Of a stretch of 64,000 nt of DNA, positions 1 through 64,000 are shown one piece after another (within the stretch, counting starts at the first letter, position 1; each line of letters opens with the position of its first letter). Source of the stretch: a virus. The translations under genes and the position numbers were made by a program. The stretch lies in the IMG/VR virus record IMGVR_UViG_3300008117_000001; one strand, written 5' to 3'. A model generated the notes under the pieces. The model saw only the letters and a program-made list of their open reading frames with translations. It did no database searches and was not told the origin of the DNA.

Positions 1-2
1 AG

Positions 3-251
3 CAGCATACGGATTTAAATGATGCGGTCGAAGCAATAGAAACTGTCCTAGGCTTAAGTCCGGCAGGAGTGCATTTAACGGTTAAAGATAGAATAATTTC
101 AGCAGAATCAGCTATAGCTGCCCAATCGGTTTTAAATGGTTTAACTGATGTTACTATAACATCAGCAAATCCAGGTGATGTTCTGCGTTATAACGGCTCA
201 GCTTGGGTAAATTATGATGAAGAAAATCTTGTTGATGGAGGAAACTTTTAA
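3..251 (+). CDS. 5'-truncated virion appendage/fibre-associated protein
   Basis: The frame is open from position 3 ([31 protein letters not shown]...), so the track GTG start at 69 is internal. It contains a [22 protein letters not shown] segment typical of phage fibre repeats and ends DGGNF, like the next gene (DGGTF). Confidence 0.6.
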
Positions 252-253
252 CA

Positions 254-2353
254 ATGGCTAATACAATTAGAATCAAAAGAAGGGCTTCCGGAGCATCTGG
301 TGCACCGAGTAGTTTGGAGAACGCAGAACTAGCTTTTAATGAAGTTGATGATGTTCTTTATTACGGTAAAGGCGTTGGGGGCGCAGGCGGAAGCGCCACT
401 ACAGTTGAAGCAATCGGTGGCAAAGGCGCATTTGTCGGACTTGCCGGAACTCAAACTATTACTGGAAATAAAACATTTTCTGGCACAGTTGCACTTGGTT
501 CATCTGCAAGCGCTACAACTAAATCAGCAGGAGACAATAGCACGGCAGTTGCTACAACAGCTTATGTAGATTCGGCAATAACAGCTGCATCATATACTTT
601 TACTCTGGCTGGAGATTCTGGAACTAGCCAAACAATTGATGATAATGAAACTGTAACAATTGCAGGTGGAACAGGCCTTTCTTCGGTCGCTTCATCAACA
701 AACACTGTAACCATAAATCTAGATAATACGACTGTAACAGCAGGAGCATATGGTTCTGCAACTCAAATTCCAACATTCACAGTCGACGCACAGGGTAGAT
801 TAACAGCAGCTAGCTATGAGTCAATCTCTACATCATTAACTGTCGGCGCAGATTCTGGAACAGCAGATTCAGTAGCTTTAGCAACTGATACATTGACTTT
901 TAGTGGCGGAGAAGGAATTGATACAGCTGTAACAAATAACACTATTACAATATCTGGAGAAGATGCAACGACATCAAATAAGGGAATCGCATCTTTTAGT
1001 TCCGATAGCTTTTCTGTTAGTTCTGGCGCCGTAAGTATTAAGCCTAGCGGAGTAAGTAATTCTCAGTTAGTTAATTCATCTATAACAATTGGATCAACAT
1101 CCGTATCCTTAGGTTCAACCAGCAATACGCTTGCTGGCCTGCAGCAGGTAGATATTGACAATATTCGCATTGATGGGAATACAATTTCCGCAACTGATAC
1201 TAATGGTGGAATTTCATTGGACCCAAATGGAACAGGTCACGTTTCTGTTAATAGTGCAAGAATAGAAAATCTTGCAAATCCAGAAAATCCCCAAGATGCC
1301 GCCACTAAAGCTTATGTTGATTCTGCAACCCAAGGTTTACATATTCACGCTACTGTTAAGGCTGCTACTGGAGCTACTTTGGCCAGCATAACTGGCGGAA
1401 CTGTTACATATGATAATGGAACAGATGGCGTTGGAGCTACCCTTACTTTAGGAACTGCTTTAACAGCATTAGATAATTACAATCTCCAAAATGGTGACAG
1501 AATTCTAGTTAAGAATCAGGCAACCGCAGCACACAACGGTATTTATAGATGGGCTACTGGTGGCACAGTACTAACAAGAGCTACTGACTTTGATACAGCA
1601 GCAGAAATTGCTGGTGGCGACTTCGTATTCGTTGATAGTGGAGACAATTATGCCAATACTGGCTGGGTAACTGCAGACGAAGTTAATACAGTTGGAACAG
1701 ACGCAGTTAACTGGATTCAATTCTCTGGTGCAGGAACATATCTTGCTGGAACCGGATTAGTATTAGATGGTTCTACTTTTAATATCAATTTAGCTACAAA
1801 CAGTGGCTTATTAATTACGTCAGATGAATTACAGGTAAATAGCACAATAGCTGGAAATGGTTTAACTTTTAGCAATGGCGTCATTGCTGTTGGTGGAACT
1901 TCTGACAGAATATCTGTAACTTCAGACGCAATAGATATTGCTTCAACTTATGCCGGACAGTCGAGTATTACTACCTTAGGGACAATTACGACAGGCACAT
2001 GGAATGGTACAACTATAGCGATAGCCAATGGTGGAACTGGCTCAACTAATGCATCAGATGCAAGAACTGCATTAGGTCTTGCTATTGGAACAAACGTTCA
2101 GGCATATGACGCCGAACTGGCTGCCATAGCTGGACTAACATCAGCAGCAGATAGACTTCCATACTTTACTGGTTCTGGTACAGCCGCACTTGCTACATTT
2201 ACTTCATTTGGTAGATCACTAGTCGATGATGCAGACGCATCTGCTGCAAGAACAACTCTAGGATTAGGGACAATTGCTACACAAAACTCAAACAACGTTT
2301 CAATTACAGGTGGATCAATTGATGGAATCACAATAGATGGTGGGACATTCTGA
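254..2353 (+). CDS. Tail fibre protein (699 aa)
   Basis: N-terminus [38 protein letters not shown] is typical of fibre N-terminal domains. Rich in T/S/G/A, with two AYVDSA motifs, a GDRILVKNQ...NGIY block and an [17 protein letters not shown] block, all recurrent in phage fibres. Confidence 0.8.
593..961 (+). repeat. Two imperfect about 44-aa repeats inside the tail fibre
   Basis: [44 protein letters not shown] (593-724) versus [44 protein letters not shown] (830-961). Confidence 0.6.
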
Positions 2354-2369
2354 CGTTAAAGGAATATGA

Positions 2370-2822
2370 ATGAAATATGATGGTGATATAACATATAATC
2401 AAGAACATTATCAGTATAATGGATTATATGTAGTATCTCCGCAGGCCTTTGGTCTAACTCCTACATTTGGTAATTTAAATTTATTAAAAGTAATTGTATT
2501 AAAGCCACCTTCTATAACAAGTACATTAGTTTTTGTTCCTTCTCCTTCGGTAATAATACCAACGGGTGTTATAGAAAATTCAGAAACTTCTTCATCAATA
2601 GATTTTTCTGCATTTAATGGATACGGATCAATAGAATTTGATAAAATTAACGCAGACGCATATGCAATATCTGGTTCGCAAGGAATTAATCCAGATAGTT
2701 CTGGTTATGTAGCTATATCCGTAGATAAAAATGAATCCTATGCATTTGCAACTGCAGATACTATAGTTTTTGATAAAAATTCTGCTGGAACAATAGACGT
2801 TACTATTATATCTAACGTATAA
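2370..2822 (+). CDS. Hypothetical virion protein (150 aa)
   Basis: AAGGA RBS before the ATG; beta-rich composition; lies between fibre and neck genes. No family recognised. Confidence 0.55.
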   Translation: MKYDGDITYNQEHYQYNGLYVVSPQAFGLTPTFGNLNLLKVIVLKPPSITSTLVFVPSPSVIIPTGVIENSETSSSIDFSAFNGYGSIEFDKINADAYAISGSQGINPDSSGYVAISVDKNESYAFATADTIVFDKNSAGTIDVTIISNV

Positions 2823-2838
2823 ATAAATAAGGGGTTTT

Positions 2839-3741
2839 ATGTCTACAGACAGAATTGTAATAAATGATACAGTCAGAATAACGGTTAAGTTTAAAGATAT
2901 AGACACTTCAGGTAATGAAGTTGACCTATCTCCAGTTCCACCTGTAACTGTTGTTATAAAAAATTCAGCAGGCAGCATAGTTGAATCTGGTAATGCTACT
3001 GCTAGTTCTTCTTCTGTTTATATATATGATTTTACGGCATCTTCTGCAGATACGTATTCTGTTAAATTTACCGGAACTTTAAGTAGTGGCAACTCGGTTG
3101 TTGTTGAGCAAAAATTGTATGTTAGCTCAACAGTCACAGAATATCAGCCAACAATAACCCTCAAATCTGATGAAACAATTATTTTTGCACCAGATGTTAC
3201 TCCGCTATACTTAGATCCGGAAGAGTTAATTCCGTATTTCCCAGACGCTTCGTTATTGGAGATAGGCGAAATAGTGCATAATTACTCTAATGAAGTTAAG
3301 GCTTTATATAATCTCCTGGACGAAGAGGATGGCTCTGGTTTATCTTTTACTGTATTGGAATACATTAAGGCATCAGCAGCATGTGAGCTTAGTAGGACTT
3401 ATGGATTTGGTGGAGATGATGAGGTTTCTGTTCGTTTGGGTGATTTTTCGCTAACTAATAGATCAGTGCCAAGAGCCAAGGTAACCAGAGATAACGCAAC
3501 GACATGGTGTCAAATAGCTGCTTCTTTAAGAAAGGAAATATTAGCTGGAAAAGTGGGCCCAAAGGGATTCCAAATGAAGAATCTGCCCAGCGGAGGGCTC
3601 CCAGTGACTTCGGGCAAGATTCCAGAAGTGGAAACTGGCAAAATAGTTTACTTGTCGGATAGAGAATTGTACGGCCCAGGAAGAAGCGTCCCACCTCAAG
3701 ATGACCCCATGCCAAGAAGAGGTTTCAAGAAGTATGATTGA
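2839..3741 (+). CDS. Head-tail adaptor-like neck protein with N-terminal Ig-like domain
   Basis: First about 100 aa show an Ig-like strand pattern (VRITVKFKD...YIYDFT...YSVKFTG). The C-terminal half has a helical segment (EYIKASAACELS) followed by SVRLGDFSLTN, resembling head-tail connector proteins. Position precedes a stopper-like gene. Confidence 0.5.
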   Translation: MSTDRIVINDTVRITVKFKDIDTSGNEVDLSPVPPVTVVIKNSAGSIVESGNATASSSSVYIYDFTASSADTYSVKFTGTLSSGNSVVVEQKLYVSSTVTEYQPTITLKSDETIIFAPDVTPLYLDPEELIPYFPDASLLEIGEIVHNYSNEVKALYNLLDEEDGSGLSFTVLEYIKASAACELSRTYGFGGDDEVSVRLGDFSLTNRSVPRAKVTRDNATTWCQIAASLRKEILAGKVGPKGFQMKNLPSGGLPVTSGKIPEVETGKIVYLSDRELYGPGRSVPPQDDPMPRRGFKKYD

Positions 3742-4105
3742 TATAAAAAGAAGTTTTAAAAAAGTTCTTCGAGAATGGGGCCATGATGTTTATATACAAA
3801 GAATATTATCAAATGGTAATCATTCAAGCAAATTCGAAAGAGTTACAACTCGACAAGTTGGTCAATCTGGAGTAAGCAATTCGCTATCCACTACAGAGGC
3901 CCAAGATGGTTTGTTTACAAAATACGATGCAGTCTATTATTTTGAAGACCACATTAACCCAAAAGAGGGCGACAGAATATACGAAAATTTTTCTTTAAAA
4001 GTAAATAAAAATTACACCATGTTTACAGTAGACGCTGTTACTGCAATGAGGGGACGCATGGGTAAGATAGACTATTGGGTCGTGGGCGCTACAAGAGAGA
4101 AGTAA
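3734..4105 (+). CDS. Head-closure/stopper-like neck protein
   Basis: ATG at 3734 overlaps the upstream stop and is preferred over 3701. Beta-barrel-like pattern (HDVYIQR...AVYYFE...PKEGDRIYE...FTVDAV...RGRMGKIDYWVVGA) fits gp16-like stoppers; synteny supports it. Confidence 0.55.
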   Translation: MIDIKRSFKKVLREWGHDVYIQRILSNGNHSSKFERVTTRQVGQSGVSNSLSTTEAQDGLFTKYDAVYYFEDHINPKEGDRIYENFSLKVNKNYTMFTVDAVTAMRGRMGKIDYWVVGATREK

Positions 4106-4106
4106 A

Positions 4107-5702
4107 ATGATAGTTTTATCAAAAGGTCAGACGGCACAATTTAAATTTATTTTTACAGACTATGATGGATCTATCTATGATCCAGCAAATCTTTCTACTC
4201 CAGTAGATGTTGTAGTTTATGTATTAAGAGGCGACACTGGTTCTGGCCCCGTAATTGATGGTCCATTCTCCCTTCTTCTAGATAATGGAAATGAAAATGA
4301 TAATTCAATAGTCAGATCAGCAGTTGGCGAGTATACCTTTACATATAAAGTTCCAGAAAATTTATATGAATATGTTTATACAATAATAGCCAGAACAAGC
4401 AGTACTGCGCAAAACATAAACGCTACAGCGACTTTTCAGGTAAAAAATTCTGTAACATCTGTTTCTTCGGTAACAATAACTTCACCAAAATCATCTGTCG
4501 TCAACTATAAGCCAACCTATCAGCAGTTAGATAGAAGAAACACAAGCACAATATTATTGCTTGGTCACGCTGACGGCATGAGATTAAACTATCCTATTAG
4601 AATTAATTCGATTCAACATGCAGTTGATTTGATGGGCGCCAATACAAATAGCCCTCTTTTGAGAGGAGTCTTAGACGCCTATTCATGTGGGGCTAGAGAT
4701 ATTATGATTTGCGCTGTCGCTCCAATGTCGGAATATGTGGATAGCTACGCTCAAAGAAACTTATCCACAACAGTATTCTCTATTAACGACGCTACGCCAG
4801 GTACTCAAAGCACTTTCTACGAAAGATACTATGACCGCCTAGAGCAAGCATACGCAGATATAATTGATTTAGATTTTGTTGATATTGTAGTTCCATTAGA
4901 AGCTAGTATTATGAATACTGGTGGAGTAGATTTTGTTACTCAATTGGCTAATTACTGTTCTTCTTTTCATAATTCTACTGGCTTTATTCAGATGGGAGTT
5001 ATTGGTTCAAGATCTGATGGAGTAAAGTCTTCGGACATATCTATTTTGGAAGCTAATCCATTATTTACTAATAAATTCACTACTTATCTAGATGGCCAAA
5101 TAGCGTCTGATAAAGGTAGATACGTGGTTCCGATTTATGGCGAATTAGTTTTCCAGCATCCACAAATTAAAATTAGCTATACCTCCAGTGCCGCAGCAGC
5201 ATACGCTGGCATGATCGCAGCGAATCAGCAAGCTAAGGCAATTATTCGTACTAGAGTGCCAGGAGCGCTATCTTTATTTGGGACAGATTTAACATATTCA
5301 GATTATGAGAGATTAGAAGCTATAGGAGTGAACACTGTCTATAGGGGAAGAAAAACCAGAAGAGCTGTTCCTTTTGAGATATATGTTACCAATGAGTACA
5401 CTATGGCCCATGAGGAATCTGTGTTTAGCAAGCTCTTTCAAATGAGACTAGTTGCTGCAGTTGTTAGCGAAATTAAGGGAATAGCAGCTTCTGGTCATGA
5501 TTTGCTAGCATTTGACAGTATTATAGATGATACTAAAAAATATTTACAATATTTAAAAACTAATAAAGCTATACTAGATTATTCTTTTAATGCAAGATTT
5601 TCTGATACAACAAAGGAAAAATTAATTTTTGATATTGAATTAATATCATATTTTGCTATTAAAAAGATTAACTTTTCTTTAGCAGCTGGTCCAGGAGCTT
5701 GA
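4107..5702 (+). CDS. Tail-sheath-like protein (paralog) with N-terminal Ig-like domain
   Basis: From about 4545: ILLLGHADG...AVDLMGANTNSPLLRGVLDAYSCGARDIMICAV, then LDFVDIVVP, SAAAAYAGMIA, LEAIGVNTV and C-terminal RLVAAVVSEIK...YLQYLKTNKAILDYSF, paralleling the blocks of the major sheath at 6680. Confidence 0.7.
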   Translation: MIVLSKGQTAQFKFIFTDYDGSIYDPANLSTPVDVVVYVLRGDTGSGPVIDGPFSLLLDNGNENDNSIVRSAVGEYTFTYKVPENLYEYVYTIIARTSSTAQNINATATFQVKNSVTSVSSVTITSPKSSVVNYKPTYQQLDRRNTSTILLLGHADGMRLNYPIRINSIQHAVDLMGANTNSPLLRGVLDAYSCGARDIMICAVAPMSEYVDSYAQRNLSTTVFSINDATPGTQSTFYERYYDRLEQAYADIIDLDFVDIVVPLEASIMNTGGVDFVTQLANYCSSFHNSTGFIQMGVIGSRSDGVKSSDISILEANPLFTNKFTTYLDGQIASDKGRYVVPIYGELVFQHPQIKISYTSSAAAAYAGMIAANQQAKAIIRTRVPGALSLFGTDLTYSDYERLEAIGVNTVYRGRKTRRAVPFEIYVTNEYTMAHEESVFSKLFQMRLVAAVVSEIKGIAASGHDLLAFDSIIDDTKKYLQYLKTNKAILDYSFNARFSDTTKEKLIFDIELISYFAIKKINFSLAAGPGA

Positions 5703-5703
5703 T

Positions 5704-6567
5704 ATGGCATACATTAATAGAGATTTTCCTAGTTTTTCAGAAAACCTTAGATACGGTTATCCTCAGCTTCAAGCCCCTGGATATAGAAGATTAGATCAAG
5801 ATGGTGTAGAGGAAGTATATTCTGGCAATCTAAGCTATCTAGATTTCATTGGTTTAGTTAAAAAACTTTGGGAAGAAAGCTATCCAGCAATACCAATATT
5901 GCCACTAAGTGTAAATAGAGAAACTTCTGTAACTTATAAAGATAATGGTGGAACCGACGTTACTTCTGGAGATCTCTCTTCTGCCCCGTCTTCAACCTAT
6001 GTTGGCCTAGATGAGTTTCCTGCAATTATAGGATATCACTTAGAGTTAAGAAAGGCTCATACAACAGAGCCAAAGCCAAGAATGAGACAAAATGTGCTAT
6101 CTAACACAGTGACTATTTATGGCCAACGTTTTCAGAATATTGTTGGCTTTACTGTAATGTCTAAAGTTGGCACCTTTCAGGGTTCCAATGGAGCAACAAC
6201 TAGAGATGACCTAGATGCAGCAGTTCTATGTGATCAGGTAATTGAGGCATTTGAAGATTTCATGTTGGAATATACATCAATTTTCAAATCCGCCGGAGCA
6301 TCTGAATTGGTCTATTCTAGGCGTTTGTCTGATTCCGAGATTAATCGTGAAGGAAAAGACGTTCATAAGAGAACTGTTACATATATGTTAACTACGGAAA
6401 AGACTTTTGCAATGTCTAATAGAAGAATTGAGCAGATTGTAGTTGACGCTAGAACCTGGATGGCATATGAGAAGCAGTTACTTAGAGATCAGTTGGCTAC
6501 CCCTAATTACGAGGGTACAACTGGGAATATTATCGATCTATTCCAGACTGCAACTCCTAACGTCTGA
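5704..6567 (+). CDS. Tail terminator/completion-like protein
   Basis: Lies immediately upstream of the sheath; the pattern PAIIGYHLELR...KPRMRQ...YGQRFQNIVGFTV...EAFEDFMLEY...KRTVTYMLTTE is consistent with tail terminator folds. Assignment rests largely on synteny. Confidence 0.55.
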   Translation: MAYINRDFPSFSENLRYGYPQLQAPGYRRLDQDGVEEVYSGNLSYLDFIGLVKKLWEESYPAIPILPLSVNRETSVTYKDNGGTDVTSGDLSSAPSSTYVGLDEFPAIIGYHLELRKAHTTEPKPRMRQNVLSNTVTIYGQRFQNIVGFTVMSKVGTFQGSNGATTRDDLDAAVLCDQVIEAFEDFMLEYTSIFKSAGASELVYSRRLSDSEINREGKDVHKRTVTYMLTTEKTFAMSNRRIEQIVVDARTWMAYEKQLLRDQLATPNYEGTTGNIIDLFQTATPNV

Positions 6568-6626
6568 AATGGTGTATAGAAAAATCCTGCCAGTTTAACT
6601 TTGTAGTTGTTTTTATAAGTTATGTG

Positions 6627-6635
6627 TTACTATAA
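6627..6635 (+). promoter_or_regulatory. Candidate late-promoter motif TTACTATAA upstream of the sheath gene
   Basis: In the 112-nt intergenic gap, 45 nt before the sheath ATG; an identical 9-mer occurs at 59187-59195 in another intergenic gap. Confidence 0.45.
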
Positions 6636-6679
6636 CTGAAGATTCAAAAAAGTTTATTATTTGGAGGATTGAAACCAAT

Positions 6680-7942
6680 ATGGCTATACCTGGAGTAAAA
6701 ACATTAATTAGAGATCGCTTCTACAGTGTGTCGCGTCAGGATACACCTGTTGGTCCTAGAATAGTAGCGATAGCACGTCGTAGCACGGCTAACAATACTG
6801 GTTCAGTAGCAGATCTTGACGTTGTAAGAGTAACTAACGAGGCTGATGTAATCACCGCTTTTGGAGATGGATCAGACGCTCACCGTGCATATCTAGAGCT
6901 AGTTTTGGCTGGAGCTGGAAGAATTTATATTGTACCACTTCCTTCTGATACAAAGTGGGACACTGATCCGGATAGCCCTGTATCTACTGGAACTGTAACT
7001 AGCGTAAGTTATGGTGGCTCGGTTTTCGACGCTGCCTTTATTGCAGCAGAAGCTGCTATTCCCGACATTATTATTCCTTGGGGAAGAGGCGCTCACCCAG
7101 ACGATTGGCAGAGCCCAGCTACGCCTAGCGATGACGCAAAAATTGGCTTTGTTGCAGATAATACGTCAACCCCATCAAGCAACTGGGCCTATCAGGTAGC
7201 TGCAAAGGTGAAGGATATTTCTGAAAACATCAACCCTTGCATCGCAATCATGGGAGTCAAGCCATACGTTTCAACAACAGAAACTATGACTCCTGGTCAA
7301 GTTTCTACACATTTGGCACTGACAAATCTTCCCGACAGAAATGCTAGCGCTTCCTTCAAGGAAGTTGGCCCATATGTGGTTGTAGTCGCTGCGGAAATCA
7401 AGCCCGTAAACTATCAGTCTGGAACAACAGAGTTTGGTTACGCTAACGGAGCCGCTCATGTTGCTGGCGCTTTAAGCTTGCTTCCTTCATATAGTTCACT
7501 AGTAAATAAGGCTCTCTACAATGTAGAGGCTGTTCGTTATGCCCCTTCTAGAACTCAGCAGACTGCTCTCGCTACTAAGGGTGTTAATACTGTTGTCATT
7601 AACTTTAATAAGATTCCAGTATTCGGAGAAGGTTTAACATTTGGTTGGGCAACATCAGACTACACCCGTCTCTCAACAAAGAGAATTGTAGACGACGCCA
7701 CATCAGTTGTAAGACAAGCCTGCCAGAGATTTGTTGGCGAACCATCAAACATTCAAACAAGAAATGCGATGGAGACAGCAATCACTTCTGGCTTGAGAGG
7801 AATGCAAATTGTAGGAGCCTTGCTTGGTAGTGACTTTACAGTCTCGTACATACCAAATGAAAACAAGGCGATTGTAGACCTCATTTTAACACCTGCCTTC
7901 GAACTCAAAGAGATCGAAGTCAGAGTAGCCATTAATCTATAA
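6680..7942 (+). CDS. Major contractile tail sheath protein
   Basis: GGAGG RBS. EADVITAFGDGS...AYLELVLAGAGRIYIV N-domain, ALATKGVNTV, and C-terminal RLSTKRIVDD...RFVGEPSNIQTRNAMETAITSGL...IVDLILTPAFELKEIEVRV, the hallmark sheath C-terminal block. Confidence 0.9.
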   Translation: MAIPGVKTLIRDRFYSVSRQDTPVGPRIVAIARRSTANNTGSVADLDVVRVTNEADVITAFGDGSDAHRAYLELVLAGAGRIYIVPLPSDTKWDTDPDSPVSTGTVTSVSYGGSVFDAAFIAAEAAIPDIIIPWGRGAHPDDWQSPATPSDDAKIGFVADNTSTPSSNWAYQVAAKVKDISENINPCIAIMGVKPYVSTTETMTPGQVSTHLALTNLPDRNASASFKEVGPYVVVVAAEIKPVNYQSGTTEFGYANGAAHVAGALSLLPSYSSLVNKALYNVEAVRYAPSRTQQTALATKGVNTVVINFNKIPVFGEGLTFGWATSDYTRLSTKRIVDDATSVVRQACQRFVGEPSNIQTRNAMETAITSGLRGMQIVGALLGSDFTVSYIPNENKAIVDLILTPAFELKEIEVRVAINL

Positions 7943-7970
7943 TAATTACCGATTAGGAGGGTAAAACAAA

Positions 7971-8633
7971 ATGGCCGCAGAGGAATATACATCAGTAAAT
8001 AAGTATCTCAATACTTATACCACATTCTCAGGTGCAGACATTGTAGCTACATTTGGTGGAGTGGAAATAGGTGCGCTTTCGGGTATCACCTTCTCCGTCA
8101 CTAGAGAAAAGGCTCCAATCTACACCATGGGATCACCCAATCCTCGCTCTTTCTCAAGAGGCAAAAGAGGTATAGCTGGTTCATTGATCTTCACAGTATT
8201 TGATCGCCCAGCTCTATATAAGATGTTAGATCAGAACTATTCGCAAAATAGACCAATGGACTTCTACACCAGAAGCCACAATACACTTCCTGGCGACAAT
8301 GGTCACAGAAGAGGTATTGCTGATGTCAACGAACAGAAGACTGGCGTTGTAAAAAAGGTTCCTTTCTACGCTGACCAGATTCCACCTTTTGACATTACCG
8401 TAACATTTGCCAACGAGTATGGTCAGGCAGCTGTTAGATCAATATTCGGCGTAGAACTTCTTAACGAAGGTTCTGGCGCTTCCATGGACGACATTGTCAT
8501 CGAAGAAACCATGACTTATGTTGCTCGTGAACTTGGTCCTATGTACACAATCAGAAATGACACTCTTGTTGATCCAACCAATTTGGTAGGAATAACACCC
8601 GAGGGATTGAACACAACAATTATCAGACCCTGA
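7971..8633 (+). CDS. Major tail tube protein
   Basis: Directly after the sheath with a strong GGAGGG RBS; FSGADI...ISFSVTREKAPIYTMG...RGKRGIAGSLIF...PPFDITVTFANEYG...YVAR tube-like strand pattern; followed by an intrinsic terminator. Confidence 0.75.
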   Translation: MAAEEYTSVNKYLNTYTTFSGADIVATFGGVEIGALSGITFSVTREKAPIYTMGSPNPRSFSRGKRGIAGSLIFTVFDRPALYKMLDQNYSQNRPMDFYTRSHNTLPGDNGHRRGIADVNEQKTGVVKKVPFYADQIPPFDITVTFANEYGQAAVRSIFGVELLNEGSGASMDDIVIEETMTYVARELGPMYTIRNDTLVDPTNLVGITPEGLNTTIIRP

Positions 8634-8652
8634 TAGTCTTTAGTGTCGTAAG

Positions 8653-8696
8653 AATAGGTGCATGGGAGTTATCTTCCATGCACTTATTTATTTTTT
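8653..8696 (+). terminator. Rho-independent terminator after sheath-tube operon
   Basis: 16-bp stem AATAGGTGCATGGGAG (8653-8668) / CTTCCATGCACTTATT (8673-8688) with two G-U pairs, TTAT loop, then TATTTTTT. Confidence 0.8.
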
Positions 8697-8706
8697 GGAG
8701 ATTTTA

Positions 8707-9504
8707 ATGGCAGAAATTAAGACATTTACTTTTAGAAAAAGTAAACAAGAAGAAGCAGTTCAGCAAAGTGGTAATGACCTTTATGACTGGGAAAAATATC
8801 TATCAACAATGTCATACTCTGGGGCAGACGCTGTTGCGACAATCGTTTTGCCGATTATCGGTCCAGATGGAAATGTTGAGTCTCAAGGCGATTCTATAAA
8901 TCTAGGAGAGTTACAGACTATATCATATTCTGTCCACAGAGAAAATTCCCCAGTAAGAACCCTTGGTCACGTTAATGTTCGGGGCTTTATTAAGGGTGGA
9001 AGAACTATAGCTGGCAGCCTCATCTTTACAGTATTTAACGAATACGCTTTTTATAGAATAAAAGAGTTTAAGCAATATCTGGCAAGAAAAACTGGATACT
9101 TTGCCCCTCTAGCGGACATGTTGCCGCCATTTGATATTGTTATTACATTTTTCAATGAATACGGTCTCGGTTCAAAAATGAAAATATTTGGAGTAACAAT
9201 AGTTGACGAAGGCCAAACCCTGTCTGTAGACGACTTAATTACAGAGCAGACCTACACTTACATGGCTAGAGGAATACAACCACTAGTAAGAATGCCAAAT
9301 GACAGCACTGTATCAAGAGATACTTCTTATACAGATGAAATGAAGGCTAGGGATCAAATTAGTACAAATGTTTTTGGCGATTTGATTATAACGGATCTTG
9401 CTCAGCTACAAAGTCAAGCTGAAGAAACAGCTTATTATAATACAAAATATAATAAACCCACAGTTCCAGCCCAGGTTATTCAGCCTGGAAGATTGCACCT
9501 ATAG
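8707..9504 (+). CDS. Tail tube paralog 2 (minor tube/initiator-like)
   Basis: ATG 8707 after GGAG (the track start at 8662 lies inside the terminator). YSGADAVA...LQTISYSVHRENSPVRTLG...RTIAGSLIFTVF...LPPFDIVITFFNEYG aligns by eye with the 7971 protein. Confidence 0.75.
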   Translation: MAEIKTFTFRKSKQEEAVQQSGNDLYDWEKYLSTMSYSGADAVATIVLPIIGPDGNVESQGDSINLGELQTISYSVHRENSPVRTLGHVNVRGFIKGGRTIAGSLIFTVFNEYAFYRIKEFKQYLARKTGYFAPLADMLPPFDIVITFFNEYGLGSKMKIFGVTIVDEGQTLSVDDLITEQTYTYMARGIQPLVRMPNDSTVSRDTSYTDEMKARDQISTNVFGDLIITDLAQLQSQAEETAYYNTKYNKPTVPAQVIQPGRLHL

Positions 9505-9516
9505 AAAGGTAACGCT

Positions 9517-10518
9517 ATGCCTGCACCAATAGCTCAGGTTTTTCCTGGGGTATTTTCAAATAACGCTAGAAAAGAATTTAATCCCGTAAACGAAAAGCTT
9601 GATTTAACTTGGAGTGGCGGAACTAATACCGATAAAAGATTTAGTAATTATTATGATTATTATTTCAGCGGAGAAGATATTAGAATCTTTATTGATGGCT
9701 TGTTCCATCCTGATGATGAATTAGATATAGCAACTTTTGCTTTTAATGTGCGCCAGGAAAAGCAACCACTGTATGGTTTCTGGTCATACAATTACGATGC
9801 AATAATGTATGGCACCAGAATTATAACTGGAGAAATTGCCCTATATACAAGATATCCCAGAAGAATGACAGATCTTTTAGAGAAAGCTGCAATAACGAGA
9901 TCTGAATTGGCAACAGACAAAAGAGCTCCTGGAAGAATATTGTCTAATTTAAGAAGTCAGTTAGAAACAGAAGAAGACGAAGCTTTAATGAATAAATATT
10001 GGGAAATGGGCCAATTAGATAGAATCACAGAGGACCCTTTTGCTAAAAACGTTTTAGATTCCGATAAGAATATTTTTAGTGCTCATCCGCCATTTAACTT
10101 TGTTATAGTTTACGGTATGGAAGAGGTGGCTTTGTCGCCAAAAAATCTGTTTCAAACAGATACAAATGATGTAGAATTTAATGGCTCCCTAGATAATTTG
10201 TCTAGGACAATGTTGTCAGATGTTAATCAAAGAGTTGTAAAGTCTACTTCTTTAAGTTCTCCAATGAAAATTGTTGTTCAAGAAGTCAATTTAATTAACA
10301 TGTCGACAGTCTATGCGCCCGGTGGGCAGCCAGTTGTGGAGACATATCAATTTATGGCAAGAGACCATTATTTTACAGAAGTAGATACGACCTTCATAAA
10401 GAGAGCATCTGCTGCAAATGTGTCTTCTGGTCCATTGGCTCCTTTGGCAATTGCGGAGAATTTAAATTATGTAACAAATTGGGGTCAAACGTTAGGTGGT
10501 TTAGCCCCTATAATATGA
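9517..10518 (+). CDS. Tail tube paralog 3 (diverged)
   Basis: YFSGEDIRIFIDG...FAFNVRQEKQPLYGFWSYNYDAIMYGTRIITGEIAL...HPPFNFVIVYG...ETYQFMARD retains the FSGxDI, ExxPxxG, GxRxIxG and PPF motifs of the two upstream tube genes. Confidence 0.65.
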   Translation: MPAPIAQVFPGVFSNNARKEFNPVNEKLDLTWSGGTNTDKRFSNYYDYYFSGEDIRIFIDGLFHPDDELDIATFAFNVRQEKQPLYGFWSYNYDAIMYGTRIITGEIALYTRYPRRMTDLLEKAAITRSELATDKRAPGRILSNLRSQLETEEDEALMNKYWEMGQLDRITEDPFAKNVLDSDKNIFSAHPPFNFVIVYGMEEVALSPKNLFQTDTNDVEFNGSLDNLSRTMLSDVNQRVVKSTSLSSPMKIVVQEVNLINMSTVYAPGGQPVVETYQFMARDHYFTEVDTTFIKRASAANVSSGPLAPLAIAENLNYVTNWGQTLGGLAPII

Positions 10519-10521
10519 TTA

Positions 10522-10530
10522 TGATATAAT
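10522..10530 (+). promoter_or_regulatory. Extended -10-like element (TGnTATAAT)
   Basis: TGATATAAT in the gap before the chaperone gene, followed by AAGGAG RBS; no recognisable -35. The same 9-mer occurs at 60348-60356. Confidence 0.4.
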
Positions 10531-10557
10531 GTACAATGATTAGTTTAAGGAGATATC

Positions 10558-11115
10558 ATGGATAGTAAAAGAAAAGTTGTTTTGCAAAATCTAGAGATTG
10601 AAGACACTACAAGCGCTCAAGAAATTAACTTCACATTGACTGGATCAGATGATCCTAATGCTATTGATGTTGAGCTTGAGGATGATCAGCAATTCCTAGA
10701 CGACATTGCCGACGACAACGAAGACAAGCAGTATACTGACATAGAAGAAGTGCCGGATGAAGAAGAAATTTGGAAAAATGGTCCCAAGGCCGGTCTTGTT
10801 AAAGAGTGGAAAAAGCAATATGGCGACATTTATGTAACTTCAATTACATACGATAAGCATGTCGTCTGGAGAGTATTAAATAGAGCAGAATATAAGCAGA
10901 TCGTCAAAAAAATGGAGCAGCTAGTACAATCCGGGCAGCTCTCTACTGCAGAGGCAAATCTATGGAACGAAGAAACTATAGCAGAATTATGCATGCTTTA
11001 TCCTAGATTTGATAAAAATAACTCCGTTGGCTTTATGGCCGGACTGCCATCATTAATATCCCAAGAAGTACTAGAAGCTTCCGGTTTCGTAGCCCTAGAG
11101 GTAAGACAGTTATAA
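10558..11115 (+). CDS. Tail assembly chaperone (paralog 1)
   Basis: Between tube and tape-measure genes; acidic N-terminus then KEWKKQYGDIYVTSI...VVWRVLNRAEYKQI, typical of tail chaperones. Confidence 0.7.
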   Translation: MDSKRKVVLQNLEIEDTTSAQEINFTLTGSDDPNAIDVELEDDQQFLDDIADDNEDKQYTDIEEVPDEEEIWKNGPKAGLVKEWKKQYGDIYVTSITYDKHVVWRVLNRAEYKQIVKKMEQLVQSGQLSTAEANLWNEETIAELCMLYPRFDKNNSVGFMAGLPSLISQEVLEASGFVALEVRQL

Positions 11116-11116
11116 A

Positions 11117-11746
11117 ATGTTAACAGCTGATATTATTTTTTCTTTAAAAAATAAATACGGCAACATTTATAGTGTTGATATAAAAAATCAAACTGTTGTT
11201 TTTAGAGAATTAACTTTTAAAGAATATGATAAAATTCTTTATCTAAAAACGTTAGAAGATATTGACTCCTCTGATATAGAAGACATCATACTCGAATATG
11301 CTGTCATATACCCAGAGGGTTTTGACACTATGACAATACCTCCCGGTATAGTTGCTAATCTCTCTTCGGAAATACTTGATATTTCCGGTTTCTTTAGCGC
11401 ATCGATTGCTAAAAGAATTCTTGAAGAAAAAAGAGTTGAAGCAAATGATGTTAAGAATTTAATGAAAGCCTTTGTTTTGGCTACTATAACATCATATGCT
11501 CCAGAAGACTTGGAGGATATGACATTTTCTGAATTAGCAGAAAAAGTAGCTTTATCTGAAAAGATTATTGAGATAAAACAGAATGCCAATGGCATGGAAT
11601 CTACTGATCTAAAGATTCAGTTAATTGATCCTGAAGAGGAAGAGCAAAAGAGAAAAATTTCTGCAGCTAGGCATAATCTTTCTAAGAAAGATGGAGAGGC
11701 TCAATATGAAGATCCTATCGCTCAAAAGCTGTGGGGTATGAAATAG
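11117..11746 (+). CDS. Tail assembly chaperone (paralog 2)
   Basis: SLKNKYGNIYSVDIKNQTVVFRELTFKEYDKI mirrors the motif of the upstream chaperone; own ATG 1 nt after the upstream stop. Confidence 0.7.
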   Translation: MLTADIIFSLKNKYGNIYSVDIKNQTVVFRELTFKEYDKILYLKTLEDIDSSDIEDIILEYAVIYPEGFDTMTIPPGIVANLSSEILDISGFFSASIAKRILEEKRVEANDVKNLMKAFVLATITSYAPEDLEDMTFSELAEKVALSEKIIEIKQNANGMESTDLKIQLIDPEEEEQKRKISAARHNLSKKDGEAQYEDPIAQKLWGMK

Positions 11747-11759
11747 GTAGGAAACAAAG

Positions 11760-14700
11760 TTGATTAGAGATCCAGGGCCTATTCATAACTTAGGTTATAG
11801 CGTAACATCCAGAGATGTTCCTACAATGATAGACGAAGAAAGGGGCGATGCCCCTAATTCGTCTTTTATCTCAAAGGCCTTAAATAATCACCCTGTTTTA
11901 AGATTTGTATCTACGGCAGCCACTACCATGGCTTCAGCTTTTGTTTTGTCTAAGATAACAAAACAAGGTGGTCTAAAGCTAGCCAAAACAGTTCAAGACA
12001 GAGCGGATAGTGGAGCAAGCAGATTTGCTTCAAATATTGTTAATGTATTTCCTAAAATCAGAAGAGAATTCGACGAACTTTCTGGCGTTAGCCGAATGAT
12101 AGATGGGAATACTCCTGATCAAATAGATCCTTATTCAAGACTTGTTTTTGAAACCGCAGAAGGTAAATTAACTACCGGCGTCATTAAGCATACAGATAGA
12201 GGCTATCACTGGACTGCTGGAGAAATCAGCAAAAGTGGTAAGGGTATAGAATACGAGACTGCGGGAATATGGGGCTTCCGAGAAGAAGCTCAGTCCCGTT
12301 TGGTCTCTATGGCCCGTAGAATGCCCTATGAGCTGCCAGCAATGTATGTTGGCCAGAAAGCTATAGTTGATCCAATTTTTGGCGGTAGAGACGATTCTAA
12401 GGTCAAATGGTACAATCCTGTAGACGTAGTTACGGACTTCGTTAAGGACTCTACCATTAACCTAGTTACCATGATGATTCCAATGGAGGTTGGTGGCGCT
12501 GCCATTGGCAACGCAAGGTCATCCTTATCTAATTTTAGATATTCTATGTCAGACCTAGCTAGGTCTACCGGTACAACTGATTTAAAAACAAGATCTTCAA
12601 GGGCATTTGTCAATCTAGCCGACATGTTGTCAGAGGTTGGTCATGACCTGGCAGACATAACTCAAAAGGGTTTAAAGGTTTCTGCTCAAACTAGTGGAGC
12701 AATTAAAGCTGCAACCACAGAGTATAGTCAGCAAAGAGTTGACATTAATGCAATTCTTTCGCGAACAAGAAACTTAAGAGCAAAACAGATCTATGAGGAT
12801 TCTAAGGGCTCAAAATTAAAAAGAGCTAGAAACGTAGCAACGCAGTATGCGTTTGGCAATGACGCCAGTGGCAATTCTGGGTATTTAGATTTATTTCCGG
12901 GACTAAGAGGTGTTGGAAGTGCCGTAAGGCAGGGTATAAATCAATTCCGTAAAGTTGGCTACGGCTACGATGTAATAACGAGAGCTATTGATTTTGATGC
13001 AGCTGTGCAGAGATATGGCGCAGCTAATCCAAATGCTTTTAGAACAGAACTAAAGGGAATAGTCGGCAACCTTCAGGCGAACTCCTCTAATAGAATGACG
13101 ACTATGGCTAGCAAGATTGCTAGAACATTTGGTGGTCCGGCTGGATCAGATAACTTCTATGCATCAGAGTTTTATAAGGGAATAGAACAAACTGAGTATA
13201 AAAAAGTTTTATATAAATCCTTAATGGAAAGAACTGCAACTTCAGATAGAGATGAGTTTGCAAGAACAATAGCAAAATTTGTTGACGACATTGACGTTAG
13301 CAAAACTGCAATGGAGCCCTCTAGAAGAGTAACTATAGGCGAAACCAAAATACTACTCGATGGAGATGAGCCATTTGATGAAATCATAAATAGATTCAAG
13401 GGCACTCTTGCAAAAACTAGGGCCGATGAGTTCGTACAAAAAGTCGGAAATTCTGATGTACTAAAAGATTCTATTATCGACGCTAACAGACTTTTCACTG
13501 GCGCACAATTCCAGGCAGCATTAAAAGGAAAGGCAAACAAAGCTTATAAGGCATTCCAGGAACAAGGAATGGTTAAGGTAGCTGGAAAAGTCTTAAAAAC
13601 TAAAAAAGCAGATTTTGAAGATTTCCTAGATTTAGATAATCTTTCTTACGCACAAAAAGATTTCTTAGTTAAAAGATCAGCTCAAAGATTAGGCATGAGG
13701 CTAAAGACAGCTGATGGCAGAGATTTAACAAGAGGAGAATTAGGGGAGTCTTTAGGTAAGGTCGGCCTTAACATAAAAGATGCCGGTCAATTAAGAAGTT
13801 TTCTTGTTAGAGAAAAACAAATAAGTTCGGGAGTTTTTGCTAGTGGTTTTAACCTTCTTGGATTAAGAAGAATCACTGTTGATGAAGCAAATCAACGCGG
13901 AGTTTTTGCAAATGTAGACGATGAGACCAAGCGCGTTATAAATCAAATGTCTTCCAGCATGGTAAGGGCTGATCCAACGACAACCGCTGCTAGCGTTTCT
14001 GTTCTTCCAGATGTATTTATAACTAAGACTGGTAGTATTTTAGATGTTTCTGGAATAAGACAGTCTGCAAGAAATGTTGGAAACTTTTTAGCTAACGATT
14101 TAAGAATACCAGTTCTTGGATTTAATCCGGCAGATTTGGCGGCTAAGCAATCTTTTAATGAAATGTCCGGAAGGGCTCCGTTCCAGTTTATTCAAGGTAG
14201 AGTTTCTCAGCCATTTTTACAGGGCGCTGATAAGTCGGCTGATTTCTATTTGTTCTACAGCGGAGGAAGAACAAAAGGTAATGTTATGGCATTTAATTAT
14301 AATGTCATGGCCCAGCAATATACTTCTAGGACTTTAGATGGTACATTTAGACCTTTAGCTAAGAATAGCTCGCAATTGTTAACGAGGGCAGCAAGAAACG
14401 CTGCAGCGGAAAGAGATGCTGAGTCATTAAACTCTTTAAGTTATCAAGAAGGTACATTTAGAAGCAGATTCTTTTCTGGCCTATCAAGATTTGGAATGAC
14501 GCCAGAAAGAGAATTTAGGTTTAGAGAATTTTTTGATATTAACTATGATCAGCCAAACTCTGTATTTGGCTTCTTGTCTAGATTCTCTAGAAGAAATATT
14601 GATCCAGAAAATCCAAGATTCCTTGCACAAGTGATGACTGGCAAGGAAATCCCTACCAAAGCTGGTACAGCAAAAAGAAATATAGTAAAAAGCGCTGATG

Positions 14701-17700
14701 GAACTGTAGAAAAAATTAATGTAATCGATGTTGCCTCTGGCGAAGAAATGGTTTCAGAAAAAGCCTTATTAGAAGCTTTTGAAGGATTCAGAAGAAGAAC
14801 TCGTGCAGCTGGCTTTTCTCGTCGTGCAATGAAGCGAATTGAAGAAGCTGACCCAGCATTAGCTACTTATCATGGACAAAAAATTACCGATCTTCAAAAT
14901 GTTCAGGAAAAAATAGATTTTGCTAACGTCCTGCTTAGAGGCGTAGACAGAGATGCAAATATTCTTAGAAGACAGGGCATCGATCCTGTTGCGCTATATC
15001 AAAGCGGATCCAGGATCAATAAAGTATTAGAGGAAGCAGATCTGTTGTCTGGTTCTCAAATTCGTTCTGTTAGTCCAACAATTATTTCAAGAGAAGATGA
15101 ATTAACAAATGAAATGTTTAAGTTTCTAATTCAAAGAAATGAATTAGTTTCAAATAGCACTAGACAAACATTTGGTCAAAATTTTATTAAAATAAACCAA
15201 GCACTGACAAGCATGGCAAAAGAAATACCAGCTGGTGAACTAGCTGAAGCACAAGCTGCGGCCTTTGGTGCACTAACTAACCTTAACTCGGTAAGAGCAA
15301 ATAGATCTTTCTTAAAAGAGATTGAAGTTCAAAGAAGAGCGTTAGCAAACGTTATTGAATCTTTAGAGTCTGCTCCAGAATTGGCGCAACCATTTATTAG
15401 TGGTTCCATTGAACGAGTTGGGGAAATAGGAAGACTTGGTTTATTTAAAAAATTATTATATCCATCATTAAGTACAGCTTCTTTCAAAATATCTCATCTA
15501 GCAACAGACCCACTTGGTTCCGCAACTGGCCCCGGTGCTGACGTTTTACTAGTTCCTACTTTTGGTAGCGTATTTTCTAGAAATCCAATAGGCGCCCTCA
15601 AGAGCGTTGCTGGTATTAATACGTACAGTAGTCCAGAGAGTTATTCAAATTTATCAGCCGCAGTTTCTCATGGTGTTGAAAGATTAAACAAATACTTTGG
15701 AACAGTAGGCTTACAGCTAGACGTTAATCAGTATGGTTCGCCATTAGACTTGTTTGCTAGGGGCATGGTAGGCAAGAGGGTTTTGCCACTTTATGCTGGT
15801 GGCATGGCCTTTATGACTGCTGACAGAACAATTGGCGGGATGGTCAACGAAAAAGATGCAAGAGGAGAAAGAGTTTATTCTCCATTTTTTGTCGGAGCTG
15901 CCGCAAAAGCTGTTGGAGAAATTCACGCCCTAGGAGCTGGAGCTATGCCCGGCGGTATGAGCTACGAAGAAAAGAGAGAGCAGCTTTTTGAAGGAGAAGT
16001 TCCCATAAGACAGGGTCGTTTTTGGCCCTTGGGCAATACACCCTTTATGGGCGGAAAGATAATGTATTATAGGCCCAGTATTTATCGCAAGATTGAAACT
16101 GGCGCCATGTTTACATCTGACACCTATGGTTCGCCTATTGAAAGAGCTTTATTCTATACTGATATATCACCATTGCGTCCTTTAGATCCTTATCGTTTCG
16201 AAAGAAAACACTATGAAGATAGACCGTATCCTATTACTGGAGAATATTTTTCTGGTCCATTTGGTCCGCTGACTCCCGCCTTAAATGCTACTGTTGGAAG
16301 AGTACTAAAGCCACAAATAAAAATGCATGAGCAAGAGGTTTCTCAAGCATTATCAAATTATGCTCCGGCAGGACAATCTGGCGCATATGATGCTAGCGCT
16401 TATTTGCGACAAATTTCAATGCCTATGCTTCCTGGGCAGGCTCCGCAGCAACAGTTTGGTCAAGCGTCAATTGGCGGAGCTATGCAGGGAGCAGGACCAA
16501 TTATGTCTATGGGCATGTCTTCTGGCGGACCTGGTCCGGGTATGCAGGCATCATCAAACGCCGAGCTAGCAGGTAGAGCTGGAGCTTTGAATACAGCTAA
16601 ATATTCAACGATGCAAAACATAGGGCAGATAAATAGTCAGTATGCCCAAATGGCATATGGTCCGCCGAAAACTCCTGGTATGATGCCACCAAGAATAGTT
16701 GGTGCAGGATCGCCAATTTCTGTTGGTAATCCACAGGTTCAGATACAAGAATTTGGCTATAGAACACAGGAAGCCTTGGGTATATATGGTTTTGCTGGCG
16801 CAGCATTTAGGGAATCCTTTGGTTATGGTCAGGGTGACTTTGAGCCCCAAAGGGCAGTTCTTCAGTCTGCATCTAAAGCTTACGGAATGAGTAGACAGTT
16901 TTGGGACTATAACCTTGGAGGACTTGGTGACGTTCCGATGTTGGGTGGAAGGAACTTTGGTTCAATAGAATTTTCTGAAATAACTAGAAGATTTATACCA
17001 AAAGAAAGAACTGGAGTTGATTATCTTAATCCTATACAAAATACAATGGGACAACAGTATCCATTTTTACCAGGCCCAGAATATTACTTAGACTTTACTA
17101 GAGGAGATCCGTTCACTAAAGTCCAAGAAGGAGAATTGCGTTTGCCAGGAGTGGCATACGAAAGGCTAAATCAACTTCGTTCTGATGAAACTGGAAGATA
17201 TGGTTTATTAGATCAATTTAAGATCTTAGGAGATGTTGCGCCCTACTCTAAACAATATAGATATTTAGATAAAAAAATAGATAGTTATCTTAACGACCCT
17301 TCGGAAAAATTAGAGGCAGATAACATTAGAAATAGAGTAGCCTCTATACAGCAAAAAGAAAACTTCTCCGAATATAGTCATGTTGGTAAAACAGCAGCAG
17401 AGGCTGGAACAAATCCTTTAATTCATAATATATCTCGTGCAGCAGAATATATTGCGCATAGAGATACTTTTATAAATAGAAAGTTTATTAATAAACAAAC
17501 TGCGGTTGAGGATTGGGAAAGAAACAATGTTTATGGCGCAACTTTCCCAGAATGGCAAAGGCCTTTTGAAAGCTTTGTGGAGCCAATGATAAATAAAGCA
17601 GCAGACCGCAATCCAATAGCTGCTTCTGCAAGCTTGGCTGCTGCAGGCCTTTTTGCTGGCAGGACTCAGCCAGGTAAGTTGGTTATGTCTGGCTTGGGTG

Positions 17701-18455
17701 CAGTGACTGGACTAGCAGCTTCCGCCGGGGCAAATCTTCAGGAGGCAATAACTGGGGATAGATTTATTCCAACCGAAAGAAAGAAAGAACTAGCTCTTGA
17801 AGAGTATTCTGATATTTTAACTTATGTCAAAAATACAAGACTAGCCAATATGGCTGAAGCATCTGGTGATGCAGCGGCAGCTTTCCAATTTAGTTCTGCA
17901 GCAAAAAGAACAATGTATGGTGCGCCCATACAGGATATTGGCACTGGAAAATATGGAACAGATGTTGAATCTCTTTCTCTTGCTATTCCTAAAAGAAAAA
18001 GAGAACACTTTAAGGCAATGATAAATGCTCCAGAGCAAGATAGAGAAAGAATACTTTCAACAGCTGGCAGATTAGAAAGAAGAATATACGAAGCTGCATG
18101 GGGTATGCAGGTGGAAAAGCGCCCAGAATTAACAGACTATTTCAGCAGACACGAGCTGCCAGATGAAGGCTGGGAAGGGTGGCATCCCAATACTAATATG
18201 GATTCTGTTAAAATTAAAATAGGCCAACACATGGGTCTTGAAATGTCTCAAATGGGTTACTATCCACAACAGATAAGAGAAGCAAATCTTGCTAATCCAA
18301 GCTATCCTCGGTTCGGTTACTCTTCGGACTCCAATGCAGACGTAGCATATAGATTGCGATCTTTAATGAATGGCATGGGGGTTACTGGTTCCGTAACGCC
18401 TGTGATGAATCCATTTGGTGGTCAACAAGTTGACATAAGTGCAGGAGTTAGATAA
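11760..18455 (+). CDS. Tape-measure-like protein (2231 aa)
   Basis: Very long, helical, A/G/R-rich gene directly after the chaperones, with several hydrophobic segments. TTG start with AGGA upstream (start uncertain). Confidence 0.65.
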   Translation: MIRDPGPIHNLGYSVTSRDVPTMIDEERGDAPNSSFISKALNNHPVLRFVSTAATTMASAFVLSKITKQGGLKLAKTVQDRADSGASRFASNIVNVFPKIRREFDELSGVSRMIDGNTPDQIDPYSRLVFETAEGKLTTGVIKHTDRGYHWTAGEISKSGKGIEYETAGIWGFREEAQSRLVSMARRMPYELPAMYVGQKAIVDPIFGGRDDSKVKWYNPVDVVTDFVKDSTINLVTMMIPMEVGGAAIGNARSSLSNFRYSMSDLARSTGTTDLKTRSSRAFVNLADMLSEVGHDLADITQKGLKVSAQTSGAIKAATTEYSQQRVDINAILSRTRNLRAKQIYEDSKGSKLKRARNVATQYAFGNDASGNSGYLDLFPGLRGVGSAVRQGINQFRKVGYGYDVITRAIDFDAAVQRYGAANPNAFRTELKGIVGNLQANSSNRMTTMASKIARTFGGPAGSDNFYASEFYKGIEQTEYKKVLYKSLMERTATSDRDEFARTIAKFVDDIDVSKTAMEPSRRVTIGETKILLDGDEPFDEIINRFKGTLAKTRADEFVQKVGNSDVLKDSIIDANRLFTGAQFQAALKGKANKAYKAFQEQGMVKVAGKVLKTKKADFEDFLDLDNLSYAQKDFLVKRSAQRLGMRLKTADGRDLTRGELGESLGKVGLNIKDAGQLRSFLVREKQISSGVFASGFNLLGLRRITVDEANQRGVFANVDDETKRVINQMSSSMVRADPTTTAASVSVLPDVFITKTGSILDVSGIRQSARNVGNFLANDLRIPVLGFNPADLAAKQSFNEMSGRAPFQFIQGRVSQPFLQGADKSADFYLFYSGGRTKGNVMAFNYNVMAQQYTSRTLDGTFRPLAKNSSQLLTRAARNAAAERDAESLNSLSYQEGTFRSRFFSGLSRFGMTPEREFRFREFFDINYDQPNSVFGFLSRFSRRNIDPENPRFLAQVMTGKEIPTKAGTAKRNIVKSADGTVEKINVIDVASGEEMVSEKALLEAFEGFRRRTRAAGFSRRAMKRIEEADPALATYHGQKITDLQNVQEKIDFANVLLRGVDRDANILRRQGIDPVALYQSGSRINKVLEEADLLSGSQIRSVSPTIISREDELTNEMFKFLIQRNELVSNSTRQTFGQNFIKINQALTSMAKEIPAGELAEAQAAAFGALTNLNSVRANRSFLKEIEVQRRALANVIESLESAPELAQPFISGSIERVGEIGRLGLFKKLLYPSLSTASFKISHLATDPLGSATGPGADVLLVPTFGSVFSRNPIGALKSVAGINTYSSPESYSNLSAAVSHGVERLNKYFGTVGLQLDVNQYGSPLDLFARGMVGKRVLPLYAGGMAFMTADRTIGGMVNEKDARGERVYSPFFVGAAAKAVGEIHALGAGAMPGGMSYEEKREQLFEGEVPIRQGRFWPLGNTPFMGGKIMYYRPSIYRKIETGAMFTSDTYGSPIERALFYTDISPLRPLDPYRFERKHYEDRPYPITGEYFSGPFGPLTPALNATVGRVLKPQIKMHEQEVSQALSNYAPAGQSGAYDASAYLRQISMPMLPGQAPQQQFGQASIGGAMQGAGPIMSMGMSSGGPGPGMQASSNAELAGRAGALNTAKYSTMQNIGQINSQYAQMAYGPPKTPGMMPPRIVGAGSPISVGNPQVQIQEFGYRTQEALGIYGFAGAAFRESFGYGQGDFEPQRAVLQSASKAYGMSRQFWDYNLGGLGDVPMLGGRNFGSIEFSEITRRFIPKERTGVDYLNPIQNTMGQQYPFLPGPEYYLDFTRGDPFTKVQEGELRLPGVAYERLNQLRSDETGRYGLLDQFKILGDVAPYSKQYRYLDKKIDSYLNDPSEKLEADNIRNRVASIQQKENFSEYSHVGKTAAEAGTNPLIHNISRAAEYIAHRDTFINRKFINKQTAVEDWERNNVYGATFPEWQRPFESFVEPMINKAADRNPIAASASLAAAGLFAGRTQPGKLVMSGLGAVTGLAASAGANLQEAITGDRFIPTERKKELALEEYSDILTYVKNTRLANMAEASGDAAAAFQFSSAAKRTMYGAPIQDIGTGKYGTDVESLSLAIPKRKREHFKAMINAPEQDRERILSTAGRLERRIYEAAWGMQVEKRPELTDYFSRHELPDEGWEGWHPNTNMDSVKIKIGQHMGLEMSQMGYYPQQIREANLANPSYPRFGYSSDSNADVAYRLRSLMNGMGVTGSVTPVMNPFGGQQVDISAGVR

Positions 18456-18457
18456 AT

Positions 18458-21400
18458 ATGATGGGAAAAATAGCATCCTTTTTACAAGGGAGACGAGAAC
18501 AGATTCCGGAATATGAATCTATTAACGATTATTTAGCCTCCTATTTGTCTCCTCTTTCTCCAGAAAAACAAGTTAGAGCCGCCAGAAGAATTTTAGGTAA
18601 AATTCCTACTGGACAGAAAAAGCTAATAGAACCATTTGTTGATCCTTCTGATAATATTTTAAAGTATAGATCAGCTTATGATGATCCGGATCCTGCAATT
18701 GGCAGAAAAGTTTTTGATACCGTTGATGATGCTATTCAGTATTTTTCTTCTCTACAGATAACAGAAGTTTATAGAATATCTAAACAAGATGTTCCAGTTG
18801 TTTATAGAGGCTATGCGGAAGTTTTGAAGGATATAGAAAGAAATGCTATTGCACAAAATCTATTTGGAATAGAAGGTTTAGAAATGAACATTGCTATTCA
18901 TAAAGGGCAAATGGATTCCCAGCAGGGCAATGAGGCGCTAAAGGCTTTCTTTAAAACGCAAAAAGAAAAAGGATATGGTCTACTCCTGCCTACTGATGAG
19001 GGGGGTGTAGCAATGAATCTTGTTGCAACAATTGCAGGAAAAAGACAGGTTTTAAATCTGGAGCAAACTTTAGAGGTAATGCAATCAGCGAATGTTTCCA
19101 TCATAGACCCAGATGTTTTAGAAGAAGCAATGAGATCTGGTAACAAAAAACTCGCCTCCTTGATTCAAAAGTTGGACAAGAGATTGCGCGGAGTGTTGTC
19201 ACCAAGAGAAATTTCTATTGCTGGCGACGCAATGAGAAGGGTCCTTGATGAAGTAGGTAAGCCAGGGATGTCATTTGCTGACTCAATTCTTAATACTGAT
19301 CCGGTTTATGAAGCATTAGGATTGGCTCTAGATGTAGATACATTAAAAAATGTTTCTACAATGAAAAATGCCGAAAAAGCCGCAGATGCTGCACAAAGAA
19401 TAAAAGATTCCTGGATGATCAAAGGAACTGATAGATCTAAAGAGTTTTACAAAACAATATTAGATGAAGTTATCCAAGGCCAAAGCGGTCCTTCAAAAAA
19501 GTTGGCTGGAAAAGAAAGTCAAATATATGCAGACGTTACAAGCTACCTCAAGATCGCAATGCAAGATGCGATAGACAGTGGAGATGTTGATATTACGGTA
19601 GGCAAATATGGTACAGATGTTCTAAAGAAAAAATTAGGCTCGTTAAAAGAAACTCTTGAGAAAAAAGCAGGAGGCAGCGAAGCTGCTCTTAAAGCAATAG
19701 ATCAAAAATTCAGTATAATTGATATTCTTCTGGATGAAATTGAAAAAGGATCAGATGGCTCAATGTTGATCAATACTCCGTATACTAAAGCTATTCAAAG
19801 AGGCTATCAAGCTGAATTAGATGAGCTAGATAAGCGTTACGCACAAGCTAAAGATAGACTAGAAAAAGAAGATATTCTTTTAAAGAAAAGAGAAATTCAA
19901 AAATCGATGAGCCAATTAGATGAATCAAAAGGTTTATCTCAAATAACTGTTCGTGGCAACGTCGTATTTGATCAGGGTGATGCAACTAGGCCTGCAAGAA
20001 TATTTTCCCTAAAAGGCGCAGCAATGGATGTTGAATTTACCGGAAGGTATACCAAGTATTCAATTGTTGCACCTAAAGCCACAACAAAGAGGGAAACAAG
20101 AATATCTGGAGTTAGAGATATACTAAATATAAGCGGAACTGGGGAGTCCAAGGGTGCAGTCTACGCAGACCCGATGCTTGATGCATTTCACTCTGCAGTA
20201 TTCGGTTCAACGCAATCGCAAAAGTTGGGCAGAGAATATTCACAGCAAGTACAAAAAGAATTAAACGCAATGTTGAAGGCAAATAGAATTGACGAAAGTA
20301 GCACCTTCTTCCAGTCTTTGCAAAGAGCTGCTAATGAAATGTCTAGCGATCTATTAGAAACTCAACAATATTCACAGCTTATGCACAGGACGTTGGCTCA
20401 AGAAATATTGGCAATACACAAGAGTGGAGTTCCGTTGGATCAGCATCCTAGGGCCATGAATAGAATTTTAGACTTTGCTCAGAAAGAATTTTTTAAACTA
20501 AAGAAAGGAATTCCCCTACCAGTAATGCCCGATGTTTACAGATTTGCCTTAAATGCAGAGTCAACTCAGGTTGGAATTTCTGGTGGAAGAATGTTCCTAG
20601 ATATGGCCGATTCTAATATAGCCATGGATGAAGGATTTAGTATAAATACTACTAGGGTAAGATTTTCTAATCACAATTTATTGATGACCGAAAGAGACGT
20701 AATAAGATTTCACCATGCACTTGGTGGGTTCGACCTTGACGACAAGGGTCTACCAGTACTTGGTACATATATGTCTAACGGTAAAAGGCGTTTGGCCATG
20801 GCAATGGCTCGTCAGCCTACGGGCGCAGGAGAAATGGTAGGATTTGTTGAATTTAGAGACGTAGAAAGCTATAGAGAATTATTTGGTCATAATAAAGACT
20901 TCCTTAAGACATTGGATCAAATGATTTTAGACGAAGAAGAAAAGTTGGCATACCTTCAGGGTTCTGGTGGCTCTCCGGCATTACAGCGATTGAATATATT
21001 AAAAGAAAATTTAACAGGCAAACTTACAGCTGAAGACATGACTCGAATTGATGAGTCAGGTATATTAGATCAGTTGGAAGAAACAATAATAGATGTTAGA
21101 GATAGACTGTATGGTGGCAAAGCTAGAACTTTTAATAGATCATATTTTGAAGCTCTCGGCGTATTAAAGCAAGGCGAAAGTACAGTCAATTTTTTTGCAG
21201 GATCAAGGCTTGTTGATTTTGCTGGAGTTGATCCAGGTTTAGCTTCTTTAGGTTTTCAAAAGTTAAAAACTGAAGTAATGACTCTAAATCTTGAAAATGA
21301 CGTCTTTACAGCCTTAGAGCATTTGATGACAGATCAGCAAAAAACTCAACTAGGGGCCATTAGGAATCAAATTGAGCAACTAAAAGAACCAGCATATGCT

Positions 21401-23542
21401 GGTAGAGCTATACCTGGTTCATTGTACGACGATCCTTCACAAGTAGCTGCGCTGGAAGAGGCTCAAACAAATTTATCTAAAGCTTCAAAAGACTTTTATA
21501 AAACACTGGATGGATTTGGTTTAGATAAAGACAAAAGAGCTATTGCAATGAACAAATATTATTTGGAAGCAATGGAAAAAGCAGCCACTGAAAATGGAAA
21601 TAATCTTGGTAGACACGTCAACAGAGCCACCGTAATTGCAGATGGCTTGAATCAATTCGAAAAAGCATTTGGATCCAATCAAGCAATAAACGACGCTTTG
21701 CGCAGTAAGGGTTATGTTATTGGTCTCCCCGCATCAGAAACTGCTGTTGACATGACTCAGACATTTACCTCTGGAAGACTAACGTTAAAAGCTGAAGCCG
21801 AAACAGCAGCAGACCTACGATATGGTATGGATATTTTTAAGAGAATGTATGGAAATAACTTTGACCTAGAAGAGCATGGGGCAGACAGCGTTAGTAGATA
21901 TGGAAAAATGTTTGGTTACCTGCAAAATAGAGAAGGAAAAACCTTTACTCTTGATAAGGCCTTAATAGATTTTGGCAAACTTAATACAGAAGACTTAAGA
22001 TCCTTTGCAGAGTCTTACATAGCTGGTGCTGAAGAAAGGATTGCAGAAGGTATAGGAATAGAAGAAGATCTAAGTACCATAAAAGCGCTTTTCAATAAGG
22101 GAGACGCACCTGGTAAGCGCCAGTTAATAGATGCGTTGACGCAAACTGGTATTATTGGAAGGGGAAACTTATCTGAGACAATTTCTGTGGCAAAAGAAGC
22201 ATTTGACTATTTAAACGCAACAAGGAAAAGATTTTCCGATAACCTAAATGAACTAAGAGATACTTTAACTGCTGGCATGGGCAAAAATGCTACGGAGGCT
22301 AGAGAGTCAGCAAGGGCTATATTGGATGCAAATAAAGAAATTTTTAAAGAGTTAAATGATTCAACTACCGCATATAGAGAGGCTCAAAAAATTCTTAACT
22401 CTGGGATAGAAGAGGGTAATTTTATCAGTGCTGCTAGAAGAGAAGAATTGTCGATAGGTTTTGAAGGCGCTAGGCTAAGAGCGGAAATACTAAAAACTGA
22501 ATTGGGTGATAATTTACTTAGTGGCATTAATGAGGTTAGATCGCAAAGGCCGTTGACCGGATTTAATTTACTTAATGCGCTTCAATTAGAGGCTTTAGAT
22601 AGGGGGATGAGCCCATATGTTTTTGAAGGACTACAGGATCTAACCGAAAATTCTAATGAAGAATTTGCAAACTTCTTTGCTAGAGTAAATATAGCTAAAA
22701 GGCAAAAAGCAGCTTATATGAAAGCTACTTCTAACTTACAGGTTCAGTCTATGGTGGACAATTTTTTTGCCACCACTTCTTCAATGAGAGATCTACTACT
22801 AGGAGATATTGTTGGAGGTACTCTTTTGGATTTATCACAATATGGTGATATTACTAGCGTTTTTTCTGCTAGTGGCATCAACATTGATGCTACCCAATTA
22901 AGGGCAGCCCTCAATGAAGGGGTAATGGATACTACAGATCAAAATATTGCAACCATAGCAAATGCGATAAGGTCTAGAGCCTTGTACGAAACGCAGATTT
23001 TAGATCCAGCAGTAGATGACTTTTTGAACGGGCAAATATCTGCAGATAAAGTAGTCGGCCCTAAAGATAGACCAACTGGTATAGTGCGAGATGTTTTAAG
23101 AGAGCTGGGGGATCAATCTCCTTCAAATGTAAATCCATCAAAATTTAAACGTTTAGACATGGATTATTTAACTGAACAGTTCTCTAAGCCATCTGTCAAA
23201 AAAGCTGCCATTGGAGCTGGCTTGTTAATAGCTGGAAGCTTTTTATATCAGAACAAAAAAGATAGAACAGCAGAAGATGCAGCTGGTCCACCATTGCTTC
23301 CAGGTGGATCAGCGTACGAAGAAGGGTATCCTACCCCAAATATATCCATGCCCCAAGTTGCCGGAGGGGGCTATTCTTCTGGAATGAGTTATAAAGTTTC
23401 TCTATATGGTTCCAGGGAAGAGGTAGAAAGATTTCAGCAAGCAGCTTCAGGAGTTACTAATGGATCAGTTAACAGTACTATGTATAACAGGATTCCCAGT
23501 GTAACGTCTGATCCATATCAGCAGCTCGCTAGTTCATTTTAA
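18458..23542 (+). CDS. Candidate virion-associated single-subunit two-barrel RNA polymerase (non-canonical catalytic loop)
   Basis: Ordered motifs: SDGSMLIN (D433), QITVRG...SLKGAA (Q495, R499, K519), IVAPKATTK (K544), ALGGFDLDDKG (D759, D761, D762), ARQPT (R785), NNLGRHVNRATVIAD (about 1049-1062), ETAVD (D1098); C-terminal hydrophobic helix. Motif reading by eye only. Confidence 0.6.
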   Translation: MMGKIASFLQGRREQIPEYESINDYLASYLSPLSPEKQVRAARRILGKIPTGQKKLIEPFVDPSDNILKYRSAYDDPDPAIGRKVFDTVDDAIQYFSSLQITEVYRISKQDVPVVYRGYAEVLKDIERNAIAQNLFGIEGLEMNIAIHKGQMDSQQGNEALKAFFKTQKEKGYGLLLPTDEGGVAMNLVATIAGKRQVLNLEQTLEVMQSANVSIIDPDVLEEAMRSGNKKLASLIQKLDKRLRGVLSPREISIAGDAMRRVLDEVGKPGMSFADSILNTDPVYEALGLALDVDTLKNVSTMKNAEKAADAAQRIKDSWMIKGTDRSKEFYKTILDEVIQGQSGPSKKLAGKESQIYADVTSYLKIAMQDAIDSGDVDITVGKYGTDVLKKKLGSLKETLEKKAGGSEAALKAIDQKFSIIDILLDEIEKGSDGSMLINTPYTKAIQRGYQAELDELDKRYAQAKDRLEKEDILLKKREIQKSMSQLDESKGLSQITVRGNVVFDQGDATRPARIFSLKGAAMDVEFTGRYTKYSIVAPKATTKRETRISGVRDILNISGTGESKGAVYADPMLDAFHSAVFGSTQSQKLGREYSQQVQKELNAMLKANRIDESSTFFQSLQRAANEMSSDLLETQQYSQLMHRTLAQEILAIHKSGVPLDQHPRAMNRILDFAQKEFFKLKKGIPLPVMPDVYRFALNAESTQVGISGGRMFLDMADSNIAMDEGFSINTTRVRFSNHNLLMTERDVIRFHHALGGFDLDDKGLPVLGTYMSNGKRRLAMAMARQPTGAGEMVGFVEFRDVESYRELFGHNKDFLKTLDQMILDEEEKLAYLQGSGGSPALQRLNILKENLTGKLTAEDMTRIDESGILDQLEETIIDVRDRLYGGKARTFNRSYFEALGVLKQGESTVNFFAGSRLVDFAGVDPGLASLGFQKLKTEVMTLNLENDVFTALEHLMTDQQKTQLGAIRNQIEQLKEPAYAGRAIPGSLYDDPSQVAALEEAQTNLSKASKDFYKTLDGFGLDKDKRAIAMNKYYLEAMEKAATENGNNLGRHVNRATVIADGLNQFEKAFGSNQAINDALRSKGYVIGLPASETAVDMTQTFTSGRLTLKAEAETAADLRYGMDIFKRMYGNNFDLEEHGADSVSRYGKMFGYLQNREGKTFTLDKALIDFGKLNTEDLRSFAESYIAGAEERIAEGIGIEEDLSTIKALFNKGDAPGKRQLIDALTQTGIIGRGNLSETISVAKEAFDYLNATRKRFSDNLNELRDTLTAGMGKNATEARESARAILDANKEIFKELNDSTTAYREAQKILNSGIEEGNFISAARREELSIGFEGARLRAEILKTELGDNLLSGINEVRSQRPLTGFNLLNALQLEALDRGMSPYVFEGLQDLTENSNEEFANFFARVNIAKRQKAAYMKATSNLQVQSMVDNFFATTSSMRDLLLGDIVGGTLLDLSQYGDITSVFSASGINIDATQLRAALNEGVMDTTDQNIATIANAIRSRALYETQILDPAVDDFLNGQISADKVVGPKDRPTGIVRDVLRELGDQSPSNVNPSKFKRLDMDYLTEQFSKPSVKKAAIGAGLLIAGSFLYQNKKDRTAEDAAGPPLLPGGSAYEEGYPTPNISMPQVAGGGYSSGMSYKVSLYGSREEVERFQQAASGVTNGSVNSTMYNRIPSVTSDPYQQLASSF

Positions 23543-23552
23543 GGTTAATTAA

Positions 23553-23999
23553 ATGATATTAAGTGTTAAAGATCAAAATAAAACTTTAGCCTCCGCTGCA
23601 AAACAGCCAAAAGACACATCTCACAGAAGCATTACAGCAAACAAGTATGCTGCAAAGATATCTTCTAGTAAAAGTCCTTCTAAAAATGTAGTGTCTGAGT
23701 CTCGTCAAAAAATTCAGGCAACAGGTCAGTCAGATAAGGTCCGAGGTTCTTTTGAAGGTTTAGAAAATTCTTCTCCAGCTCATATCATCATGAATGAAAG
23801 TGGATATAGCGGAAAAAGGCATCAGAAAGCTAGATATTCTAAAAATATTAATACAAAATTAGGTGGCAATTTTAACTTTAATTCTTTTACAAAAGAAACA
23901 AAAAGTAGTATAATAGATAACTATAGTTCTTCTACGATGAAGGATTCTTCAAGTGAAAGATTATCTAAAATTATTAAAAATAATATGGCGTTTGTCTAA
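23553..23999 (+). CDS. Small basic K/S-rich hypothetical protein
   Basis: AAGG RBS; 148 aa with very many K, S and N and few hydrophobic residues; no family recognised. Confidence 0.5.
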   Translation: MILSVKDQNKTLASAAKQPKDTSHRSITANKYAAKISSSKSPSKNVVSESRQKIQATGQSDKVRGSFEGLENSSPAHIIMNESGYSGKRHQKARYSKNINTKLGGNFNFNSFTKETKSSIIDNYSSSTMKDSSSERLSKIIKNNMAFV

Positions 24000-24007
24000 G
24001 GTGAATT

Positions 24008-27000
24008 ATGTCTAATGTTGAGCAGTCAGAAAATGAAGGAGAACAGAATCTAAACTCTTCTGATCCATTGTCATATGACTATAGCCAAAAGGCTTTTATG
24101 AATATGATGATGATTGGCCCGCTTGGCTTGACTGGCAGTATTGATGACATTACAGGTAATCCACTTGAGGCAATCGAAAGGTTCTTCTCGATAACAAGAC
24201 CAGATGTTATTCCAGATTTAAAAAATTTTGATGATCCAGGTGGAGCAGAGGATTTTAAATCCGATACAGACAATTATCAAAAAAGAATTGAAGCAACCAG
24301 TAGGGTATTTACTTCTGGCGGAACATTATCTTCTCTTGTTGACGATGGCGCTCTCTTAATTAATTTATATAAGAGGCTAGAGTCAACAGGGCTACTGTAT
24401 CTTGCATCATTTGCTTATGAAATAAGTGAATTTGGCAAAAAAAGGCTTCAAAATGTTTACATGACCCAAAAGTCATTGGATTACCATGTAGATCCAGCTG
24501 TAGATACCCAATGGTTAACTCTTTTGAGTCAAGTAGTTTACAGTCTGCAAGCAGATCCAATATCTTTTTCTATTATTAATCATTACCTTCCAGGGTTAAT
24601 GACTTTCGTTTTCGATGCACTAGCTGTCACTGGCGACTATTCTAATGCCGGTAAAGGTGGGGGAAGAGAAGATACTCTCAATAGAGAAGAAGACGCGATT
24701 GAAGAGTTAGAGAAAGCTTTTGGTGTAGCGCCAAATGGTGAACCAATATTCACAATGGCGTTCAGAATTAATGGTGGGAATACTTCGGCAAGAATTCGTA
24801 AGGCTATAGAAGATTTTCCATTTAGAGCAAATATACCTCCTAAAAAGCCCGATATATTTCATCTTCGTTTAGGCGCAGCAAACTTTTATGTTCCGCCTAT
24901 TTCTGTTACAGTTAATTCGGCTTTCAAAACTGGATCACTTACTGGTGGAGCAATCAGGCAAAGAAATACACCCAAATATAATGCAGGATATAAAGAGACT
25001 TCAATTTCTCTAAGACTATTTTTTCCAAACTATCAAGAAATATGGGGCATGCACATAAGTGATGCCTCGTCAATAAATTTGAAAGAAAATTTTAAAATAG
25101 ACTTTAAGAGTAGTGGTGATTCAGAAGAAAAAATAGATAAGTTTCTTTCTTCTTTGCGAGGTCTAATTGCAGCTTTTAAATATTCACCTATACTCCCGAT
25201 AAAAAATGATTATATAAATTCTGTTCATGGAATTACCGCTGTAGCCCTATCTTCTATGTCTATTTCAACAGTGCCTAATTATCCTTTTTCTTTAATGGTT
25301 GATCTTGAGTTACTTAGCTACAATCATAAGCCATTTCTACCTATGGTTAAAGATTTTAACCAAGCCATTCACTGGGGTAAATATAGGCAGTATATGGGCA
25401 AGGCTGCTGGCGCAATGCACAAGTATGCCAATGAGTCTTTCTTGTTGAAGACTTCAGATAATAGAAATTCTGAAGAGAGCGAAGATAATACTGGCTTGAT
25501 TCGCAGTGGGGATTACATATATCAGACTAGCCCTTATGGTTCTTCAGTGACAAGCGAATCGGCAATTGTTGACTCTTCTTTGACTGATGATACAGTTGAA
25601 TTACTTAATACTTATGAGAATGATGTTTTGTATACAAATATAGTTTCTCAGTGGAGAGATGGAAGTAACTTAACTTTTTATACTCCAGCTGAAACTCAGA
25701 CAAAAATGTTCTTGCCAGACACTACTTCTTTTAGAAGTGAACAAGAAAAAATTCTAGATCAACAAAGTTATGGCCTATGGAATGGCTTATTAGCAAAATT
25801 TGGAATCGAGATTTCTCCTAATACGCCAGCAATTAAAGATATAAACCAAGTTAAGTCTCTTTCTTTGGAGCCAACATTTGCTTCTTCTACGGCAACATTT
25901 GTTCGTCAAGCAGTAGACATTATGACCGCTGGAGTTAGTCAATCTGACTACAGGGCTGGTATCTATAGGTATAAGATGCAATCCTTTATTTCCAGCAACT
26001 TAATTAAATTAAGCGCTGAAGAAAAGGAATGGCTACTAAAATACCTTAGTCCAGATGAGATGCCTTACGATGCAGATTACTTCTCGCAATATCCAACAGA
26101 GGGATCATACATTTTAAATGATCCAGTTTTTAATGATGAAAATGATAATGTTAGCTTAAACTTCATTAAAAGAAGTATATGGAATTCTGTTTTTCAATCA
26201 GGCAATATCATAGATACTTTAGTCATTGAAGAAGTTGAAAGAAGAAAAGTTTTAGGTGTCGAAATAGCTGTTCCTGACGAAGAAAAGGTGCGACAGCAAG
26301 TAACTGATGCATTCATGCTTTCCTTGTATAATCGTTTCTTTTCAGACGGTTATGTGCAGAATCTTATGGAGGCTAAGCGTTTAAGAGAGGGAGATTACCA
26401 CTTCCAGGAATGGGAAGTTCCCATGAATCGGGTTGATTTAGATCCTAAAAAAGCTATAGTCAACGGCGTTAGCATAAGTCTTGGCAACAATCTTGCAAAG
26501 CTACAGGTTCAAATGCAGGATGAGCCGACCTATCAATATATAGGCGGAAAAGATTCTTATGTTAATATATCAATGACTGTTTTTGGCGAAAGAGAGCTTT
26601 ATAAGATTAGAGCAATCTTTGATCACATTAACTCTTTAGCCAGACTTGAGCACTCAACTGGTGTTATTGGTTTCTTGGGGATGAAAAATATTATTACTGC
26701 ATTGTGCGGAATTAAATATGTTATTCCTTTGAATTTTAAAGTAGATACTATACCTAATTATCCGCACGTATACAATGTGCAATTGAGCCTTGTCGACTTT
26801 GATATATTCCAGCAGCAAAGAGAAAAGCTTTCATCAAAACAGCAAAGTGATTTTATTGAACATTTTGGTTCAAAGAGAAATCCATTTTTAAGAATTAAGC
26901 AGTTGTGGGGAGCGTTTAATGCATATCCCGATATGCCACTGGAGGTTCGCGATAAAAATGATGAAGTCGTTGGAAACTTAGATCCAGATTTTTATTTTAG

Positions 27001-30000
27001 AAGCTTTGAAATGTTCGATAAAGATGTTATTAATAACTTCATTTATCAACCCGATATAACAAAAGAATTCAAATTTGATTACAGTGATGATTGGGCAAAG
27101 CTCGGGGATGCTCGCGCTATAGAGATCAGAAAAAATCAAGTTAAAAATAGAATTACAGATTTCCTTAGACGCTACGCCTATAGGGATGTTGGAAGCGAAC
27201 CATTTGCCGCAGCTCAAAGAGCTAGCAACAATCAGACATTAATAAATGAAATTATTAGCTACGTTAACAGTAGCGGTATAAGTGTTCATAATTTTGTTTC
27301 TTTATTTCAAGAAGTTATACAAACTCAAACTTCTGAATTTGAAACTTCAGAAAAACAAGGATTATTAACTGACTACATCTTTATTGCAGCACAATCCACA
27401 GAGGATAGTCCAGTATTTGAAGAAATTGTTGGAGCAGGCTATTCTGTTGGTAATCTAAAATATACAAGCGCAGAAACTTTAAATTTAATTAAAGAAGTTT
27501 TATCAGATTCACACTTGGCAAACGAAACAGAAGTTAGCTTTAATCCAGATGAAGTAGATTTCCATAAAGTGATATATATGATTCCGGCAACAAATCCGCA
27601 AGAATCTGGATCAGAATCAGAAGTACCTGCAATGATGCAGTCTGCATTGGGGACCCATTTTGGTTATATCAATAAAGATAATGGAAGATTCTATCTAACA
27701 GTCGATGGTTCAAATGTTCATATAGATGACAACGGGAATAAGAGACTAGCAGAAAATCATATAGAAGATACACAAACTCCAGATAGGGGTTGCACAAATA
27801 CGCTTACTGGAGTTGAGGGCGTACAATCTCTGGATAAATATCAAAAAGCTTATGATGGATCTTTTGGTGGCCACATACAGAAGATGATGAATGATGTCCA
27901 GTATCGAGACATTTCTGGAAGAATGATTAGAGCATTTCCTACTTATATGTTGTGGCTAATTGACGAAGGTGGCTTTTTTGCCGGAGTTAAGCTGTTTGAC
28001 AATTTTTATGGAATGCAATCTATAGTAGATTTTTCTGTTGTATCTTCAGAAGATCTTCTAGGGGACACGTTAATATTTAGAGTGTCCAACATGTATTCAA
28101 AGTTGACTACTCGTCCTTCTACAGAAATATTTAATTCTAGAGACAATCAACCAAGCGATGCACCAATAGATTTTACTCAAGGCATTGAATCTATCTTGGA
28201 TAGAACTTTAAATATAGCTAAAAATATTGTTTCTGGAATGAGAAACGATTATGTAATTGACATTAACAATATTAGACTAAAGCCTGGTGTTCGTGTTCAT
28301 CTAAGAGTCGGATATGGAGCAAATCCAAATTCTCTACAAACAGTTTTCAATGGCGTCATAACAAATGTTGAGCAAGGAGAAATCGTAACAGTTACTGCGC
28401 AGTCTGACGCTATTGAGCTTGGCGCAATAGTTAACTCTACAAACAAAAAAGGTGACACTGGAAAAATAGATGGTGGCATAGATACAGGAATGTATCTTTC
28501 TGAGCCTAGAGATCTTATGGTGAGACTTCTTTCTATGGGTGCGTCAAGATTTAGAGAAGCTTTTGCTAGAGCCACAAATGGAACTGTTTTTTCTGAAAAT
28601 AGATTTGGAATTCGTCATTTTGGTTCAACGTTATATGAACCATTAAGCGAATCTGAAAGAGCAAGAGCTGATGGAATTAGAAATGTAGTCGCTAGTGTTT
28701 ACTCTAACCTTGGACAAGGCGATGTAGGTGGTGCTGCTAATGCCGCATCATTTAAATTAGCTACAAATGTTTTCACAAACAACCCTGTTAGTACATTTTT
28801 CGGAGATGGAAGAATTATGACAAGCATGGGGCAACTCATGTCAAACTTCTGTGCCGAAGTAGACTTGGAAATATTTAAGAGAAATATTTATCCTGGAAAT
28901 GGAACAGGTTTTGCCCAATTCCTTGGTGGAGATATAGATGATGGGTGGCTTACTGCGTCCTCTCTTGTGGAACAGGATGACAAGAAATTAAAGGGACAAG
29001 GGTACCTTGAAAGAGGTGTCGATAGATCATGGAATCGACTTATAGTTGAAGCTCAAAATGAGTCTGTTTCAGCGAGGACGGCCATAGGAACAATGACAGC
29101 TGGCAACAAGCTCGTAGCTGCTGAAGGTAGAGCTAACGCTACAAAAAATATACTTATGGGTGGCTTAGCTGGTTCTATCGGATTGATACCTGGAGTAAGT
29201 TTTGCTGCTGGAGCAGGAATTTCTGGGGGAGGTCTTTTTGGAATTCTCAGAGGAAGAGGCGGAACAAACTTCTTTAGGTTAATGGGAATTATCGCACCAA
29301 ATGCTGACGACGACCTACCTGGTTTTGATGAGGTTTCATTTAGAGCGCAAACATACATGAGAACTGTTTGGGATCTTTTCCAAGTTTGTGCCCGATTGCT
29401 TCCAAACTATATTGTTGCAATTAGACCATTTGAAGATAGATCTACAATTTTTTATGGTAAACCGCACTGGCTTTATACTTCTGGAGTTGTTCCTGTAACT
29501 ACAGGATTTCCTAGTACAGAGAGGGGATCTGAATTAAGTTTGCCAGGCTATCCAAAGTATCGTTCGCCGGACGAAGACATCGAAAATATCATGAATAACA
29601 TCAACAAATCCAGTAACACATTGGCTGACTATGAGGCGTTCAAGAGGTCTAATGAACTTTCTGATACAATGGCCAGTCTTGCGAGTGATCAGTTGAATTC
29701 CGAAGGTGTCTATAAGCCTACGGCATTTTTGAAAGAAAAAATAATTAACTTTAACTCACCGTTAGCTGCAACATTTTCTGAAACACAGCAAGATGGTTCA
29801 ACTAAAATAGTTGCAAAACTACCAACGGTTGTTGGATTAACAAGAGTTGGTTTCCACCTTCCTGTTGGAGATCCCACAACAACAATAGCTCAGGCAGGCG
29901 ATAATCACGCCCAATTAGACAATCTTCCACCAAGATTTAGGTACCCATTCTATACTATAAATGAAACAGTAATATTAGACACGACATCATATACCGTTAG

Positions 30001-33000
30001 AGACGGTGGGGTCTTCGAGAACGCTGCAAGTCACTTCAAGGATATTGGAAAATCTGGAAGAAAGTTTTTGGCAAACGAAGGCGAAGTGCCCATGGACGCC
30101 GAAGAATTTGAGGGATTTGTCAATGAGGCTATGGCAGAAGACAGACGATCTTTCGGTGGTGCAACATTTATGGCAAATATGTTCACCCTACTTCAGTATG
30201 AAAGCAAATTCATTTTAAATAATGAACTAACGCTAGTGCCGTCTTCTGGAATATTAGAATTAGATCGTCCTTTAGGCTTCTCAACTTTTATAGACAATAT
30301 GGTTGATGTGGATGGTTTGTCATTTATTGGCGGAGCAACCTCAACATATGTAAGAATGCCCTTACCATCAGTTTACGCAAATAGACCTAGCATATCTCTT
30401 GATCAAGCTGCTCTTTCTCAGTATTCTGTAACTTCTTCTGAAGCGCAAAGAAATGCAGATGATTATTCTTTCGAGTATGAATTGGCAAACCAAATATCAT
30501 ATGAAGAATGGGGTTCACCTGGTGACCTACCGGCTTCTCAACAAACAGCTGCTGAAGCAGAACAATTCTACATAGCGATGAGATGGCCATATAATCCTGG
30601 TAGTGATGATATCAATGTTTCTGACGAGGCCATACAAAAGTTTAAAGAAAAATATAATTTTACAGATTTGTATGGAACAGCACAAGATTATAAAAATAGA
30701 AAAGTCTTAGTAGTTAGCCCTAGAACTAATAGAGCTGTTGTATGCGCTCCGGCATACTTCCTTTGGGGCGAAGATGATGATGACACAGCAGCTGTTGTTT
30801 CACCCGACGCCGCCTGGTATTTGGGCAACTTTGTATCTAAAGACCTAAGTTTTAAATTGTCAGCTGATGAAGAGGAAACAAGTATATTAGATCAGCTTCC
30901 GTCATGGATTAACACTACACTAAGCGCAGTACAGGCTGTTGGTGATTTTAAAAATAATTTGATAGGTTACGCCGGTAAAGTTTTAAGCTTTACCAGCGGT
31001 GCCGGCATTATAGGAAGTAAGATAGCTAACAGATTAGGTGTATCTATTTTTGGCAACGAAGATGAGCTAAATTACGAAAACGAAAGTGGCTTATCTATAA
31101 ACCCGCAACCAGTAGAGTGTCTCTTTGCCTTTGTTCCAGATGATGTTCCTGTAGGCGTTGTATCTTCCTCTGCAGCTCCTATCAAAAAGTTTAAAGCAAA
31201 AGACGGCCCCTCAATGGCTGATAGCATGATTCTTGGATTTGGAAATTATACAATGACAGAAGATGGCCAACTTGCTGAATTAACAGCAAGGAAAGCTAAT
31301 GCTCAAGATCTTAGAAATGAACTAGGTGGAGGTATTAGTTCAAGATTTGTAATTTATGATAAAGATTTAGTGGATCCACCAAATATATTCTCAGAATGGG
31401 TTCCAGTAAATGCTGAGATCTCTTCTAGTAGATTTGATTTTGGCGGTAATGCGTTAGCCGTACCAGATGGAAGAGATAAACCATTCTCTGGTTATTTTAA
31501 TACTTTGTTAGAAATATCTAGCTTTAGTGATGTTTCAAATATTGATCAGTCTGTTCTTGATGGCGAAGTTGCCGACATGATTGGTGATAGCTCTTTGTCT
31601 AGACAGTATTTGTATTCTATTTTGGATGAAGAATTATCAACAACTGGAGATGTAGATTCCGCCAAAGGAAGAGCTGCATTCTTAAGTGTGTATGATCCAT
31701 TGGATTCTGTTGGAGTAGAAGCTAGATCTTATTATGATGAGAATTTTGACCCTAATGTTTCGGTCATAGCTGGTGATGGAAGAAATCTTAGTGAAGCAAA
31801 TGACATATGGGATCAATTTAGATTTGGATATCACACATACGATAGCGTTAAGGGAATATTTGCAAAAGTTTACGGAATGGATCCAGAGTCCATTGATCCT
31901 TTCCCAGAAGAGTTTTCTAGAATATTAGGATCTTCTATTGAGGATAGTTTTAAAAACTTTGAGGATTCGAACATTCCAATTGCTGGACTGGCTGATACCG
32001 AAAATACAGCTGTCGATGAATTAGCAATCCTGCTGGGCGCTGACTATTTTAATATTCCAAACAATCCACAACTAGGTGGGCAAGGCGTTCCTATAACTAA
32101 TGCAATTGAAAGAAGAAAAGCAGTAGAGTTTATAAGAAAAAATTATATAGATTTAATAGCCGCAGAAAACGAGTCAGACGCCGGAATCATTCAATACTTT
32201 AACTCAACAATTGCTGATGCACTTAATGGTATTAGAGAAAACTTTTTTGACTCTCCAGTAATTAATACAATTCTTGAATACGCGTTAGATAATTCCAAAA
32301 AACCAGAAGAAGCCATTGCTCTAAATGAAAAAATTAAAACTCCAAAACAGCTTTTCCTTTTAATGGTTGGTTTATTTAGGCAAAAGCTTTGGAACTCAGC
32401 CTATGGCAGAGCATGGTTGGTTTTGAAGCCTAACCGTAAAAGAGGTTTAATTACGAGTGGAGGCGGAGGATCTGACGGTCAGTGGTCATTCAAACCTATC
32501 GATAGGATATTTGAGGCTTTCATAAATCCATATAGCCAGTACGCTAAGGATGACAATAAGTTCCTTCAATTATTAGTTTCAACAAAATCTGAGGGAACTG
32601 GTGCTACGACATTTATTTCTGGAACACTTGAAGATATTGGTAATTTCTACGATAGAAATATCGGACCAATTATGACCGCAATAGGTGACGGTCTTTCTGG
32701 TCTTCTTGGAATGTTCAAGCTTTCCATGATGCAAATGGGTTATGCCATCTCAGAGGTTGGCAATTTTAGTAAGCAAGCACATATTTTAAACAAAGTTCTG
32801 AATGACTCTATTTATTATTCATTAGGAAGAGAGGGCACCTTATTAAGGGCTGTTGATAATCCGTTTACTCGCGAATATGGCGAACCCGTATTGGAAATCA
32901 GACAGCCCTTCCAAAGAATCCATTATCTAAGTTCATTTTCTCATATTATATCAAATCAGATTCAAGAGAATTTGAATGGCGTGTCAACCGTAGTTACCGC

Positions 33001-35128
33001 AGTTTCAGATGGTAAATATCCAATTACAGTAGCTTTAGATAAAGGTGCTCCAGCAGAGCGTCAAACTGAAAAAACTGTTGAAACAGGTTTGTATTATGAT
33101 AATTTTGTAGGATCAGGTTTCTTGGGCGTACTTCATCCAATCATGCATCCAATGGAAACGATTAGAGGAATTGCGAAGAATGTTCAAGGAACACCTGATG
33201 AACTTTCCGCAAAAAGAATAGCCTTAGCTCACTTGAAGGAATCCATCAAAGATATATATGGTGGAGAGCTCATAGTTATAGGTAATGCAGATATTCGTCC
33301 GCATGACTTGGTTTATTTGTCAGATGTTTACGAAAGAATGTATGGAATTTTTGAGGTAGAGCAAGTTGTCCATCATTTTACTCCCGAAATGGGATACATT
33401 ACATCAATTACTCCGAATGCGCTTGTGACCGTAAATGATCCCGCTAGATGGTTCTTGACTTCTTGGATCAACTCTTGGTTCACTGTGCAAAATCTTAGAA
33501 ATGATACACGTTTCTACATGGATAATATAATGGCCTCAAATACTGGAATAAATGTAGGAGGAAATATATCTATAGATGGACTATCAGACGCTTTAGGCCC
33601 ACAAATGATTGGCGGTCTGCAGTTTACTCACGGATCTACGGCTTTAGTTAAAGATGTAATGGCAAATCAAACTGCTACGACTCTTCCAAAAAGAGCAGAA
33701 ACTGTCATTCAACAATATGGTTCTTCTGCGAGTAGAACAGTTTTTCAGGGAATGACAACGGCGCTAACTGGTGGCGTAGGCGTTGCCGCTGCGGCGGCGG
33801 GAGCTGGAGCAACTGGTGCAGCCGGTTTCGGAATTGCTTTGTCGGTACCGATAGTTGGCCAATTGGCATGGAAGGGATGGAAATGGATTAGGGATAATGT
33901 GCTAGATCAACACGGCTGCTATGTCCAATACCTAAATAAAAATGGTCAACCAATGGATGCAGGCTTATCCTACAATCAGGGAATGGTCGTTGGCAAGCAC
34001 CACTCTAAAGTATTGCTACCTGGACTTCTCGGCGCAAGAACTAAGGTTAGAACTCCAGAAGGAAATGTTTTTGTTAGAAGTGATGATCTCCTTAAGAGTC
34101 TTGGCTGGCAAGAAAAGCAGATAACAGATCTAGTTAGATACATAGACTATGAAAATGCTCTTGTTCATGCAAGGGTGTTGCAGTTGAGTGGCTTGGGGCC
34201 AGATAGAACTGATTTACAGCCATCATTATTTAGCGTTATCGCTAAGATAACTAAATTCAAAGATGGTGACACGTTTGATGTAGAAGATGTTATCTCTGGT
34301 GCAACATTTACCGTAAGATTTGATGGCATAAACTCAGGCGAAACAAATACATTTACCGTTACCTCAAATGATGGTGATCTAGGAGTAAGTTATAGCGATT
34401 CTTCGACCCCTTCAACAACAATGACATCAATTACTACTCCTGGAGGTAAAGCCAAAATATTTGTTCAGTCTAAATTGGAAAATAGATTGGTTGTTTTAAG
34501 AATAAGAATAAGTAACGCTGCGTCCAGCTCTGTTATATCTGAGTCAGATTTTGAAGCTGGCGCTGAACAAAATACTGTAGCTAATTATACCAAAGATGTT
34601 ACAGACTCAAAGAGAACTCTTGGAACAGTATGGTATTACCAGCCAGAGTCGATAGTTCAGTCGGCAAAGGACTTTGTAGAAAGCTGCTTTATAGGGAACC
34701 AAACTGGTGCTGGAGCCGAGCAAAAAATTAAGGATTCTTTCTTTAATTCAATATATCAAGATTCTCCCCTTTTCGTGAAAAAAGAATCTATATTGAGCGC
34801 ATTGTCCGTATTAGGGTTAGTTTATACTGCTCCAATATCCGTCTTGCTTGATACGAGTGTTAGATATGGATTAACAAATCAGCAGACAAATAAACTATAT
34901 AATGATTTAGTTCAATATAAAGTTCTAGAAGCTACTTACAATAAGACAAGAGAGTGGCCTACTATATTCTGGGACGAGTATTATGAAGACGGACATGCAG
35001 TTACCTTGAACTGGGAACTAGTAACAAATAATCTCGCTACAGTATACGCAAAGCAGCTACAAATAGAAGGCGATGCGGTGATTAGTGCAGAGGAATCGGC
35101 TTTGATTCCTAGAAGAATCGGTAGTTAA
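24008..35128 (+). CDS. Giant baseplate hub/tail-tip fusion (3706 aa): two tube/Dit-like domains, gp27/gpD-like hub with large insertion, hydrophobic hairpin, C-terminal SNase-like domain
   Basis: IRLKPGVRVHLRVGYG...VFNGVITNVEQGEIVTVTAQS (about 28270-28410), TVWDLFQVCARLLPNY (about 29360) and GELIVIGNADIRPHDLVYL...FEVEQVVHHF...GYITSITP (about 33260-33416) are hub blocks. KDGDTF...VRFDGINSGE (34259-34342) is a thermonuclease signature. Confidence 0.75.
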   Translation: MSNVEQSENEGEQNLNSSDPLSYDYSQKAFMNMMMIGPLGLTGSIDDITGNPLEAIERFFSITRPDVIPDLKNFDDPGGAEDFKSDTDNYQKRIEATSRVFTSGGTLSSLVDDGALLINLYKRLESTGLLYLASFAYEISEFGKKRLQNVYMTQKSLDYHVDPAVDTQWLTLLSQVVYSLQADPISFSIINHYLPGLMTFVFDALAVTGDYSNAGKGGGREDTLNREEDAIEELEKAFGVAPNGEPIFTMAFRINGGNTSARIRKAIEDFPFRANIPPKKPDIFHLRLGAANFYVPPISVTVNSAFKTGSLTGGAIRQRNTPKYNAGYKETSISLRLFFPNYQEIWGMHISDASSINLKENFKIDFKSSGDSEEKIDKFLSSLRGLIAAFKYSPILPIKNDYINSVHGITAVALSSMSISTVPNYPFSLMVDLELLSYNHKPFLPMVKDFNQAIHWGKYRQYMGKAAGAMHKYANESFLLKTSDNRNSEESEDNTGLIRSGDYIYQTSPYGSSVTSESAIVDSSLTDDTVELLNTYENDVLYTNIVSQWRDGSNLTFYTPAETQTKMFLPDTTSFRSEQEKILDQQSYGLWNGLLAKFGIEISPNTPAIKDINQVKSLSLEPTFASSTATFVRQAVDIMTAGVSQSDYRAGIYRYKMQSFISSNLIKLSAEEKEWLLKYLSPDEMPYDADYFSQYPTEGSYILNDPVFNDENDNVSLNFIKRSIWNSVFQSGNIIDTLVIEEVERRKVLGVEIAVPDEEKVRQQVTDAFMLSLYNRFFSDGYVQNLMEAKRLREGDYHFQEWEVPMNRVDLDPKKAIVNGVSISLGNNLAKLQVQMQDEPTYQYIGGKDSYVNISMTVFGERELYKIRAIFDHINSLARLEHSTGVIGFLGMKNIITALCGIKYVIPLNFKVDTIPNYPHVYNVQLSLVDFDIFQQQREKLSSKQQSDFIEHFGSKRNPFLRIKQLWGAFNAYPDMPLEVRDKNDEVVGNLDPDFYFRSFEMFDKDVINNFIYQPDITKEFKFDYSDDWAKLGDARAIEIRKNQVKNRITDFLRRYAYRDVGSEPFAAAQRASNNQTLINEIISYVNSSGISVHNFVSLFQEVIQTQTSEFETSEKQGLLTDYIFIAAQSTEDSPVFEEIVGAGYSVGNLKYTSAETLNLIKEVLSDSHLANETEVSFNPDEVDFHKVIYMIPATNPQESGSESEVPAMMQSALGTHFGYINKDNGRFYLTVDGSNVHIDDNGNKRLAENHIEDTQTPDRGCTNTLTGVEGVQSLDKYQKAYDGSFGGHIQKMMNDVQYRDISGRMIRAFPTYMLWLIDEGGFFAGVKLFDNFYGMQSIVDFSVVSSEDLLGDTLIFRVSNMYSKLTTRPSTEIFNSRDNQPSDAPIDFTQGIESILDRTLNIAKNIVSGMRNDYVIDINNIRLKPGVRVHLRVGYGANPNSLQTVFNGVITNVEQGEIVTVTAQSDAIELGAIVNSTNKKGDTGKIDGGIDTGMYLSEPRDLMVRLLSMGASRFREAFARATNGTVFSENRFGIRHFGSTLYEPLSESERARADGIRNVVASVYSNLGQGDVGGAANAASFKLATNVFTNNPVSTFFGDGRIMTSMGQLMSNFCAEVDLEIFKRNIYPGNGTGFAQFLGGDIDDGWLTASSLVEQDDKKLKGQGYLERGVDRSWNRLIVEAQNESVSARTAIGTMTAGNKLVAAEGRANATKNILMGGLAGSIGLIPGVSFAAGAGISGGGLFGILRGRGGTNFFRLMGIIAPNADDDLPGFDEVSFRAQTYMRTVWDLFQVCARLLPNYIVAIRPFEDRSTIFYGKPHWLYTSGVVPVTTGFPSTERGSELSLPGYPKYRSPDEDIENIMNNINKSSNTLADYEAFKRSNELSDTMASLASDQLNSEGVYKPTAFLKEKIINFNSPLAATFSETQQDGSTKIVAKLPTVVGLTRVGFHLPVGDPTTTIAQAGDNHAQLDNLPPRFRYPFYTINETVILDTTSYTVRDGGVFENAASHFKDIGKSGRKFLANEGEVPMDAEEFEGFVNEAMAEDRRSFGGATFMANMFTLLQYESKFILNNELTLVPSSGILELDRPLGFSTFIDNMVDVDGLSFIGGATSTYVRMPLPSVYANRPSISLDQAALSQYSVTSSEAQRNADDYSFEYELANQISYEEWGSPGDLPASQQTAAEAEQFYIAMRWPYNPGSDDINVSDEAIQKFKEKYNFTDLYGTAQDYKNRKVLVVSPRTNRAVVCAPAYFLWGEDDDDTAAVVSPDAAWYLGNFVSKDLSFKLSADEEETSILDQLPSWINTTLSAVQAVGDFKNNLIGYAGKVLSFTSGAGIIGSKIANRLGVSIFGNEDELNYENESGLSINPQPVECLFAFVPDDVPVGVVSSSAAPIKKFKAKDGPSMADSMILGFGNYTMTEDGQLAELTARKANAQDLRNELGGGISSRFVIYDKDLVDPPNIFSEWVPVNAEISSSRFDFGGNALAVPDGRDKPFSGYFNTLLEISSFSDVSNIDQSVLDGEVADMIGDSSLSRQYLYSILDEELSTTGDVDSAKGRAAFLSVYDPLDSVGVEARSYYDENFDPNVSVIAGDGRNLSEANDIWDQFRFGYHTYDSVKGIFAKVYGMDPESIDPFPEEFSRILGSSIEDSFKNFEDSNIPIAGLADTENTAVDELAILLGADYFNIPNNPQLGGQGVPITNAIERRKAVEFIRKNYIDLIAAENESDAGIIQYFNSTIADALNGIRENFFDSPVINTILEYALDNSKKPEEAIALNEKIKTPKQLFLLMVGLFRQKLWNSAYGRAWLVLKPNRKRGLITSGGGGSDGQWSFKPIDRIFEAFINPYSQYAKDDNKFLQLLVSTKSEGTGATTFISGTLEDIGNFYDRNIGPIMTAIGDGLSGLLGMFKLSMMQMGYAISEVGNFSKQAHILNKVLNDSIYYSLGREGTLLRAVDNPFTREYGEPVLEIRQPFQRIHYLSSFSHIISNQIQENLNGVSTVVTAVSDGKYPITVALDKGAPAERQTEKTVETGLYYDNFVGSGFLGVLHPIMHPMETIRGIAKNVQGTPDELSAKRIALAHLKESIKDIYGGELIVIGNADIRPHDLVYLSDVYERMYGIFEVEQVVHHFTPEMGYITSITPNALVTVNDPARWFLTSWINSWFTVQNLRNDTRFYMDNIMASNTGINVGGNISIDGLSDALGPQMIGGLQFTHGSTALVKDVMANQTATTLPKRAETVIQQYGSSASRTVFQGMTTALTGGVGVAAAAAGAGATGAAGFGIALSVPIVGQLAWKGWKWIRDNVLDQHGCYVQYLNKNGQPMDAGLSYNQGMVVGKHHSKVLLPGLLGARTKVRTPEGNVFVRSDDLLKSLGWQEKQITDLVRYIDYENALVHARVLQLSGLGPDRTDLQPSLFSVIAKITKFKDGDTFDVEDVISGATFTVRFDGINSGETNTFTVTSNDGDLGVSYSDSSTPSTTMTSITTPGGKAKIFVQSKLENRLVVLRIRISNAASSSVISESDFEAGAEQNTVANYTKDVTDSKRTLGTVWYYQPESIVQSAKDFVESCFIGNQTGAGAEQKIKDSFFNSIYQDSPLFVKKESILSALSVLGLVYTAPISVLLDTSVRYGLTNQQTNKLYNDLVQYKVLEATYNKTREWPTIFWDEYYEDGHAVTLNWELVTNNLATVYAKQLQIEGDAVISAEESALIPRRIGS

Positions 35129-35137
35129 GGATAAATT

Positions 35138-37462
35138 ATGTCTTTTAGTATAAATGCGCAATCCCTTTCTGATAGTGCCTCTTTTGCAAAAACAATACAT
35201 GGTGATTTTTATCCTGGCGGAAAATCGCCAGTCCTCAATACCAGTGCTTCATTAGCTCCTCCCGCTACGGGTAGGACCTTAAGTTCATTTGATGTGACTG
35301 GAGTTATGGCAGGAGACCTTCTTAATAGAAGTAAAAAGTATCCAATAGCAGCGATGAATGCAAGCATATCTGGATCTTTAAATGGGCTAATTACAGGCGG
35401 AGCTGCAGCTGCATCTGCTACTACTCCTGAAAATGCCACAATCTCAATACCTAATCCGGAAGCAACAGATTTTAGTGTTGACGGAGAAGGTAATCCAACT
35501 GGCTCAAATAATGCAACCTTAACAGGAGCCGCCGCATGGAATAAAATTTTGTCAAAAAGTATGGTTGGAAAAAACATTGGAAATACTTTTGTGGAAAATT
35601 CCTTGCAAATTATAAGAAACACAATGATCTCTTCATCACAGGATGATGATCCATCTGATAACAATAGGGGTTCTGGCGGTTCTGGCTCTCCGGGAATAGG
35701 CGAGATGCAGAGTGCGGGAAGAAGAGATGTAGCCTTAATAGCGGAACTTACATTAGAGGAAAAGGGATGGTATCAGGAAAGGTTGACTTTATTAAGATCT
35801 AAATATGAGTCACAAATAAGTGACGATAGCTCTATGGGCGGATTTAGATTTGATATTCCAAATGAGTGGGCAGCTGATCCGAGAGATGTTTATAACGGTT
35901 CCTCGACTCATTTTCCTGATTCTAAGGTAGATAGTAGTCAAAGAATTCTGAGCGACGATCTCATACTACAATCGCCCACACTCGGAATATCAAATGCCTT
36001 TCTATCCGCAGCTCTAATAGAATTGTTAATACTTCTGCACGAAAAGAACTATTATATAGCAGGTGGATTTGGCGCAGGAAGAGACCCTAATCAACCTCAA
36101 TACATTAAGCCAGATAAATTTACCCCAGGAGATCACACTTTTGGTAGAGCTATAGATATACGAGAAGTCGGAAGAATAAATGAAGAATCCTTTAATGTTG
36201 AGACAACTAACGGCACTCCAAATCACGTTCCTGTATACGGCTCTGCCCTGGATATCTTAATAGAGGCGTTATCAGAGGTTCCACAATATTTAATCCCAGA
36301 TTCAATTGTTGTTAGTGATAAATTAGACTTGGGAATTATAGATGGTCTAGAGCCAGTTACTGCAGCTATTAAATTAAATAGGCCATACTTACAGTACTTG
36401 AACTTCCATGCGGACTCTAACCACAGGGATCATATACATTTAAGTTTTAGTGGAATGAGAGCCGGAAAATATGTTGGCCCAGGTGGAGCTATGACTATTT
36501 CAGCAACAAACGTAACATCTCGTCCGTCAAACCTAAGCGGTAGTGCAGACAGCCTGGAAAGACAGATTGAAAAACAGATGCGAGGTGGCGGATATGGTGG
36601 TTCTGGATCTAGCCCTGCAGATATGTTAGATGCAAACTATTATGGCCAATGGGATTTTAGTCTTGGACTAGAAGGAGTGTATGATGTGTTAACTCAAACC
36701 TGGTGCTCGCCGGAACTAGCAGCCTGTCTCGCTGCCGTTGCGGTTAGAGAGAGTAATTGCAGACCTACAGGGTTTTATATTGGTGATGACGATTTTATTT
36801 CTTTAGGATTTTTGCAGATCAATATGGGTGCGGGTGGCTACAAAAGATATTCTGAAACTAACAAAAAGTATGGAAGATATGATGGATTGGCTCACGGAAC
36901 TAAGACATATGAGTTAACAAATGCAACTGGCAAAACGCAAATGCAGGGGTGGCTTATTGCTTCAGCAAACTGGAGTTTGGTTTATCCTGGAGAAACAGTC
37001 CCAACTCAAGATACTTATAATAAAATGATAAATGATAAATACTACCTTTCTTTATTTTATAATGGGGGAGTTAAAAATAAAGTAATAGAAGAAATGAGGC
37101 CACTAGTTGATAGAAGGGTTTGGATACCTAGAAATCAAGCGTGGATGGCTTATACTGCGCGTACTGGTAAGCTTCCAGCCTTTGGTGATCCAAAGCTTGA
37201 TGGGTATCAGTTCCAGGTATGGGGAGACGGGTACAAAGATTATGGCTGGATGAATGGTGGCGTAAAGTTTCAGGACGCAGCAGATATTTATTCTGATAGA
37301 ACAGGAAAAACAGCAGCAGATCTTAAGACATGGTTAAGGAATGTATATGCGACTGATCCATCCGTCTTCTTGCCAATAGTTGCTAATTCCTCAGCTAAAT
37401 ATATAGAAAGATGGATGAATGGAGAAGTTTTTCCAAGAAATTATGCAAACGGAGATAGCTAG
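35138..37462 (+). CDS. Tail-associated lysin: M15/LAS-type Zn peptidase plus lytic transglycosylase (SLT-like)
   Basis: H-x6-D motif HTFGRAID (36134-36157) with HxH HIH (36431-36439); then AVAVRES (catalytic E at 36749) and SLGFLQIN (36800-36823) of the lysozyme-like fold. Confidence 0.75.
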   Translation: MSFSINAQSLSDSASFAKTIHGDFYPGGKSPVLNTSASLAPPATGRTLSSFDVTGVMAGDLLNRSKKYPIAAMNASISGSLNGLITGGAAAASATTPENATISIPNPEATDFSVDGEGNPTGSNNATLTGAAAWNKILSKSMVGKNIGNTFVENSLQIIRNTMISSSQDDDPSDNNRGSGGSGSPGIGEMQSAGRRDVALIAELTLEEKGWYQERLTLLRSKYESQISDDSSMGGFRFDIPNEWAADPRDVYNGSSTHFPDSKVDSSQRILSDDLILQSPTLGISNAFLSAALIELLILLHEKNYYIAGGFGAGRDPNQPQYIKPDKFTPGDHTFGRAIDIREVGRINEESFNVETTNGTPNHVPVYGSALDILIEALSEVPQYLIPDSIVVSDKLDLGIIDGLEPVTAAIKLNRPYLQYLNFHADSNHRDHIHLSFSGMRAGKYVGPGGAMTISATNVTSRPSNLSGSADSLERQIEKQMRGGGYGGSGSSPADMLDANYYGQWDFSLGLEGVYDVLTQTWCSPELAACLAAVAVRESNCRPTGFYIGDDDFISLGFLQINMGAGGYKRYSETNKKYGRYDGLAHGTKTYELTNATGKTQMQGWLIASANWSLVYPGETVPTQDTYNKMINDKYYLSLFYNGGVKNKVIEEMRPLVDRRVWIPRNQAWMAYTARTGKLPAFGDPKLDGYQFQVWGDGYKDYGWMNGGVKFQDAADIYSDRTGKTAADLKTWLRNVYATDPSVFLPIVANSSAKYIERWMNGEVFPRNYANGDS

Positions 37463-37470
37463 GAGAAAAA

Positions 37471-37842
37471 ATGCCAGTTAATTACCCTAAATTTGACAAA
37501 AAAATACAAGACCAAATAGATGTAACGGAAATGCAAAAGGCCAGAAGTAGGCCCGGAGTCATTGCATCTTATGATAAGCGTCAAAACACAGCCGTTGTAA
37601 TACTTGAAGACCAGTACTCCCAGAATATTGGTAATGTTATAAAAAACGTAGTTTGTCCAGTAACCAATGGTGTTCAATCTGTCGCCCCAACACCAGGAAA
37701 CAGGTGCCTAGTGGGATTTCGCGACAACAATGAAGCTAAGCCATATATTATAAATTTCTACAACGATGCGGGAAATATGGGCAGCTATAGATATTACAAT
37801 ACTGTTAACACTGGAATACCCAATTTTATGGTCTGCTCATGA
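37471..37842 (+). CDS. Baseplate spike OB-fold domain (gpV/gp5 N-terminal-like)
   Basis: RPGVIASYDKRQNTAVVIL...KNVVCPV...SVAPTPGNRCLVGFRDNNEAKPYIINF matches the OB-fold pattern of spike proteins (P-x-x-G-x-x-V-L-V-x-F). Confidence 0.7.
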   Translation: MPVNYPKFDKKIQDQIDVTEMQKARSRPGVIASYDKRQNTAVVILEDQYSQNIGNVIKNVVCPVTNGVQSVAPTPGNRCLVGFRDNNEAKPYIINFYNDAGNMGSYRYYNTVNTGIPNFMVCS

Positions 37843-38483
37843 GTAAAGAGTCAATCGAAAGAGATAATTATCAGCAGCCAACTATTCCAATAGGCGCTGA
37901 GATTAGAAAAAGAAAAGAATTTTCAGAAAGAGAAGTTGGCTTAACGCACCCCGATCTGTCAAGTTTTATTAGACTTAATGACCGTGGCGACATAGAGATA
38001 TTTGCAGCACCGGGCATAGGTATTGTTATAAGCGCAAAATCTAAATCAATTTCTTTATTTGGAGATTCTGTTAGATTTTTTACAAAAGAAGATGGTTTAA
38101 GATGGAACAGCTACAACTTTAACTACTGCGCATCTTCCTATATAGAGCCAACTCTTGTTAAAATTAATCATAAAAATATTCATTCAGCTACAAATGGTAT
38201 AGCTTACTATTTAAATGGCATAGAAGAGTATGCGGATCAAGAAACTCAAACTCCCATTACTATAATAGGTGAGTTTGGTTTTGCTAGTAAGCAAGAGCAA
38301 GTTCAGCAAACATATGAGTCAGAGTATGATTTGACTGGGTTGACCGATGAGCAAATAGGGCTGCTTGAAATATATCAAACTGATCACTCAAAAGAACACA
38401 TATTGCTAATGGTCGAACTAATGAAAAGTGGAAACAGTTTTGAGGAGGCACATAGCCTCGCCTTAAAGGAAACAAATGAGTGA
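37839..38483 (+). CDS. Spike beta-helix-like / baseplate protein
   Basis: Overlaps the OB-fold gene (ATGA); short repeated strands (EVGLTH, SFIRLNDRGDIEIF, GIGIVIS, SISLFG) resemble a spike beta-helix. Confidence 0.5.
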   Translation: MSKESIERDNYQQPTIPIGAEIRKRKEFSEREVGLTHPDLSSFIRLNDRGDIEIFAAPGIGIVISAKSKSISLFGDSVRFFTKEDGLRWNSYNFNYCASSYIEPTLVKINHKNIHSATNGIAYYLNGIEEYADQETQTPITIIGEFGFASKQEQVQQTYESEYDLTGLTDEQIGLLEIYQTDHSKEHILLMVELMKSGNSFEEAHSLALKETNE

Positions 38484-38856
38484 TTTGTATTTAACGCTAA
38501 ATGGAGACTTTATGTTAGATGGCAATAAAGACATTGCCCTAGCACCCTCCTCTATGCATGAAGATGTCCAGCAAATTTACTTAAGAATAATGACTGAGCC
38601 TGGAGACTTCTATATATATCCTCAGCTTGGCGTTGACTTATCTAGGCTTTATGGCTTACCACAAACAAAAGAAACGGCTGAGTTTGGTAAGGCATTGATA
38701 ATGGCTGGCATTCAAAAGGAAGGCCTTTTTAAGGGTAGGGGTATTCAAATTAAGGCAGTACCAACTAGCAGAGATGTGATTAGATTTGATATTCATATAA
38801 TATCTGATATTAATGAGCCAATAATTCTTTCTGTTAGTCAAACTTTAGGAGTATAA
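38476..38856 (+). CDS. Baseplate wedge gp25/W-like sheath initiator
   Basis: DLYLTLNGDFMLDGNKDIAL...QQIYLRIMTEPGDFYIYPQLGVDLSRLYG matches gp25-like proteins; directly precedes baseplate J. Confidence 0.85.
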   Translation: MSDLYLTLNGDFMLDGNKDIALAPSSMHEDVQQIYLRIMTEPGDFYIYPQLGVDLSRLYGLPQTKETAEFGKALIMAGIQKEGLFKGRGIQIKAVPTSRDVIRFDIHIISDINEPIILSVSQTLGV

Positions 38857-38858
38857 TA

Positions 38859-40028
38859 ATGCCAATATATGGAATAAAAAATAAAGCTGATATATTAGTT
38901 AATGTTTTAAACGGCTTACAAAAAAACGCAGGCATATCTGCAGTCTACCCGGGCTCTATAGCTAGAGCGTTTGCGGAAGCTTTCACTAGTGAAGTTTCTG
39001 ATCTTTATGAGGCATTAAGATTCAACCTTACCCAAGGTGATCTAATGACAGCATCAGGTCGTAACCTTGACTTAATAGGCGATTTATATGGCATAACTAG
39101 AAGAAATATTAGCGATTATTCAAGTCAAGATCGTGAATCTTTTAATATTCAGTTTTTTATAGACAAGCCACATAGTTCCGATGTCACTATACCATCAGGG
39201 ACTTTAGTATATAATGATGTGTCTAATTTTATTACAAAACAATATACTTATAAGCTAGCTGGAGATGTAATTATAGGCAGAGGATCTACCAGAGCTTACG
39301 GAAGAGTTGACCCTAACTTTACGGACAACGCCTATGTGGCGCCCGTAAGTACGCTTACTAAACATAACGCATTTTCTCCCGCAGGAGTAATTATATTTTG
39401 CTCAAACCCCAAAGAAGTATATTCCAATACAAGCGCAGAGTCAGACACTAATTTTAGAAGAAGAATCATAGCTTCCATAAAGGCTAAGGCGCCTGGTACA
39501 GTTGAGTCTGTAAGATTTGCTGCTCTAGCGGTCAGAGGGGTCAGGGACGTTAGAATTAGAGAGGGCACGTATGGCGTTGGCTCCTGTGACGTAATAATCG
39601 TACCAGAAACAGCTACCGATATGTCTAATCTCCCTCAAAGAGTCATGGTTGCTGTAAGTGCAGTAAAGCCAATTGGTGTTAGATTTAATGTCAGAATTGC
39701 AGAAAGAGTTAGCATCAACATAGAGGCTACCATTACTTTGCCGATGGGCTTGAGCGAAAATCTGGCTAGCGGAGTCAGAAACCAAGCATCGCTCTTTGTG
39801 AAGAGATACTTGAATTCGCTTACTGTAGGCGATATGGTTTCTATGTCAGAGATTGAAAGACAAATTAAATTATCATCAGATTATATTCGCAGCTGCTATA
39901 TAAGCGCAATGCTTGCGGACGGCTCAAATATGCCACTCGTTGATTTTTCGTTAGATACAGTTAAAAAATATCCAGTAGCAGGCGCAATAAACATTAGTTC
40001 TGTTATAATGGGTGGAACAAATTATTAA
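38859..40028 (+). CDS. Baseplate J-like protein
   Basis: PGSIARAFAEA, ASGRNLDLIGDLYGITR, AESDTNFRRRI, AALAVRGVRDV, GSCDVIIVP and KPIGVRFNV are standard gpJ/gp47 motifs. Confidence 0.9.
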   Translation: MPIYGIKNKADILVNVLNGLQKNAGISAVYPGSIARAFAEAFTSEVSDLYEALRFNLTQGDLMTASGRNLDLIGDLYGITRRNISDYSSQDRESFNIQFFIDKPHSSDVTIPSGTLVYNDVSNFITKQYTYKLAGDVIIGRGSTRAYGRVDPNFTDNAYVAPVSTLTKHNAFSPAGVIIFCSNPKEVYSNTSAESDTNFRRRIIASIKAKAPGTVESVRFAALAVRGVRDVRIREGTYGVGSCDVIIVPETATDMSNLPQRVMVAVSAVKPIGVRFNVRIAERVSINIEATITLPMGLSENLASGVRNQASLFVKRYLNSLTVGDMVSMSEIERQIKLSSDYIRSCYISAMLADGSNMPLVDFSLDTVKKYPVAGAINISSVIMGGTNY

Positions 40029-40056
40029 TTTACAAATTAATATTTAAGGATAATTG

Positions 40057-43000
40057 ATGAAGCAGTATTTGTTACTTTTAAAAAGTGGGGACTTCAATAA
40101 GTCTGGCAACACATGGACAAGTAGTGCTATAAACCTATACAAAAATAGCTCTTTCACCAATTATTCTTATGTCAGATCAAGGTATGGCCTCAATACAATA
40201 GGTGATAATACCTATGTTGGACTTGAGCTCACTTCCCCATCTTATAACGGCGACGTTGCAACGCCGCTATCAGACAATGCAGCATACGTAACAGATATCG
40301 GTGAAATCGTTTATGACGACGCCACACCATCTCTTTTGAGATTCATAGACACAACATCCAAGATAGACGTTCTAGCCTACAAGCATTTATTCACCAATCT
40401 TCCTGGAACAGAAGTCCCAACTTTTAATCTTCAGATGTATGAATCAGATTCGGAGGATGGTCCGTGGTTAAAGTCGATTCTGTCTTTTGATTCAAATGTC
40501 ATCTTTGTTAGGGACTGCAAACCTTGGATAAAAATAGAGTTAGAAATATTTACTGAAACTTTAGATACTAGCGATTTAGGTCTTTTATTTTATTTGGAAA
40601 TTGGTATACATGATCCAATTGCCCCTGTAGCGTCTGAACATGCAAGAAATATTCTAAAGAGATTCCCAACATGGACAGATATGTTTGCGGATTCGGAAAA
40701 TCCAGCAACTCCGTCCTTGTTTGTCCCCAGCTCTACCGCTGGAAAATTTTTAACAGCTCTTGTCCAAGAGTCTCTTGATAACTTTGATAACGAATTAAAC
40801 CTATATGACATCAACCACTATATATCAAGCGCAGATGAAAACATGCTGGCTTGGGCCTATGTGTCTTACGATGTTCCTGTTAATATCCTAAAGGTTTTAG
40901 GCGATGATGTTCCGTTAATACAGATGGATAGTCTAGCTTCTTTTTATAAGTCTCAATTGACTGATTATGTATATTATTACAGTCAGACGAATAAGCAAAT
41001 AATATGTATGCGAGAGTTTTCATCATTAACAATCAATGATGTTGAATATGATCAGTATCCCCTGCATGTTCCAAATAACTTTGATGAGTTCGGTGCAAAG
41101 GTAGGTCTTCCTAGACTTCTATTGGAGACTAATGCCAGATACAAAAAGAGAATTCTTGACGTAGCTTTAAACTATCCAGCAGCGCATATAGATGGATTCA
41201 AGAGAACAGTAAGAAGAGAGCTAGACATTTGGAAGGCCTACGGTGTTGAGCCAGATTCTAATTATATTGGAGCCACTCCGGATGTTATTGAAATTTCTGA
41301 CATGGAAAAAACAACTCCATGGTTCACTCCTTCTGGCAAACCTTTAAAGCCATTTGTTGATTTAATTGAAAGCATAAATGAAAGATACCCATCAAATATT
41401 GGCTATGTAAGATGGGAAGAAGGTTATTGGGATTACGGCGGAGCAGACGGAGAAGGAATATCTTCAATCCCTGCAATATACGATGTCGAAACTAGCGCAT
41501 CGCCACAATATTATCAACCAGGCGTTGGCGACTATGCTGACGCTAAATTAATACTGGAAGCAGAAGAAAAAGCTACAACATCTTTTTCTGGTTATGCATC
41601 CATTTCCGGTGTTTACATAGATGGGATTGAAGAGGTATATGCTCCGATAAAAGTTGATTACTCATGGTATCTTTCTTATTTAAAGAGAGTTCCAGATTAT
41701 GAGGCTGGAAGAAGAAAGTCTGGAGTCTCCCAAGATGTTGGAGTCGGCTTAACATATGAAATATCAATGGCTACGCACAATTTCTACGCCACACCATCTA
41801 CATTCTATGTTAATTTAAACTATCTAGATAGAGATGATTTCTATGTTGGAAATAGATTGCCACAAAATCATCCTGCTAGTCCAGAATATAATTTAATTAG
41901 AATATTCAATGATGACGGATACACGTTATCTTCTTTGCAGTTTAGAGATAAGACATATAACAATATCTACTACAATGCCTCTAGTTCTCCTAGTGTAAAC
42001 ACAATTAATTTTGATGATGTAGATTCTGTTAAAATAGTCTTTTCAAATGGAGGATGGAATCATATTACTCAGTCGTATGATAAGTCTTTGGCTACAGCAA
42101 ATTACCGCGTTGCTTTCACTAGATCTACTCCAAATACAACGTGGTATGCCAATCCATCTTATGGTCAGTCTGCAGAGTTGGCGTCACCAACTCAATTCTC
42201 TTACAGAGACGCTAGCATTAGAATAGGTTCGACAGTATATGAGACAAAAGTAGAAAGTTTTAATACACAAACAATTACTTCTTCTTTTTACTTGAATAAT
42301 AATAATGATTTAACTGAATCTGGCACCCAAAATTACTCTATGCAAATAGATAGTTTGGTAAATAGGTTGATTATTCCTCCGGAAGCAACACCGCAATATA
42401 TACATATTGATAACGTTAAACCTCTTGGTTTAACCTATTTTAATGGCGACACTTTGATAAGTGATATTTATGGTGGCGCAGTTATAAATCCAGACGATAA
42501 CGAAAGATACCTGGTTCCTTCCTCTCCAAATATAAGCTATAAAACATATAATTCTTCAAATGTAGAAATTTCTACGCCGGAATACTTTGATTCCGCTACA
42601 ATAAACTATAATGCAACCCCTTCATATTTTACTTTTGAGTCGGCAAGTAATAATTTTTATCCGATTTATTTTACAAAATACAGTTCATTTACATCTCAAA
42701 CTACTCCTCAGCTATTTAGTGGATACATAGATTCTCTGGAAAATGTTTATGAAAGTACAGATGAAGCAAACAATATATTCTTTAATTCAGATGATTTTCT
42801 AAAAAAGATATCTTTATCTAAAGATTCTTTTGGGTTAGATTCAGACACCACTTATATTGTCAAGGATGCACAGCTAATATCCGAAACACAATATATTGAT
42901 CCATATGTCAATAACAAAAATTCTTTGATTCTAGGTTTGACTAGCGCATTTGCAGACAACGAAAATGTTGATATTGATGTAAGAATTGCTAGAGATGCCC

Positions 43001-44652
43001 AAGATGTAGTTCAAAATAATCCAGCACTTCATACGGGTTGGTTATATTTAGATGAAAACGAATATTACATATACTCTAATCCTGTCACAGATTCTGCTAC
43101 AGGAAGATTCTTTTCTCTGCCACTCAGTCAGTATCCTAGATCTGGCTCACCGATAATGGTGACAGTTGGTGAAGAAAATTATAGAAATATTCTTTTCGAA
43201 GACGCAGCAACGCCGGGTAATATTGTATTTAATAATACAGAAGATATTTATGGCAATGTAAGCAATGCCATTTATCTAGCATATGAAAATGTTGAAAACA
43301 TTTCAGTTAAAGACTCATATACTGGAGTTGAGTTATTTAGCAATTTATCAACCTCTACAAATGAACTCAGCTGCTTCAGTGAGGCCACACCGTCGGTTTA
43401 TGGAAGAAAATACACCGTCAATTACGATGTAAAAAATGCCTGGTATGTTGATAAAAATGTATACGATGAGAATACTGATAGCTATAATTCAAATATCTAC
43501 TTTAGCTCCACTCCTAATGCAAGTGAAATCTACTCTATTACCTATGAGTCTTCGCTAAATGACAATACCTATTCCATAGATCTATCCTTAGTCCCATCTA
43601 CCAATCCTATAGATGAAGGATTCATTTATGTGTCAAAAACAGACTACCCATTTAGTTCCGCCAAAACATTATTGTCTCCTGCAAATATATCCAATTCACA
43701 AGATGACTTGATGTATCTAACTATAATATCTTACGATGAAAATAATAATTTCAAGCCTGGTCAAACCTTCCATGTTTATGGAGATATAGTTTCAGCTACA
43801 CCAGCTTATGTCACAACAAATGACAATGGAATAGGGAAAGCCATAATTAGATATTCGTATACCGGAGAAGAAGTATACGAGTCAAGCAATTTATATGTAT
43901 CTGGAATTGGTTCGGCAACTCCATATGGTGGCATAAATAGCCAGAGTCAAGGTTATGTGACATCAGTGCCATTTGGTGTAAATATATCAGATCCCAAGAT
44001 CCTAAGATTAAAAGCCGCTCCATCTTCTCTGATAATCAACGCCGGCTCAGATCAAGGTATCTCCATAGTGGGACAGGTGGTTTGGGATGATCAGCCTTGG
44101 CCCAAGGTACTGCCTGTTTCCTGGAATAAGGCTAGAACACTAAAAGATTTGTTTGCAGCAACACCAGACTATACAACGTATACTTCTTCGGATGGAAAAT
44201 TGGAAATAGCCAATATTGCAACTGCGCAAGACTCAGCGACTCCGGGATACTGGTTTGCTAGAGTAAATATTTCAAATGAAGAGTACGCTAAAAGCATTTT
44301 GTTGGCAGATCAAGAAATTAATGCAGGACAAGACGTTACTATATCTGGAGATGTTATTTATTGGTATGAATCCTATGATACAATTCAGTATGACCAAGAA
44401 TTAAGCCCACCCTTACCCAATATTTATACTTCAAATAAACAGCAAGGTTCAGAAATCATAGCAACTCCTAACTTTGTTTATAAGCATAGCGATTCAAATA
44501 CTATTGTTTATAGTAGCGCAACTCCGAATTGGAGTCCGCCAAGATGGGTGCCGTTAAGAAAGTATGACCAATATCAAATGGGAATTTTTGGCTCAACACC
44601 AAACCATATATCTGATTATGAGTTAGTTCACCCGGATCATGAGGAACAATGA
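40057..44652 (+). CDS. Large baseplate wedge protein (gpI/gp7-like core) carrying 15 Ala-Thr-Pro motifs
   Basis: FDEFGAKVGLPRLLLETNARYKKRIL...AHIDGFKRTVRREL is the gpI-like signature; follows gpJ; the rest is beta-rich. AAGGA RBS before ATG 40057. Confidence 0.7.
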   Translation: MKQYLLLLKSGDFNKSGNTWTSSAINLYKNSSFTNYSYVRSRYGLNTIGDNTYVGLELTSPSYNGDVATPLSDNAAYVTDIGEIVYDDATPSLLRFIDTTSKIDVLAYKHLFTNLPGTEVPTFNLQMYESDSEDGPWLKSILSFDSNVIFVRDCKPWIKIELEIFTETLDTSDLGLLFYLEIGIHDPIAPVASEHARNILKRFPTWTDMFADSENPATPSLFVPSSTAGKFLTALVQESLDNFDNELNLYDINHYISSADENMLAWAYVSYDVPVNILKVLGDDVPLIQMDSLASFYKSQLTDYVYYYSQTNKQIICMREFSSLTINDVEYDQYPLHVPNNFDEFGAKVGLPRLLLETNARYKKRILDVALNYPAAHIDGFKRTVRRELDIWKAYGVEPDSNYIGATPDVIEISDMEKTTPWFTPSGKPLKPFVDLIESINERYPSNIGYVRWEEGYWDYGGADGEGISSIPAIYDVETSASPQYYQPGVGDYADAKLILEAEEKATTSFSGYASISGVYIDGIEEVYAPIKVDYSWYLSYLKRVPDYEAGRRKSGVSQDVGVGLTYEISMATHNFYATPSTFYVNLNYLDRDDFYVGNRLPQNHPASPEYNLIRIFNDDGYTLSSLQFRDKTYNNIYYNASSSPSVNTINFDDVDSVKIVFSNGGWNHITQSYDKSLATANYRVAFTRSTPNTTWYANPSYGQSAELASPTQFSYRDASIRIGSTVYETKVESFNTQTITSSFYLNNNNDLTESGTQNYSMQIDSLVNRLIIPPEATPQYIHIDNVKPLGLTYFNGDTLISDIYGGAVINPDDNERYLVPSSPNISYKTYNSSNVEISTPEYFDSATINYNATPSYFTFESASNNFYPIYFTKYSSFTSQTTPQLFSGYIDSLENVYESTDEANNIFFNSDDFLKKISLSKDSFGLDSDTTYIVKDAQLISETQYIDPYVNNKNSLILGLTSAFADNENVDIDVRIARDAQDVVQNNPALHTGWLYLDENEYYIYSNPVTDSATGRFFSLPLSQYPRSGSPIMVTVGEENYRNILFEDAATPGNIVFNNTEDIYGNVSNAIYLAYENVENISVKDSYTGVELFSNLSTSTNELSCFSEATPSVYGRKYTVNYDVKNAWYVDKNVYDENTDSYNSNIYFSSTPNASEIYSITYESSLNDNTYSIDLSLVPSTNPIDEGFIYVSKTDYPFSSAKTLLSPANISNSQDDLMYLTIISYDENNNFKPGQTFHVYGDIVSATPAYVTTNDNGIGKAIIRYSYTGEEVYESSNLYVSGIGSATPYGGINSQSQGYVTSVPFGVNISDPKILRLKAAPSSLIINAGSDQGISIVGQVVWDDQPWPKVLPVSWNKARTLKDLFAATPDYTTYTSSDGKLEIANIATAQDSATPGYWFARVNISNEEYAKSILLADQEINAGQDVTISGDVIYWYESYDTIQYDQELSPPLPNIYTSNKQQGSEIIATPNFVYKHSDSNTIVYSSATPNWSPPRWVPLRKYDQYQMGIFGSTPNHISDYELVHPDHEEQ

Positions 44653-47600
44653 TGGAAAAATTTGTTAACTTGACAGATTCCAATAATGAAAAATCAATTA
44701 AGATTGGCCAGAATGCCCCAAGTGATTCCGCTGTTCTAGCTTGGTTTAATGTAGATCCAATTTCTCCTGAAAAAAATGTCACAATATTTGATTTATCAGG
44801 GACTATATTGGAAAATCGCATCCCACTTTCTGGTCAATCAGAACTAATGTATGCGGACGAGTTTGGCATTTTGACAAGGCCAGATGGGTCATCTATTATT
44901 TCAAATAACAACATAAGCGTTAGCAATGTATTTGTGGATAAAATTACATCTTCACAAAAAGTTGATCCTCTGCAAGTAGATAGTGATAATTTTGCTCATC
45001 ATTATTATGTCAGCAGATACTTTACTGTACTGCCAGCTGTCTTTTCTGTCATAACCTTAAATGATTATCTTGATAGCGCACGTATTTCGGAAGTTGGCAT
45101 AAAGATTATAGATCAGTATGGAAAAGAATACGTAGACGAAGACACCAATAAGCCTAAGTATAAAATATTATTGGAACCATTTAAAACTGATTATAATATA
45201 AACGATTCCGAACTTCCATACAAAATTTTAGTCTTCTTAGATACTACAACACCTGTTGGTCTAAAGTTAATTTATAATAAATTTGAAGTAGATGAAAAAG
45301 GAAAAAGACACAATCATCAGCTCAGGTATACCGAAAATATTAATTCGGTCCCAATGTTTAAGGAGCTACCAGAAGAGTCGTTTGTTATAGATCCAAATTA
45401 TATTGGATCAAATATTTTTTCTATTAAAAAAGTGGACAACAGATTCGTAAACACATATGGTCAATCTAATGTAATCAAAAATGGTTATCAAGCCATAGTG
45501 CCAAGCAAGGCTATTAAGGATTATAGAACATATGAAGTATTCAATTGGAGAATAATAGGCAGGGTTAAAAGAGCTCTTAATTTAACAGAAGTAAACTTTG
45601 GTTCCAATAGAACAGTAAATTCTTGCATACTATACTCTGGCGAAACTAGCAGTTCAAACATCAACCCATACACAATATATAGATTACAAAATTCACCTTT
45701 TAACTTATCTAACTTTAATTTTCAAAATCCATTAGCCAATACACAAAACAAAAACACCAGTGCGTACTGGCTTACAAATATTGATACCGTCAGCACGCAA
45801 GACTTATCTCAGTATGACATTATTTTTTGGTCACCAGATTTTTCAGTTACTCCACTTCAGGCGCAAAAGATCAATGATTACATCACAAATAAGTTTGGCA
45901 CTATATTCTTAGACTTAAGCAATTGCCCCAATGCTCAAAGATTGTTCTGTGGTTCACAATTGCAAATGGCCGAGTCAGTATCGGCAACCACCGCATCGAT
46001 GAATGCTGATAATTATATTATAGATTCCAATAAAAATGGTGGCTGGGATATAAATGATAACATTTTTGAAAAAACTTATTATGGTATATTTGGGTCTAGG
46101 TATACAAGAGATTTAAATCCTAAGACATATAAGTATTTTTCCAATACGACTTCTGGCAATAGTTTTGTTAAGGTTGGACCAACAACAGGATCCCAACAAA
46201 CTATAGGTACTGCTATATCATATTCTCCAGCTGTAGATAACTTATCTAAGGGCAATGTCATAGCTACAACCTTTCCTGTGATGGAATACTGCAATAAAGT
46301 GTATTCATTGTCAGCATCGGAAATACCAGTTAATGATAACAATGAAAGTACACACGCCGGAAATATTGAAACAGAAAATGTACTGCCAGCAATTATAGAA
46401 GGGCCGTTCAAACTGCTGTACAATACAATTTCTTATGCCCTTTATTCAAAGGCTAGATCGCAACAATCTTCTTCCGTCATATCTTCTTTAACTAATTTTG
46501 TTACAGACTGGAATTCATCATGGGTCATGTATAGTGACGCCCTGGATGACTCTGAGAAAAATGATTTTGAAATAACTCCAATTTCACCTTCAACATCAGT
46601 ATATGCCAGAGTACTGACCAAGAACGCAGCGTCAAGCAATACTAGTTTATTTAATTATTTTAAAGAAAAAATGTCATTAAAATTACCAGCAACACAAGTA
46701 TCAATTTTGTCAGAGATATCTGTTAATGATGTGGATTTTTTCATTGAAGTAACTAATCCTGATGTTTTAATTAAAGACGCAACCAAATTGTCGGACACTG
46801 ATTTGGCAAATATCAATGTACCATCTTCGTATAGTTTACATGAGATAAATGAATCAACCGGAGATACTGCGCATCCAGCAAATGCTGCAGCGTATGCATA
46901 TACCATAAAGTACTCAAAATCCCTTACTCCTATTTCCGGGATGGGACCATACGCCTTGCTGGAAAGGCCTATAAATAGTTCTTCAAGTAGACAGCTGCTA
47001 AGTGGATTTAATCCTTCTTCTGGTTTTCATTCGTATTCGTTTAGATTAAAGTCTTCTTTTGTTTCATATGAAGGAATTGATCAGCCGACAGTTTTCCAAA
47101 CTAAGTTAAATGGCGAATTAACATATGATTTAATGGGCACCATAAAGAGAACTAGAACTACTGTTATTGTTCCAGAGCCAGCGCTGAGAACTTTAAAGAC
47201 TTCTTCTATAAAATCTGCTATCGATGATTATGATTTATTAAGAGCTCAATCTACTTCTGAAACATCTAACGTATTCCCTTATACGGGCGACATCGAAATA
47301 CATGGCGAAACAAGAATATGGAAGCAGGGATGGGATTCGTCTGGTGATGGAACTGAAAGATTCTTGTCCATAGAAGATGCGCGTGCGGTAGGGGACTACC
47401 TTAGCTCTTTGTACATTTCAAATTATTATCAGCTAAATCCGCCAACAATCTATGCGTCGCCAGACAGAATTGAGCAAAGAATAAACAAAATACCAACATC
47501 TGTTGAAGTAGCAGCGCAAACCATTCCGCAGATGACATCTAGCTCTGATTTCAAGTCGATCAGTCTTGATTATCATAATCAGAATAAAATTCAGCTAGCT

Positions 47601-47867
47601 GGTCCAGGATATGACTCATTTATAATTGCCGAATGGAGATATTGGCTGAAAGATGGATCAATGTCAGGAAGATCTTATGATATTGGCATTGTATCAAAAT
47701 ATAGCCTAGGTGAATACAGCGTTCACATCGGTAAAGCTAAATCAGACGGTAAAGTACAAATGCTACTTAACTCTGGCAAGATAAGCCTCCAGCAACTAAA
47801 AGAAAAGTTGGGCCCAAGAGTTATTATACCAGCTGAATTTTTGACGAGAACAGCAAGAACATCTTAA
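44649..47867 (+). CDS. Baseplate/tail structural protein (1072 aa)
   Basis: Overlaps the upstream stop; S/N/T-rich, beta-rich composition; embedded in the baseplate cluster. No family recognised. Confidence 0.55.
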   Translation: MMEKFVNLTDSNNEKSIKIGQNAPSDSAVLAWFNVDPISPEKNVTIFDLSGTILENRIPLSGQSELMYADEFGILTRPDGSSIISNNNISVSNVFVDKITSSQKVDPLQVDSDNFAHHYYVSRYFTVLPAVFSVITLNDYLDSARISEVGIKIIDQYGKEYVDEDTNKPKYKILLEPFKTDYNINDSELPYKILVFLDTTTPVGLKLIYNKFEVDEKGKRHNHQLRYTENINSVPMFKELPEESFVIDPNYIGSNIFSIKKVDNRFVNTYGQSNVIKNGYQAIVPSKAIKDYRTYEVFNWRIIGRVKRALNLTEVNFGSNRTVNSCILYSGETSSSNINPYTIYRLQNSPFNLSNFNFQNPLANTQNKNTSAYWLTNIDTVSTQDLSQYDIIFWSPDFSVTPLQAQKINDYITNKFGTIFLDLSNCPNAQRLFCGSQLQMAESVSATTASMNADNYIIDSNKNGGWDINDNIFEKTYYGIFGSRYTRDLNPKTYKYFSNTTSGNSFVKVGPTTGSQQTIGTAISYSPAVDNLSKGNVIATTFPVMEYCNKVYSLSASEIPVNDNNESTHAGNIETENVLPAIIEGPFKLLYNTISYALYSKARSQQSSSVISSLTNFVTDWNSSWVMYSDALDDSEKNDFEITPISPSTSVYARVLTKNAASSNTSLFNYFKEKMSLKLPATQVSILSEISVNDVDFFIEVTNPDVLIKDATKLSDTDLANINVPSSYSLHEINESTGDTAHPANAAAYAYTIKYSKSLTPISGMGPYALLERPINSSSSRQLLSGFNPSSGFHSYSFRLKSSFVSYEGIDQPTVFQTKLNGELTYDLMGTIKRTRTTVIVPEPALRTLKTSSIKSAIDDYDLLRAQSTSETSNVFPYTGDIEIHGETRIWKQGWDSSGDGTERFLSIEDARAVGDYLSSLYISNYYQLNPPTIYASPDRIEQRINKIPTSVEVAAQTIPQMTSSSDFKSISLDYHNQNKIQLAGPGYDSFIIAEWRYWLKDGSMSGRSYDIGIVSKYSLGEYSVHIGKAKSDGKVQMLLNSGKISLQQLKEKLGPRVIIPAEFLTRTARTS

Positions 47868-47879
47868 TTAAGGAATACT

Positions 47880-50624
47880 ATGGCTACGCACGAATACGTT
47901 AAATATATACAGTACACACTGGGTGCTGCAGGTTTCTATACAAAAGCAGTAGATGGAGATTATGGTTCATCAACCGCTTCCGCAGTAAGATCTTTTCAGA
48001 TTGCAAATAATCAAAGATACATTGACGGAAAAGTTGACAGTGAAACTAAATGGTATTTGGCCAAATATTGGCTTAATTTAATTGCAACAGATAATCAGTT
48101 ATTTGAATCCTGGAAAACGTTTGCCTCAGAGGATATTAGAAAATATATACAAAAGGTTGAAGAGATGGGTTTGGCGCCAGATATTGGTTCTGGTAAAACC
48201 TATAGAAAAACAACATTCACCGGAGTTGCTGGGCCAAGTCTGGCTTCTGATGTAATATTTTTTGAAATACCTCAATCAGTTCTAAGTGTTGAAAAAATAA
48301 TCATAGTTCCAGATCAAGACATTAGATGGAGAAATTATAAGGCCATTTCTTTTGGTTGGCATTCATCTTTTTCTACAAATATATTTGAATATCCAAACAT
48401 TGAGGCGCTGGATCTATCTGCGGTATCAACCAATATAGAAATTCCAATGAACGGAAGATCTGCAGAAAGCGTAAGATATGTATGGGTAAATCTTGTTGGT
48501 GGCGGAATATACGGCCTAGGTCAGGGTGAGGGGTTTGGCATTTCTGAAATCAATGTTGCAGCATTGGTAAAAGATCCAGATATAACACAGGTAGTAGATT
48601 ATGAGGACCCAATTAGAATTAACGTAAAAGCTAATTTTATTACTTCCTTAAACGATGTCACTCCATCTTCTCCGGCCTTGATTAATATTTCCAATGTAGA
48701 AAGAGTTTCGGCTCAGCAAACTCAATATGTTTCATCTCTTAGTTATTCTCCAGATGGAGTGAATCAAAGAGAATTAACTTTTACCAGTGAATCTGGTGTT
48801 AATCTTAATAGTGTTGACTACTTGTTGACTGGTGAGTATGAAATAAAGATTCCTAATTTTAGAAATAATGTGGTAGCTGGAACTTTTTCTTTGCAAAATT
48901 TAACTCTATCGGATACAACAAGTCTAGGTCAAACAGTTTCTGGTTCACCAATATCGATAAGGCAAACGCAAGAAAATAATGTTATACTAGAAACATCTAG
49001 CACATTTTATGGAGATGCACTTACCAGAACCACTGAGATAGACCTTTCTTCTGGTTATAGATTAAAGAATCGCCTGGGACAAATATTTCCTGAAGGAAAA
49101 AATTCAATTAATTATGGTGATGGAATATTGCTTCTATGCGATTCTAATGGCAAGCCAATAGGGCTGCCAACACTAGCGCAAATATCAGCATCAGTGTCAA
49201 ATCCTCAAACATTTTCTCAAGAAGAAAGGGATATAGCTTACGGTTATTTCTCGTTAGTTAATGAACTTCCTTCTGACGGTTTTAGATATGGTTTCTATGA
49301 TTTAAGTACCCAAGAGCTATTAGGGCATTCTTTAAGTTATGTCGACTTTTATACGAGGTCATCTTTTACTAATTTTGAAAATATATACATAGCCATTTGC
49401 GCCTTAGACTCAGATGGAGCGAATGGTGATAACGAGTTTGTTGGACAAAATAATTCAACAACATTTATTCCAACAAGAATACCATTGAAGTATTTAACTC
49501 CAATCTATTCCGTTAAGCACGGTGGTGGATCCGCTGTTCAAATAAATAACATTAGCGCCAATTTGTCAAAATTCGATGCATGGGAACTCCCAATCTCTAA
49601 TGGTTCTTTTAATAAGAAAATTAAAATAAAATCTTCAGTTCAATATACAGATTGGAAATCCATATATTCCGGACAAGAAATGTTGGCAGAATATTCTACA
49701 ATGGATTTATCTGATGTCTCTTGGTCTAAGATATATGGTTATGGTTACTATGATGTCGTTAACGAAAATCCTTTAATCATAGACAGTAAATCTATTAAAT
49801 TAAGAAGAACGCCAATTTTAAGTTGGAATCATAAAACAGATTACCGTCAGTCAATAGGTGGAATTGTCCGTCAAGAAGTTAACATTTATACTAGATCAAC
49901 GATTGATTCTCCTTGGGTGAAGGTCGATGACTCGTTGATATCAGATGTAGATTGTGAAAATGGATTAATCAAATTCAAAAAACGAATTATACCCAGCGAA
50001 ACAACACTGGTAAAAGTTGATTATTCTACAATAAACAAAAATTCTCTAGTTAGACACATTAATGGTACGCCTATACCGTTAAACCCATTTTTAAACTCTG
50101 ATAGCATACAATTTGATGAGCCAATGTATGTTTACTTGACGCCTAAAAATATCTATAAAAAGAATTCACCTAATCAGTCTGATGTAAATGTATTTAGTTA
50201 TGAAAAAGTAACAGAATTTCAATACAGCAATCCGGTTAATTTTACCTATAGTTCAACAATATTTGATGAAACATCAATAGACTACGATCCGTTTGCCCTG
50301 TGTGTAGCTATTATATATGTTACAAATAATCCAAATAAAGTTAAACCTAAATTATTTGACTTAAGATTAAGAGGAGGCGGAATTAAGGCTGACATTGAAA
50401 ACTCAGATATAATTAACGAAGTTCCTGAAATTCTATCCCATTGGGATACCTATCCCGCAAGCGGAACATCCTATATGAACGGTGGATATGTTATAATTAG
50501 AGTGCCTGAAAATGTTAAACAAAACTTTACTTCGCCACAAGAAATATATAATATTATTAGAAATAACTTAACAGCCGGAATTGTTTTCGATTTGCAAAAC
50601 ATGGAAGGGGAAGATTGGTCTTAA
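47880..50624 (+). CDS. Baseplate structural protein with N-terminal peptidoglycan-binding domain (PG_binding_1-like)
   Basis: VKYIQYTLGAAGFYTKAVDGDYGSSTASAVRSFQIANNQRYIDGKVDSET matches the PG_binding_1 consensus (V..lQ..L...G....DG.fG..T..AV..FQ......DG.v...T). Confidence 0.7.
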   Translation: MATHEYVKYIQYTLGAAGFYTKAVDGDYGSSTASAVRSFQIANNQRYIDGKVDSETKWYLAKYWLNLIATDNQLFESWKTFASEDIRKYIQKVEEMGLAPDIGSGKTYRKTTFTGVAGPSLASDVIFFEIPQSVLSVEKIIIVPDQDIRWRNYKAISFGWHSSFSTNIFEYPNIEALDLSAVSTNIEIPMNGRSAESVRYVWVNLVGGGIYGLGQGEGFGISEINVAALVKDPDITQVVDYEDPIRINVKANFITSLNDVTPSSPALINISNVERVSAQQTQYVSSLSYSPDGVNQRELTFTSESGVNLNSVDYLLTGEYEIKIPNFRNNVVAGTFSLQNLTLSDTTSLGQTVSGSPISIRQTQENNVILETSSTFYGDALTRTTEIDLSSGYRLKNRLGQIFPEGKNSINYGDGILLLCDSNGKPIGLPTLAQISASVSNPQTFSQEERDIAYGYFSLVNELPSDGFRYGFYDLSTQELLGHSLSYVDFYTRSSFTNFENIYIAICALDSDGANGDNEFVGQNNSTTFIPTRIPLKYLTPIYSVKHGGGSAVQINNISANLSKFDAWELPISNGSFNKKIKIKSSVQYTDWKSIYSGQEMLAEYSTMDLSDVSWSKIYGYGYYDVVNENPLIIDSKSIKLRRTPILSWNHKTDYRQSIGGIVRQEVNIYTRSTIDSPWVKVDDSLISDVDCENGLIKFKKRIIPSETTLVKVDYSTINKNSLVRHINGTPIPLNPFLNSDSIQFDEPMYVYLTPKNIYKKNSPNQSDVNVFSYEKVTEFQYSNPVNFTYSSTIFDETSIDYDPFALCVAIIYVTNNPNKVKPKLFDLRLRGGGIKADIENSDIINEVPEILSHWDTYPASGTSYMNGGYVIIRVPENVKQNFTSPQEIYNIIRNNLTAGIVFDLQNMEGEDWS

Positions 50625-53219
50625 ATGATACACGCATTACCAGAAACAATTAGCTTATACTCTTCCGCTTCCAGGGCTACAGTCTCCTCTCTAATCAGAG
50701 ATATGAGGCTTGAAAAAACTGACTTAAATTTCCTGGTAACTAAAATGTCAAACATGACTGTTGACCTCAATTACTCAGGCGCTAAGGTGCCAGCTTTTGC
50801 TCTCTTAACGAAAGAAGCAATGGTTGACGCATTCAGGAATGCCTACCTAAGAATGCAGAACCTTTTTAATGCAGCTAATGCTACGGGCATCGCTCTGAAT
50901 TCTATTGTTGGAGTATTTAGTTCTGAAATAGAAAAAGTTGAAGAAGATTTAGATAAACTTCAAGTATTTATAGATAATTATGAATTTATTTCTGGTAAAG
51001 ACGATCTATTTAACGCTAACTACATAGAAAAATTTGACAGTTTCTTTAACGACTATAGGGCAGATGGCACACAATTTCCTATTCCAGATAGAGATGGTGT
51101 TTCTTTTGGCGAGACAAACAACGCGTACATAGATCCAGTTAGTGGAACTTTAAAAATTGGTAAAGGTCAAGACGTAAAAAATATTATTAGAAATATAAAA
51201 TCAATAAATATTACAAACAACTACAATAACTACGTGACAACTGATTCAAGTTTTGAGAATTTATTCAATGATAACTTTTTTGATTCATGGTCAGTAACCG
51301 TTAAGGCTCCAGCAATATTATCAGCTCAGCTAAAAGATTATATCAAATACTTCAACTATGATTATTCAAATGTTTCTGGGGCAATATCCGCAGTTGAGAT
51401 AAATCTACAAAGGCCTATTAATATTGATACGATTAGATTCCAGCCAAATCAGTCAACTAACTTTAGACTTCTTCAAGCAGTTGTCTATCATAACTCTCCC
51501 GTTGATGCAAACAATATTGCGCCATCTGAAAATTACACTGTCCTCTTAAATGGTCCGGCTTTATTGAACAGAGTTTTTGATTTAAGATTCAATAAAAAAT
51601 CTATTAAAAAAATTATATTTATATTTAATCAGCAAGATTATGTAAAAAATAGTAGATCACCAATTAATTCAGAATTAAATTCTAAGGCTTTAGATTCTTT
51701 TGTTAAAGCTGTTATTAATGATCGAAAAGCTCGCTTTAGTAAGTTCCAAGATATTATTTATTGGTTCTTTAAAAGAAAAAGTACGGTTAAAGGTATCTCT
51801 AAAAATAAGAAAACAGATATCGACTACTATGCGTACAGATTCCCGCAAGAATTTGATAGCTATATCTATAATTTAGATGAACAAATAAAAGAATTTAATA
51901 ATCTAACTATAGAAGATAAAAATGTTTTTACAAACACTCCTATTTTTGTAAATGCAATCAATACAATGTTAAATACTTTTTCTGGTAAGTATAAAATATT
52001 TGATTCAGATAAATACATTGAAGGAATAACAGCAGGATCGTCACTATTCTCTTCCGGCTTCATGCTCGGTTCCAGCAGTAACGCTAGATCAACTGGGTAT
52101 CAGCAATATGACACCGGTGCTTTGGCGCCACCATTAACCTCTATAGACTCTCAGCTTTCTGTGCTAGAATCAAACCTTGGTTATGAATATAGTTTCTCCC
52201 TTAAATCTATAGAATTTATTGAAACACTCAACCAAAACACTGATAAAGCTGTTTTTGTCAGTAGAAAAATTCCTGTTAACGGACAGGTTGTCGCAGCAAA
52301 AGCTAAGCCATATTTCCTTAACAACAATGCCGGCGTCTCAAATGTTGATAGAAACATATTGGCTCCAGCATCATATGAACTATCTTTATCAAATAAACCT
52401 ATCCCTTCAAGTGAATCTGATTGGATACCTATCTCTAGCCATGGCAATACTTTTGTTCAATCAGAAATATTATTTACTAACGATATAACAAGAAAAGCTC
52501 AGTTGAGATTTAAGGCCAAGAATGATTCCATAGCGCTTTATAAGGATGGTGTCTTAATTCCAAGAGTTTCCACAAACTACATTTACAGCACTGCCGATAA
52601 TACTATATCTATTTCGCAGGATGTATTTAATATAAATAGTAGATTTATAGTTTCTTACGATTTAGATTTTTCTGGTTCTGCCCCTGATGAAGTTGACTTT
52701 ATAAAAAGAAATGTTATCCTTCAATCTTTAACAAATTATTCTTCGGAAAATAGTTCTGGAGAAATGTTTGGATCAACAGATATAAATTCTTCAGTAAAGT
52801 TAAGCTACTCACCATATGTGGATAGAGATAGTTATTCTAGAATTATTTACAATAAATCAACTGGAACTACTTTTGTTAGCAATAACGCAGGCTATTCTCC
52901 TGTGACAGTTATTCTTTCTGATGGAACTGTGGCTATTAATTTGACAAATTATTCTTTGTCTTCAGAAAAAGTATCTTTCTACTCTACGGAAGAAACTCTC
53001 TTTATACAGAGTGGCAGAAATCTTGTATTCAATAGGCCAATTAATCAGCCGTTCACAGTTTACTATCAATATATACCAAATAATTTGCGGTTTAGACTGG
53101 TTATAAGAAAGAATATTATTGATTCTTCTGACCCAATATCTGTAGATAGTGTAATTATAAAAATGAAAACTATCAATAATGATCCATATTATGAAAAACT
53201 AAATTCTTTAACATTATAA
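50625..53219 (+). CDS. Peripheral baseplate protein, paralog A (864 aa)
   Basis: N-terminal coiled coil, YIEKFDSF...AYIDPVSGTLKI, ENLFNDNFFDSWSV, C-terminal NLRFRLVIRK...PISVDSVIIKM; blocks shared with the following genes. Confidence 0.55.
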   Translation: MIHALPETISLYSSASRATVSSLIRDMRLEKTDLNFLVTKMSNMTVDLNYSGAKVPAFALLTKEAMVDAFRNAYLRMQNLFNAANATGIALNSIVGVFSSEIEKVEEDLDKLQVFIDNYEFISGKDDLFNANYIEKFDSFFNDYRADGTQFPIPDRDGVSFGETNNAYIDPVSGTLKIGKGQDVKNIIRNIKSINITNNYNNYVTTDSSFENLFNDNFFDSWSVTVKAPAILSAQLKDYIKYFNYDYSNVSGAISAVEINLQRPINIDTIRFQPNQSTNFRLLQAVVYHNSPVDANNIAPSENYTVLLNGPALLNRVFDLRFNKKSIKKIIFIFNQQDYVKNSRSPINSELNSKALDSFVKAVINDRKARFSKFQDIIYWFFKRKSTVKGISKNKKTDIDYYAYRFPQEFDSYIYNLDEQIKEFNNLTIEDKNVFTNTPIFVNAINTMLNTFSGKYKIFDSDKYIEGITAGSSLFSSGFMLGSSSNARSTGYQQYDTGALAPPLTSIDSQLSVLESNLGYEYSFSLKSIEFIETLNQNTDKAVFVSRKIPVNGQVVAAKAKPYFLNNNAGVSNVDRNILAPASYELSLSNKPIPSSESDWIPISSHGNTFVQSEILFTNDITRKAQLRFKAKNDSIALYKDGVLIPRVSTNYIYSTADNTISISQDVFNINSRFIVSYDLDFSGSAPDEVDFIKRNVILQSLTNYSSENSSGEMFGSTDINSSVKLSYSPYVDRDSYSRIIYNKSTGTTFVSNNAGYSPVTVILSDGTVAINLTNYSLSSEKVSFYSTEETLFIQSGRNLVFNRPINQPFTVYYQYIPNNLRFRLVIRKNIIDSSDPISVDSVIIKMKTINNDPYYEKLNSLTL

Positions 53220-53229
53220 AGAGAATATT

Positions 53230-55386
53230 ATGACACAATTATCAGCAAGCACAATGCCATACCAGCAAATGGTTCACAAAGTGGGCCAATTGATTACCGC
53301 AATAAATTCTGCTTCTCTTATTACAAAAGATGAAATAGCAGAACAGTATATAAATATATTAAATGAAATTAAGAATCAAATAGGTGCACCTTTAGCTTCC
53401 TATTCTCCCTTTATTAAAGGTGAGCCTCCCAGGTCTGAAAAGTTTAACAAATTCTTTGCAGAGTACGCCCAAGATGTCTCTGTATTATCGAAGCAAATTG
53501 ACTACCTTAATGCCAAAACAATAAGTGTATTTAATTTATTTTCCAAAGAAATCGAAGGAGAAAAAAGATACTCAGAAAGAATAGCATCAAAGTGCAAGAT
53601 TTTGCAAATGTATTCTCGTAGCCCATCTGATGATTTAATATATATCGGTGATTCATTTGAAAATGATGACCTTATCGACTACACAAAAATAGCAAAAGGA
53701 TCCAATCCATTAATCAGAGGAGGGATTGCATCATTCGCAATAGAATCCTCTAAAAGATGGGTGCCCGATGCAATAGAGGTGGTATCGGGAAATGGGTTCA
53801 TAGGAAATAGCCACCAAGTGGTTAAGGCTAATAATGATGAAAATACTTCAGAATATAAATACGTTTTTGAAAACAATAAAACATTAAATAACTTAAGAAG
53901 CATAGTCGACAATAACCCTCTTTCCTATTTTGAGTACGAAAATATTAATGTTGATAAATCAACAGCAAGACCACCATTAACGACCATTGCACAAGAGAAC
54001 GAATTTAAGTTCCTAAAAACAGAAATGAATAGCTCAAATGCGAACGAGTCAAATACGATAGATTGGTCATCTCATCCGGAATCAGAACCGTTAACTCTTA
54101 AGTTAAAGTTAACATCAAATTCTGGCAGGATTGCAAATAGTATTGACATAACTCCATTTTTTGGGTCATCTAAGTACGTAGAAGTTACAGAAGTTTTAGT
54201 TTTTGCTAAAGATGGATCATCTGAAAATGTTTTAAAGAATACCATTTTTATAGGTTCATCTTTAGTTCCGTTGAATATTGAGTTAGCGCAAAATTATTTT
54301 TACAATAAAGCGACAGTACGTTTTCCCGAAAGACAAGTTTCTAAAATAGAGATATCCTTTAGGCAACCCACATATTCTAATATTGATATTAAGCATGTTT
54401 ATTGGAAGCCAAGTTCTACAAATGTGAATAATCCATTTGTTAATCTATCTAGATTTAACCCAGACGCTCTAAGTAGGGATATATATGAGTCAATTAAGTA
54501 TAATAAATATCAATTAATTCCAACTTTATCCAATCCAACCAAATATAAAACTACTACGCAAAATGTCGCTGACATTAATGTTGCCCTAAAAAAGAAGCCA
54601 ACTTCTCTGAATGCTTATTTTATAGCAGCTTCTTTTGTAAATGAATCAGCAACTCCTGTTAATTCAACTGTTTATTTCAATAGATGGAAAGTTGTTGGTG
54701 AAGAGGCTGAATTTATTTCTGAAATAATAAAAGACGAAGACAGCTATATTACCAAGAACTACGATGCACCATCAGCTGCTCAAGAAGATTTAAACGATTT
54801 ACTTGACTTATACTTTGGCGCTACCCCATATGTGGATGAAGAACTTGGCACTCTGCAGGATATATCAATTGTGCAGCAGTCATTTGTTCCTATTCAAAAA
54901 GAAATTTCTTATAGAGTTATAGTTGAGCAAGAAGAGGAATTCTACAAGGCAAAGAGATGGGCCATAGGAATTAGGGATATTGACGTTTATCGGGAAACAT
55001 ACATAGATGAAATGCAGGTCATATCTTTCCCGTTTAAATTTGATTACCCGGTTGAATCAGTGATGCTGGATGTCCAGGCGTCTATAGATGAAGTGCATTC
55101 TGGAAGAACTAATATTCAAACATACATATCAGCAGATCAAGGTTCTAATTGGATAGAGGTTTCTCCGGTTCAACTAGATTTTACCGGCACCCCTGAAATA
55201 GTATTTTTTAACCAATCAATACTTGATGAGTACAGATTGTCTGGAGCGTCATACTTATCTTTCCCCATAATTCCAAAAGAAGTTAAAGATATCACTGTTA
55301 AAATAGTTGCACAGAAAAAGGGTGCGTATAACTTTACGCCAAATATATATTCATATCAATTAATAGCTAAGGTAAAACGGTCATGA
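53230..55386 (+). CDS. Peripheral baseplate protein, paralog B (718 aa)
   Basis: GEPPRSEKFNKFFAEYAQDVSVL, YIGDSFENDDLID, SIVDNNPLSYFEY, C-terminal ITVKIVAQK...FTPNIYSYQLIA. Confidence 0.55.
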   Translation: MTQLSASTMPYQQMVHKVGQLITAINSASLITKDEIAEQYINILNEIKNQIGAPLASYSPFIKGEPPRSEKFNKFFAEYAQDVSVLSKQIDYLNAKTISVFNLFSKEIEGEKRYSERIASKCKILQMYSRSPSDDLIYIGDSFENDDLIDYTKIAKGSNPLIRGGIASFAIESSKRWVPDAIEVVSGNGFIGNSHQVVKANNDENTSEYKYVFENNKTLNNLRSIVDNNPLSYFEYENINVDKSTARPPLTTIAQENEFKFLKTEMNSSNANESNTIDWSSHPESEPLTLKLKLTSNSGRIANSIDITPFFGSSKYVEVTEVLVFAKDGSSENVLKNTIFIGSSLVPLNIELAQNYFYNKATVRFPERQVSKIEISFRQPTYSNIDIKHVYWKPSSTNVNNPFVNLSRFNPDALSRDIYESIKYNKYQLIPTLSNPTKYKTTTQNVADINVALKKKPTSLNAYFIAASFVNESATPVNSTVYFNRWKVVGEEAEFISEIIKDEDSYITKNYDAPSAAQEDLNDLLDLYFGATPYVDEELGTLQDISIVQQSFVPIQKEISYRVIVEQEEEFYKAKRWAIGIRDIDVYRETYIDEMQVISFPFKFDYPVESVMLDVQASIDEVHSGRTNIQTYISADQGSNWIEVSPVQLDFTGTPEIVFFNQSILDEYRLSGASYLSFPIIPKEVKDITVKIVAQKKGAYNFTPNIYSYQLIAKVKRS

Positions 55387-57527
55387 ACATAGCGAGTGTA
55401 CAAAAGTTAAAGTTTCTTAATAATGTAAATAAATTATTGTATTCCTCTGGAACTAGACCTAGTGAAATAGAAATTAGAAAATTATTTAATGATTATTTTT
55501 CTATCTATAAGTTAGGTTATCCAATACCTATGGATTATGACATTTTTACTAGAAAGAATGTTTTTGATCATGAAGATTTAAATGAGTTAATGATTAAAGC
55601 TCTATTTAATTTAGAAGTAGCTTATGACTGCACAACTGAAAATAATTACCAGATGATGTCGACAATAACTGCTCTTAATAAGAGATTAGAAAATCTTAAA
55701 TCTAAACGGAGAGAGCTTGAGGCAAAAGTCGATGAGTTGATTTTTGCTATAAATAATTCTGATGGATTTTTCTATTCTTACTTAGAAAATTTTACATCAA
55801 CTAAGGATATTGACCTAACTTTAACTGACGCCTTTGTTGATGTCAAGGCTGGTAATGTAACAATACCCATAATTAATTCTGGTGTATTTGACATGATAAC
55901 ATCATCATTAATTAGCCCGTCTAGTGTAACACTTTCTGTTGATCTAAATGGAACACAGGTCGTTAGCCCATCTGTAATTTCTGATTTGGAAAATGTTACA
56001 GATGGATTAACTGATACATACTGGTCTTATAGATATGAGTCATCACAACTTGGAGTGGTCAGCGCGATTATAACAATCCCTGTCAATTCTAATTATGTAA
56101 TATCTAAAATTGAAGGAACTTTGCTAGCTTCTTCTGGTGTAGGAATCGGAGTCTTGGCAAAGCCTCTAAACCCAGAAATGCCAGAACAAAATATAATCAA
56201 GGATTCTAGATCTGATTATGACAGATTCTCATTTAACTTAAATCCATTAAACTATTCGAGTATTACATTAATATTATTTAAAACATTCCCTGATGAAATT
56301 TTAAATAATTCTGATAAACCATATATTTATGAGTTTGGCTTAAGAGATATATATATCGGCTCAAAATATCACGATAGAAGAGCTACAATAGTTTCTTCTC
56401 CAATATCAATACCTGAAGTTGACAATGGTCTACTTTCTATAGAATCAGTTAGTCTCAGCGTTCAGCATCAGATTGGCCCAGGTTATGATATTGACTACTT
56501 TATTGCTGCAGATGTTCCTGGGTCAACTGGAGTCGATGGATTTAATTGGATAGCAATTAATCCAGAAAATTCTTTATCAACCTCAAATCCAACCATCGTA
56601 AATCTACAAACAACAAATAGAAATACTAAGCTAATTTATGATGGCGCTGGAGTGGCAGGTGGCTATGAGTTGATAGATTTGAATTCTACTTCGAATAATG
56701 TGAACGAGCTAAATCCAAGTACCAATATATATTCAGGTAAAACTGTTTATAGAATTTGCAACGTTGGAACAGATGAGATAAAGCAACCATTTATTTTAAA
56801 TGGAATTAATTCAATAAGAAACTATGCTCTATTGAGATCTTCAAATTCCAATATAACGGAGCAGTATTACAAATCCTTAAATATATGGACTCAAAAAATA
56901 TCACAGTCTTCATCAGACATTACTCAAACTAGTCCTATTGAAAACCAACTTAATTCAATAAGTCCTGGATTTAATGGAATATGTTCTGGATTGCTAGAAG
57001 CAAGTGTTTCTACAGTGAGAGAAAATACAGTTATACATACGGTTACCAAGAGTAGGGAAGATTTTACTTTGGCGATATATCTAAATGATGTACTGATTGC
57101 AGACTTGCCAGCTGGAGTTTTATCTAAAGACATTGAGTGGAATTTTAAAACAGGAATAAATTACATTAAAATAACCTATGATAAAAACTTTGAGGGTCTT
57201 ATCACGTTCAATATTATGTCTGGAAGAAGACTATCCGATTATGGAACCGTCTTCCTGGATTACTATTCTTACTTGGACCCTTATGAGTTCAGACAAAGAG
57301 TATCGCAGAGTAATTACGTTTTCACTGTAGATAGTGCATTTGGTGCGCAAGAAGTTTTATGTTCAAGACATTTGTCTGGCAGATCTCAAATAGTTTATTA
57401 TGGAGAAAACTCAACTGCAGTTAGGGCAGTTAGATATAGGGCTGATTTATATAGGGATAAGAATCCTTTAATTTCTCCAATAATAGATAATGTAAGAATT
57501 AAATTTAGACACAACGAAGAAGGATAA
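55383..57527 (+). CDS. Peripheral baseplate protein, paralog C (714 aa)
   Basis: Coiled coil, YSYLENFTSTKDID...AFVDVKAGNVTIP, ENVTDGLTDTYWSY, C-terminal VRYRADLYRD...ISPIIDNVRIKF. Confidence 0.55.
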   Translation: MNIASVQKLKFLNNVNKLLYSSGTRPSEIEIRKLFNDYFSIYKLGYPIPMDYDIFTRKNVFDHEDLNELMIKALFNLEVAYDCTTENNYQMMSTITALNKRLENLKSKRRELEAKVDELIFAINNSDGFFYSYLENFTSTKDIDLTLTDAFVDVKAGNVTIPIINSGVFDMITSSLISPSSVTLSVDLNGTQVVSPSVISDLENVTDGLTDTYWSYRYESSQLGVVSAIITIPVNSNYVISKIEGTLLASSGVGIGVLAKPLNPEMPEQNIIKDSRSDYDRFSFNLNPLNYSSITLILFKTFPDEILNNSDKPYIYEFGLRDIYIGSKYHDRRATIVSSPISIPEVDNGLLSIESVSLSVQHQIGPGYDIDYFIAADVPGSTGVDGFNWIAINPENSLSTSNPTIVNLQTTNRNTKLIYDGAGVAGGYELIDLNSTSNNVNELNPSTNIYSGKTVYRICNVGTDEIKQPFILNGINSIRNYALLRSSNSNITEQYYKSLNIWTQKISQSSSDITQTSPIENQLNSISPGFNGICSGLLEASVSTVRENTVIHTVTKSREDFTLAIYLNDVLIADLPAGVLSKDIEWNFKTGINYIKITYDKNFEGLITFNIMSGRRLSDYGTVFLDYYSYLDPYEFRQRVSQSNYVFTVDSAFGAQEVLCSRHLSGRSQIVYYGENSTAVRAVRYRADLYRDKNPLISPIIDNVRIKFRHNEEG

Positions 57528-57528
57528 A

Positions 57529-57924
57529 ATGGCTATCAGCTATAGAAATTCTAATAAAATAAATAGGATAATTGAACCACTTTATCAAATAGATAGAGTA
57601 AAGCTCAAGTCTCCCAGAAGTAGTTTAATGGAAAATTTAGAAAGCAATTTGTTAAAGATAGATTTTTCTAGAATACTAAAACATTTGGATGAAATAGATG
57701 ATTCAATCCTAGATAAGATAACATATTTTGTTGGAGATATAACAGACTATACAGAGCAGGCTAGGTTAGACGATGGTATAGCTTACGACTTTCCTGGCAT
57801 ACAGACATATATTGATGAAGCAAGTCCAGCATTAGAAGAACTGACAATAGATACCACTAATAAATTGAGTGGTAAATTGTCTAGATTAATTAATAAAGTT
57901 TCTAGATTAGAAAACGGTGAATGA
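57529..57924 (+). CDS. Short helical baseplate-associated protein, paralog D (131 aa)
   Basis: KSPRSSLMENLESNLLKIDFSRIL shares the P-x-x-S-x-x-x-N...D motif of paralogs B and E; AAGGA RBS. Confidence 0.5.
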   Translation: MAISYRNSNKINRIIEPLYQIDRVKLKSPRSSLMENLESNLLKIDFSRILKHLDEIDDSILDKITYFVGDITDYTEQARLDDGIAYDFPGIQTYIDEASPALEELTIDTTNKLSGKLSRLINKVSRLENGE

Positions 57925-57925
57925 T

Positions 57926-59179
57926 ATGGCAGATATATTAAAGACTAAAAAAAGAGATTACAAATATAATGGTCCTGTAGATAGTTCCGATTATAACGCA
58001 AGAATAGAGGAAAATTATCAGGATCTAGTTTATCTTTATAATCGGGCAAATATCATAGATGCCAAGTTGGCTACGGCTTTTGAAAGAGTTTTAAAAGATC
58101 ATGTATTCCTAGCTAATGCAATACAGGACTTAAGTGATAGAGTAACAGCTTTAGAGTCTGCTTCGAATGTATTGTCAATATATTCTTTCTCGCAGCTTGA
58201 CTACGCCAATTTTGTTGGCACAAGTTTTGCTGTTTCTGGAACAGAGCTATTAAGTTTTGATCCAATTTATAATATTGTAACTTTGCCAAAGGTTTCAAGC
58301 GGTTCATTCTCTAAGCTAAAATTTGGCCAATCAGGAGTAGGTCAAATAGTGCCTGATTATTTTAAGACTAGAATCGACATATCCTATGCTGGAGTTGACA
58401 CTTCTGGGGCAGTTATAGACAGTACTCCAATATACAATTGCATACTGGATGCTCCAGATAAGGTTTGGAGAAGAACGGTGGTTTCAGACACCAACCCAAC
58501 AACTGGGGCACAGCTAATGCTGTATGTTCAAATACCCAACGATGCGGTAGGTATATTAAAGTCTAATGTCATAAAACTAAATCCTTTCCCATCTTTTGGC
58601 TGCGAAATATATTCAATTGAATATACAACGGTAGATAATCCATCTTTGTCATCTTCAGATACTTGGATACCCCTAAATAAGAATAGCTTCTATGATTCCG
58701 TACCCTCTGCAATAGGCAAGGTTGCTCCTGGTGGATGGTCAGTCCTTGGTTCTGATTCTATAAAAAACTCTGGTCCCCTCTGCTTCCAGTTTCCAGAGGC
58801 AAACATAACCGCCATAAGAGTAAAGATGCATCAAAAGAATTATTTAACAGAGACATCAAAATATGTATATACATATGGTTTGTCTGATCTTGATGTGAAG
58901 TATGAAAAGTATCTACAGACTGGAAAAATGATTATAAAGTATTCTGCCCCAGCTGGCGAGGTAATAGAAGAAGTGACAAATGTCTCACCAAAAATATATA
59001 ACGTAGCAGAAAGCCAATTGGACGAAGCGTTTAGTTATAGGATTATATATGACGACGCCGGCACTTATAGCCTAACTAATCCGGGTGCAAATAATCATGT
59101 TTGGATAGAGGTAACTCTTAATCAGCTAGATGACAAGACTGCCCCGGTTCTTTCTGATTTAATCATTGAATATATCTAA
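57926..59179 (+). CDS. Peripheral baseplate protein, paralog E (about 417 aa)
   Basis: GPVDSSDYNARIEENYQDLVYLY, LSFDPIYNIVTLP, NCILDAPDKVWRR, C-terminal HVWIEVTLNQ...TAPVLSDLIIEY. ATG 57926 preferred over GTG 57917. Confidence 0.55.
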   Translation: MADILKTKKRDYKYNGPVDSSDYNARIEENYQDLVYLYNRANIIDAKLATAFERVLKDHVFLANAIQDLSDRVTALESASNVLSIYSFSQLDYANFVGTSFAVSGTELLSFDPIYNIVTLPKVSSGSFSKLKFGQSGVGQIVPDYFKTRIDISYAGVDTSGAVIDSTPIYNCILDAPDKVWRRTVVSDTNPTTGAQLMLYVQIPNDAVGILKSNVIKLNPFPSFGCEIYSIEYTTVDNPSLSSSDTWIPLNKNSFYDSVPSAIGKVAPGGWSVLGSDSIKNSGPLCFQFPEANITAIRVKMHQKNYLTETSKYVYTYGLSDLDVKYEKYLQTGKMIIKYSAPAGEVIEEVTNVSPKIYNVAESQLDEAFSYRIIYDDAGTYSLTNPGANNHVWIEVTLNQLDDKTAPVLSDLIIEYI

Positions 59180-59186
59180 CTTAAAA

Positions 59187-59195
59187 TTACTATAA
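59187..59195 (+). promoter_or_regulatory. Second copy of candidate late-promoter motif TTACTATAA
   Basis: In the 46-nt gap before the 210-aa gene (AAGGAG RBS); identical to 6627-6635. Confidence 0.45.
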
Positions 59196-59225
59196 GTATA
59201 CGGATTTCTGACAAGGAGAAAATAA

Positions 59226-59858
59226 ATGGCTACTTTTTATGTAGGACCTAGACCAGTTTTAAAGGGTAGATCATCGTCCGAGATGGTAAACCCATACACT
59301 ACAATGACTGGAAAGTCTAAGGGTACTGGAACATATTCTTTCTACCCACTTTATAGCACTAGTCACGTTTTAGACGGTGCCCCTGACAATCATTTTGCAC
59401 CTGGAACAGGTCAGTTCCCAGGTAATAGATTCTTGTCACAGGTGTTTAACGGAACATCACTTTATATCCACCCTCTATCTGGCACCTTCCCAGATGGCAC
59501 TGGAACATACGATGGCGCAAGATTCCGACCTCTAGAATATAAGGGTCTTGCTGGCGCTCAGGCCTTCCCTTCTGATTATGGTCACGCCGGAACAAGAGTT
59601 AGAGAATATTCTCTTTACAATAATTACATCTTTGACGGCGTAACATCTGCTAATATATTTGCTGACACTGGCCATGGACCAAGAACTGAAGCCGGAGGTG
59701 CTCCGGCATCGTTTGGCTTGTTCAAGCCAAGTGAGTTCCAGGGTGTAACAAGCTCTGTTATATTCACTTCTGGTTATGGTCAAGCTAATACAACTGGAGA
59801 CTATGGTCGTGAAAAAGTTCAAGAGTGGTATGGGGTCCCTTCGGCTCAAGCTCTCTGA
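59226..59858 (+). CDS. Gly/aromatic-rich hypothetical protein, probably virion-associated (210 aa)
   Basis: Strong AAGGAG RBS with candidate promoter upstream; no Cys, no hydrophobic helix; GTGTY occurs twice. Confidence 0.6.
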   Translation: MATFYVGPRPVLKGRSSSEMVNPYTTMTGKSKGTGTYSFYPLYSTSHVLDGAPDNHFAPGTGQFPGNRFLSQVFNGTSLYIHPLSGTFPDGTGTYDGARFRPLEYKGLAGAQAFPSDYGHAGTRVREYSLYNNYIFDGVTSANIFADTGHGPRTEAGGAPASFGLFKPSEFQGVTSSVIFTSGYGQANTTGDYGREKVQEWYGVPSAQAL

Positions 59859-59874
59859 TGCTATAAGTTCCCCT

Positions 59875-60108
59875 TTGATTCTTGAAAAAGAAGAAAGAAA
59901 AAGTGGTACAATCGCTTGGGGAGGATTAGTATTAGGAATTATAGCGTATGACATATACGCTATAAAGTCCAAAAAGATTGAGACCTTAACTAGATCTTTT
60001 TGGAGATTAACTGAAAAACCATTAACAGGAATAATACCAGTAGGAGCGTGGTTAGGTTTAACTTTTCATCTTCTTATAGAGAAGTTGGTTCGAAAAAAGT
60101 ATTCTTAA
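59875..60108 (+). CDS. Small membrane protein (start uncertain)
   Basis: Two hydrophobic segments IAWGGLVLGIIAYDIYAI and IIPVGAWLGLTFHLLI. The track start 59776 overlaps the upstream gene; TTG 59875 is a guess. Resembles small membrane proteins of actinobacteriophages (from memory, unverified). Confidence 0.55.
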   Translation: MILEKEERKSGTIAWGGLVLGIIAYDIYAIKSKKIETLTRSFWRLTEKPLTGIIPVGAWLGLTFHLLIEKLVRKKYS

Positions 60109-60120
60109 CAAAGGAGTTGT

Positions 60121-60321
60121 ATGACTAAATTATATAAAGATATTATTGAAAGAGCAGTTTGGACAGCAGTTCAGGCTTTTGTAGCTGTTTATACAGTTGG
60201 TGGTGTTGATGAGCTTAAGTCTGCTGCAACAGCTGCTGTTGCTGCTGGCATAAGCGTAATTAAAGGTTTTGCCGCCACAAAGATTGGTGACGCAGAAAGT
60301 GCAGCAACTTTGAAAGGCTGA
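60121..60321 (+). CDS. Holin (r1t-like)
   Basis: AAGGAG RBS; 66 aa; KDIIERAVWTAVQAFVAV...SAATAAVAAGISVIKGFAA matches the ERA..T..Q pattern of r1t-like/actinophage holins with two TM helices. Confidence 0.75.
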   Translation: MTKLYKDIIERAVWTAVQAFVAVYTVGGVDELKSAATAAVAAGISVIKGFAATKIGDAESAATLKG

Positions 60322-60347
60322 TTTAGCATTACATAACGGCTATGGCG

Positions 60348-60356
60348 TGATATAAT
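60348..60356 (+). promoter_or_regulatory. Extended -10-like element (TGnTATAAT)
   Basis: TGATATAAT with TTACAT 16 nt upstream (60329-60334), in the gap between the structural and DNA-metabolism modules. Confidence 0.45.
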
Positions 60357-60377
60357 ATATCCGTCAGAAAGCCGATA

Positions 60378-60418
60378 GAGCAACGGCCCCGTCTGAAATC
60401 GACGGGGCTGTCTCTTTA
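60378..60418 (+). terminator. Rho-independent terminator-like hairpin
   Basis: ACGGCCCCGTC (60383-60393) / GACGGGGCTGT (60401-60411), 7-nt loop, extendable by GAG/CTC, followed by TTTAT. Confidence 0.7.
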
Positions 60419-60473
60419 TACTGGCAAATATATATGTTTAAACCAATTTATGTGAGCTTATTTAGGATTGAGG

Positions 60474-61181
60474 ATGTCTATACAAGAAGTTCAGGAAGCA
60501 ATTACAAACAAGACACTGCCATTATCTGTTGCAGAAAAATATCTAAGACTATATGTTGCTGACGTTAGTTGGGAGCAGCCAATCAAGACTTTATGGACAA
60601 ATTCTGTCAACAAACTTCGTAACGAAGATTTGGCTAAGGAGCATGTCAAAAAGGCAATCAGCTGTGCAACGATTTTGCCCTTTGTGGAAAAAACTGCAAT
60701 ACCAGATCCTCCTACCAACCTATTGTTCTGGTGCACTGGATGGGCACAATTTAACAAGCATGATTGGTTTTCCATGTATCTTGATATATTAGAGGAAGAC
60801 TTAAAAGTTGTACTTCTTAGAAATCAAGCAATTGAAGTTGGCATTATAGACCCCATAGATATTTCTCCGATAACAAGACAGGCTTACAATTGGCTATATC
60901 AAAAGGCCGAAGAAAATGAAAATTGCTCAAACATTGATATGAGTGCGCTAAAGGTAAAGTTATCAAATCTAGTCAAAGCTTATGGTGGAGCAGTCATTTG
61001 CAATATATTTATTAACCATAAGTCAAATGTAGATAAAGTATTCAACTGGAGAAGTGGATACTTTTTTGAAAAACAAATACATAAGGTTTATTCAATAGAC
61101 CAAATAAAGAAAATAAAATTAGCAGAATTAAATAAAACAAACAGTCAATATATTAAAAAGGTAGGAGTACAAAATGTCTGA
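60474..61181 (+). CDS. Hypothetical protein (about 235 aa)
   Basis: ATG 60474 after AGGATTGAGG; overlaps the nrdJ start by 8 nt, suggesting translational coupling. No family recognised. Confidence 0.6.
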   Translation: MSIQEVQEAITNKTLPLSVAEKYLRLYVADVSWEQPIKTLWTNSVNKLRNEDLAKEHVKKAISCATILPFVEKTAIPDPPTNLLFWCTGWAQFNKHDWFSMYLDILEEDLKVVLLRNQAIEVGIIDPIDISPITRQAYNWLYQKAEENENCSNIDMSALKVKLSNLVKAYGGAVICNIFINHKSNVDKVFNWRSGYFFEKQIHKVYSIDQIKKIKLAELNKTNSQYIKKVGVQNV

Positions 61182-63231
61182 GGGTTCATCAATGTTTACT
61201 TTTCGTTTAAGTGATGATTTTGTGGAAGCGTATAAGAAATTAAAAGCACCATTTGGCTATACGGACGCTGCGGGTAATTCTGTTGGCGAAATTACGTTTC
61301 TAAGAACATATTCAAGAATGAAAGAAGATGGCACAAAAGAAACATGGGTAGATGTATGTGAAAGAGTTATTAATGGGATGTACTCCCTACAAAAGGAGCA
61401 TTGCAAGAAGAATAGACTTCCGTGGAATGACATTAAGGCTCAGTCTTCTGCAAAAGAGGCTTTTGATAGATTGTTCAATTTAAAGTGGACACCGCCAGGT
61501 AGAGGACTATGGGTCATGGGCACACCTATTGTTATGGTACAAAAGAACTCCGCTGCTTTACAGAACTGCGCTTTTGTGAGTACATCAGAAATGACCAAGT
61601 TAAATCCCGCTAAGCCGTTTGGATTTTTGATGGAGGCATCTATGTTGGGCGTTGGCGTGGGATTTGATGATAAGGGCGCAGATAAAGATTTCAACATATA
61701 TGAACCAACCAAATCGATGGTTATTGACACAATTGAGGACTCTCGTGAAGGATGGGTTAATTCTGTAGTTTCCTTGATTAACTCTTATTTAAAGCCAGAT
61801 CAAAACCTTTTGCAGTTTGACTACTCCTTGATTAGACCATCCGGTACTCCAATTAAAACATTTGGTGGTACAGCAGCTGGCCCAGATCCATTGATCAAAC
61901 TGCATAATCATATTAGAAGAATGTTTGATGGAAGAGCTGGACAAAAACTAACTAGAGTAGACATAGCTGACATTGGTAACACCATAGGTGTTTGTGTTGT
62001 ATCCGGTAATGTTCGCAGATCCGCCGAACTTTTAATTGGTCGTTTAGATGATCAAGACTTCCTTAATTTAAAAAATTCTGATAAGTTTCCAGAAAGAAAC
62101 TCTTACTCCGCCGAATCTCCAGGCTGGGGCTGGATGTCAAATAATTCCGTAGAAACATCTGTTGGTACAGATTTGTCTTCAATTGTTGACGGTATATCTA
62201 GAAATGGAGAACCTGGTGTCATATGGATGGACATGTCAAGAAAGTATGGCCGATTGGCTGATCCGCCAAATAATAAAGACCATCGTGTAGCAGGCTATAA
62301 TCCATGCGCAGAGCAGTCCCTAGAGTCCTACGAGTGTTGTACGCTAGTTGAGACATATCTAAATAGACATGACTCCTTAGAAGACTTTAAGAGAACACTG
62401 AAGTTTGCCTATCTGTATGCAAAGACTGTTACCTTGCTCCCAACTCACTGGGAGGAAACAAACGCTATCATGCAAAGAAATCGCAGAATTGGCACATCTG
62501 TTTCGGGTGTCGCTAACTTTGCTGACAGATTAGGTTTGCCAGTACTAAGAGAGTGGCTTGACAATGGGTACCAGACCGTTCAGAGATATGACAATATTTA
62601 TTCAGAATGGCTTGGTATACGTGAATCAATCAAGACCACAACAGTTAAGCCATCTGGCACTGTATCTATTTTAGCTGGCGAATCTCCTGGCGTACACTGG
62701 ACTCCTGGTGGCAAATACTTTTTGAGAGCAATAAGATTTGCAAATGACGACCCCATGCTTCCACTGTTCCAAATGGCTAATTATAGAGTGGAACCTGCAT
62801 CTGAGTCTCCAGATACTACTTCTGTTGTATTCTTCCCTATCAAGTCTGATGCACGTAGATCAGAAAAAGATGTAACAATATTTGAAAAAATGTCTTTGGC
62901 TGCAACAGCACAAAGATATTGGTCGGATAACTCTGTTTCTGTAACTATATCTTTTGACTCTGAGGAAGAAAAGCATCATGTGGGTACCGTTTTGCATATG
63001 TATGACGGTCAGCTCAAAACCGTATCATTCTTGCCTCAAGGCAACTTTGTATATCCACAAATGCCATATACTCAAATAGAGCAAAATGACTATGATGAGT
63101 CATCAAAAAATCTATTACCAATTGATTTAGATGGAATTTATGCTGGACTTGCAGCAGATGCGATAGGCGAACAGTATTGTACAACAGATTCTTGCGAGAT
63201 TAAATTTATAAAAGATAACGCAAAGGTGTAA
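61174..63231 (+). CDS. nrdJ: Adenosylcobalamin-dependent ribonucleotide reductase (class II, monomeric RTPR type)
   Basis: KWTPPGRGLW, ALQNCAF, GYNPCAEQ (thiyl Cys378), ECCTLVE, TTVKPSGTVS and C-terminal YCTTDSC redox pair; no intein visible. Confidence 0.95.
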   Translation: MSEGSSMFTFRLSDDFVEAYKKLKAPFGYTDAAGNSVGEITFLRTYSRMKEDGTKETWVDVCERVINGMYSLQKEHCKKNRLPWNDIKAQSSAKEAFDRLFNLKWTPPGRGLWVMGTPIVMVQKNSAALQNCAFVSTSEMTKLNPAKPFGFLMEASMLGVGVGFDDKGADKDFNIYEPTKSMVIDTIEDSREGWVNSVVSLINSYLKPDQNLLQFDYSLIRPSGTPIKTFGGTAAGPDPLIKLHNHIRRMFDGRAGQKLTRVDIADIGNTIGVCVVSGNVRRSAELLIGRLDDQDFLNLKNSDKFPERNSYSAESPGWGWMSNNSVETSVGTDLSSIVDGISRNGEPGVIWMDMSRKYGRLADPPNNKDHRVAGYNPCAEQSLESYECCTLVETYLNRHDSLEDFKRTLKFAYLYAKTVTLLPTHWEETNAIMQRNRRIGTSVSGVANFADRLGLPVLREWLDNGYQTVQRYDNIYSEWLGIRESIKTTTVKPSGTVSILAGESPGVHWTPGGKYFLRAIRFANDDPMLPLFQMANYRVEPASESPDTTSVVFFPIKSDARRSEKDVTIFEKMSLAATAQRYWSDNSVSVTISFDSEEEKHHVGTVLHMYDGQLKTVSFLPQGNFVYPQMPYTQIEQNDYDESSKNLLPIDLDGIYAGLAADAIGEQYCTTDSCEIKFIKDNAKV

Positions 63232-63232
63232 C

Positions 63233-63580
63233 ATGTCAGAAGATCCTGATTTTGAAAAAAAGTTTTCTGAAATAATTAATTCAGAAGAGTTAAAAGATTT
63301 TTCAGAAACATATTCTAAAGATAGCCCACTAACTGTCAAGGATTTGCTTTTAATGCAGAGATCTTTAATCGATGCCTTAAGCAATATTGCTGAAATAATT
63401 GAAGACTTAAACAATGGTGAGCTAGATTTTGCACAGCCTGGTAGTGAAGAGTTTGAAAAATTGGGTTTGTTGTATAGAATGTCTGAAGACTTTAATGATT
63501 CTATAAGTGAAAATTTTGTTATTTTTACAATCGAAGATGATGAAGATGATGATGAGGATTTTGAAAATGGAGAAAACTAA
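63233..63580 (+). CDS. Small acidic hypothetical protein (115 aa)
   Basis: Starts 1 nt after the nrdJ stop; very E/D-rich with C-terminal EDDEDDDEDFE; overlaps the thyX start. Confidence 0.55.
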   Translation: MSEDPDFEKKFSEIINSEELKDFSETYSKDSPLTVKDLLLMQRSLIDALSNIAEIIEDLNNGELDFAQPGSEEFEKLGLLYRMSEDFNDSISENFVIFTIEDDEDDDEDFENGEN

Positions 63581-64000
63581 TAATTTGATTGAAGTACTAG
63601 ACAAGGGTTATGTTAGACTTGTCGACGTTATGGGCTCAGACCTTTCAATAGTTAATGCCGCTAGAGCATCGTTTGCGAAAGAATCAACAGAAATGTCGGT
63701 ATCTGATGCACGACTGCTGCATTTCCTTGCTAGAGAAAATCACATGTCACCCTTTAGACATGCGTTTGCAACGTTTGAATTCAAGGCTCCCTTAATGGTT
63801 GCTCGTCAGCACTGGAAGTATGTTGTGGGATCTGATCACACAATGGATTCGTGGAATGAGTCAAGTAGACGTTATATCACTATGGATCCAGAATTTCATA
63901 TTCCCTCAAAGGATGACTGGAGATTGGCCCCAGACAATAAAAAGCAGGGGTCCGGTGGCCCAGTTGATCCTTGGACTGGAGCAATTCTGTCTCAGCAACT
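63567..64000 (+). CDS. thyX: FAD-dependent thymidylate synthase (3'-truncated by the window; absent from the ORF track)
   Basis: ATG 63567 after GAGGA; MEKTNNLIEVLDKGYVRLVDVMGSDLSIVNAARASF...HMSPFRHA...FKAPLMVARQHWKY...SWNESSRRY, the ThyX signature. Confidence 0.93.
   Translation, partial: MEKTNNLIEVLDKGYVRLVDVMGSDLSIVNAARASFAKESTEMSVSDARLLHFLARENHMSPFRHAFATFEFKAPLMVARQHWKYVVGSDHTMDSWNESSRRYITMDPEFHIPSKDDWRLAPDNKKQGSGGPVDPWTGAILSQQ

Follow-up and report, generated by a model that had tools for sequence, protein, structure and literature searches.

A candidate single-chain two-barrel RNA polymerase encoded in the tail block of an uncultured contractile-tailed phage

What is the function of a 1,694-aa protein that is encoded in the tail block of a phage and belongs to no named family? 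The window analysed here is a 64,000-nucleotide stretch of the IMG/VR record IMGVR_UViG_3300008117_000001, from an uncultured, contractile-tailed phage with a genome of ~200 kb. The gene, which we call T, is an open reading frame at 18458..23542 on the plus strand, as are all of the features located below. When T and its neighbours were compared with Pfam and PHROGs, T matched neither collection; PDB sequences yielded no match to it by phmmer or by profile search, and tblastn of T and its relative N1 (see below) against 50,697 isolate phage records returned nothing, so that no cultured phage in that set carries T. The family consists of 43 close homologs and, in metagenomes, 229 clusters at 50% identity, none of them named, with protein lengths of 1,550 to 1,757 aa. 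T is also the fastest-evolving gene of its block (24-35% identity, compared with 40-62% for its neighbours). Judged from its sequence and a structural model, T is most likely a very divergent single-chain RNA polymerase (RNAP) of the cellular, or "two-barrel", type.

Members of the two-barrel superfamily build one active site from two double-psi beta-barrels, which in single-subunit members lie on one chain with a connector, and the beta-like barrel contributes two basic residues. The beta-prime-like barrel carries a triad of Asp residues that binds Mg2+, in a DxDxD loop that is usually DxDGD (PMC7824862; PMC10770324). A preliminary description of the window had listed seven motifs of this kind in T, and all seven peptides were found exactly where it had placed them. 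Conservation was assessed in an alignment (A2) of 40 homologs taken from viral contigs, whose identity to T spans 19-84%, with a mean column identity of 27%; the residue numbers of T used here are A2 positions plus 400. Each named motif falls on a conserved block of A2, which supports the earlier view that the series is beyond chance, and the motif conservation in homologs that had been proposed as a check was seen as columns that are invariant or at least 90% conserved in 40 sequences down to 19% identity.

The series begins with SDGSMLIN (residues 432-439; 19751..19774), a D-G...N motif that the model places on a strand ahead of a long helical hairpin. Its D433, G434 and N439 are at least 90% conserved, as are T497 and R499 of the following motif, QITVRG...SLKGAA (residues 495-522; 19940-20023). 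Together with IVAPKATTK (residues 536-544; 20063-20089), the latter supplies two invariant lysines, K519 and K544. The candidate catalytic loop is ALGGFDLDDKG (residues 754-764; 20717..20749), in which D759, D761 and D762 are invariant. An R785-Q-P-T motif within ARQPT (residues 784-788; 20807..20821) follows 23 residues past the Asp loop; its R, Q and P are invariant, as is E792. The last two motifs are NNLGRHVNRATVIAD (residues 1048-1062; 21599..21643), which contains N-N-L-G-R-H-V-N-R with invariant G1051, N1055 and R1056, and SETAVDMTQT (residues 1093-1102; 21734..21763), which contains E-T-A-V-D with invariant D1098. The full set of invariant columns in A2 comprises K519, K544, V568, D571, G657, R695, L755, G756, F758, D759, L760, D761, D762, K763, R785, Q786, P787, E792, G1051, N1055, R1056 and D1098. 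In one respect the preliminary description needs correction: it had likened the acidic loop to DxDGD/DxDxD, but the actual letters are D-L-D-D (DxDD). T thus has three invariant Asp residues with a spacing that departs from the literal DxDxD signature.

In an AlphaFold2 (AF2) model, the conserved residues between 495 and 800 are distributed over two beta domains. The first (residues ~495-572; 19940..20173) has strands at 496-505, 514-522, 543-545, 555-559 and 567-569 and resembles the beta-subunit "Lys barrel"; the K519/K544 pair, invariant in 40 sequences, lies on its strands, and D571 is likewise invariant. A helical connector of ~105 residues (20174..20491), modelled as four helices at 585-677, joins it to the second domain (residues ~679-800; 20492..20857). 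This domain resembles the beta-prime "Asp barrel" and is predicted to consist of three strands, short helices, the acidic loop and three further strands, with R695 invariant and R735 nearly invariant in A1/A2. Model confidence is low (pLDDT <50) over the downstream motif region, including N-N-L-G-R-H-V-N-R. The structural matches to the model were P74-26 gp62, which was the best, QDE-1, RDR2 and P23-45 gp96, all below conventional significance. The longest structural alignments were with QDE-1 and eukaryotic RdRPs, at 209-300 residues (QDE-1 221 and RDR2 209 in one comparison). Among the matches listed, those covering both beta domains were two-barrel RNAPs only, and the remaining ones were confined to the helical connector.

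Other structure searches gave a more mixed result. Foldseek against BFVD matched three uncharacterized proteins from Caudovirales, with 1141, 851 and 861 aa (E 1.9e-7, 2.4e-7 and 2e-4; 467-737 columns), which are the sizes of the T paralogs N2 and N1; BFVD matches to crAss fragments were weak (E 0.3-0.4). With the domain model, Foldseek against the PDB placed no RNAP among the best 1000 hits, the ESM Atlas searches for T gave TM <0.3 by shape and nothing by features, and helical-hairpin matches dominated a structure search with a 750-residue model. The structural comparison proposed earlier gave a model with two beta domains and matches that include QDE-1 and gp96, but no RNAP in the domain-model Foldseek search.

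Related phage genomes encode non-structural paralogs of T, N1 (~860 aa) and N2; for the phage of the window, the presence of a paralog was read from its close relatives G002/G003. The two paralogs are themselves homologs (hhalign probability 99.7, E 1e-26). Profiles of T and the paralogs aligned with P 2.9e-4 over 241 columns (A3 against A4) and P 1.7e-4 (A3 against A5); across runs P ranged from 2e-4 to 2e-3, compared with 0.4-0.9 for reversed-profile controls. In the T-N1 alignment the invariant Lys and Asp residues of the two proteins coincide, as do their GG.D.DD and R.P patterns. K519 and K544 (and D571) of T align with K238 and K260 (and D285) of N1 and with K223 and K246 of N2, the lysines being invariant in the paralogs as well. 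The acidic loop of T aligns with an HGGxDxDD loop in N1, which in turn aligns, with a one-residue gap, with an invariant, canonical W-D-Q-D-G-D in N2. Because a paralog has the canonical DxDGD, we read the DLDD of T as DxDGD minus its Gly. The agreement continues downstream, where R785-Q-P-T matches R-S-P-N-G of N1 and N2 in the same relative place, N-N-L-G-R-H-V-N-R has the counterparts GNVGGFVN (N1) and NPGxGxxxN (N2), and E-T-A-V-D corresponds to ETAID (N1) and NDIID (N2). In an ESM Atlas feature search with N1, 19 of the 30 nearest clusters carried the Pfam RdRP family PF05183 (score 0.94), and more than 230 relatives of N1 were found.

The relation to characterized RNAPs is harder to establish. 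When the profiles of T and both paralogs were compared by hhalign with phi14:2 gp66 and P23-45 gp64/gp96, nothing significant emerged, nor did it with PDB sequence profiles. YonO, used as a single sequence or as a seven-sequence profile built from isolate phages, gave non-significant P values, 0.6-0.7 with T and 0.035 with N1. The PF05183 HMM matched none of T, N1 and N2, in five related phage records and in fragment scans to E 10. Many families of the superfamily have no significant similarity outside the Asp loop (PMC10770324). The earlier assignment of T to the two-barrel RNAP family is supported in part, by the Lys pair, the Asp loop, the two-beta-domain model, the structural matches and the paralogs with DxDGD.

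The closest parallel in arrangement is found in P23-45 (gp96 and gp64) and P74-26 (gp62, a non-virion RNAP), which, like the candidate T, are single-chain two-barrel enzymes with one gene in the tail module and a non-virion paralog elsewhere; the tail lumen, the delivery route in P23-45, is also the one proposed for T. P23-45 is a siphovirus in which the RNAP forms the N-terminal part of a 5,002-aa tape measure and has the loop DFDGD (PMC10770324), whereas T is a separate gene of a contractile-tailed phage, has the loop DLDD, and has no detectable sequence similarity to the P23-45 proteins. QDE-1 and the eukaryotic RdRPs (PF05183; RDR2) share with T the order of Lys barrel, helical connector and Asp barrel, and the connector in QDE-1 and phi14:2 gp66 is ~140 residues (10.1101/2020.03.07.982082). 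T differs from these RdRPs in lacking a PF05183 match, in the Gly-less loop, and in an R-x-P that follows the Asp loop; in beta-prime, the RdRPs and YonO it precedes the loop. YonO of the Bacillus prophage SPbeta and its kin are single-subunit phage two-barrel RNAPs, as we propose for T, and G-F-D-L-D-(gap)-D-K of T can be paired locally with Q-F-D-N-D-G-D-K of YonO; YonO, however, is not a tail-module gene, and its profile-profile comparison with T is non-significant. Relatives in the 0305phi8-36 group have been reported to carry YonO-like enzymes (PMC7824862). Finally, phi14:2 gp66 is a giant two-barrel RNAP proven to be packaged in the virion, and T is a giant candidate. Position 4 of the loop is not Gly in either protein (DFDID in gp66), and both families are unrecognizable by sequence. 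Gp66 belongs to a podovirus-like phage, is a cargo protein and keeps the DxDxD spacing, which T does not, and it showed no similarity to T in hhalign.

The position of T bears on how the protein might reach a new host. The usual place of a tape-measure gene is directly after the tail chaperone genes, and its length is constant inside a lineage. In the window, two small genes at 10558..11746 occupy the chaperone position; they are syntenic with ORF143/144, annotated "hypothetical tail chaperonin", in Bacillus phage 0305phi8-36, the nearest isolate, and match only PHROGs lacking an assigned function. The gene that follows (11760..18455) encodes a protein of 2,231 aa whose position makes it a candidate for the tape measure. 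The length of this protein is constant across 11 loci (2,192-2,234 aa), ORF145 of 0305phi8-36 shares 34% identity with its C-terminal third, and no domain is common to it and T. T is always followed by a conserved 148-aa gene (23553..23999), which matches no family in Pfam or PHROGs, and then by a gene for a giant tail-associated protein of 3,706 aa (24008..35128), which matches phrog_20474, "endolysin" (E 4e-120), and is syntenic with ORF147. This order, from the chaperone-like genes to the 3,706-aa gene, recurs across 11 diverse loci and suggests delivery in the virion; as described earlier, T has a gene of its own within the contractile-tail module. The preliminary description had also put T between the tape measure and the baseplate hub; the tail-block position holds, but the upstream gene is a candidate only, and the downstream gene matches an "endolysin" PHROG rather than a named hub.

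T has further regions outside the putative polymerase core. The N-terminal region (residues 1-400; 18458..19657) is kept within the family, with K238, K241, R242, S248, D281 and D310 nearly invariant in alignment A1, and matches neither Pfam nor PHROGs. The C-terminal half (residues ~1150-1580; 21905..23197) is variable and mostly helical, and the length differences between family members fall there. It is followed by a short hydrophobic helix, AAIGAGLLIAGSFLYQ (residues 1583-1598; 23204..23251), which has Lys on both flanks and resembles a membrane helix; it falls under a strict Kyte-Doolittle threshold (1.6, 19-residue window) and is at most a candidate transmembrane segment. A strongly conserved C-terminal domain (GPPLLPGGSAYE ... 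NSTMYNRIP ... DPYQ..ASSF; 23279..23539), which served as a search pattern, has many invariant columns between 1610 and 1687 across the 19 sequences of A1.

We propose that residues ~495-572 form the beta-like barrel supplying K519 and K544, that the helical connector leads to a beta-prime-like barrel at ~679-800, and that its loop G-G-F-D759-L-D761-D762-K, a Gly-less variant of DxDGD, would give three carboxylates for Mg2+. G1051, N1055, R1056 and D1098 may be part of helical elements closing the active site. Because T always lies between the gene in the tape-measure position and the giant tail lysin, it would be made late, together with the tail, and might be retained in, or at, the lumen of the tail by the variable helical half, the hydrophobic helix and the conserved C-terminal domain. 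Upon contraction, T would be expelled with the DNA and would transcribe the first phage genes. Later transcription could fall to the non-structural N1 (and N2 in other lineages), comparable to virion gp96 and non-virion gp64 of P23-45; of the seven related records with a completeness of 80% or more, all carry N1 and five carry N2. Genes for beta-prime (PF00623) and sigma70 (PF04542) were absent from five near-complete relatives in scans whose controls matched; a scan for T7-like RNAP (PF00940) was empty, but its control was equally silent. We infer the double-psi topology, metal binding, RNA synthesis, packaging, injection and paralog division of labour. The two-barrel fold and homology of T are the part we hold with most confidence, RNAP activity is likely, and delivery in the virion, suggested by gene position, is somewhat favoured. 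To the whole chain, in which a two-barrel T is packaged in the tail, injected and transcribes the first phage genes, we assign a probability of roughly 0.55.

One alternative is that T itself is the tape measure, or a ruler of the tail lumen, with an embedded polymerase module, that is, a gp96-like fusion in a myovirus. The T slot of 0305phi8-36, between ORF145 and the giant lysin ORF147, holds ORF146, a "hypothetical tape measure protein" that, like ORF145, is recorded in the annotation as a virion protein by mass spectrometry; T has the long helical half, the hydrophobic helix and the conserved C-terminus, and weak BFVD matches to tape-measure fragments (E 0.04-0.4) were seen. However, ORF146 has no homology to T and no DxD(x)D motif, and it is the 2,231-aa protein of constant length that sits directly behind the chaperone-like genes, whereas T comes after that protein and varies in length. 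We consider this reading unlikely. Less likely still is that T is a two-barrel enzyme with another reaction (primase-like, RNA-templated or a PolD-like DNA polymerase) or a late polymerase that is not packaged. The superfamily does include archaeal PolD (PMC7824862) and dual-template RdRPs such as QDE-1 (PMC9508822); the best-covered structural matches of T are RdRPs, the non-canonical loop could alter specificity, and packaging is deduced from gene position only. The top match is nonetheless a phage DNA-dependent RNAP, P74-26 gp62, near-complete relatives have no other recognizable transcription enzyme, and a tail-module gene with non-structural paralogs fits the known virion/non-virion RNAP arrangement (PMC10770324).

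The rapid evolution of T, the departure from DxDxD and the fact that every link to characterized RNAPs falls below conventional significance would also fit a structural tail or ejection protein lacking polymerase activity, with coincidental motifs and fold matches or a decayed enzyme behind them. We regard this as very improbable. Such a protein would not have kept its K, D, R and G residues invariant, with identity down to 19%, in exactly the blocks common to N1 and N2, and the matches across both beta domains are exclusively two-barrel RNAPs. A peptidoglycan-cleaving double-psi barrel (RlpA/MltA-like) was considered and rejected; none of the searches turned up a fold or family of this kind, and the existence of the non-structural paralogs speaks against it.

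To our knowledge, virion RNAPs of phages come from a few systems: N4, the phiKZ-like jumbo phages, the crAss-like phages and P23-45. Each such discovery has shifted ideas on how phages escape host transcription and on RNAP evolution. If our reading of T is true, the 229 clusters of T and the more than 230 relatives of N1 would constitute an abundant, unannotated polymerase family, and a function would be gained for three families of large "hypothetical proteins" that occur in viromes from freshwater and elsewhere. DxDD would offer enzymology a natural departure from the universal DxDGD loop that binds the metal, and polymerase delivery by the tail lumen would not be peculiar to one thermophilic siphovirus. 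More tentatively, and with less than even probability, these phages may form a widespread, uncultured and transcriptionally self-sufficient lineage with contractile tails and genomes of ~180-215 kb, distantly related to 0305phi8-36, with a private two-barrel RNAP clade marked by the Gly-less DxDD loop and the R-x-P behind it, and with T as the fast-evolving paralog in the tail lumen, injected via the contractile tail to start transcription. T would then be the first case of a virion RNAP that enters the host through the tail of a myovirus and, after P23-45, the second in which a two-barrel RNAP became coupled, independently, to the tail core.

The gene for T, a candidate tail-module two-barrel RNA polymerase (RNAP) of 1,694 aa, lies at 18458..23542 of the plus strand (ORF listing and translation), and the whole window reads as a single long block, on the plus strand, that encodes structural proteins of a phage with a contractile tail. 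The block includes the tail sheath (6680-7942, +), two tail tube paralogs (7971-9504, +) and a baseplate wedge gene (38859-40028, +), and the interval from tube to baseplate holds three giant ORFs of 2,231, 1,694 and 3,706 aa. A preliminary description had placed T between a tape measure and a baseplate hub; the contractile-tail block was borne out, and the exact labels of the neighbours are uncertain. The tube pair (7971-8633 and 8662-9504) matches phrog_9206, a PHROG with the label 'major head protein', and was assigned to the tube by position; the same clash occurs in the record of Bacillus phage 0305phi8-36, where the product reads 'major head protein' and the note 'tail tube'. Further downstream, the window encodes a 914-aa protein with a PG_binding_1 domain at its start (47880-50624) and, at its right end, a class II (B12-dependent) ribonucleotide reductase (61174-63231).

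From the tube onwards, 11 of 11 diverse loci show w333, a pair of chaperone-position genes, the 2,231-aa gene, T, the 148-aa gene and the 3,706-aa gene in this order. In these loci the length of the 2,231-aa protein is nearly constant (2,192-2,234 aa) and that of T ranges from 1,550 to 1,757 aa. Within the block T evolves fastest, with 24-35% identity versus 40-62% for its neighbours in the same loci. Its rapid divergence relative to the giant neighbours (11760-18455 and 24008-35128) would fit exposure to host defences. At the C terminus of T, the translation and alignment show a hydrophobic helix and a highly conserved domain of about 90 residues. T is split into two adjacent ORFs in several viral contigs (L060:8711-13967, L047:8857-13690, L057, L032, L027, L033 and L037); the products measure, for instance, 1,356 and 417 aa in G005, a complete record, and 660 and 955 aa in L057. 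The break points differ between loci; the splits may be genuine, or may stem from frameshifts or from errors of assembly.

The closest isolates are Moorella phage MTATph1 and the 0305phi8-36-like jumbo myoviruses, whose sheath and 2,231-aa protein homologs are 30-34% identical to those of the window. The 2,231-aa protein corresponds to ORF145 of 0305phi8-36, and its similarity to ORF145 and to the relatives of ORF145 is confined to its C-terminal third (residues ~1295-2210); nothing similar to its N-terminal 1,300 residues was found among isolates. PHROG matches of the 3,706-aa protein are phrog_20474 'endolysin' (five stretches, E 4e-120) and phrog_8809; its syntenic counterpart in 0305phi8-36 is the 1,903-aa ORF147. 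Two segments of the 3,706-aa protein, residues 1715-1733 and 3594-3614, are hydrophobic. The slot between ORF145 and ORF147 is occupied in 0305phi8-36 by ORF146, a 'hypothetical tape measure protein', and both ORF145 and ORF146 have been detected in the virion. ORF146 and T are not homologous.

No match to T was found in Pfam, PHROGs, PDB sequences or 50,697 isolate phage genomes. Large metagenomic protein sets yielded 43 close matches and 229 clusters at 50% identity, mostly proteins of 1,540-1,760 aa and all unnamed or 'hypothetical', and IMG/VR contributed 63 loci from viral contigs 25-216 kb long. For residues 401-1150, the T core, we aligned the sequences of 40 diverse loci, 19-84% identical to the window protein. 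Invariant in this alignment are K519, K544, V568, D571, G657, R695, L755 and G756; the loop residues F758, D759, L760, D761, D762 and K763; and, after the loop, R785, Q786, P787, E792, G1051, N1055, R1056 and D1098. Conservation is 90% or more at D433, G434, N439, T497 and R499. The acidic loop reads D-L-D-D. Seven peptides had been proposed, from the sequence of T, as polymerase motifs; all were found exactly where they had been placed, and each falls on conserved columns of the alignment. We, therefore, regard them as selected blocks and not as chance resemblances.

AF2 models of the T core (pLDDT 65.7) and of residues 488-820 (pLDDT 72.9) concur on the layout. K519 and K544 lie in a first beta domain; four helices, about 105 residues altogether, separate it from a second, where the GGFDLDD loop is preceded by three strands plus two short helices and followed by three further strands. 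In QDE-1 and crAss gp66, a connector of about 140 residues joins the two barrels (10.1101/2020.03.07.982082). Behind the top structural match, P74-26 gp62, the T model matched QDE-1 (Z 4.8, 221 aligned, model 1-291 with 728-1026), maize RDR2 (Z 4.5, 209 aligned) and P23-45 gp96 (Z 3.9 and 3.6), each value singly falling under the caution line of the structure-comparison tool. What carries weight is that four separate single-subunit two-barrel RNAP families rank there, and that, among the matches listed, no others cover both beta domains. The Atlas searches, and Foldseek queried with the domain model, were uninformative.

Two non-structural families in related phage records appear to be paralogs of T. 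N1 (~860 aa, at least 230 relatives, all unnamed) has homologs in the records closest to the window, G002 (L070:274-2853, -) and G003 (L071), and its loop is HGG-x-D-x-DD. N2, found in G004 (L079:46-2592, +) and G005 (an ORF of L078), has the canonical and invariant loop W-D-Q-D-G-D; some members (1,041-1,068 aa) carry a fusion to NADAR (Pfam PF08719), one of them named 'ribA/ribD-fused uncharacterized protein' in one source. Of the related records, seven reach at least 80% completeness; all seven carry N1, and five also have N2, about 10 kb from N1. The two records nearest to the window have T and N1 only. The homology of N1 with N2 is clear from their profiles (hhalign probability 99.7, E 1e-26 over 532 columns); their alignment puts the D-x-D-D of N1 on the D-x-D-G-D of N2 with one gap. 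The T barrel-region profile gave hhalign P values of 2.9e-4 with N1 (241 columns) and 1.7e-4 with N2 (144 columns), and the T core alignment 2.1e-3 (246 columns) and 3.1e-4 (163 columns), versus 0.4-0.9 for reversed-profile controls. K519/K544/D571 of T align with K238/K260/D285, GGFDLDD with GGxDxDD, and RQPT..E with RSPNG.GE. By these comparisons T has a significant relationship to N1 and N2, more distant than that between N1 and N2. Two leads fit this kinship. Foldseek against BFVD gave three significant matches (E 1.9e-7, 2.4e-7 and 2e-4), all of them uncharacterized proteins from Caudovirales with 1141, 851 and 861 aa, which by their sizes may be N2 and N1; and 19 of the 30 language-model clusters nearest to N1 carry Pfam RdRP (score 0.94).

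None of the profile or HMM comparisons ties T, N1 or N2 to any characterized polymerase. This is expected, because many two-barrel families lack significant similarity outside the Asp loop (PMC10770324). Locally, F-D-L-D-(gap)-D-K of T falls on F-D-N-D-G-D-K of YonO, and F-R-V-S-N-H on L-R-S-P-H-L, in an alignment that is not significant as a whole. The R-(Q/S)-P of T, N1 and N2 comes after the loop, unlike in beta-prime, RdRPs and YonO. The preliminary interpretation is supported in part: on the basis of fold ranking and motifs, and with D-L-D-D as the loop, T is likely kin to two-barrel polymerases.

No beta-prime or sigma70 genes were found in five near-complete relatives, in which positive controls were detected. 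Taken together with the conserved tail position and the C-terminal helix and domain, this absence leads us to propose that T would be a virion-borne enzyme that initiates phage transcription, and that N1 (and N2) would act as later transcription enzymes. N1, which retains more than 50% identity across lineages where T has dropped to about 25%, is likely to be the main (non-virion) polymerase of these phages. The proposed division resembles that between the virion and later enzymes of P23-45 (PMC10770324); packaging, injection and activity are what we infer for T, and its delivery by the virion is plausible. T would belong to an unannotated candidate polymerase clade marked by a DxDD loop that lacks the Gly, and would be the paralog that a lineage of contractile-tailed phages keeps as a fixed part of its tail core.

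What the first reader, a model, noticed from the sequence alone, without database searches (positions are those of the whole stretch)
20660..20850. Non-canonical catalytic loop (DLDD instead of DxDGD) and R-x-P placed after it
Seen: NLLMT-helix-ALGG-F-D-L-D-D-K-GLPVLGTY-MSNG-KRRLAMAMA-R-Q-P-TGAGEMVGF. Known: in beta-prime and RdRPs the R-x-P strand comes about 35 residues before an invariant DxDGD (crAss-type enzymes use DFDID). Here the Gly is missing and R785-Q-P lies 23 residues downstream. Inference: either a strand-permuted barrel with a new three-Asp geometry (a new polymerase subtype, perhaps needing activation as reported for phi14:2 gp66) or a catalytically dead polymerase reused structurally.
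Basis: partly seen in the sequence, partly recalled or inferred. Interest (0 to 1): 0.78.

Follow-up and report, generated by a model that had tools for sequence, protein, structure and literature searches.

The report
Polymerase-like core with rearranged active site
A 1,694-residue protein in the tail-length-ruler gene position of an uncultured contractile-tailed phage is predicted to contain a cellular-type RNA polymerase core; its metal-binding loop (D-x-D-D) and nucleotide-gating R-x-P loop are absolutely conserved but non-standard in form and order, and no experiment has yet shown activity.

Summary
ORF 18458-23542 (+), 1694 aa, reads GGF-D759-L-D761-D762-K, and R785-Q-P787 lies 23 residues downstream. 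A D-x-D-D by itself is expected by chance (about 0.6 per protein). Its conservation is not: in 138 homologues found without using the motif, G756, D759, D761, D762, R785, P787 and E792 are identical in 138 of 138.

AlphaFold models of aa 401-1200 and 470-840 match only single-chain two-barrel RNA polymerases over long stretches. These are QDE-1 (Z 7.3-7.6, about 360 residues), P23-45 gp64, P74-26 gp62 and maize RDR2. The matches are moderate, and no sequence profile finds any polymerase family.

Gene order puts the protein in the tape-measure slot of the 0305phi8-36 lineage. The closest known case is therefore the tape-measure-fused virion polymerase gp96 of Thermus phage P23-45.

A dead enzyme is unlikely. 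The canonical R-x-P ("Pro-gate") loop lies 38-45 residues before the Asp triad in reference enzymes. That position is variable here. The downstream R-Q-P sits in a hairpin beside the Asp loop and co-varies with the first barrel.

A true strand permutation could not be proved, because no coordinates were available.

The scan has reported this gene family before on other genomes.

Verdict: new variant of a known kind.

The parts
18458..23542 (+). ORF of 1694 aa (P0001), in the tape-measure slot of the tail module
   Evidence: ORF list and translation. Same gene order in 60 related loci. The upstream neighbour is a homologue of 0305phi8-36 gp145, so this gene takes the place of gp146, the tape measure.
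19721..21967 (+). Two-barrel polymerase-like core, aa about 422-1170
   Evidence: VIA-align: QDE-1 Z 7.3-7.6, 348-364 residues aligned, model 22..768 against chain 700..1148; P23-45 gp64 Z 5.7, 290 aligned. Model pLDDT 75.5, pTM 0.71.
19754..19759 (+). Invariant D433-G434, a candidate counterpart of QDE-1 D709 (the fourth acidic residue)
   Evidence: Invariant in alignments A1 and A2. It lies 11 residues after the start of the QDE-1 alignment, as D709 lies 9 after residue 700 (PMC9508822). The mapping is inferred from these offsets only.
19940..20191 (+). First (beta-like) barrel strands, with R499, K519, K544, and V568-Y-A-D571-P572
   Evidence: K519 113/116, K544 125/126, D571 121/130. Predicted strands 496-505, 514-525 and 556-559. 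Hairpin couplings 498-520 and 500-521.
20492..20857 (+). Second (beta-prime-like) barrel region, aa 679-800
   Evidence: Predicted strands and helix. The alignments to QDE-1, RDR2 and gp62 end 10 residues after the Asp loop, as they do in the targets.
20540..20542 (+). R695 (V-Y-R-F-A strand), an upstream conserved Arg
   Evidence: 132/138. Position 698 couples with 764, and positions 695 and 700 couple weakly with 758/760 in the Asp loop.
20660..20662 (+). R735 (F-R-x-S-N-H), a second upstream conserved Arg, 24 residues before D759
   Evidence: 117/138. Couplings 735-757 and 734-760.
20723..20746 (+). Metal-loop candidate G756-G-F-D759-L-D761-D762-K763
   Evidence: G756, D759, D761 and D762 are 138/138; K763 is 125/138. 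The loop follows a strand and a helix, as the DxDGD loop does in reference enzymes.
20744..20815 (+). Beta-hairpin K763-S773 / K776-Q786 with an N774-G775 turn
   Evidence: DSSP of both models. Couplings 772-777, 772-776 and 771-777.
20810..20833 (+). R785-Q-P787-T-G-A-G-E792, a candidate relocated Pro-gate loop plus an invariant Glu
   Evidence: R785, P787 and E792 are 138/138; Q786 is 124/138. A cluster of couplings links 786/788/789 to 571-578 of the first barrel.
21608..21625 (+). G1051...N1055-R1056 in a long helix, a candidate bridge-helix element
   Evidence: G1051 invariant, N1055 at least 90%. Helix 1049-1071. The QDE-1 bridge helix uses N1087/R1091. The assignment is inferred.
21749..21751 (+). 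Invariant D1098
   Evidence: Invariant in A1 and A2. Role unknown.
23204..23248 (+). Hydrophobic segment AAIGAGLLIAGSFLY flanked by Lys
   Evidence: Read from the sequence. It falls below a strict Kyte-Doolittle cut-off of 1.6. 0305phi8-36 gp146 has a comparable segment about 130 aa from its end.
23246..23539 (+). Conserved C-terminal block (GPPLLPGGSAYE ... DPY..ASSF)
   Evidence: Many invariant columns between 1597 and 1691. It was usable as a search pattern.
11760..18455 (+). Upstream 2231-aa gene, homologue of 0305phi8-36 virion protein gp145
   Evidence: Profile built from window and relatives against gp145: E 6.9e-145.
24008..35128 (+). Downstream 3706-aa baseplate hub gene
   Evidence: phrog_20474. 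tblastn match to 0305phi8-36 ORF147, the hub.

Best explanation
The gene encodes a large tail-lumen protein in the tape-measure slot. Residues about 422-1170 form a very divergent single-chain two-barrel nucleotide polymerase, most likely an RNA polymerase that enters the host with the DNA and starts phage transcription. This is what P23-45 gp96 has been shown to do.

The finding concerns the active site. Strand 740-743 and helix 745-754 lead into the loop G-G-F-D759-L-D761-D762-K. This loop is the counterpart of the DxDGD metal loop, shortened by one residue.

The next strand (763-773) turns at N774-G775 into a return strand (776-786). The return strand ends in R785-Q-P787 and brings that tripeptide back beside the Asp loop, into the cleft between the two barrels. 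Invariant E792 follows.

I infer that R785-Q-P787 does the job of the canonical Pro-gate loop. In that loop the Arg binds the 2'-OH of the incoming NTP and the Pro gates the minor groove. Here it would be supplied from after the metal loop instead of 38-45 residues before it. I also infer that the acidic set D759/D761/D762, perhaps with E792 and D433 or D571, binds the two Mg2+ ions in an altered geometry.

Shown: the sequence, its invariance, the predicted fold class, the gene position, and the hairpin and interface co-variation.

Inferred: catalysis, which residue does what, presence in the virion, and delivery into the host.
For: - Invariance: G756, D759, D761, D762, R785, P787 and E792 are 138/138 in homologues as low as about 20% identity, found without the motif.
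- Fold, 800-aa model: the only matches longer than about 100 residues are QDE-1 (Z 7.3-7.6, 348-364 aligned), Thielavia QDE-1 (Z 6.8) and P23-45 gp64 (Z 5.7, 290 aligned). QDE-1 is also Foldseek's top PDB hit, weakly (E 0.53).
- Fold, 371-aa model: QDE-1, P74-26 gp62 and maize RDR2 are 3 of the top 5 among 48,161 chains. All cover model residues 3/13..303 and end 10-14 residues after the Asp loop in both partners.
- Canonical R-x-P lies 38-45 residues upstream in four reference enzymes. The matching place here (about aa 714-721) has no Arg or Pro and is rich in insertions and deletions.
- The hairpin is predicted in both models with an Asn-Gly turn, and its register is supported by the coupling 772-777.
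- Eight couplings link 786-790 to 571-578 of the first barrel.
- Position: 60 loci share the order chaperone-like genes, gp145 homologue, this gene, small ORF, hub.
- Precedent: the tape-measure-fused virion RNAP of P23-45 (PMC10770324).
- Complete genomes of relatives show no other recognisable RNAP.
Against: - No sequence method links the family to any polymerase: Pfam, PHROGs, PDB profile searches, and hhalign against gp96, gp64 and orf99 all found nothing.
- Structural Z-scores are moderate and lie within the range the tool warns can be chance for single rows.
- The Asp loop itself has low model confidence (pLDDT 56 for model residues 351-360).
- The two hallmark motifs of the superfamily, DxDxD and an upstream R-x-P, are both absent in their canonical form.
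- The co-variation analysis has few effective sequences (129 for 382 columns).
- No virion proteomics, activity data or cultured relative exist.
- 0305phi8-36 gp146, in the same slot, shows no similarity to this protein and has no such motif.
Confidence: 0.55

Rival explanations
1. It is the same polymerase-like core, but the second barrel has the ordinary strand order. The DLDD loop is a one-residue deletion of DxDxD. The hairpin carrying R785-Q-P...E792 is a lineage-specific addition, for example a latch between the two barrels or a nucleic-acid contact. The NTP-contacting Arg would then be R695 or R735 from upstream strands.
For: - There are enough predicted strands before the Asp loop (679-743) for a complete six-stranded barrel, including a confidently predicted strand at 719-723 in the canonical R-x-P place.
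- Sequence-ordered alignments to QDE-1, RDR2 and gp62 run colinearly up to aa 772 and need nothing downstream.
- Conserved R695 (132/138) and R735 (117/138) lie on strands next to the Asp loop: 735 couples with 757 and 698 with 764, and 695 couples only weakly with 758/760.
- Strand 776-786 pairs as a hairpin with the strand after the Asp loop. As far as I recall the double-psi topology, the canonical R-x-P strand does not do this.
Against: - R785 and P787 are strictly invariant (138/138), whereas R695 and R735 are not.
- The segment LAMAMARQPTGAGEMVGFVEF has the same pattern and loop length as the canonical R-x-P hairpins of gp96, gp64 and orf99.
- No R-x-P exists upstream.
Confidence: 0.28
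2. It is a two-barrel fold that has lost catalysis and is kept as a structural or nucleic-acid-binding module of the tail-lumen protein.
For: - The canonical DxDxD and upstream R-x-P are both missing.
- The slot is that of a structural protein.
- The gene is split or frameshifted at various points in several metagenomic relatives.
Against: - Four acidic residues, an Arg, a Pro and a Gly are absolutely invariant while the rest of the protein falls to about 20% identity. This pattern is that of an active site, not a scaffold.
- Further invariant charged residues lie in the first barrel and downstream: K519, K544, D433 and D1098.
Confidence: 0.06
3. It is not a polymerase. The Asp cluster would belong to another enzyme typical of tape measure proteins, such as a cell-wall hydrolase built on a single double-psi barrel (MltA / 3D-domain / RlpA type), or to an unrelated metal-dependent enzyme. 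The polymerase matches would then be chance.
For: - Tape measure and hub proteins often carry wall-degrading domains.
- Structural Z-scores are moderate (4.6-7.6) and Foldseek E-values are not significant.
- There is no sequence link to polymerases.
Against: - No Pfam match to 3D, DPBB_1 or any hydrolase, even at E up to 1-10.
- No such fold appears in the top 50 of either wide structural search, while every long match is a two-barrel polymerase covering both beta-rich regions and the helices after them.
- The hub next door already carries the lysis-type domain.
Confidence: 0.1

Closest known systems
Thermus phage P23-45 gp96 (also P74-26, G20c, TSP4): virion two-barrel RNA polymerase fused to the tape measure protein (Chaban et al. 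2024, PMC10770324)
   Same: Both are single-chain two-barrel polymerase(-like) cores inside the protein encoded in the tape-measure slot of the tail module. Both would presumably travel through the tail into the host. Neither shows significant sequence similarity to other polymerases outside the metal loop. The companion enzymes of gp96, gp64 and gp62, are among the structural matches here.
   Different: - gp96 belongs to a long non-contractile tail and has 5002 aa, with the polymerase at residues 327-1124, canonical DFDGD (779-783) and R-N-P 38 residues upstream.
- Here the tail is contractile (sheath and baseplate genes) and the protein has 1694 aa with the core at about 422-1170.
- The loop here is DLDD and R-Q-P lies 23 residues downstream.
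- No metallopeptidase domain and no second (non-virion) polymerase were found.
- hhalign finds no relation to gp96.
Neurospora QDE-1 and plant RDR2 (cellular RNA-dependent/DNA-dependent RNA polymerases, Pfam PF05183)
   Same: These are the best structural matches (Z 7.3-7.6 over about 360 residues; RDR2 Z 4.6). The order of elements matches: an early invariant Asp (D433 / D709), the first barrel, a helical connector, the second barrel with the acidic loop after a strand and helix, then long helices. G-G precedes the acidic loop.
   Different: QDE-1 has D1007-Y-D-G-D1011 and the Pro-gate loop R962-S-P964 45 residues upstream. There is no Pfam PF05183 match here. About 270 extra residues lie between the acidic loop and the end of the aligned core.
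Bacillus phage 0305phi8-36 tail module (gp143/144 chaperonins, gp145, gp146 tape measure, gp147 hub) and its separate polymerase orf99
   Same: The gene order is the same. The upstream 2231-aa gene is a clear homologue of gp145 (E 6.9e-145), and the hub matches ORF147. Both slot proteins have a hydrophobic segment about 110-130 aa before the C-terminus.
   Different: gp146 (2537 aa) has no D-x-D-D or D-x-D-x-D and no detectable similarity to this protein. 0305phi8-36 instead has a free-standing PF05183-type polymerase, orf99, with DTDGD, among non-structural genes. No such gene is found in complete genomes of this family's relatives.

Membership tests
Two-barrel (double-psi beta-barrel) nucleotide polymerases, single-chain type | Two beta-barrel domains in one chain, in the order beta-like then beta-prime-like, with a helical connector and following helices | tested here: met
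   At the level of predicted fold only. QDE-1 Z 7.3-7.6 with 348-364 residues aligned; gp64 Z 5.7 with 290; gp62 Z 5.0 with 185; RDR2 Z 4.6 with 214. These are the only long matches. Z values are moderate and the models have pLDDT 71-75.
Two-barrel (double-psi beta-barrel) nucleotide polymerases, single-chain type | D-x-D-x-D metal-binding signature in the second barrel | tested here: not met
   The loop is D759-L-D761-D762, and no D-x-D-x-D exists in the protein. D-x-D-D is fixed in 138/138 homologues.
Two-barrel (double-psi beta-barrel) nucleotide polymerases, single-chain type | R-x-P (Pro-gate) loop about 35-45 residues before the acidic triad | tested here: not met
   It lies 38, 38, 44 and 45 residues upstream in gp96, gp64, orf99 and QDE-1. 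Here that stretch is variable and has no R-x-P. An invariant R-Q-P lies 23 residues downstream.
Two-barrel (double-psi beta-barrel) nucleotide polymerases, single-chain type | Conserved basic and acidic residues of the first barrel facing the active site (for example QDE-1 D709) | tested here: inconclusive
   D433, R499, K519, K544 and D571 are invariant or nearly so. Their equivalence to reference residues rests on offsets, not on a residue-level superposition.
Two-barrel (double-psi beta-barrel) nucleotide polymerases, single-chain type | Bridge helix and trigger loop after the second barrel | tested here: inconclusive
   The alignment to QDE-1 continues to model residue 768 (aa 1168). Helix 1049-1071 carries G1051, N1055 and R1056. 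No residue-level mapping was possible.
Two-barrel (double-psi beta-barrel) nucleotide polymerases, single-chain type | Significant sequence-profile match to a described polymerase family | tested here: not met
   Pfam, PHROGs, PDB sequence and profile searches, and hhalign against gp96, gp64 and orf99 all found nothing.
Two-barrel (double-psi beta-barrel) nucleotide polymerases, single-chain type | Template-dependent nucleotide polymerisation | not testable with these tools
   Needs a biochemical assay.
Tape-measure-fused virion RNA polymerase (P23-45 gp96 type) | Encoded in the tape-measure slot, between the tail chaperone genes and the distal tail or hub genes | tested here: met
   Synteny in 60 loci, anchored to 0305phi8-36 gp145 and gp147.
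Tape-measure-fused virion RNA polymerase (P23-45 gp96 type) | Detectable homology to gp96 and a canonical DFDGD | tested here: not met
   hhalign probability 0.1. The loop is DLDD instead of DFDGD.
Tape-measure-fused virion RNA polymerase (P23-45 gp96 type) | Paired with a second, non-virion polymerase paralogue in the same genome | tested here: not met
   The family profile hits one place per genome in four large relatives, two of them complete (CheckV 100%, terminal repeats). No PF05183, PF00940 or PF00623 was found. A very divergent paralogue could be missed.
Tape-measure-fused virion RNA polymerase (P23-45 gp96 type) | Present in virions and active early in infection | not testable with these tools
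   No cultured relative is in the phage collection.
Tail tape measure protein | Length proportional to tail length; resides in the tube lumen | not testable with these tools
   Only the gene position and a C-terminal hydrophobic segment are seen. Length varies between 1536 and 1757 aa among relatives.
Single-barrel wall hydrolases (MltA / 3D domain / RlpA) | Profile or fold match to these families | tested here: inconclusive
   No Pfam match at E up to 10, and none in the top 50 structural rows. Absence from these lists does not exclude the family.

The most novel reading that the evidence does not exclude
The second barrel would be a natural strand-rearranged double-psi barrel. The Pro-gate R-x-P hairpin would follow the metal loop instead of preceding it, and the metal ligands would be D-x-D-D plus E792. 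That would be a new active-site architecture within the two-barrel polymerases. It is fixed in a large family of tape-measure-slot proteins of contractile-tailed phages of about 180-210 kb.
Probability: 0.35. Interest if true: 0.8.

Novelty: new variant of a known kind. Interest (0 to 1): 0.63.

Why it matters
The metal loop (DxDxD) and the Pro-gate loop (R-x-P) are among the most conserved features of all cellular-type RNA polymerases. Suppose a whole phage family keeps both functions, but with one residue fewer in the metal loop and the gate loop supplied from the other side of it. That would show how far this ancient active site can be rebuilt. It would also give a natural test case for ideas on barrel permutation in polymerase evolution.

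The case would also extend tape-measure-linked polymerase delivery, known from one Thermus siphovirus group, to large contractile-tailed phages that otherwise appear to have no polymerase of their own. In addition, motif-based screens for D-x-D-x-D miss this family entirely.

Tried and rejected
- Sequence searches of the whole protein or its core against Pfam, PHROGs, PDB sequences and PDB profiles gave nothing relevant.
- tblastn against 50,697 phage records gave no match.
- The ESM Atlas gave no usable hit.
- hhalign of the family profile against single sequences of gp96, gp64 and orf99 gave probability 0.4 or less.
- BLASTP and profile searches against 0305phi8-36 gp145 and gp146 gave nothing for this protein.
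- Foldseek against PDB with the 371-aa model was uninformative.
- BFVD returned only uncharacterised proteins of uncultured phages (E 1.7e-6 and weaker) and weak rows for pieces of giant crAss-like proteins.
- A profile search for longer relatives, meant to find a sister family with a canonical motif that could bridge the alignment, returned only members with GGFD[LF]DD...RQPT.
- I tried to deduce the barrel's strand order from co-variation. The strand pairs 699-740, 698-764, 772-777, 734-781 and 720-741 suggest that strand 776-786 flanks the strand after the Asp loop. In canonical barrels an N-terminal strand takes that place. I could not confirm the canonical neighbour order from a source, and the analysis is noisy, so I do not rest a claim on it.
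- The freshwater 'moraphage' lineage (PMC12619734) is T4-like and was rejected as unrelated.
Full report
**What is there**

The finding lies in a 1694-aa ORF, window 18458-23542 on the + strand. The key stretches are G756-G-F-D759-L-D761-D762-K763 (nt 20723-20746) and R785-Q-P787 (nt 20810-20818), 23 residues after D762. The protein has no D-x-D-x-D anywhere. One D-x-D-D is about what chance gives in a protein of this size and composition (0.59 expected). The motif on its own therefore carries no weight.

**Conservation**

- A word-indexed search and an exhaustive phmmer search found a large family. There are 124 representatives at 50% clustering, mostly 1550-1750 aa, with none named and no Pfam domain. 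A further 63 loci came from IMG/VR contigs of up to 210 kb.
- The IMG/VR loci were found partly through the pattern GGFDLDD, so they are biased for it. The protein sets are not.
- I aligned all 142 proteins held at that point to the family profile; four do not reach the site. In the 138 that span it, G756, D759, D761, D762, R785, P787 and E792 are each 138/138.
- Other conserved residues are K544 (125/126), K519 (113/116), R695 (132/138), K763 (125/138), Q786 (124/138) and R735 (117/138).
- Overall identity falls to about 20%. D433-G434, R499, G1051 and D1098 are also invariant in the wider alignment.
The answer is no.

**Fold**

No sequence method recognises the protein.

- The AlphaFold2 model of aa 401-1200, built with a 39-sequence alignment, has mean pLDDT 75.5 and pTM 0.71.
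- Foldseek's best PDB hit for it is QDE-1, but weakly (E 0.53).
- VIA-align gives QDE-1 Z 7.5 with 363 residues aligned (model 22..765 against chain 700..1145), among otherwise short helical matches.
- A second look gives five N. crassa QDE-1 entries at Z 7.3-7.6 (348-364 aligned), Thielavia QDE-1 at Z 6.8 (359 aligned) and P23-45 gp64 (entry 8f72) at Z 5.7 (290 aligned; model 28..771 against chain 105..444).
- A second model, of aa 470-840 alone, has pLDDT 71. Searched against 48,161 representative chains, it returned QDE-1 (Z 5.5, 227 aligned), P74-26 gp62 (Z 5.0, 185 aligned) and maize RDR2 (Z 4.6, 214 aligned) among the top five.
- All three cover model residues 3/13..303 and end 10-14 residues after the acidic loop in both partners.

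Each Z value alone lies in the range the tool warns about. The pattern is harder to dismiss. Every long match is a single-chain two-barrel polymerase, the same range is covered each time, and the offsets around the acidic loop agree. I put the fold assignment at about 0.8.

**Anatomy around the finding**

The models predict the following elements.

| Element | Residues |
|---|---|
| Strand | 740-743 |
| Helix | 745-754 |
| Loop carrying DLDD | 755-762 |
| Strand | 763-773 |
| Two-residue turn (N774-G775) | 774-775 |
| Strand, ending in R785-Q | 776-786 |
| Loop P-T-G-A-G-E | 787-792 |
| Strand | 793-798 |

- The sequence strand, helix, acidic loop, strand is what the reference enzymes show. 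Examples are NAVVVN-QEYAKSTGV-DFDGD-TLVVLP in gp96 and similar stretches in gp64 and orf99. The loop is therefore best read as DxDGD with the Gly position deleted.
- Two equal strands joined by Asn-Gly form a tight hairpin. In its register R785, Q786 and P787 face G764, K763 and D762.
- A mean-field co-variation analysis (175 sequences, 129 effective) recovers the register through the pairs 772-777, 772-776 and 771-777.
- The same analysis shows a cluster of couplings between 786/788/789 and 571-578, the segment after the invariant V-Y-x-D-P of the first barrel.
- The R-Q-P loop is therefore predicted to sit next to the acidic loop at the interface of the two barrels, which is where the active site of such enzymes lies.
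This rests on predicted secondary structure and co-variation only. The tools give no coordinates, so no distance was measured.

**The R-x-P question**

In QDE-1 the conserved R962-x-P964 is the 'Pro-gate loop'. The Arg binds the 2'-OH of the NTP and the Pro gates its minor groove (PMC9508822). It lies 45 residues before D1007.

In gp96, gp64 and 0305phi8-36 orf99 the R-x-P lies 38, 38 and 44 residues before the first Asp. In this family the corresponding stretch (about aa 714-721) has no Arg or Pro and is the most indel-rich part of the domain alignment.

The downstream segment L-A-M-A-M-A-R-Q-P-T-G-A-G-E-M-V-G-F-V-E-F has the same pattern and loop length as the canonical hairpins. Compare IAFTFRNPVMGHGGALLQARV in gp96 and RFAAFRSPLIHKSEAVVLNTV in orf99. 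It is also the invariant one. This favours the view that the gate loop is now supplied from after the metal loop.

Several points argue against a simple 'moved strand'.
- There are enough strands upstream for a whole barrel, including one predicted with good confidence at 719-723.
- The order-dependent structural alignments to canonical enzymes need nothing beyond aa 772.
- Conserved R695 and R735 also lie on strands that couple with the acidic loop.
- Strand 776-786 pairs with the strand that follows the acidic loop. As far as I recall the double-psi topology, the canonical R-x-P strand does not do this.

My odds are as follows. R785-Q-P as the functional gate loop: about 0.5. A true topological rearrangement of the barrel: about 0.35. 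An ordinary barrel plus an added conserved hairpin: about 0.3.

**Other possible equivalences (inferred from offsets only)**

- D433 lies 11 residues after the start of the QDE-1 alignment, as D709 lies 9 after residue 700. D709 is the fourth conserved Asp, which holds cation B through a water molecule.
- N1055-R1056, in a long helix, recalls N1087/R1091 of the QDE-1 bridge helix.
- Invariant E792 may be an extra metal or substrate ligand.

**Context**

- The window is the tail module of a contractile-tailed phage, with sheath and baseplate wedge genes.
- All 60 related loci with enough flank share one order: two chaperone-like genes, a 2231-aa gene, this gene, a 148-aa ORF, and the giant hub.
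- A profile of the 2231-aa gene hits 0305phi8-36 gp145, a virion protein, at E 6.9e-145. The hub matches ORF147.
- This gene therefore occupies the place of gp146, the assigned tape measure.
- It shows no similarity to gp146, and gp146 has no such motif. Both have a hydrophobic segment 110-130 residues before the C-terminus.
- The 2231-aa neighbour is far better conserved than this protein, whose length drifts between 1536 and 1757 aa.
- In four large relatives, two of them complete with terminal repeats, the family profile hits once per genome. No PF05183, T7-type or Rpb1-type polymerase is found. The controls for the first two of those searches did not ring, so those negatives are weak.

**Comparison with what is known**

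The closest known system is the tape-measure-fused virion RNA polymerase gp96 of Thermus phage P23-45. That enzyme is active in vitro, present in virions, flat and clampless, and carries DFDGD at 779-783 (PMC10770324). My literature searches found no report of such an enzyme in a contractile-tailed phage or with a D-x-D-D loop.

The present protein works like that system in position and predicted fold. It fails the two signature tests of the superfamily in their canonical form, and it has no detectable sequence relation to gp96. I therefore file it as a new variant, not as a member.

**Earlier notes of this scan**

Notes on this genome led me to 0305phi8-36. I checked that lead myself.

After I had reached my reading, look-ups showed that follow-up agents had reported the same gene family on other genomes, with the same closest known system. 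The family is therefore not new to the scan.

This report adds the following on the active site:
- the 138/138 statistics;
- the absence of an upstream R-x-P;
- the hairpin register;
- the co-variation that places R-Q-P at the barrel interface.

**Limits**

There are no coordinates, no residue-level superposition, no activity data and no virion data.

Noticed in passing
L028, L033, L034, L041, L054 (about 770 aa into the gene); L051, L056 (about 1110 aa); L062 (about 1356 aa); L058 and L061 (several breaks): In many metagenomic relatives the gene is broken into two or more overlapping reading frames. Five independent contigs share a break right after the second barrel (in L034, frames 8942-11227 and 11196-13619). 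Proteins P0191-P0193 start 18 residues before the DLDD loop. The cause could be a real split gene, a programmed frameshift, introns or assembly errors.
   Followed up: partly
window 11760-18455 (+): The 2231-aa gene upstream has no Pfam or PHROG match, and the ORF listing gives it a TTG start. It is a clear homologue of the mass-spectrometry-verified virion protein gp145 of Bacillus phage 0305phi8-36 (E 6.9e-145). Its length is nearly constant (2134-2247 aa) across 60 loci, and it is much better conserved than the tape-measure-slot gene.
   Followed up: yes
window 23553-23999 (+): A 148-aa ORF lies between the polymerase-like gene and the hub and is present in nearly all related loci that extend that far (146-168 aa). 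0305phi8-36 has no gene at this place.
   Followed up: no
window 23246-23539 (+), aa 1597-1694: The C-terminal 100 residues (GPPLLPGGSAYE ... YKVS..G ... TMYN.IP ... DPY..ASSF) are the most conserved part of the protein outside the active site. This block may be the part that docks to the hub or tail tip.
   Followed up: no
window 24008-35128 (+), hub aa 1715-1733 and 3594-3612: The 3706-aa hub protein has two strongly hydrophobic 19-residue segments (Kyte-Doolittle mean 1.69 and 1.75).
   Followed up: no
BFVD entries A0A6J5NTF7, A0A6J5M9G6, A0A6J5MEC6 (uncultured Caudovirales phages): Predicted structures of these uncharacterised 850-1140-aa proteins match the core model (Foldseek E 1.7e-6 to 1.8e-3 at 12-14% identity). 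They may be fragments of this family or a sister family. Their sequences could not be fetched.
   Followed up: no

What the first reader, a model, noticed from the sequence alone, without database searches (positions are those of the whole stretch)
40258..44526. Ala-Thr-Pro tripeptide repeated 15 times in the wedge protein and confined to outer virion proteins: candidate modification or docking sequon
Seen: 15 dispersed A-T-P motifs in the 1532-aa wedge protein (DVATPL, DDATPS, NPATPS, IGATPD, FYATPS, PEATPQ, YNATPS, DAATPG, SEATPS, VSATPA, GSATPY, FAATPD, DSATPG, IIATPN, SSATPN), against roughly 0.4 expected from approximate residue frequencies. They use varied synonymous codons (gca acg ccg, gcc aca cca, gct aca cca, gcg act ccg), so selection acts on the protein, not a DNA repeat. 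Six more copies occur in the sheath paralog (4791), terminator (6496 and 6550, the latter at the C-terminus), major sheath (7118) and paralog B (54649, 54820). I found none in the about 7600 aa of tape measure, polymerase-like and hub proteins, nor in the very A/T-rich tail fibre. Known: some mycobacteriophages glycosylate virion proteins with phage-encoded glycosyltransferases, and actinobacterial O-mannosylation targets Thr/Ser in Pro/Ala-rich contexts. Inference: a sequon for virion surface glycosylation or other modification, or a repeated binding site for a decoration protein. No modifying enzyme is visible in this window.
Basis: partly seen in the sequence, partly recalled or inferred. 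Interest (0 to 1): 0.8.

Follow-up and report, generated by a model that had tools for sequence, protein, structure and literature searches.

The report
Ala-Thr-Pro tag on phage baseplate
A 1531-residue outer baseplate protein of an uncultured ~190-kb water phage carries the three-residue tag Ala/Ser-Thr-Pro about 40 times more often than chance, and because some lineages lost all copies at once, something probably reads it, most likely one of the phage's own sugar-adding enzymes, though no chemistry has been done.

Summary
ORF 40057-44652 has 15 A-T-P (0.35 expected) plus 4 S-T-P, encoded by varied codons.

- **Spread.** About 250 homologues down to ~30% identity carry 7-26 copies. This holds in genomes of 36-56% GC.
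- **Motif.** It is [A/S/T]-T-P-[S/N/G/D] and sits in loops. T and P are islands of conservation.
- **Not required by the fold.** Short homologues from cultured phages lack it, and two motif-bearing loops are insertions. Distant homologues lose 5-10 of the reference protein's 19 sites and show 1-11 copies at other positions, so the total stays high. At least two nested lineages lost nearly all copies at once (AU p=0.0003), and those sites decayed in place.
- **Reading.** This pattern fits one common reader better than local structure. The best candidate is Thr O-glycosylation by two GT2 enzymes. They are conserved in all 7 motif-bearing genomes that were read in full. GT2 domains were found in 9 of 9 lineage genomes and 0 of 3 motif-less relatives.
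- **Other virion proteins.** Conserved copies occur in the terminator C-terminal tail, the sheath and the sheath paralogue. Most other outer proteins have none, so "confined to outer virion proteins" holds only in part.

There is no chemical evidence. Loss of the enzymes in the motif-less lineages could not be tested. The scan has noted the same tag in at least seven other genomes of this phage group.

The parts
40057..44652 (+). Gene for the 1531-aa outer baseplate (wedge-module) protein that carries 15 ATP and 4 STP motifs. It has an N-terminal beta-sandwich (1-187), a conserved core (~189-540) and a C-terminal chain of Ig-like domains.
   Evidence: (phrog_21059)
38859..40028 (+). Baseplate_J / gp6-like wedge subunit gene directly upstream. 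It fixes the baseplate context.
   Evidence: same gene order in cultured phages
40258..40266 (+). ATP site (T at residue 69 of the ATG-started 1531-aa protein; residue numbers in the entries below use the same numbering). [A/S]TP in 77 of 105 homologues.
40321..40329 (+). ATP site (T90). TP in 90 of 94 aligned homologues. The loop appears shorter or absent in the consensus of the motif-less clade (read by eye).
40705..40713 (+). ATP site (T218). T and P invariant in 103 of 103. It lies in an 11-residue insertion that cultured short homologues lack.
41272..41280 (+). ATP site (T407). P invariant, T in 81 of 103. Second half of a tandem ATP...ATP insertion loop; in this phage the first half (residue 398) reads VEP.
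41788..41796 (+). ATP site (T579), immediately before a predicted strand.
42124..42132 (+). STP site (T691).
42385..42393 (+). ATP site (T778).
42571..42579 (+). STP site (T840), weakly conserved.
42613..42621 (+). ATP site (T854), in a 6-residue loop between predicted strands.
43207..43215 (+). ATP site (T1052). TP in 96 of 105.
43384..43392 (+). ATP site (T1111). TP in 87 of 102. Reads A-T-D in the motif-less clade consensus.
43507..43515 (+). STP site (T1152). T and P in 103 of 104. In a 7-residue loop between predicted strands.
43795..43803 (+). ATP site (T1248).
43915..43923 (+). ATP site (T1288).
44158..44166 (+). ATP site (T1369).
44236..44244 (+). ATP site (T1395). In 43 homologues T is replaced by N or D with P retained.
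44461..44469 (+). ATP site (T1470). TP in 86 of 102.
44518..44526 (+). ATP site (T1489).
44593..44601 (+). STP site (T1514). TP in 95 of 102. In the low-confidence C-terminal tail.
6496..6504 (+). [A/S]TP in 31 of 31 homologues that have the extension.
6550..6558 (+). ATP three residues from the C-terminus of the same protein. ATP in 30 of 31. The extension and both motifs are absent from three of the most distant homologues.
7118..7126 (+). ATP in an indel-rich variable loop of the tail sheath protein (6680-7942). Kept in 31 of 33.
4791..4799 (+). ATP in the sheath-paralogue protein (4107-5702). ATP in 21 of 40, with STP, SSP or PTP in a few others. Lost in one subclade.

Best explanation
[A/S/T]-T-P, usually followed by S, N, G or D, is a short linear motif read by one common trans-acting factor. 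It is not a feature that the fold needs.

The most likely reader is a phage-encoded cytoplasmic glycosyltransferase that attaches a sugar to the Thr hydroxyl on loops of already folded tail proteins. That would give each baseplate arm roughly 15-25 O-linked glycans, with a few more on the sheath, the sheath paralogue and the C-terminal tail of the 287-aa tail protein. The best candidate enzymes are two GT2 proteins that are core genes of this phage group. In the relative G002 they lie at 99.6 and 102.8 kb, which corresponds to about 1.5 and 4.7 kb past the end of this window.

What is shown: the enrichment, its conservation, the turnover of positions with the number kept, the block losses, and the co-occurrence with GT2 genes.

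What is inferred: that a reader exists (I put this at about 0.7), that it is an enzyme rather than a binding partner, that Thr is the acceptor, and that the group added is a sugar. The confidence given is for the whole statement.
For: 1. **Size and spread.** 15 ATP against 0.35 expected. Every one of the 105 close homologues has 6-20. Nearly all long-form representatives down to 27% identity have 7-21. Loci of 39-56% GC also carry it. Over seven genomes the wedge has 141 [AS]TP against 7.4 expected, while all five other orderings of the same residues are at chance.

2. **Strict grammar in every structural context.** Position -1 is A, S or T in 98% of cases and G is avoided. Position +2 favours S, N, G or D. 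T and P are islands of conservation (0.75 and 0.80) against flanks of 0.45-0.6. T-P is enriched 3.5-fold, but D-P and N-P are not.

3. **The fold does not need it.**
- Homologues from cultured phages have 0 ATP, and the loops at residues 218 and 398/407 are 11-residue insertions.
- Homologous loops carry unrelated residues in other lineages (32 of 41 have no Pro). Even so, totals stay at 15-25 through loss and gain.
- A set of long-form proteins has 0-2 copies, with TP at chance and no replacement motif.

4. **Those motif-less proteins are nested within motif-bearing clades.** Well-supported branches force at least two independent losses. The alternative in which they are basal is rejected (difference in log-likelihood 85, AU p=0.0003). 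In sister pairs at 37-50% identity, 9-11 of 10-12 sites have decayed in place, and T is the residue least often kept.

5. **The same tag in other tail proteins.** It is invariant inside variable loops and in a C-terminal tail. Three copies are conserved in a 260-aa virion-block protein.

6. **Candidate enzymes.**
- GT2 domains occur in 9 of 9 lineage genomes and 0 of 3 motif-less cultured relatives.
- GT2a and GT2b orthologues occur in 7 of 7 genomes read in full, at 50-85% identity.
- The best solved relative of GT2b is GmaR (E=1e-6). From my own knowledge, GmaR is a cytoplasmic flagellin O-GlcNAc transferase.
Against: - There is no chemical evidence of any modification.
- The GT2a/b genes sit among thymidylate synthase, a cytosine methyltransferase and nuclease genes. 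They could equally serve DNA modification. The GmaR match covers only the generic N-terminal ~95 residues.
- The GT2 co-occurrence amounts to a single phylogenetic contrast.
- T-P-[D/N/S/G] is also the textbook sequence of a type I beta-turn. At some sites T is replaced by N or D (residue 1395) or by F, M or L (residue 407) with P kept, which fits a structural role there.
- More than half of the sites are positionally conserved.
- The motif is not avoided in non-virion proteins. An apparent depletion in three genomes (1 against 6.0) did not replicate in four more (3 against 3.2).
- Large inserted distal domains carry none. That is odd if the purpose is to coat the surface.
Confidence: 0.4

Rival explanations
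1. It is a purely structural motif: a favoured tight turn (an ST-Pro type I beta-turn preceded by a small residue) that caps loops leading into beta strands of this beta-rich protein. Under this reading there is no modification and no reader.
For: - The sequence matches classical turn preferences (T/S/D/N, then P, then D/N/S/G).
- DSSP on the two models puts most sites in 6-7-residue loops, 0-7 residues before a strand.
- Many sites have high pLDDT.
- More than half of the sites are positionally conserved.
- T exchanges with N or D at residue 1395 and with hydrophobic residues at 407 and 854, with P kept.
- Related fibre repeats of the A-[S/T]-P-x-F-T-G type occur in a tail fibre of G003.
Against: - Full-length homologues exist with 0-2 copies and no substitute.
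- Nearly all sites were lost together, at least twice.
- Sites appear at homologous loops that carry unrelated residues elsewhere.
- D-P and N-P are not enriched.
- The same -1 rule (A/S/T, never G) holds before strands, before helices and at a free C-terminus.
- Other beta-sandwich proteins of the same phage and the inserted domains have none.
- The motif sits at different topological positions in different domains, and the segments around the sites are not homologous to one another.
Confidence: 0.2
2. It is a docking code. The loops are binding sites for a multi-copy partner such as a decoration or cement protein, an assembly chaperone, or a prolyl isomerase. If that partner is lost, all the sites become free to decay.
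For: It explains block loss, a conserved number with turnover, and presence on several tail proteins just as well as the enzyme model does. A conserved C-terminal tail motif is typical of docking peptides.
Against: A core of three or four residues is very short for protein-protein docking and is more typical of enzyme sequons. Some 20 sites in very different local contexts would all have to fit one partner. No candidate partner gene was identified.
Confidence: 0.15
3. It is the target of a different covalent modification: hydroxylation of the Pro (with or without sugar on the hydroxyproline) by the phage's 2OG-Fe(II) oxygenases, or Thr phosphorylation by an unrecognised proline-directed kinase.
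For: - P4H-type oxygenase domains (PF13640) occur next to a GT2 in G002 and G005, and in seven copies in G003. One of those lies between an ATP-rich fibre and a 125-aa protein with three ATP.
- From my own knowledge, Ala/Ser/Thr-Pro are hydroxyproline glycomodules in plants, and Skp1 is hydroxylated at a Thr-Pro.
Against: - PF13640 is absent from G004 (90% complete), whose wedge has 17 ATP.
- No Pkinase domain was found in four genomes.
- In motif-less lineages T decays faster than P, which points to Thr as the key residue.
Confidence: 0.1

Closest known systems
Virion O-glycosylation of mycobacteriophages by phage-encoded glycosyltransferases (Freeman et al. 2023, Cell Host Microbe, cited in PMC12619734; the paper itself was not held)
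   Same: A tailed phage that carries its own glycosyltransferases, with structural proteins as the proposed targets. One target here has its motifs in a C-terminal extension of a tail protein, as reported there for capsid and tail-tube subunits.
   Different: Here the main target is a baseplate protein with ~20 dispersed loop sites. A defined tripeptide sequon is inferred. The phages are unrelated and uncultured. No glycan has been detected, and homology of the enzymes was not tested.
Cytoplasmic flagellin O-GlcNAc transferase GmaR of Listeria (PDB 22ao, the best solved relative of GT2b)
   Same: It has a GT2-type catalytic domain and acts in the cytoplasm on Ser/Thr of a protein that later forms an extracellular assembly (its function is from my own knowledge).
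   Different: The similarity is E=1e-6 over ~95 N-terminal residues only. As far as I know, no A-T-P sequon is known for GmaR.
Atypical virus-specific sequons of chlorovirus PBCV-1 capsid glycosylation, and N-glycan sites of enveloped viruses
   Same: The logic is similar: a virus-encoded enzyme, or a short sequon whose number is maintained while individual sites turn over.
   Different: Those are N-linked and occur in eukaryotic viruses. The comparison rests on my own knowledge and was not tested here.
ST-Pro / Asx-Pro type I beta-turn
   Same: The residue preferences at i, i+1 and i+2 match, and the motif is located in loops.
   Different: A generic turn does not explain the specificity for Thr and for a small residue at -1, the 40-fold excess in one protein, or the loss as a block.
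Third baseplate wedge component of cultured Bacillus and Moorella jumbo phages (KLEB27-3 gp042, Edson 0840, MTATph1 CDS0049; phrog_21059)
   Same: The gene position directly after Baseplate_J is the same. The core is homologous at 22-29% identity over residues ~189-537.
   Different: Those proteins are 519-590 aa and have no ATP. They lack the motif-bearing insertion loops, the N-terminal sandwich and the ~1000-aa Ig-like extension.

Membership tests
Phage virion O-glycosylation system (mycobacteriophage type) | Phage-encoded glycosyltransferase genes are present | tested here: met
   GT2 (PF00535) was found in 9 of 9 related genomes. GT2a and GT2b orthologues were found in 7 of 7 genomes read in full. 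There are none inside this window, and the window's own genome is not held.
Phage virion O-glycosylation system (mycobacteriophage type) | Glycan mass detected on virion proteins | not testable with these tools
   This needs mass spectrometry or glycan staining. The phage is uncultured.
Phage virion O-glycosylation system (mycobacteriophage type) | Acceptor sites lie in C-terminal extensions of capsid or tail-tube subunits | tested here: inconclusive
   The 287-aa tail protein has two conserved motifs in a C-terminal extension. Most sites, however, are internal loops of a baseplate protein.
Phage virion O-glycosylation system (mycobacteriophage type) | Motif presence depends on the enzyme (the two are lost together) | tested here: inconclusive
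   Presence and absence agree in 9 motif-bearing genomes against 3 motif-less cultured ones. Contigs of the nested motif-less lineages could not be obtained.
Structural type I beta-turn (ST-Pro turn) | Residue preferences are T/S/D/N at i, P at i+1 and D/N/S/G at i+2, in loops | tested here: met
Structural type I beta-turn (ST-Pro turn) | The fold requires it, so it is retained wherever the fold is retained | tested here: not met
   Long-form homologues with 0-2 copies exist. Short homologues have none. Homologous loops carry unrelated residues.
Internal repeat domain (the motif as the signature of a duplicated unit) | The segments around the sites are homologous to one another or regularly spaced | tested here: not met
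   In an all-against-all hhalign of 24 site segments, only 778 against 854 reached 68% probability. The other matches cover the motif alone. Spacing is irregular, 19-199 aa.
Baseplate wedge module protein (phrog_21059; third wedge component) | The gene lies directly after Baseplate_J and is homologous to virion structural proteins of cultured phages | tested here: met
Baseplate wedge module protein (phrog_21059; third wedge component) | Structural match to a solved wedge protein | tested here: inconclusive
   Foldseek found nothing for residues 1-819. VIA matched only the N-terminal sandwich, to XepA and to tail proteins, at Z 7-9. The profile search of PDB sequences found nothing.
Proline-directed Ser/Thr phosphorylation | A protein kinase is encoded by the phage | tested here: not met
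   No PF00069 match in G002-G005. Atypical kinases and host kinases are not excluded.
Prolyl hydroxylation / hydroxyproline glycosylation | A P4H-type oxygenase is present wherever the motif is | tested here: not met
   PF13640 is absent from G004 (90% complete), whose wedge has 17 ATP.

The most novel reading that the evidence does not exclude
A large group of uncultured aquatic jumbo phages uses a defined three-residue O-glycosylation sequon, [A/S]-T-P. It is read in the cytoplasm by the phage's own GT2 enzymes and coats the baseplate arms and parts of the tail with glycans. To my knowledge this would be the first sequon defined for any phage virion modification. It would also be a system that whole lineages have switched off together with all of their sites.
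Probability: 0.4. Interest if true: 0.85.

Novelty: new variant of a known kind. Interest (0 to 1): 0.7.

Why it matters
Phage virion glycosylation has so far been documented mainly in mycobacteriophages and, to my knowledge, without a defined acceptor sequence.

A simple, predictive tag on a baseplate protein would let glycosylated virion proteins be recognised from sequence alone. It would also point to enzyme-substrate pairs (GT2a/GT2b with short A-T-P peptides) that can be tested by recombinant expression without culturing the phage. And it would raise the question of what a sugar coat on the host-contacting end of the tail does, for example in adsorption, protease resistance or evasion of host recognition.

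Tried and rejected
- **Internal repeats.** hhalign of the site segments showed no repeated domain.
- **DNA-level repeat.** Rejected because the codons vary.
- **Avoidance in non-virion proteins, as a test for a reader.** The 4-mer was depleted in the first three genomes (1 against 6.0). It was not depleted in four further genomes (3 against 3.2), so I dropped this argument.
- **Base composition as the cause.** Rejected. The motif persists from 36 to 56% GC. The motif-less proteins have similar A, T and P content. The other orderings of the same residues are at chance.
- **P4H-type oxygenase as a universal partner.** Absent from G004.
- **Hanks-type kinase.** None found.
- **TOD1/MUCI70-like glycosyltransferase.** Found only in G002 and G005.
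- **Solved relatives.** Foldseek on residues 1-819 gave nothing, and the profile search of PDB sequences gave nothing. Pfam found nothing on the protein.
- **Solvent exposure of the sites.** The tools give no model coordinates, so only DSSP and pLDDT were used.
- **Contigs of the motif-less clade.**
  - Searches of viral, metagenome and genome collections returned only motif-bearing relatives or a 2.7-kb fragment.
  - The motif-less proteins come from ENA and Logan assemblies.
- **Literature.** The Freeman 2023 paper is not held. Two full-text searches gave nothing specific. The 'moraphage' paper (PMC12619734) describes phages whose shared-gene list is annotated with T4-type structural proteins. 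I took these to be a different group but did not test this.

Full report
**1. The observation**

The window is one co-oriented block of phage virion and tail genes, 33-40% GC. The ORF at 40054-44652 starts at a TTG, but the ATG one codon later is the likely start, because the near-identical database protein P0001 has 1531 aa.

- It holds 15 A-T-P tripeptides where composition predicts 0.35.
- ATP is by far its commonest tripeptide. Of its 22 T-P dipeptides, 19 are preceded by A or S.
The three giant proteins (7631 aa) and the fibre at 254-2353 have none.
- Within this window alone, those six are not a significant excess (about 3.6 expected over all other ORFs).

**2. What the protein is**

- The gene follows a Baseplate_J / gp6-like gene. 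It matches phrog_21059, "virion structural protein".
- Its only relatives among sequenced phages are 519-590-aa proteins of Bacillus phages KLEB27-3, Edson and WH1 and of Moorella phage MTATph1. These share 22-29% identity over residues ~189-537. In the three records examined (KLEB27-3, Edson, MTATph1) the gene sits in the same position after Baseplate_J.
- AlphaFold models of residues 1-819 (pLDDT 77) and 779-1531 (pLDDT 81) are mostly beta.
- The N-terminal 187 residues form a sandwich resembling XepA/YomS and phage tail proteins, at Z 7-9.
- The C-terminal half resembles chains of invasin/intimin-type Ig-like domains.
- It is therefore an enlarged third component of the baseplate wedge module.

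**3. The motif**

- Over ten diverse homologues the pattern is [D/E/F]-[G/S]-[A/S]-T-P-[S/N/G]-hydrophobic.
- Position -1 is A (61%), S (28%) or T (9%), and G is avoided.
- T and P are islands of conservation (0.75 and 0.80) between flanks of 0.45-0.6.
- T-P is enriched 3.5-fold, while D-P and N-P are not.
- On the models the sites lie in coil, usually 0-7 residues before a strand and often in 6-7-residue loops between strands. They occupy different topological positions in different domains.
- Segments around the sites are not homologous to one another, and the spacing is irregular.

**4. Spread in relatives**

- All 105 close homologues (99-30% identity) have 6-20 ATP against 0.15-0.8 expected.
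- An exhaustive search of cluster representatives found 198 matches. Nearly all long forms carry 7-21 ATP.
- Further loci with 39-56% GC also carry it.
- About 18 sites have T-P in at least half of the 105 homologues. T218/P219 and T1152/P1153 are essentially invariant.

**5. Other proteins**

- two sites in a C-terminal extension of the 287-aa tail protein (31 of 31 and 30 of 31), which three of the most distant homologues lack together with the extension;
- one site in an indel-rich loop of the sheath (31 of 33);
- one site in the sheath paralogue (21 of 40).

In each case the flanks vary while A-T-P-[N/S/G/D] stays. The two copies in paralogue B are not conserved.

A census of seven whole related genomes gave these [AS]TP counts:

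| Protein class | Observed | Expected |
|---|---|---|
| Wedge protein | 141 | 7.4 |
| Other virion-block proteins | 96 | 64.6 |
| Non-virion proteins | 31 | 35.1 |

- The excess among other virion-block proteins comes mainly from a few proteins. One is a 260-aa protein just upstream of this window, with three conserved copies.
- Two cultured control genomes are near chance (19 against 14.2 and 25 against 20.3).
- The other orderings of the same residues are at chance everywhere.
- Most outer proteins, including five large baseplate or fibre proteins in this window, have none.

**6. Is it needed by the fold? No.**

- (a) The cultured short homologues have 0 ATP. In the shared core, the loops carrying sites 218 and 398/407 are 11-residue insertions.
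- (b) Distant homologues keep only about half of the reference sites and have 6-11 sites at other positions. Most of these lie at clearly homologous loops where the reference has unrelated residues, 32 of 41 without Pro. Totals nevertheless stay at 15-25.
- (c) Six long-form representatives (P0140, P0162, P0163, P0177, P0181, P0184; 31-50% identical to one another) have 0-2 [A/S]TP copies. Their T-P is at chance and no tripeptide replaces the motif.
- (d) Trees of the core were built with the motif residues masked and rooted on the short forms. These six proteins fall deep inside motif-bearing clades.
  - P0177 pairs with P0174/P0176 (support 99).
  - The other five sit beside P0133, P0134 and P0149, which carry 10-16 copies.
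  - Well-supported branches force at least two losses.
  - Holding the motif-less proteins with the outgroup is rejected (difference in log-likelihood 85, AU p=0.0003).
- (e) In sister pairs at 37-50% identity, 9-11 of 10-12 sites have decayed in place. T is kept least often (11 of 45), compared with P (17 of 45) and A/S (21 of 45).

Repeated loss of all sites together is what one expects if every site depends on one external factor. It is hard to explain if each site is held in place by its own local packing.

**7. Who reads it?**

- Pfam GT2 domains occur in 9 of 9 genomes of the group and in 0 of 3 motif-less cultured relatives.
- Two GT2 genes are core genes with orthologues in all seven genomes read in full, at 50-85% and 58-76% identity. 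In G002 they lie about 1.5 and 4.7 kb beyond the position matching this window's end.
- The best solved relative of GT2b is GmaR, at E=1e-6 over ~95 residues.
- P4H-type oxygenases sit beside another GT2 and a halogenase in G002. They are missing from G004, whose wedge has 17 ATP.
- No Hanks-type kinase was found.

My preferred model is therefore Thr O-glycosylation by the conserved GT2 enzymes.

**8. Caveats**

- Nothing chemical is known.
- The GT2 genes sit among nucleotide-metabolism genes and may modify DNA instead.
- The GT2 co-occurrence is one phylogenetic contrast.
- T-P-[D/N/S/G] is also an ideal type I turn, and at a few sites T exchanges with N, D or hydrophobic residues while P is kept.
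- Non-virion proteins do not avoid the motif.
- Large inserted domains (Lcl, FG-GAP, CBM) carry none.
- Exposure could not be computed.
The motif-less proteins come from ENA and Logan assemblies that the other collections do not hold.

**9. Earlier notes of this scan**

I read these after reaching the above reading. They report the same tag in at least seven other genomes of this phage group, with similar readings. One states that two sugar-transferase genes are missing in a motif-less lineage. I could not check that claim.

**Verdict**

The sequon-or-docking reading is partly supported, by evolutionary evidence only. I put the probability that a common reader exists at about 0.7, and the probability that it is Thr O-glycosylation by the phage GT2 enzymes at about 0.4.

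Noticed in passing
L082:6457-9234 (G003 101457-104234), L082:9943-10320, and the oxygenase between them at G003 104257-104550 (- strand): In relative G003 a 925-aa tail fibre has 8 ATP. Some lie in repeats of the type S-A-T-P-T-F-T-G, which from memory resemble the known A-S-P-x-F-T-G phage fibre repeat. A 125-aa neighbour has 3 ATP. A 2OG-Fe(II) oxygenase gene lies between the two.
   Followed up: partly
L067:13411-14193 (G002 32411-33193), about 1.7 kb upstream of the window start: A 260-aa virion-block protein with no family match carries three ATP that are conserved in 5 of 5 orthologues (0.06 expected).
   Followed up: partly
L073:7121-13598 (G002 140121-146598): A cassette of two 2OG-Fe(II) oxygenases (PF13640), a tryptophan-type halogenase (E=1e-99) and a GT2, directly after a 1394-aa fibre-like protein rich in Ala, Thr and Pro. 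This is an unusual tailoring set for a phage.
   Followed up: partly
L072:10712-13205 (G002 124712-127205): A cluster made up of a DXD sugar-transferase-like gene, a methyltransferase, a TOD1/MUCI70-like glycosyltransferase and a second methyltransferase. It is present only in G002 and G005 among the four genomes searched.
   Followed up: partly
window 40054-40059: The mechanical ORF starts at TTG 40054. The ATG at 40057 gives the 1531-aa length of the database homologues and is the likelier start.
   Followed up: yes
wedge homologues P0004-P0080 (insert sites between reference residues 691-710, 864-883, 944-1026 and 1152-1172): Many homologues carry 160-1140 aa of extra domains (Lcl/DUF1566, FG-GAP, CBM_4_9, Big_1) inserted at a few hot-spot loops. 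These are probably swappable binding modules, and they carry essentially no A-T-P.
   Followed up: partly
window 47880-50624: A 914-aa baseplate-region protein begins with a peptidoglycan-binding domain (PG_binding_1, E=4e-10), which suggests a tail-associated cell-wall-binding or lytic protein.
   Followed up: no
window 7971-8633 and 8662-9504: Two adjacent paralogous proteins (220 and 280 aa) after the sheath gene both match phrog_9206, labelled 'major head protein'. From their position they look more like tail-tube paralogues, so the family label may be misleading.
   Followed up: no
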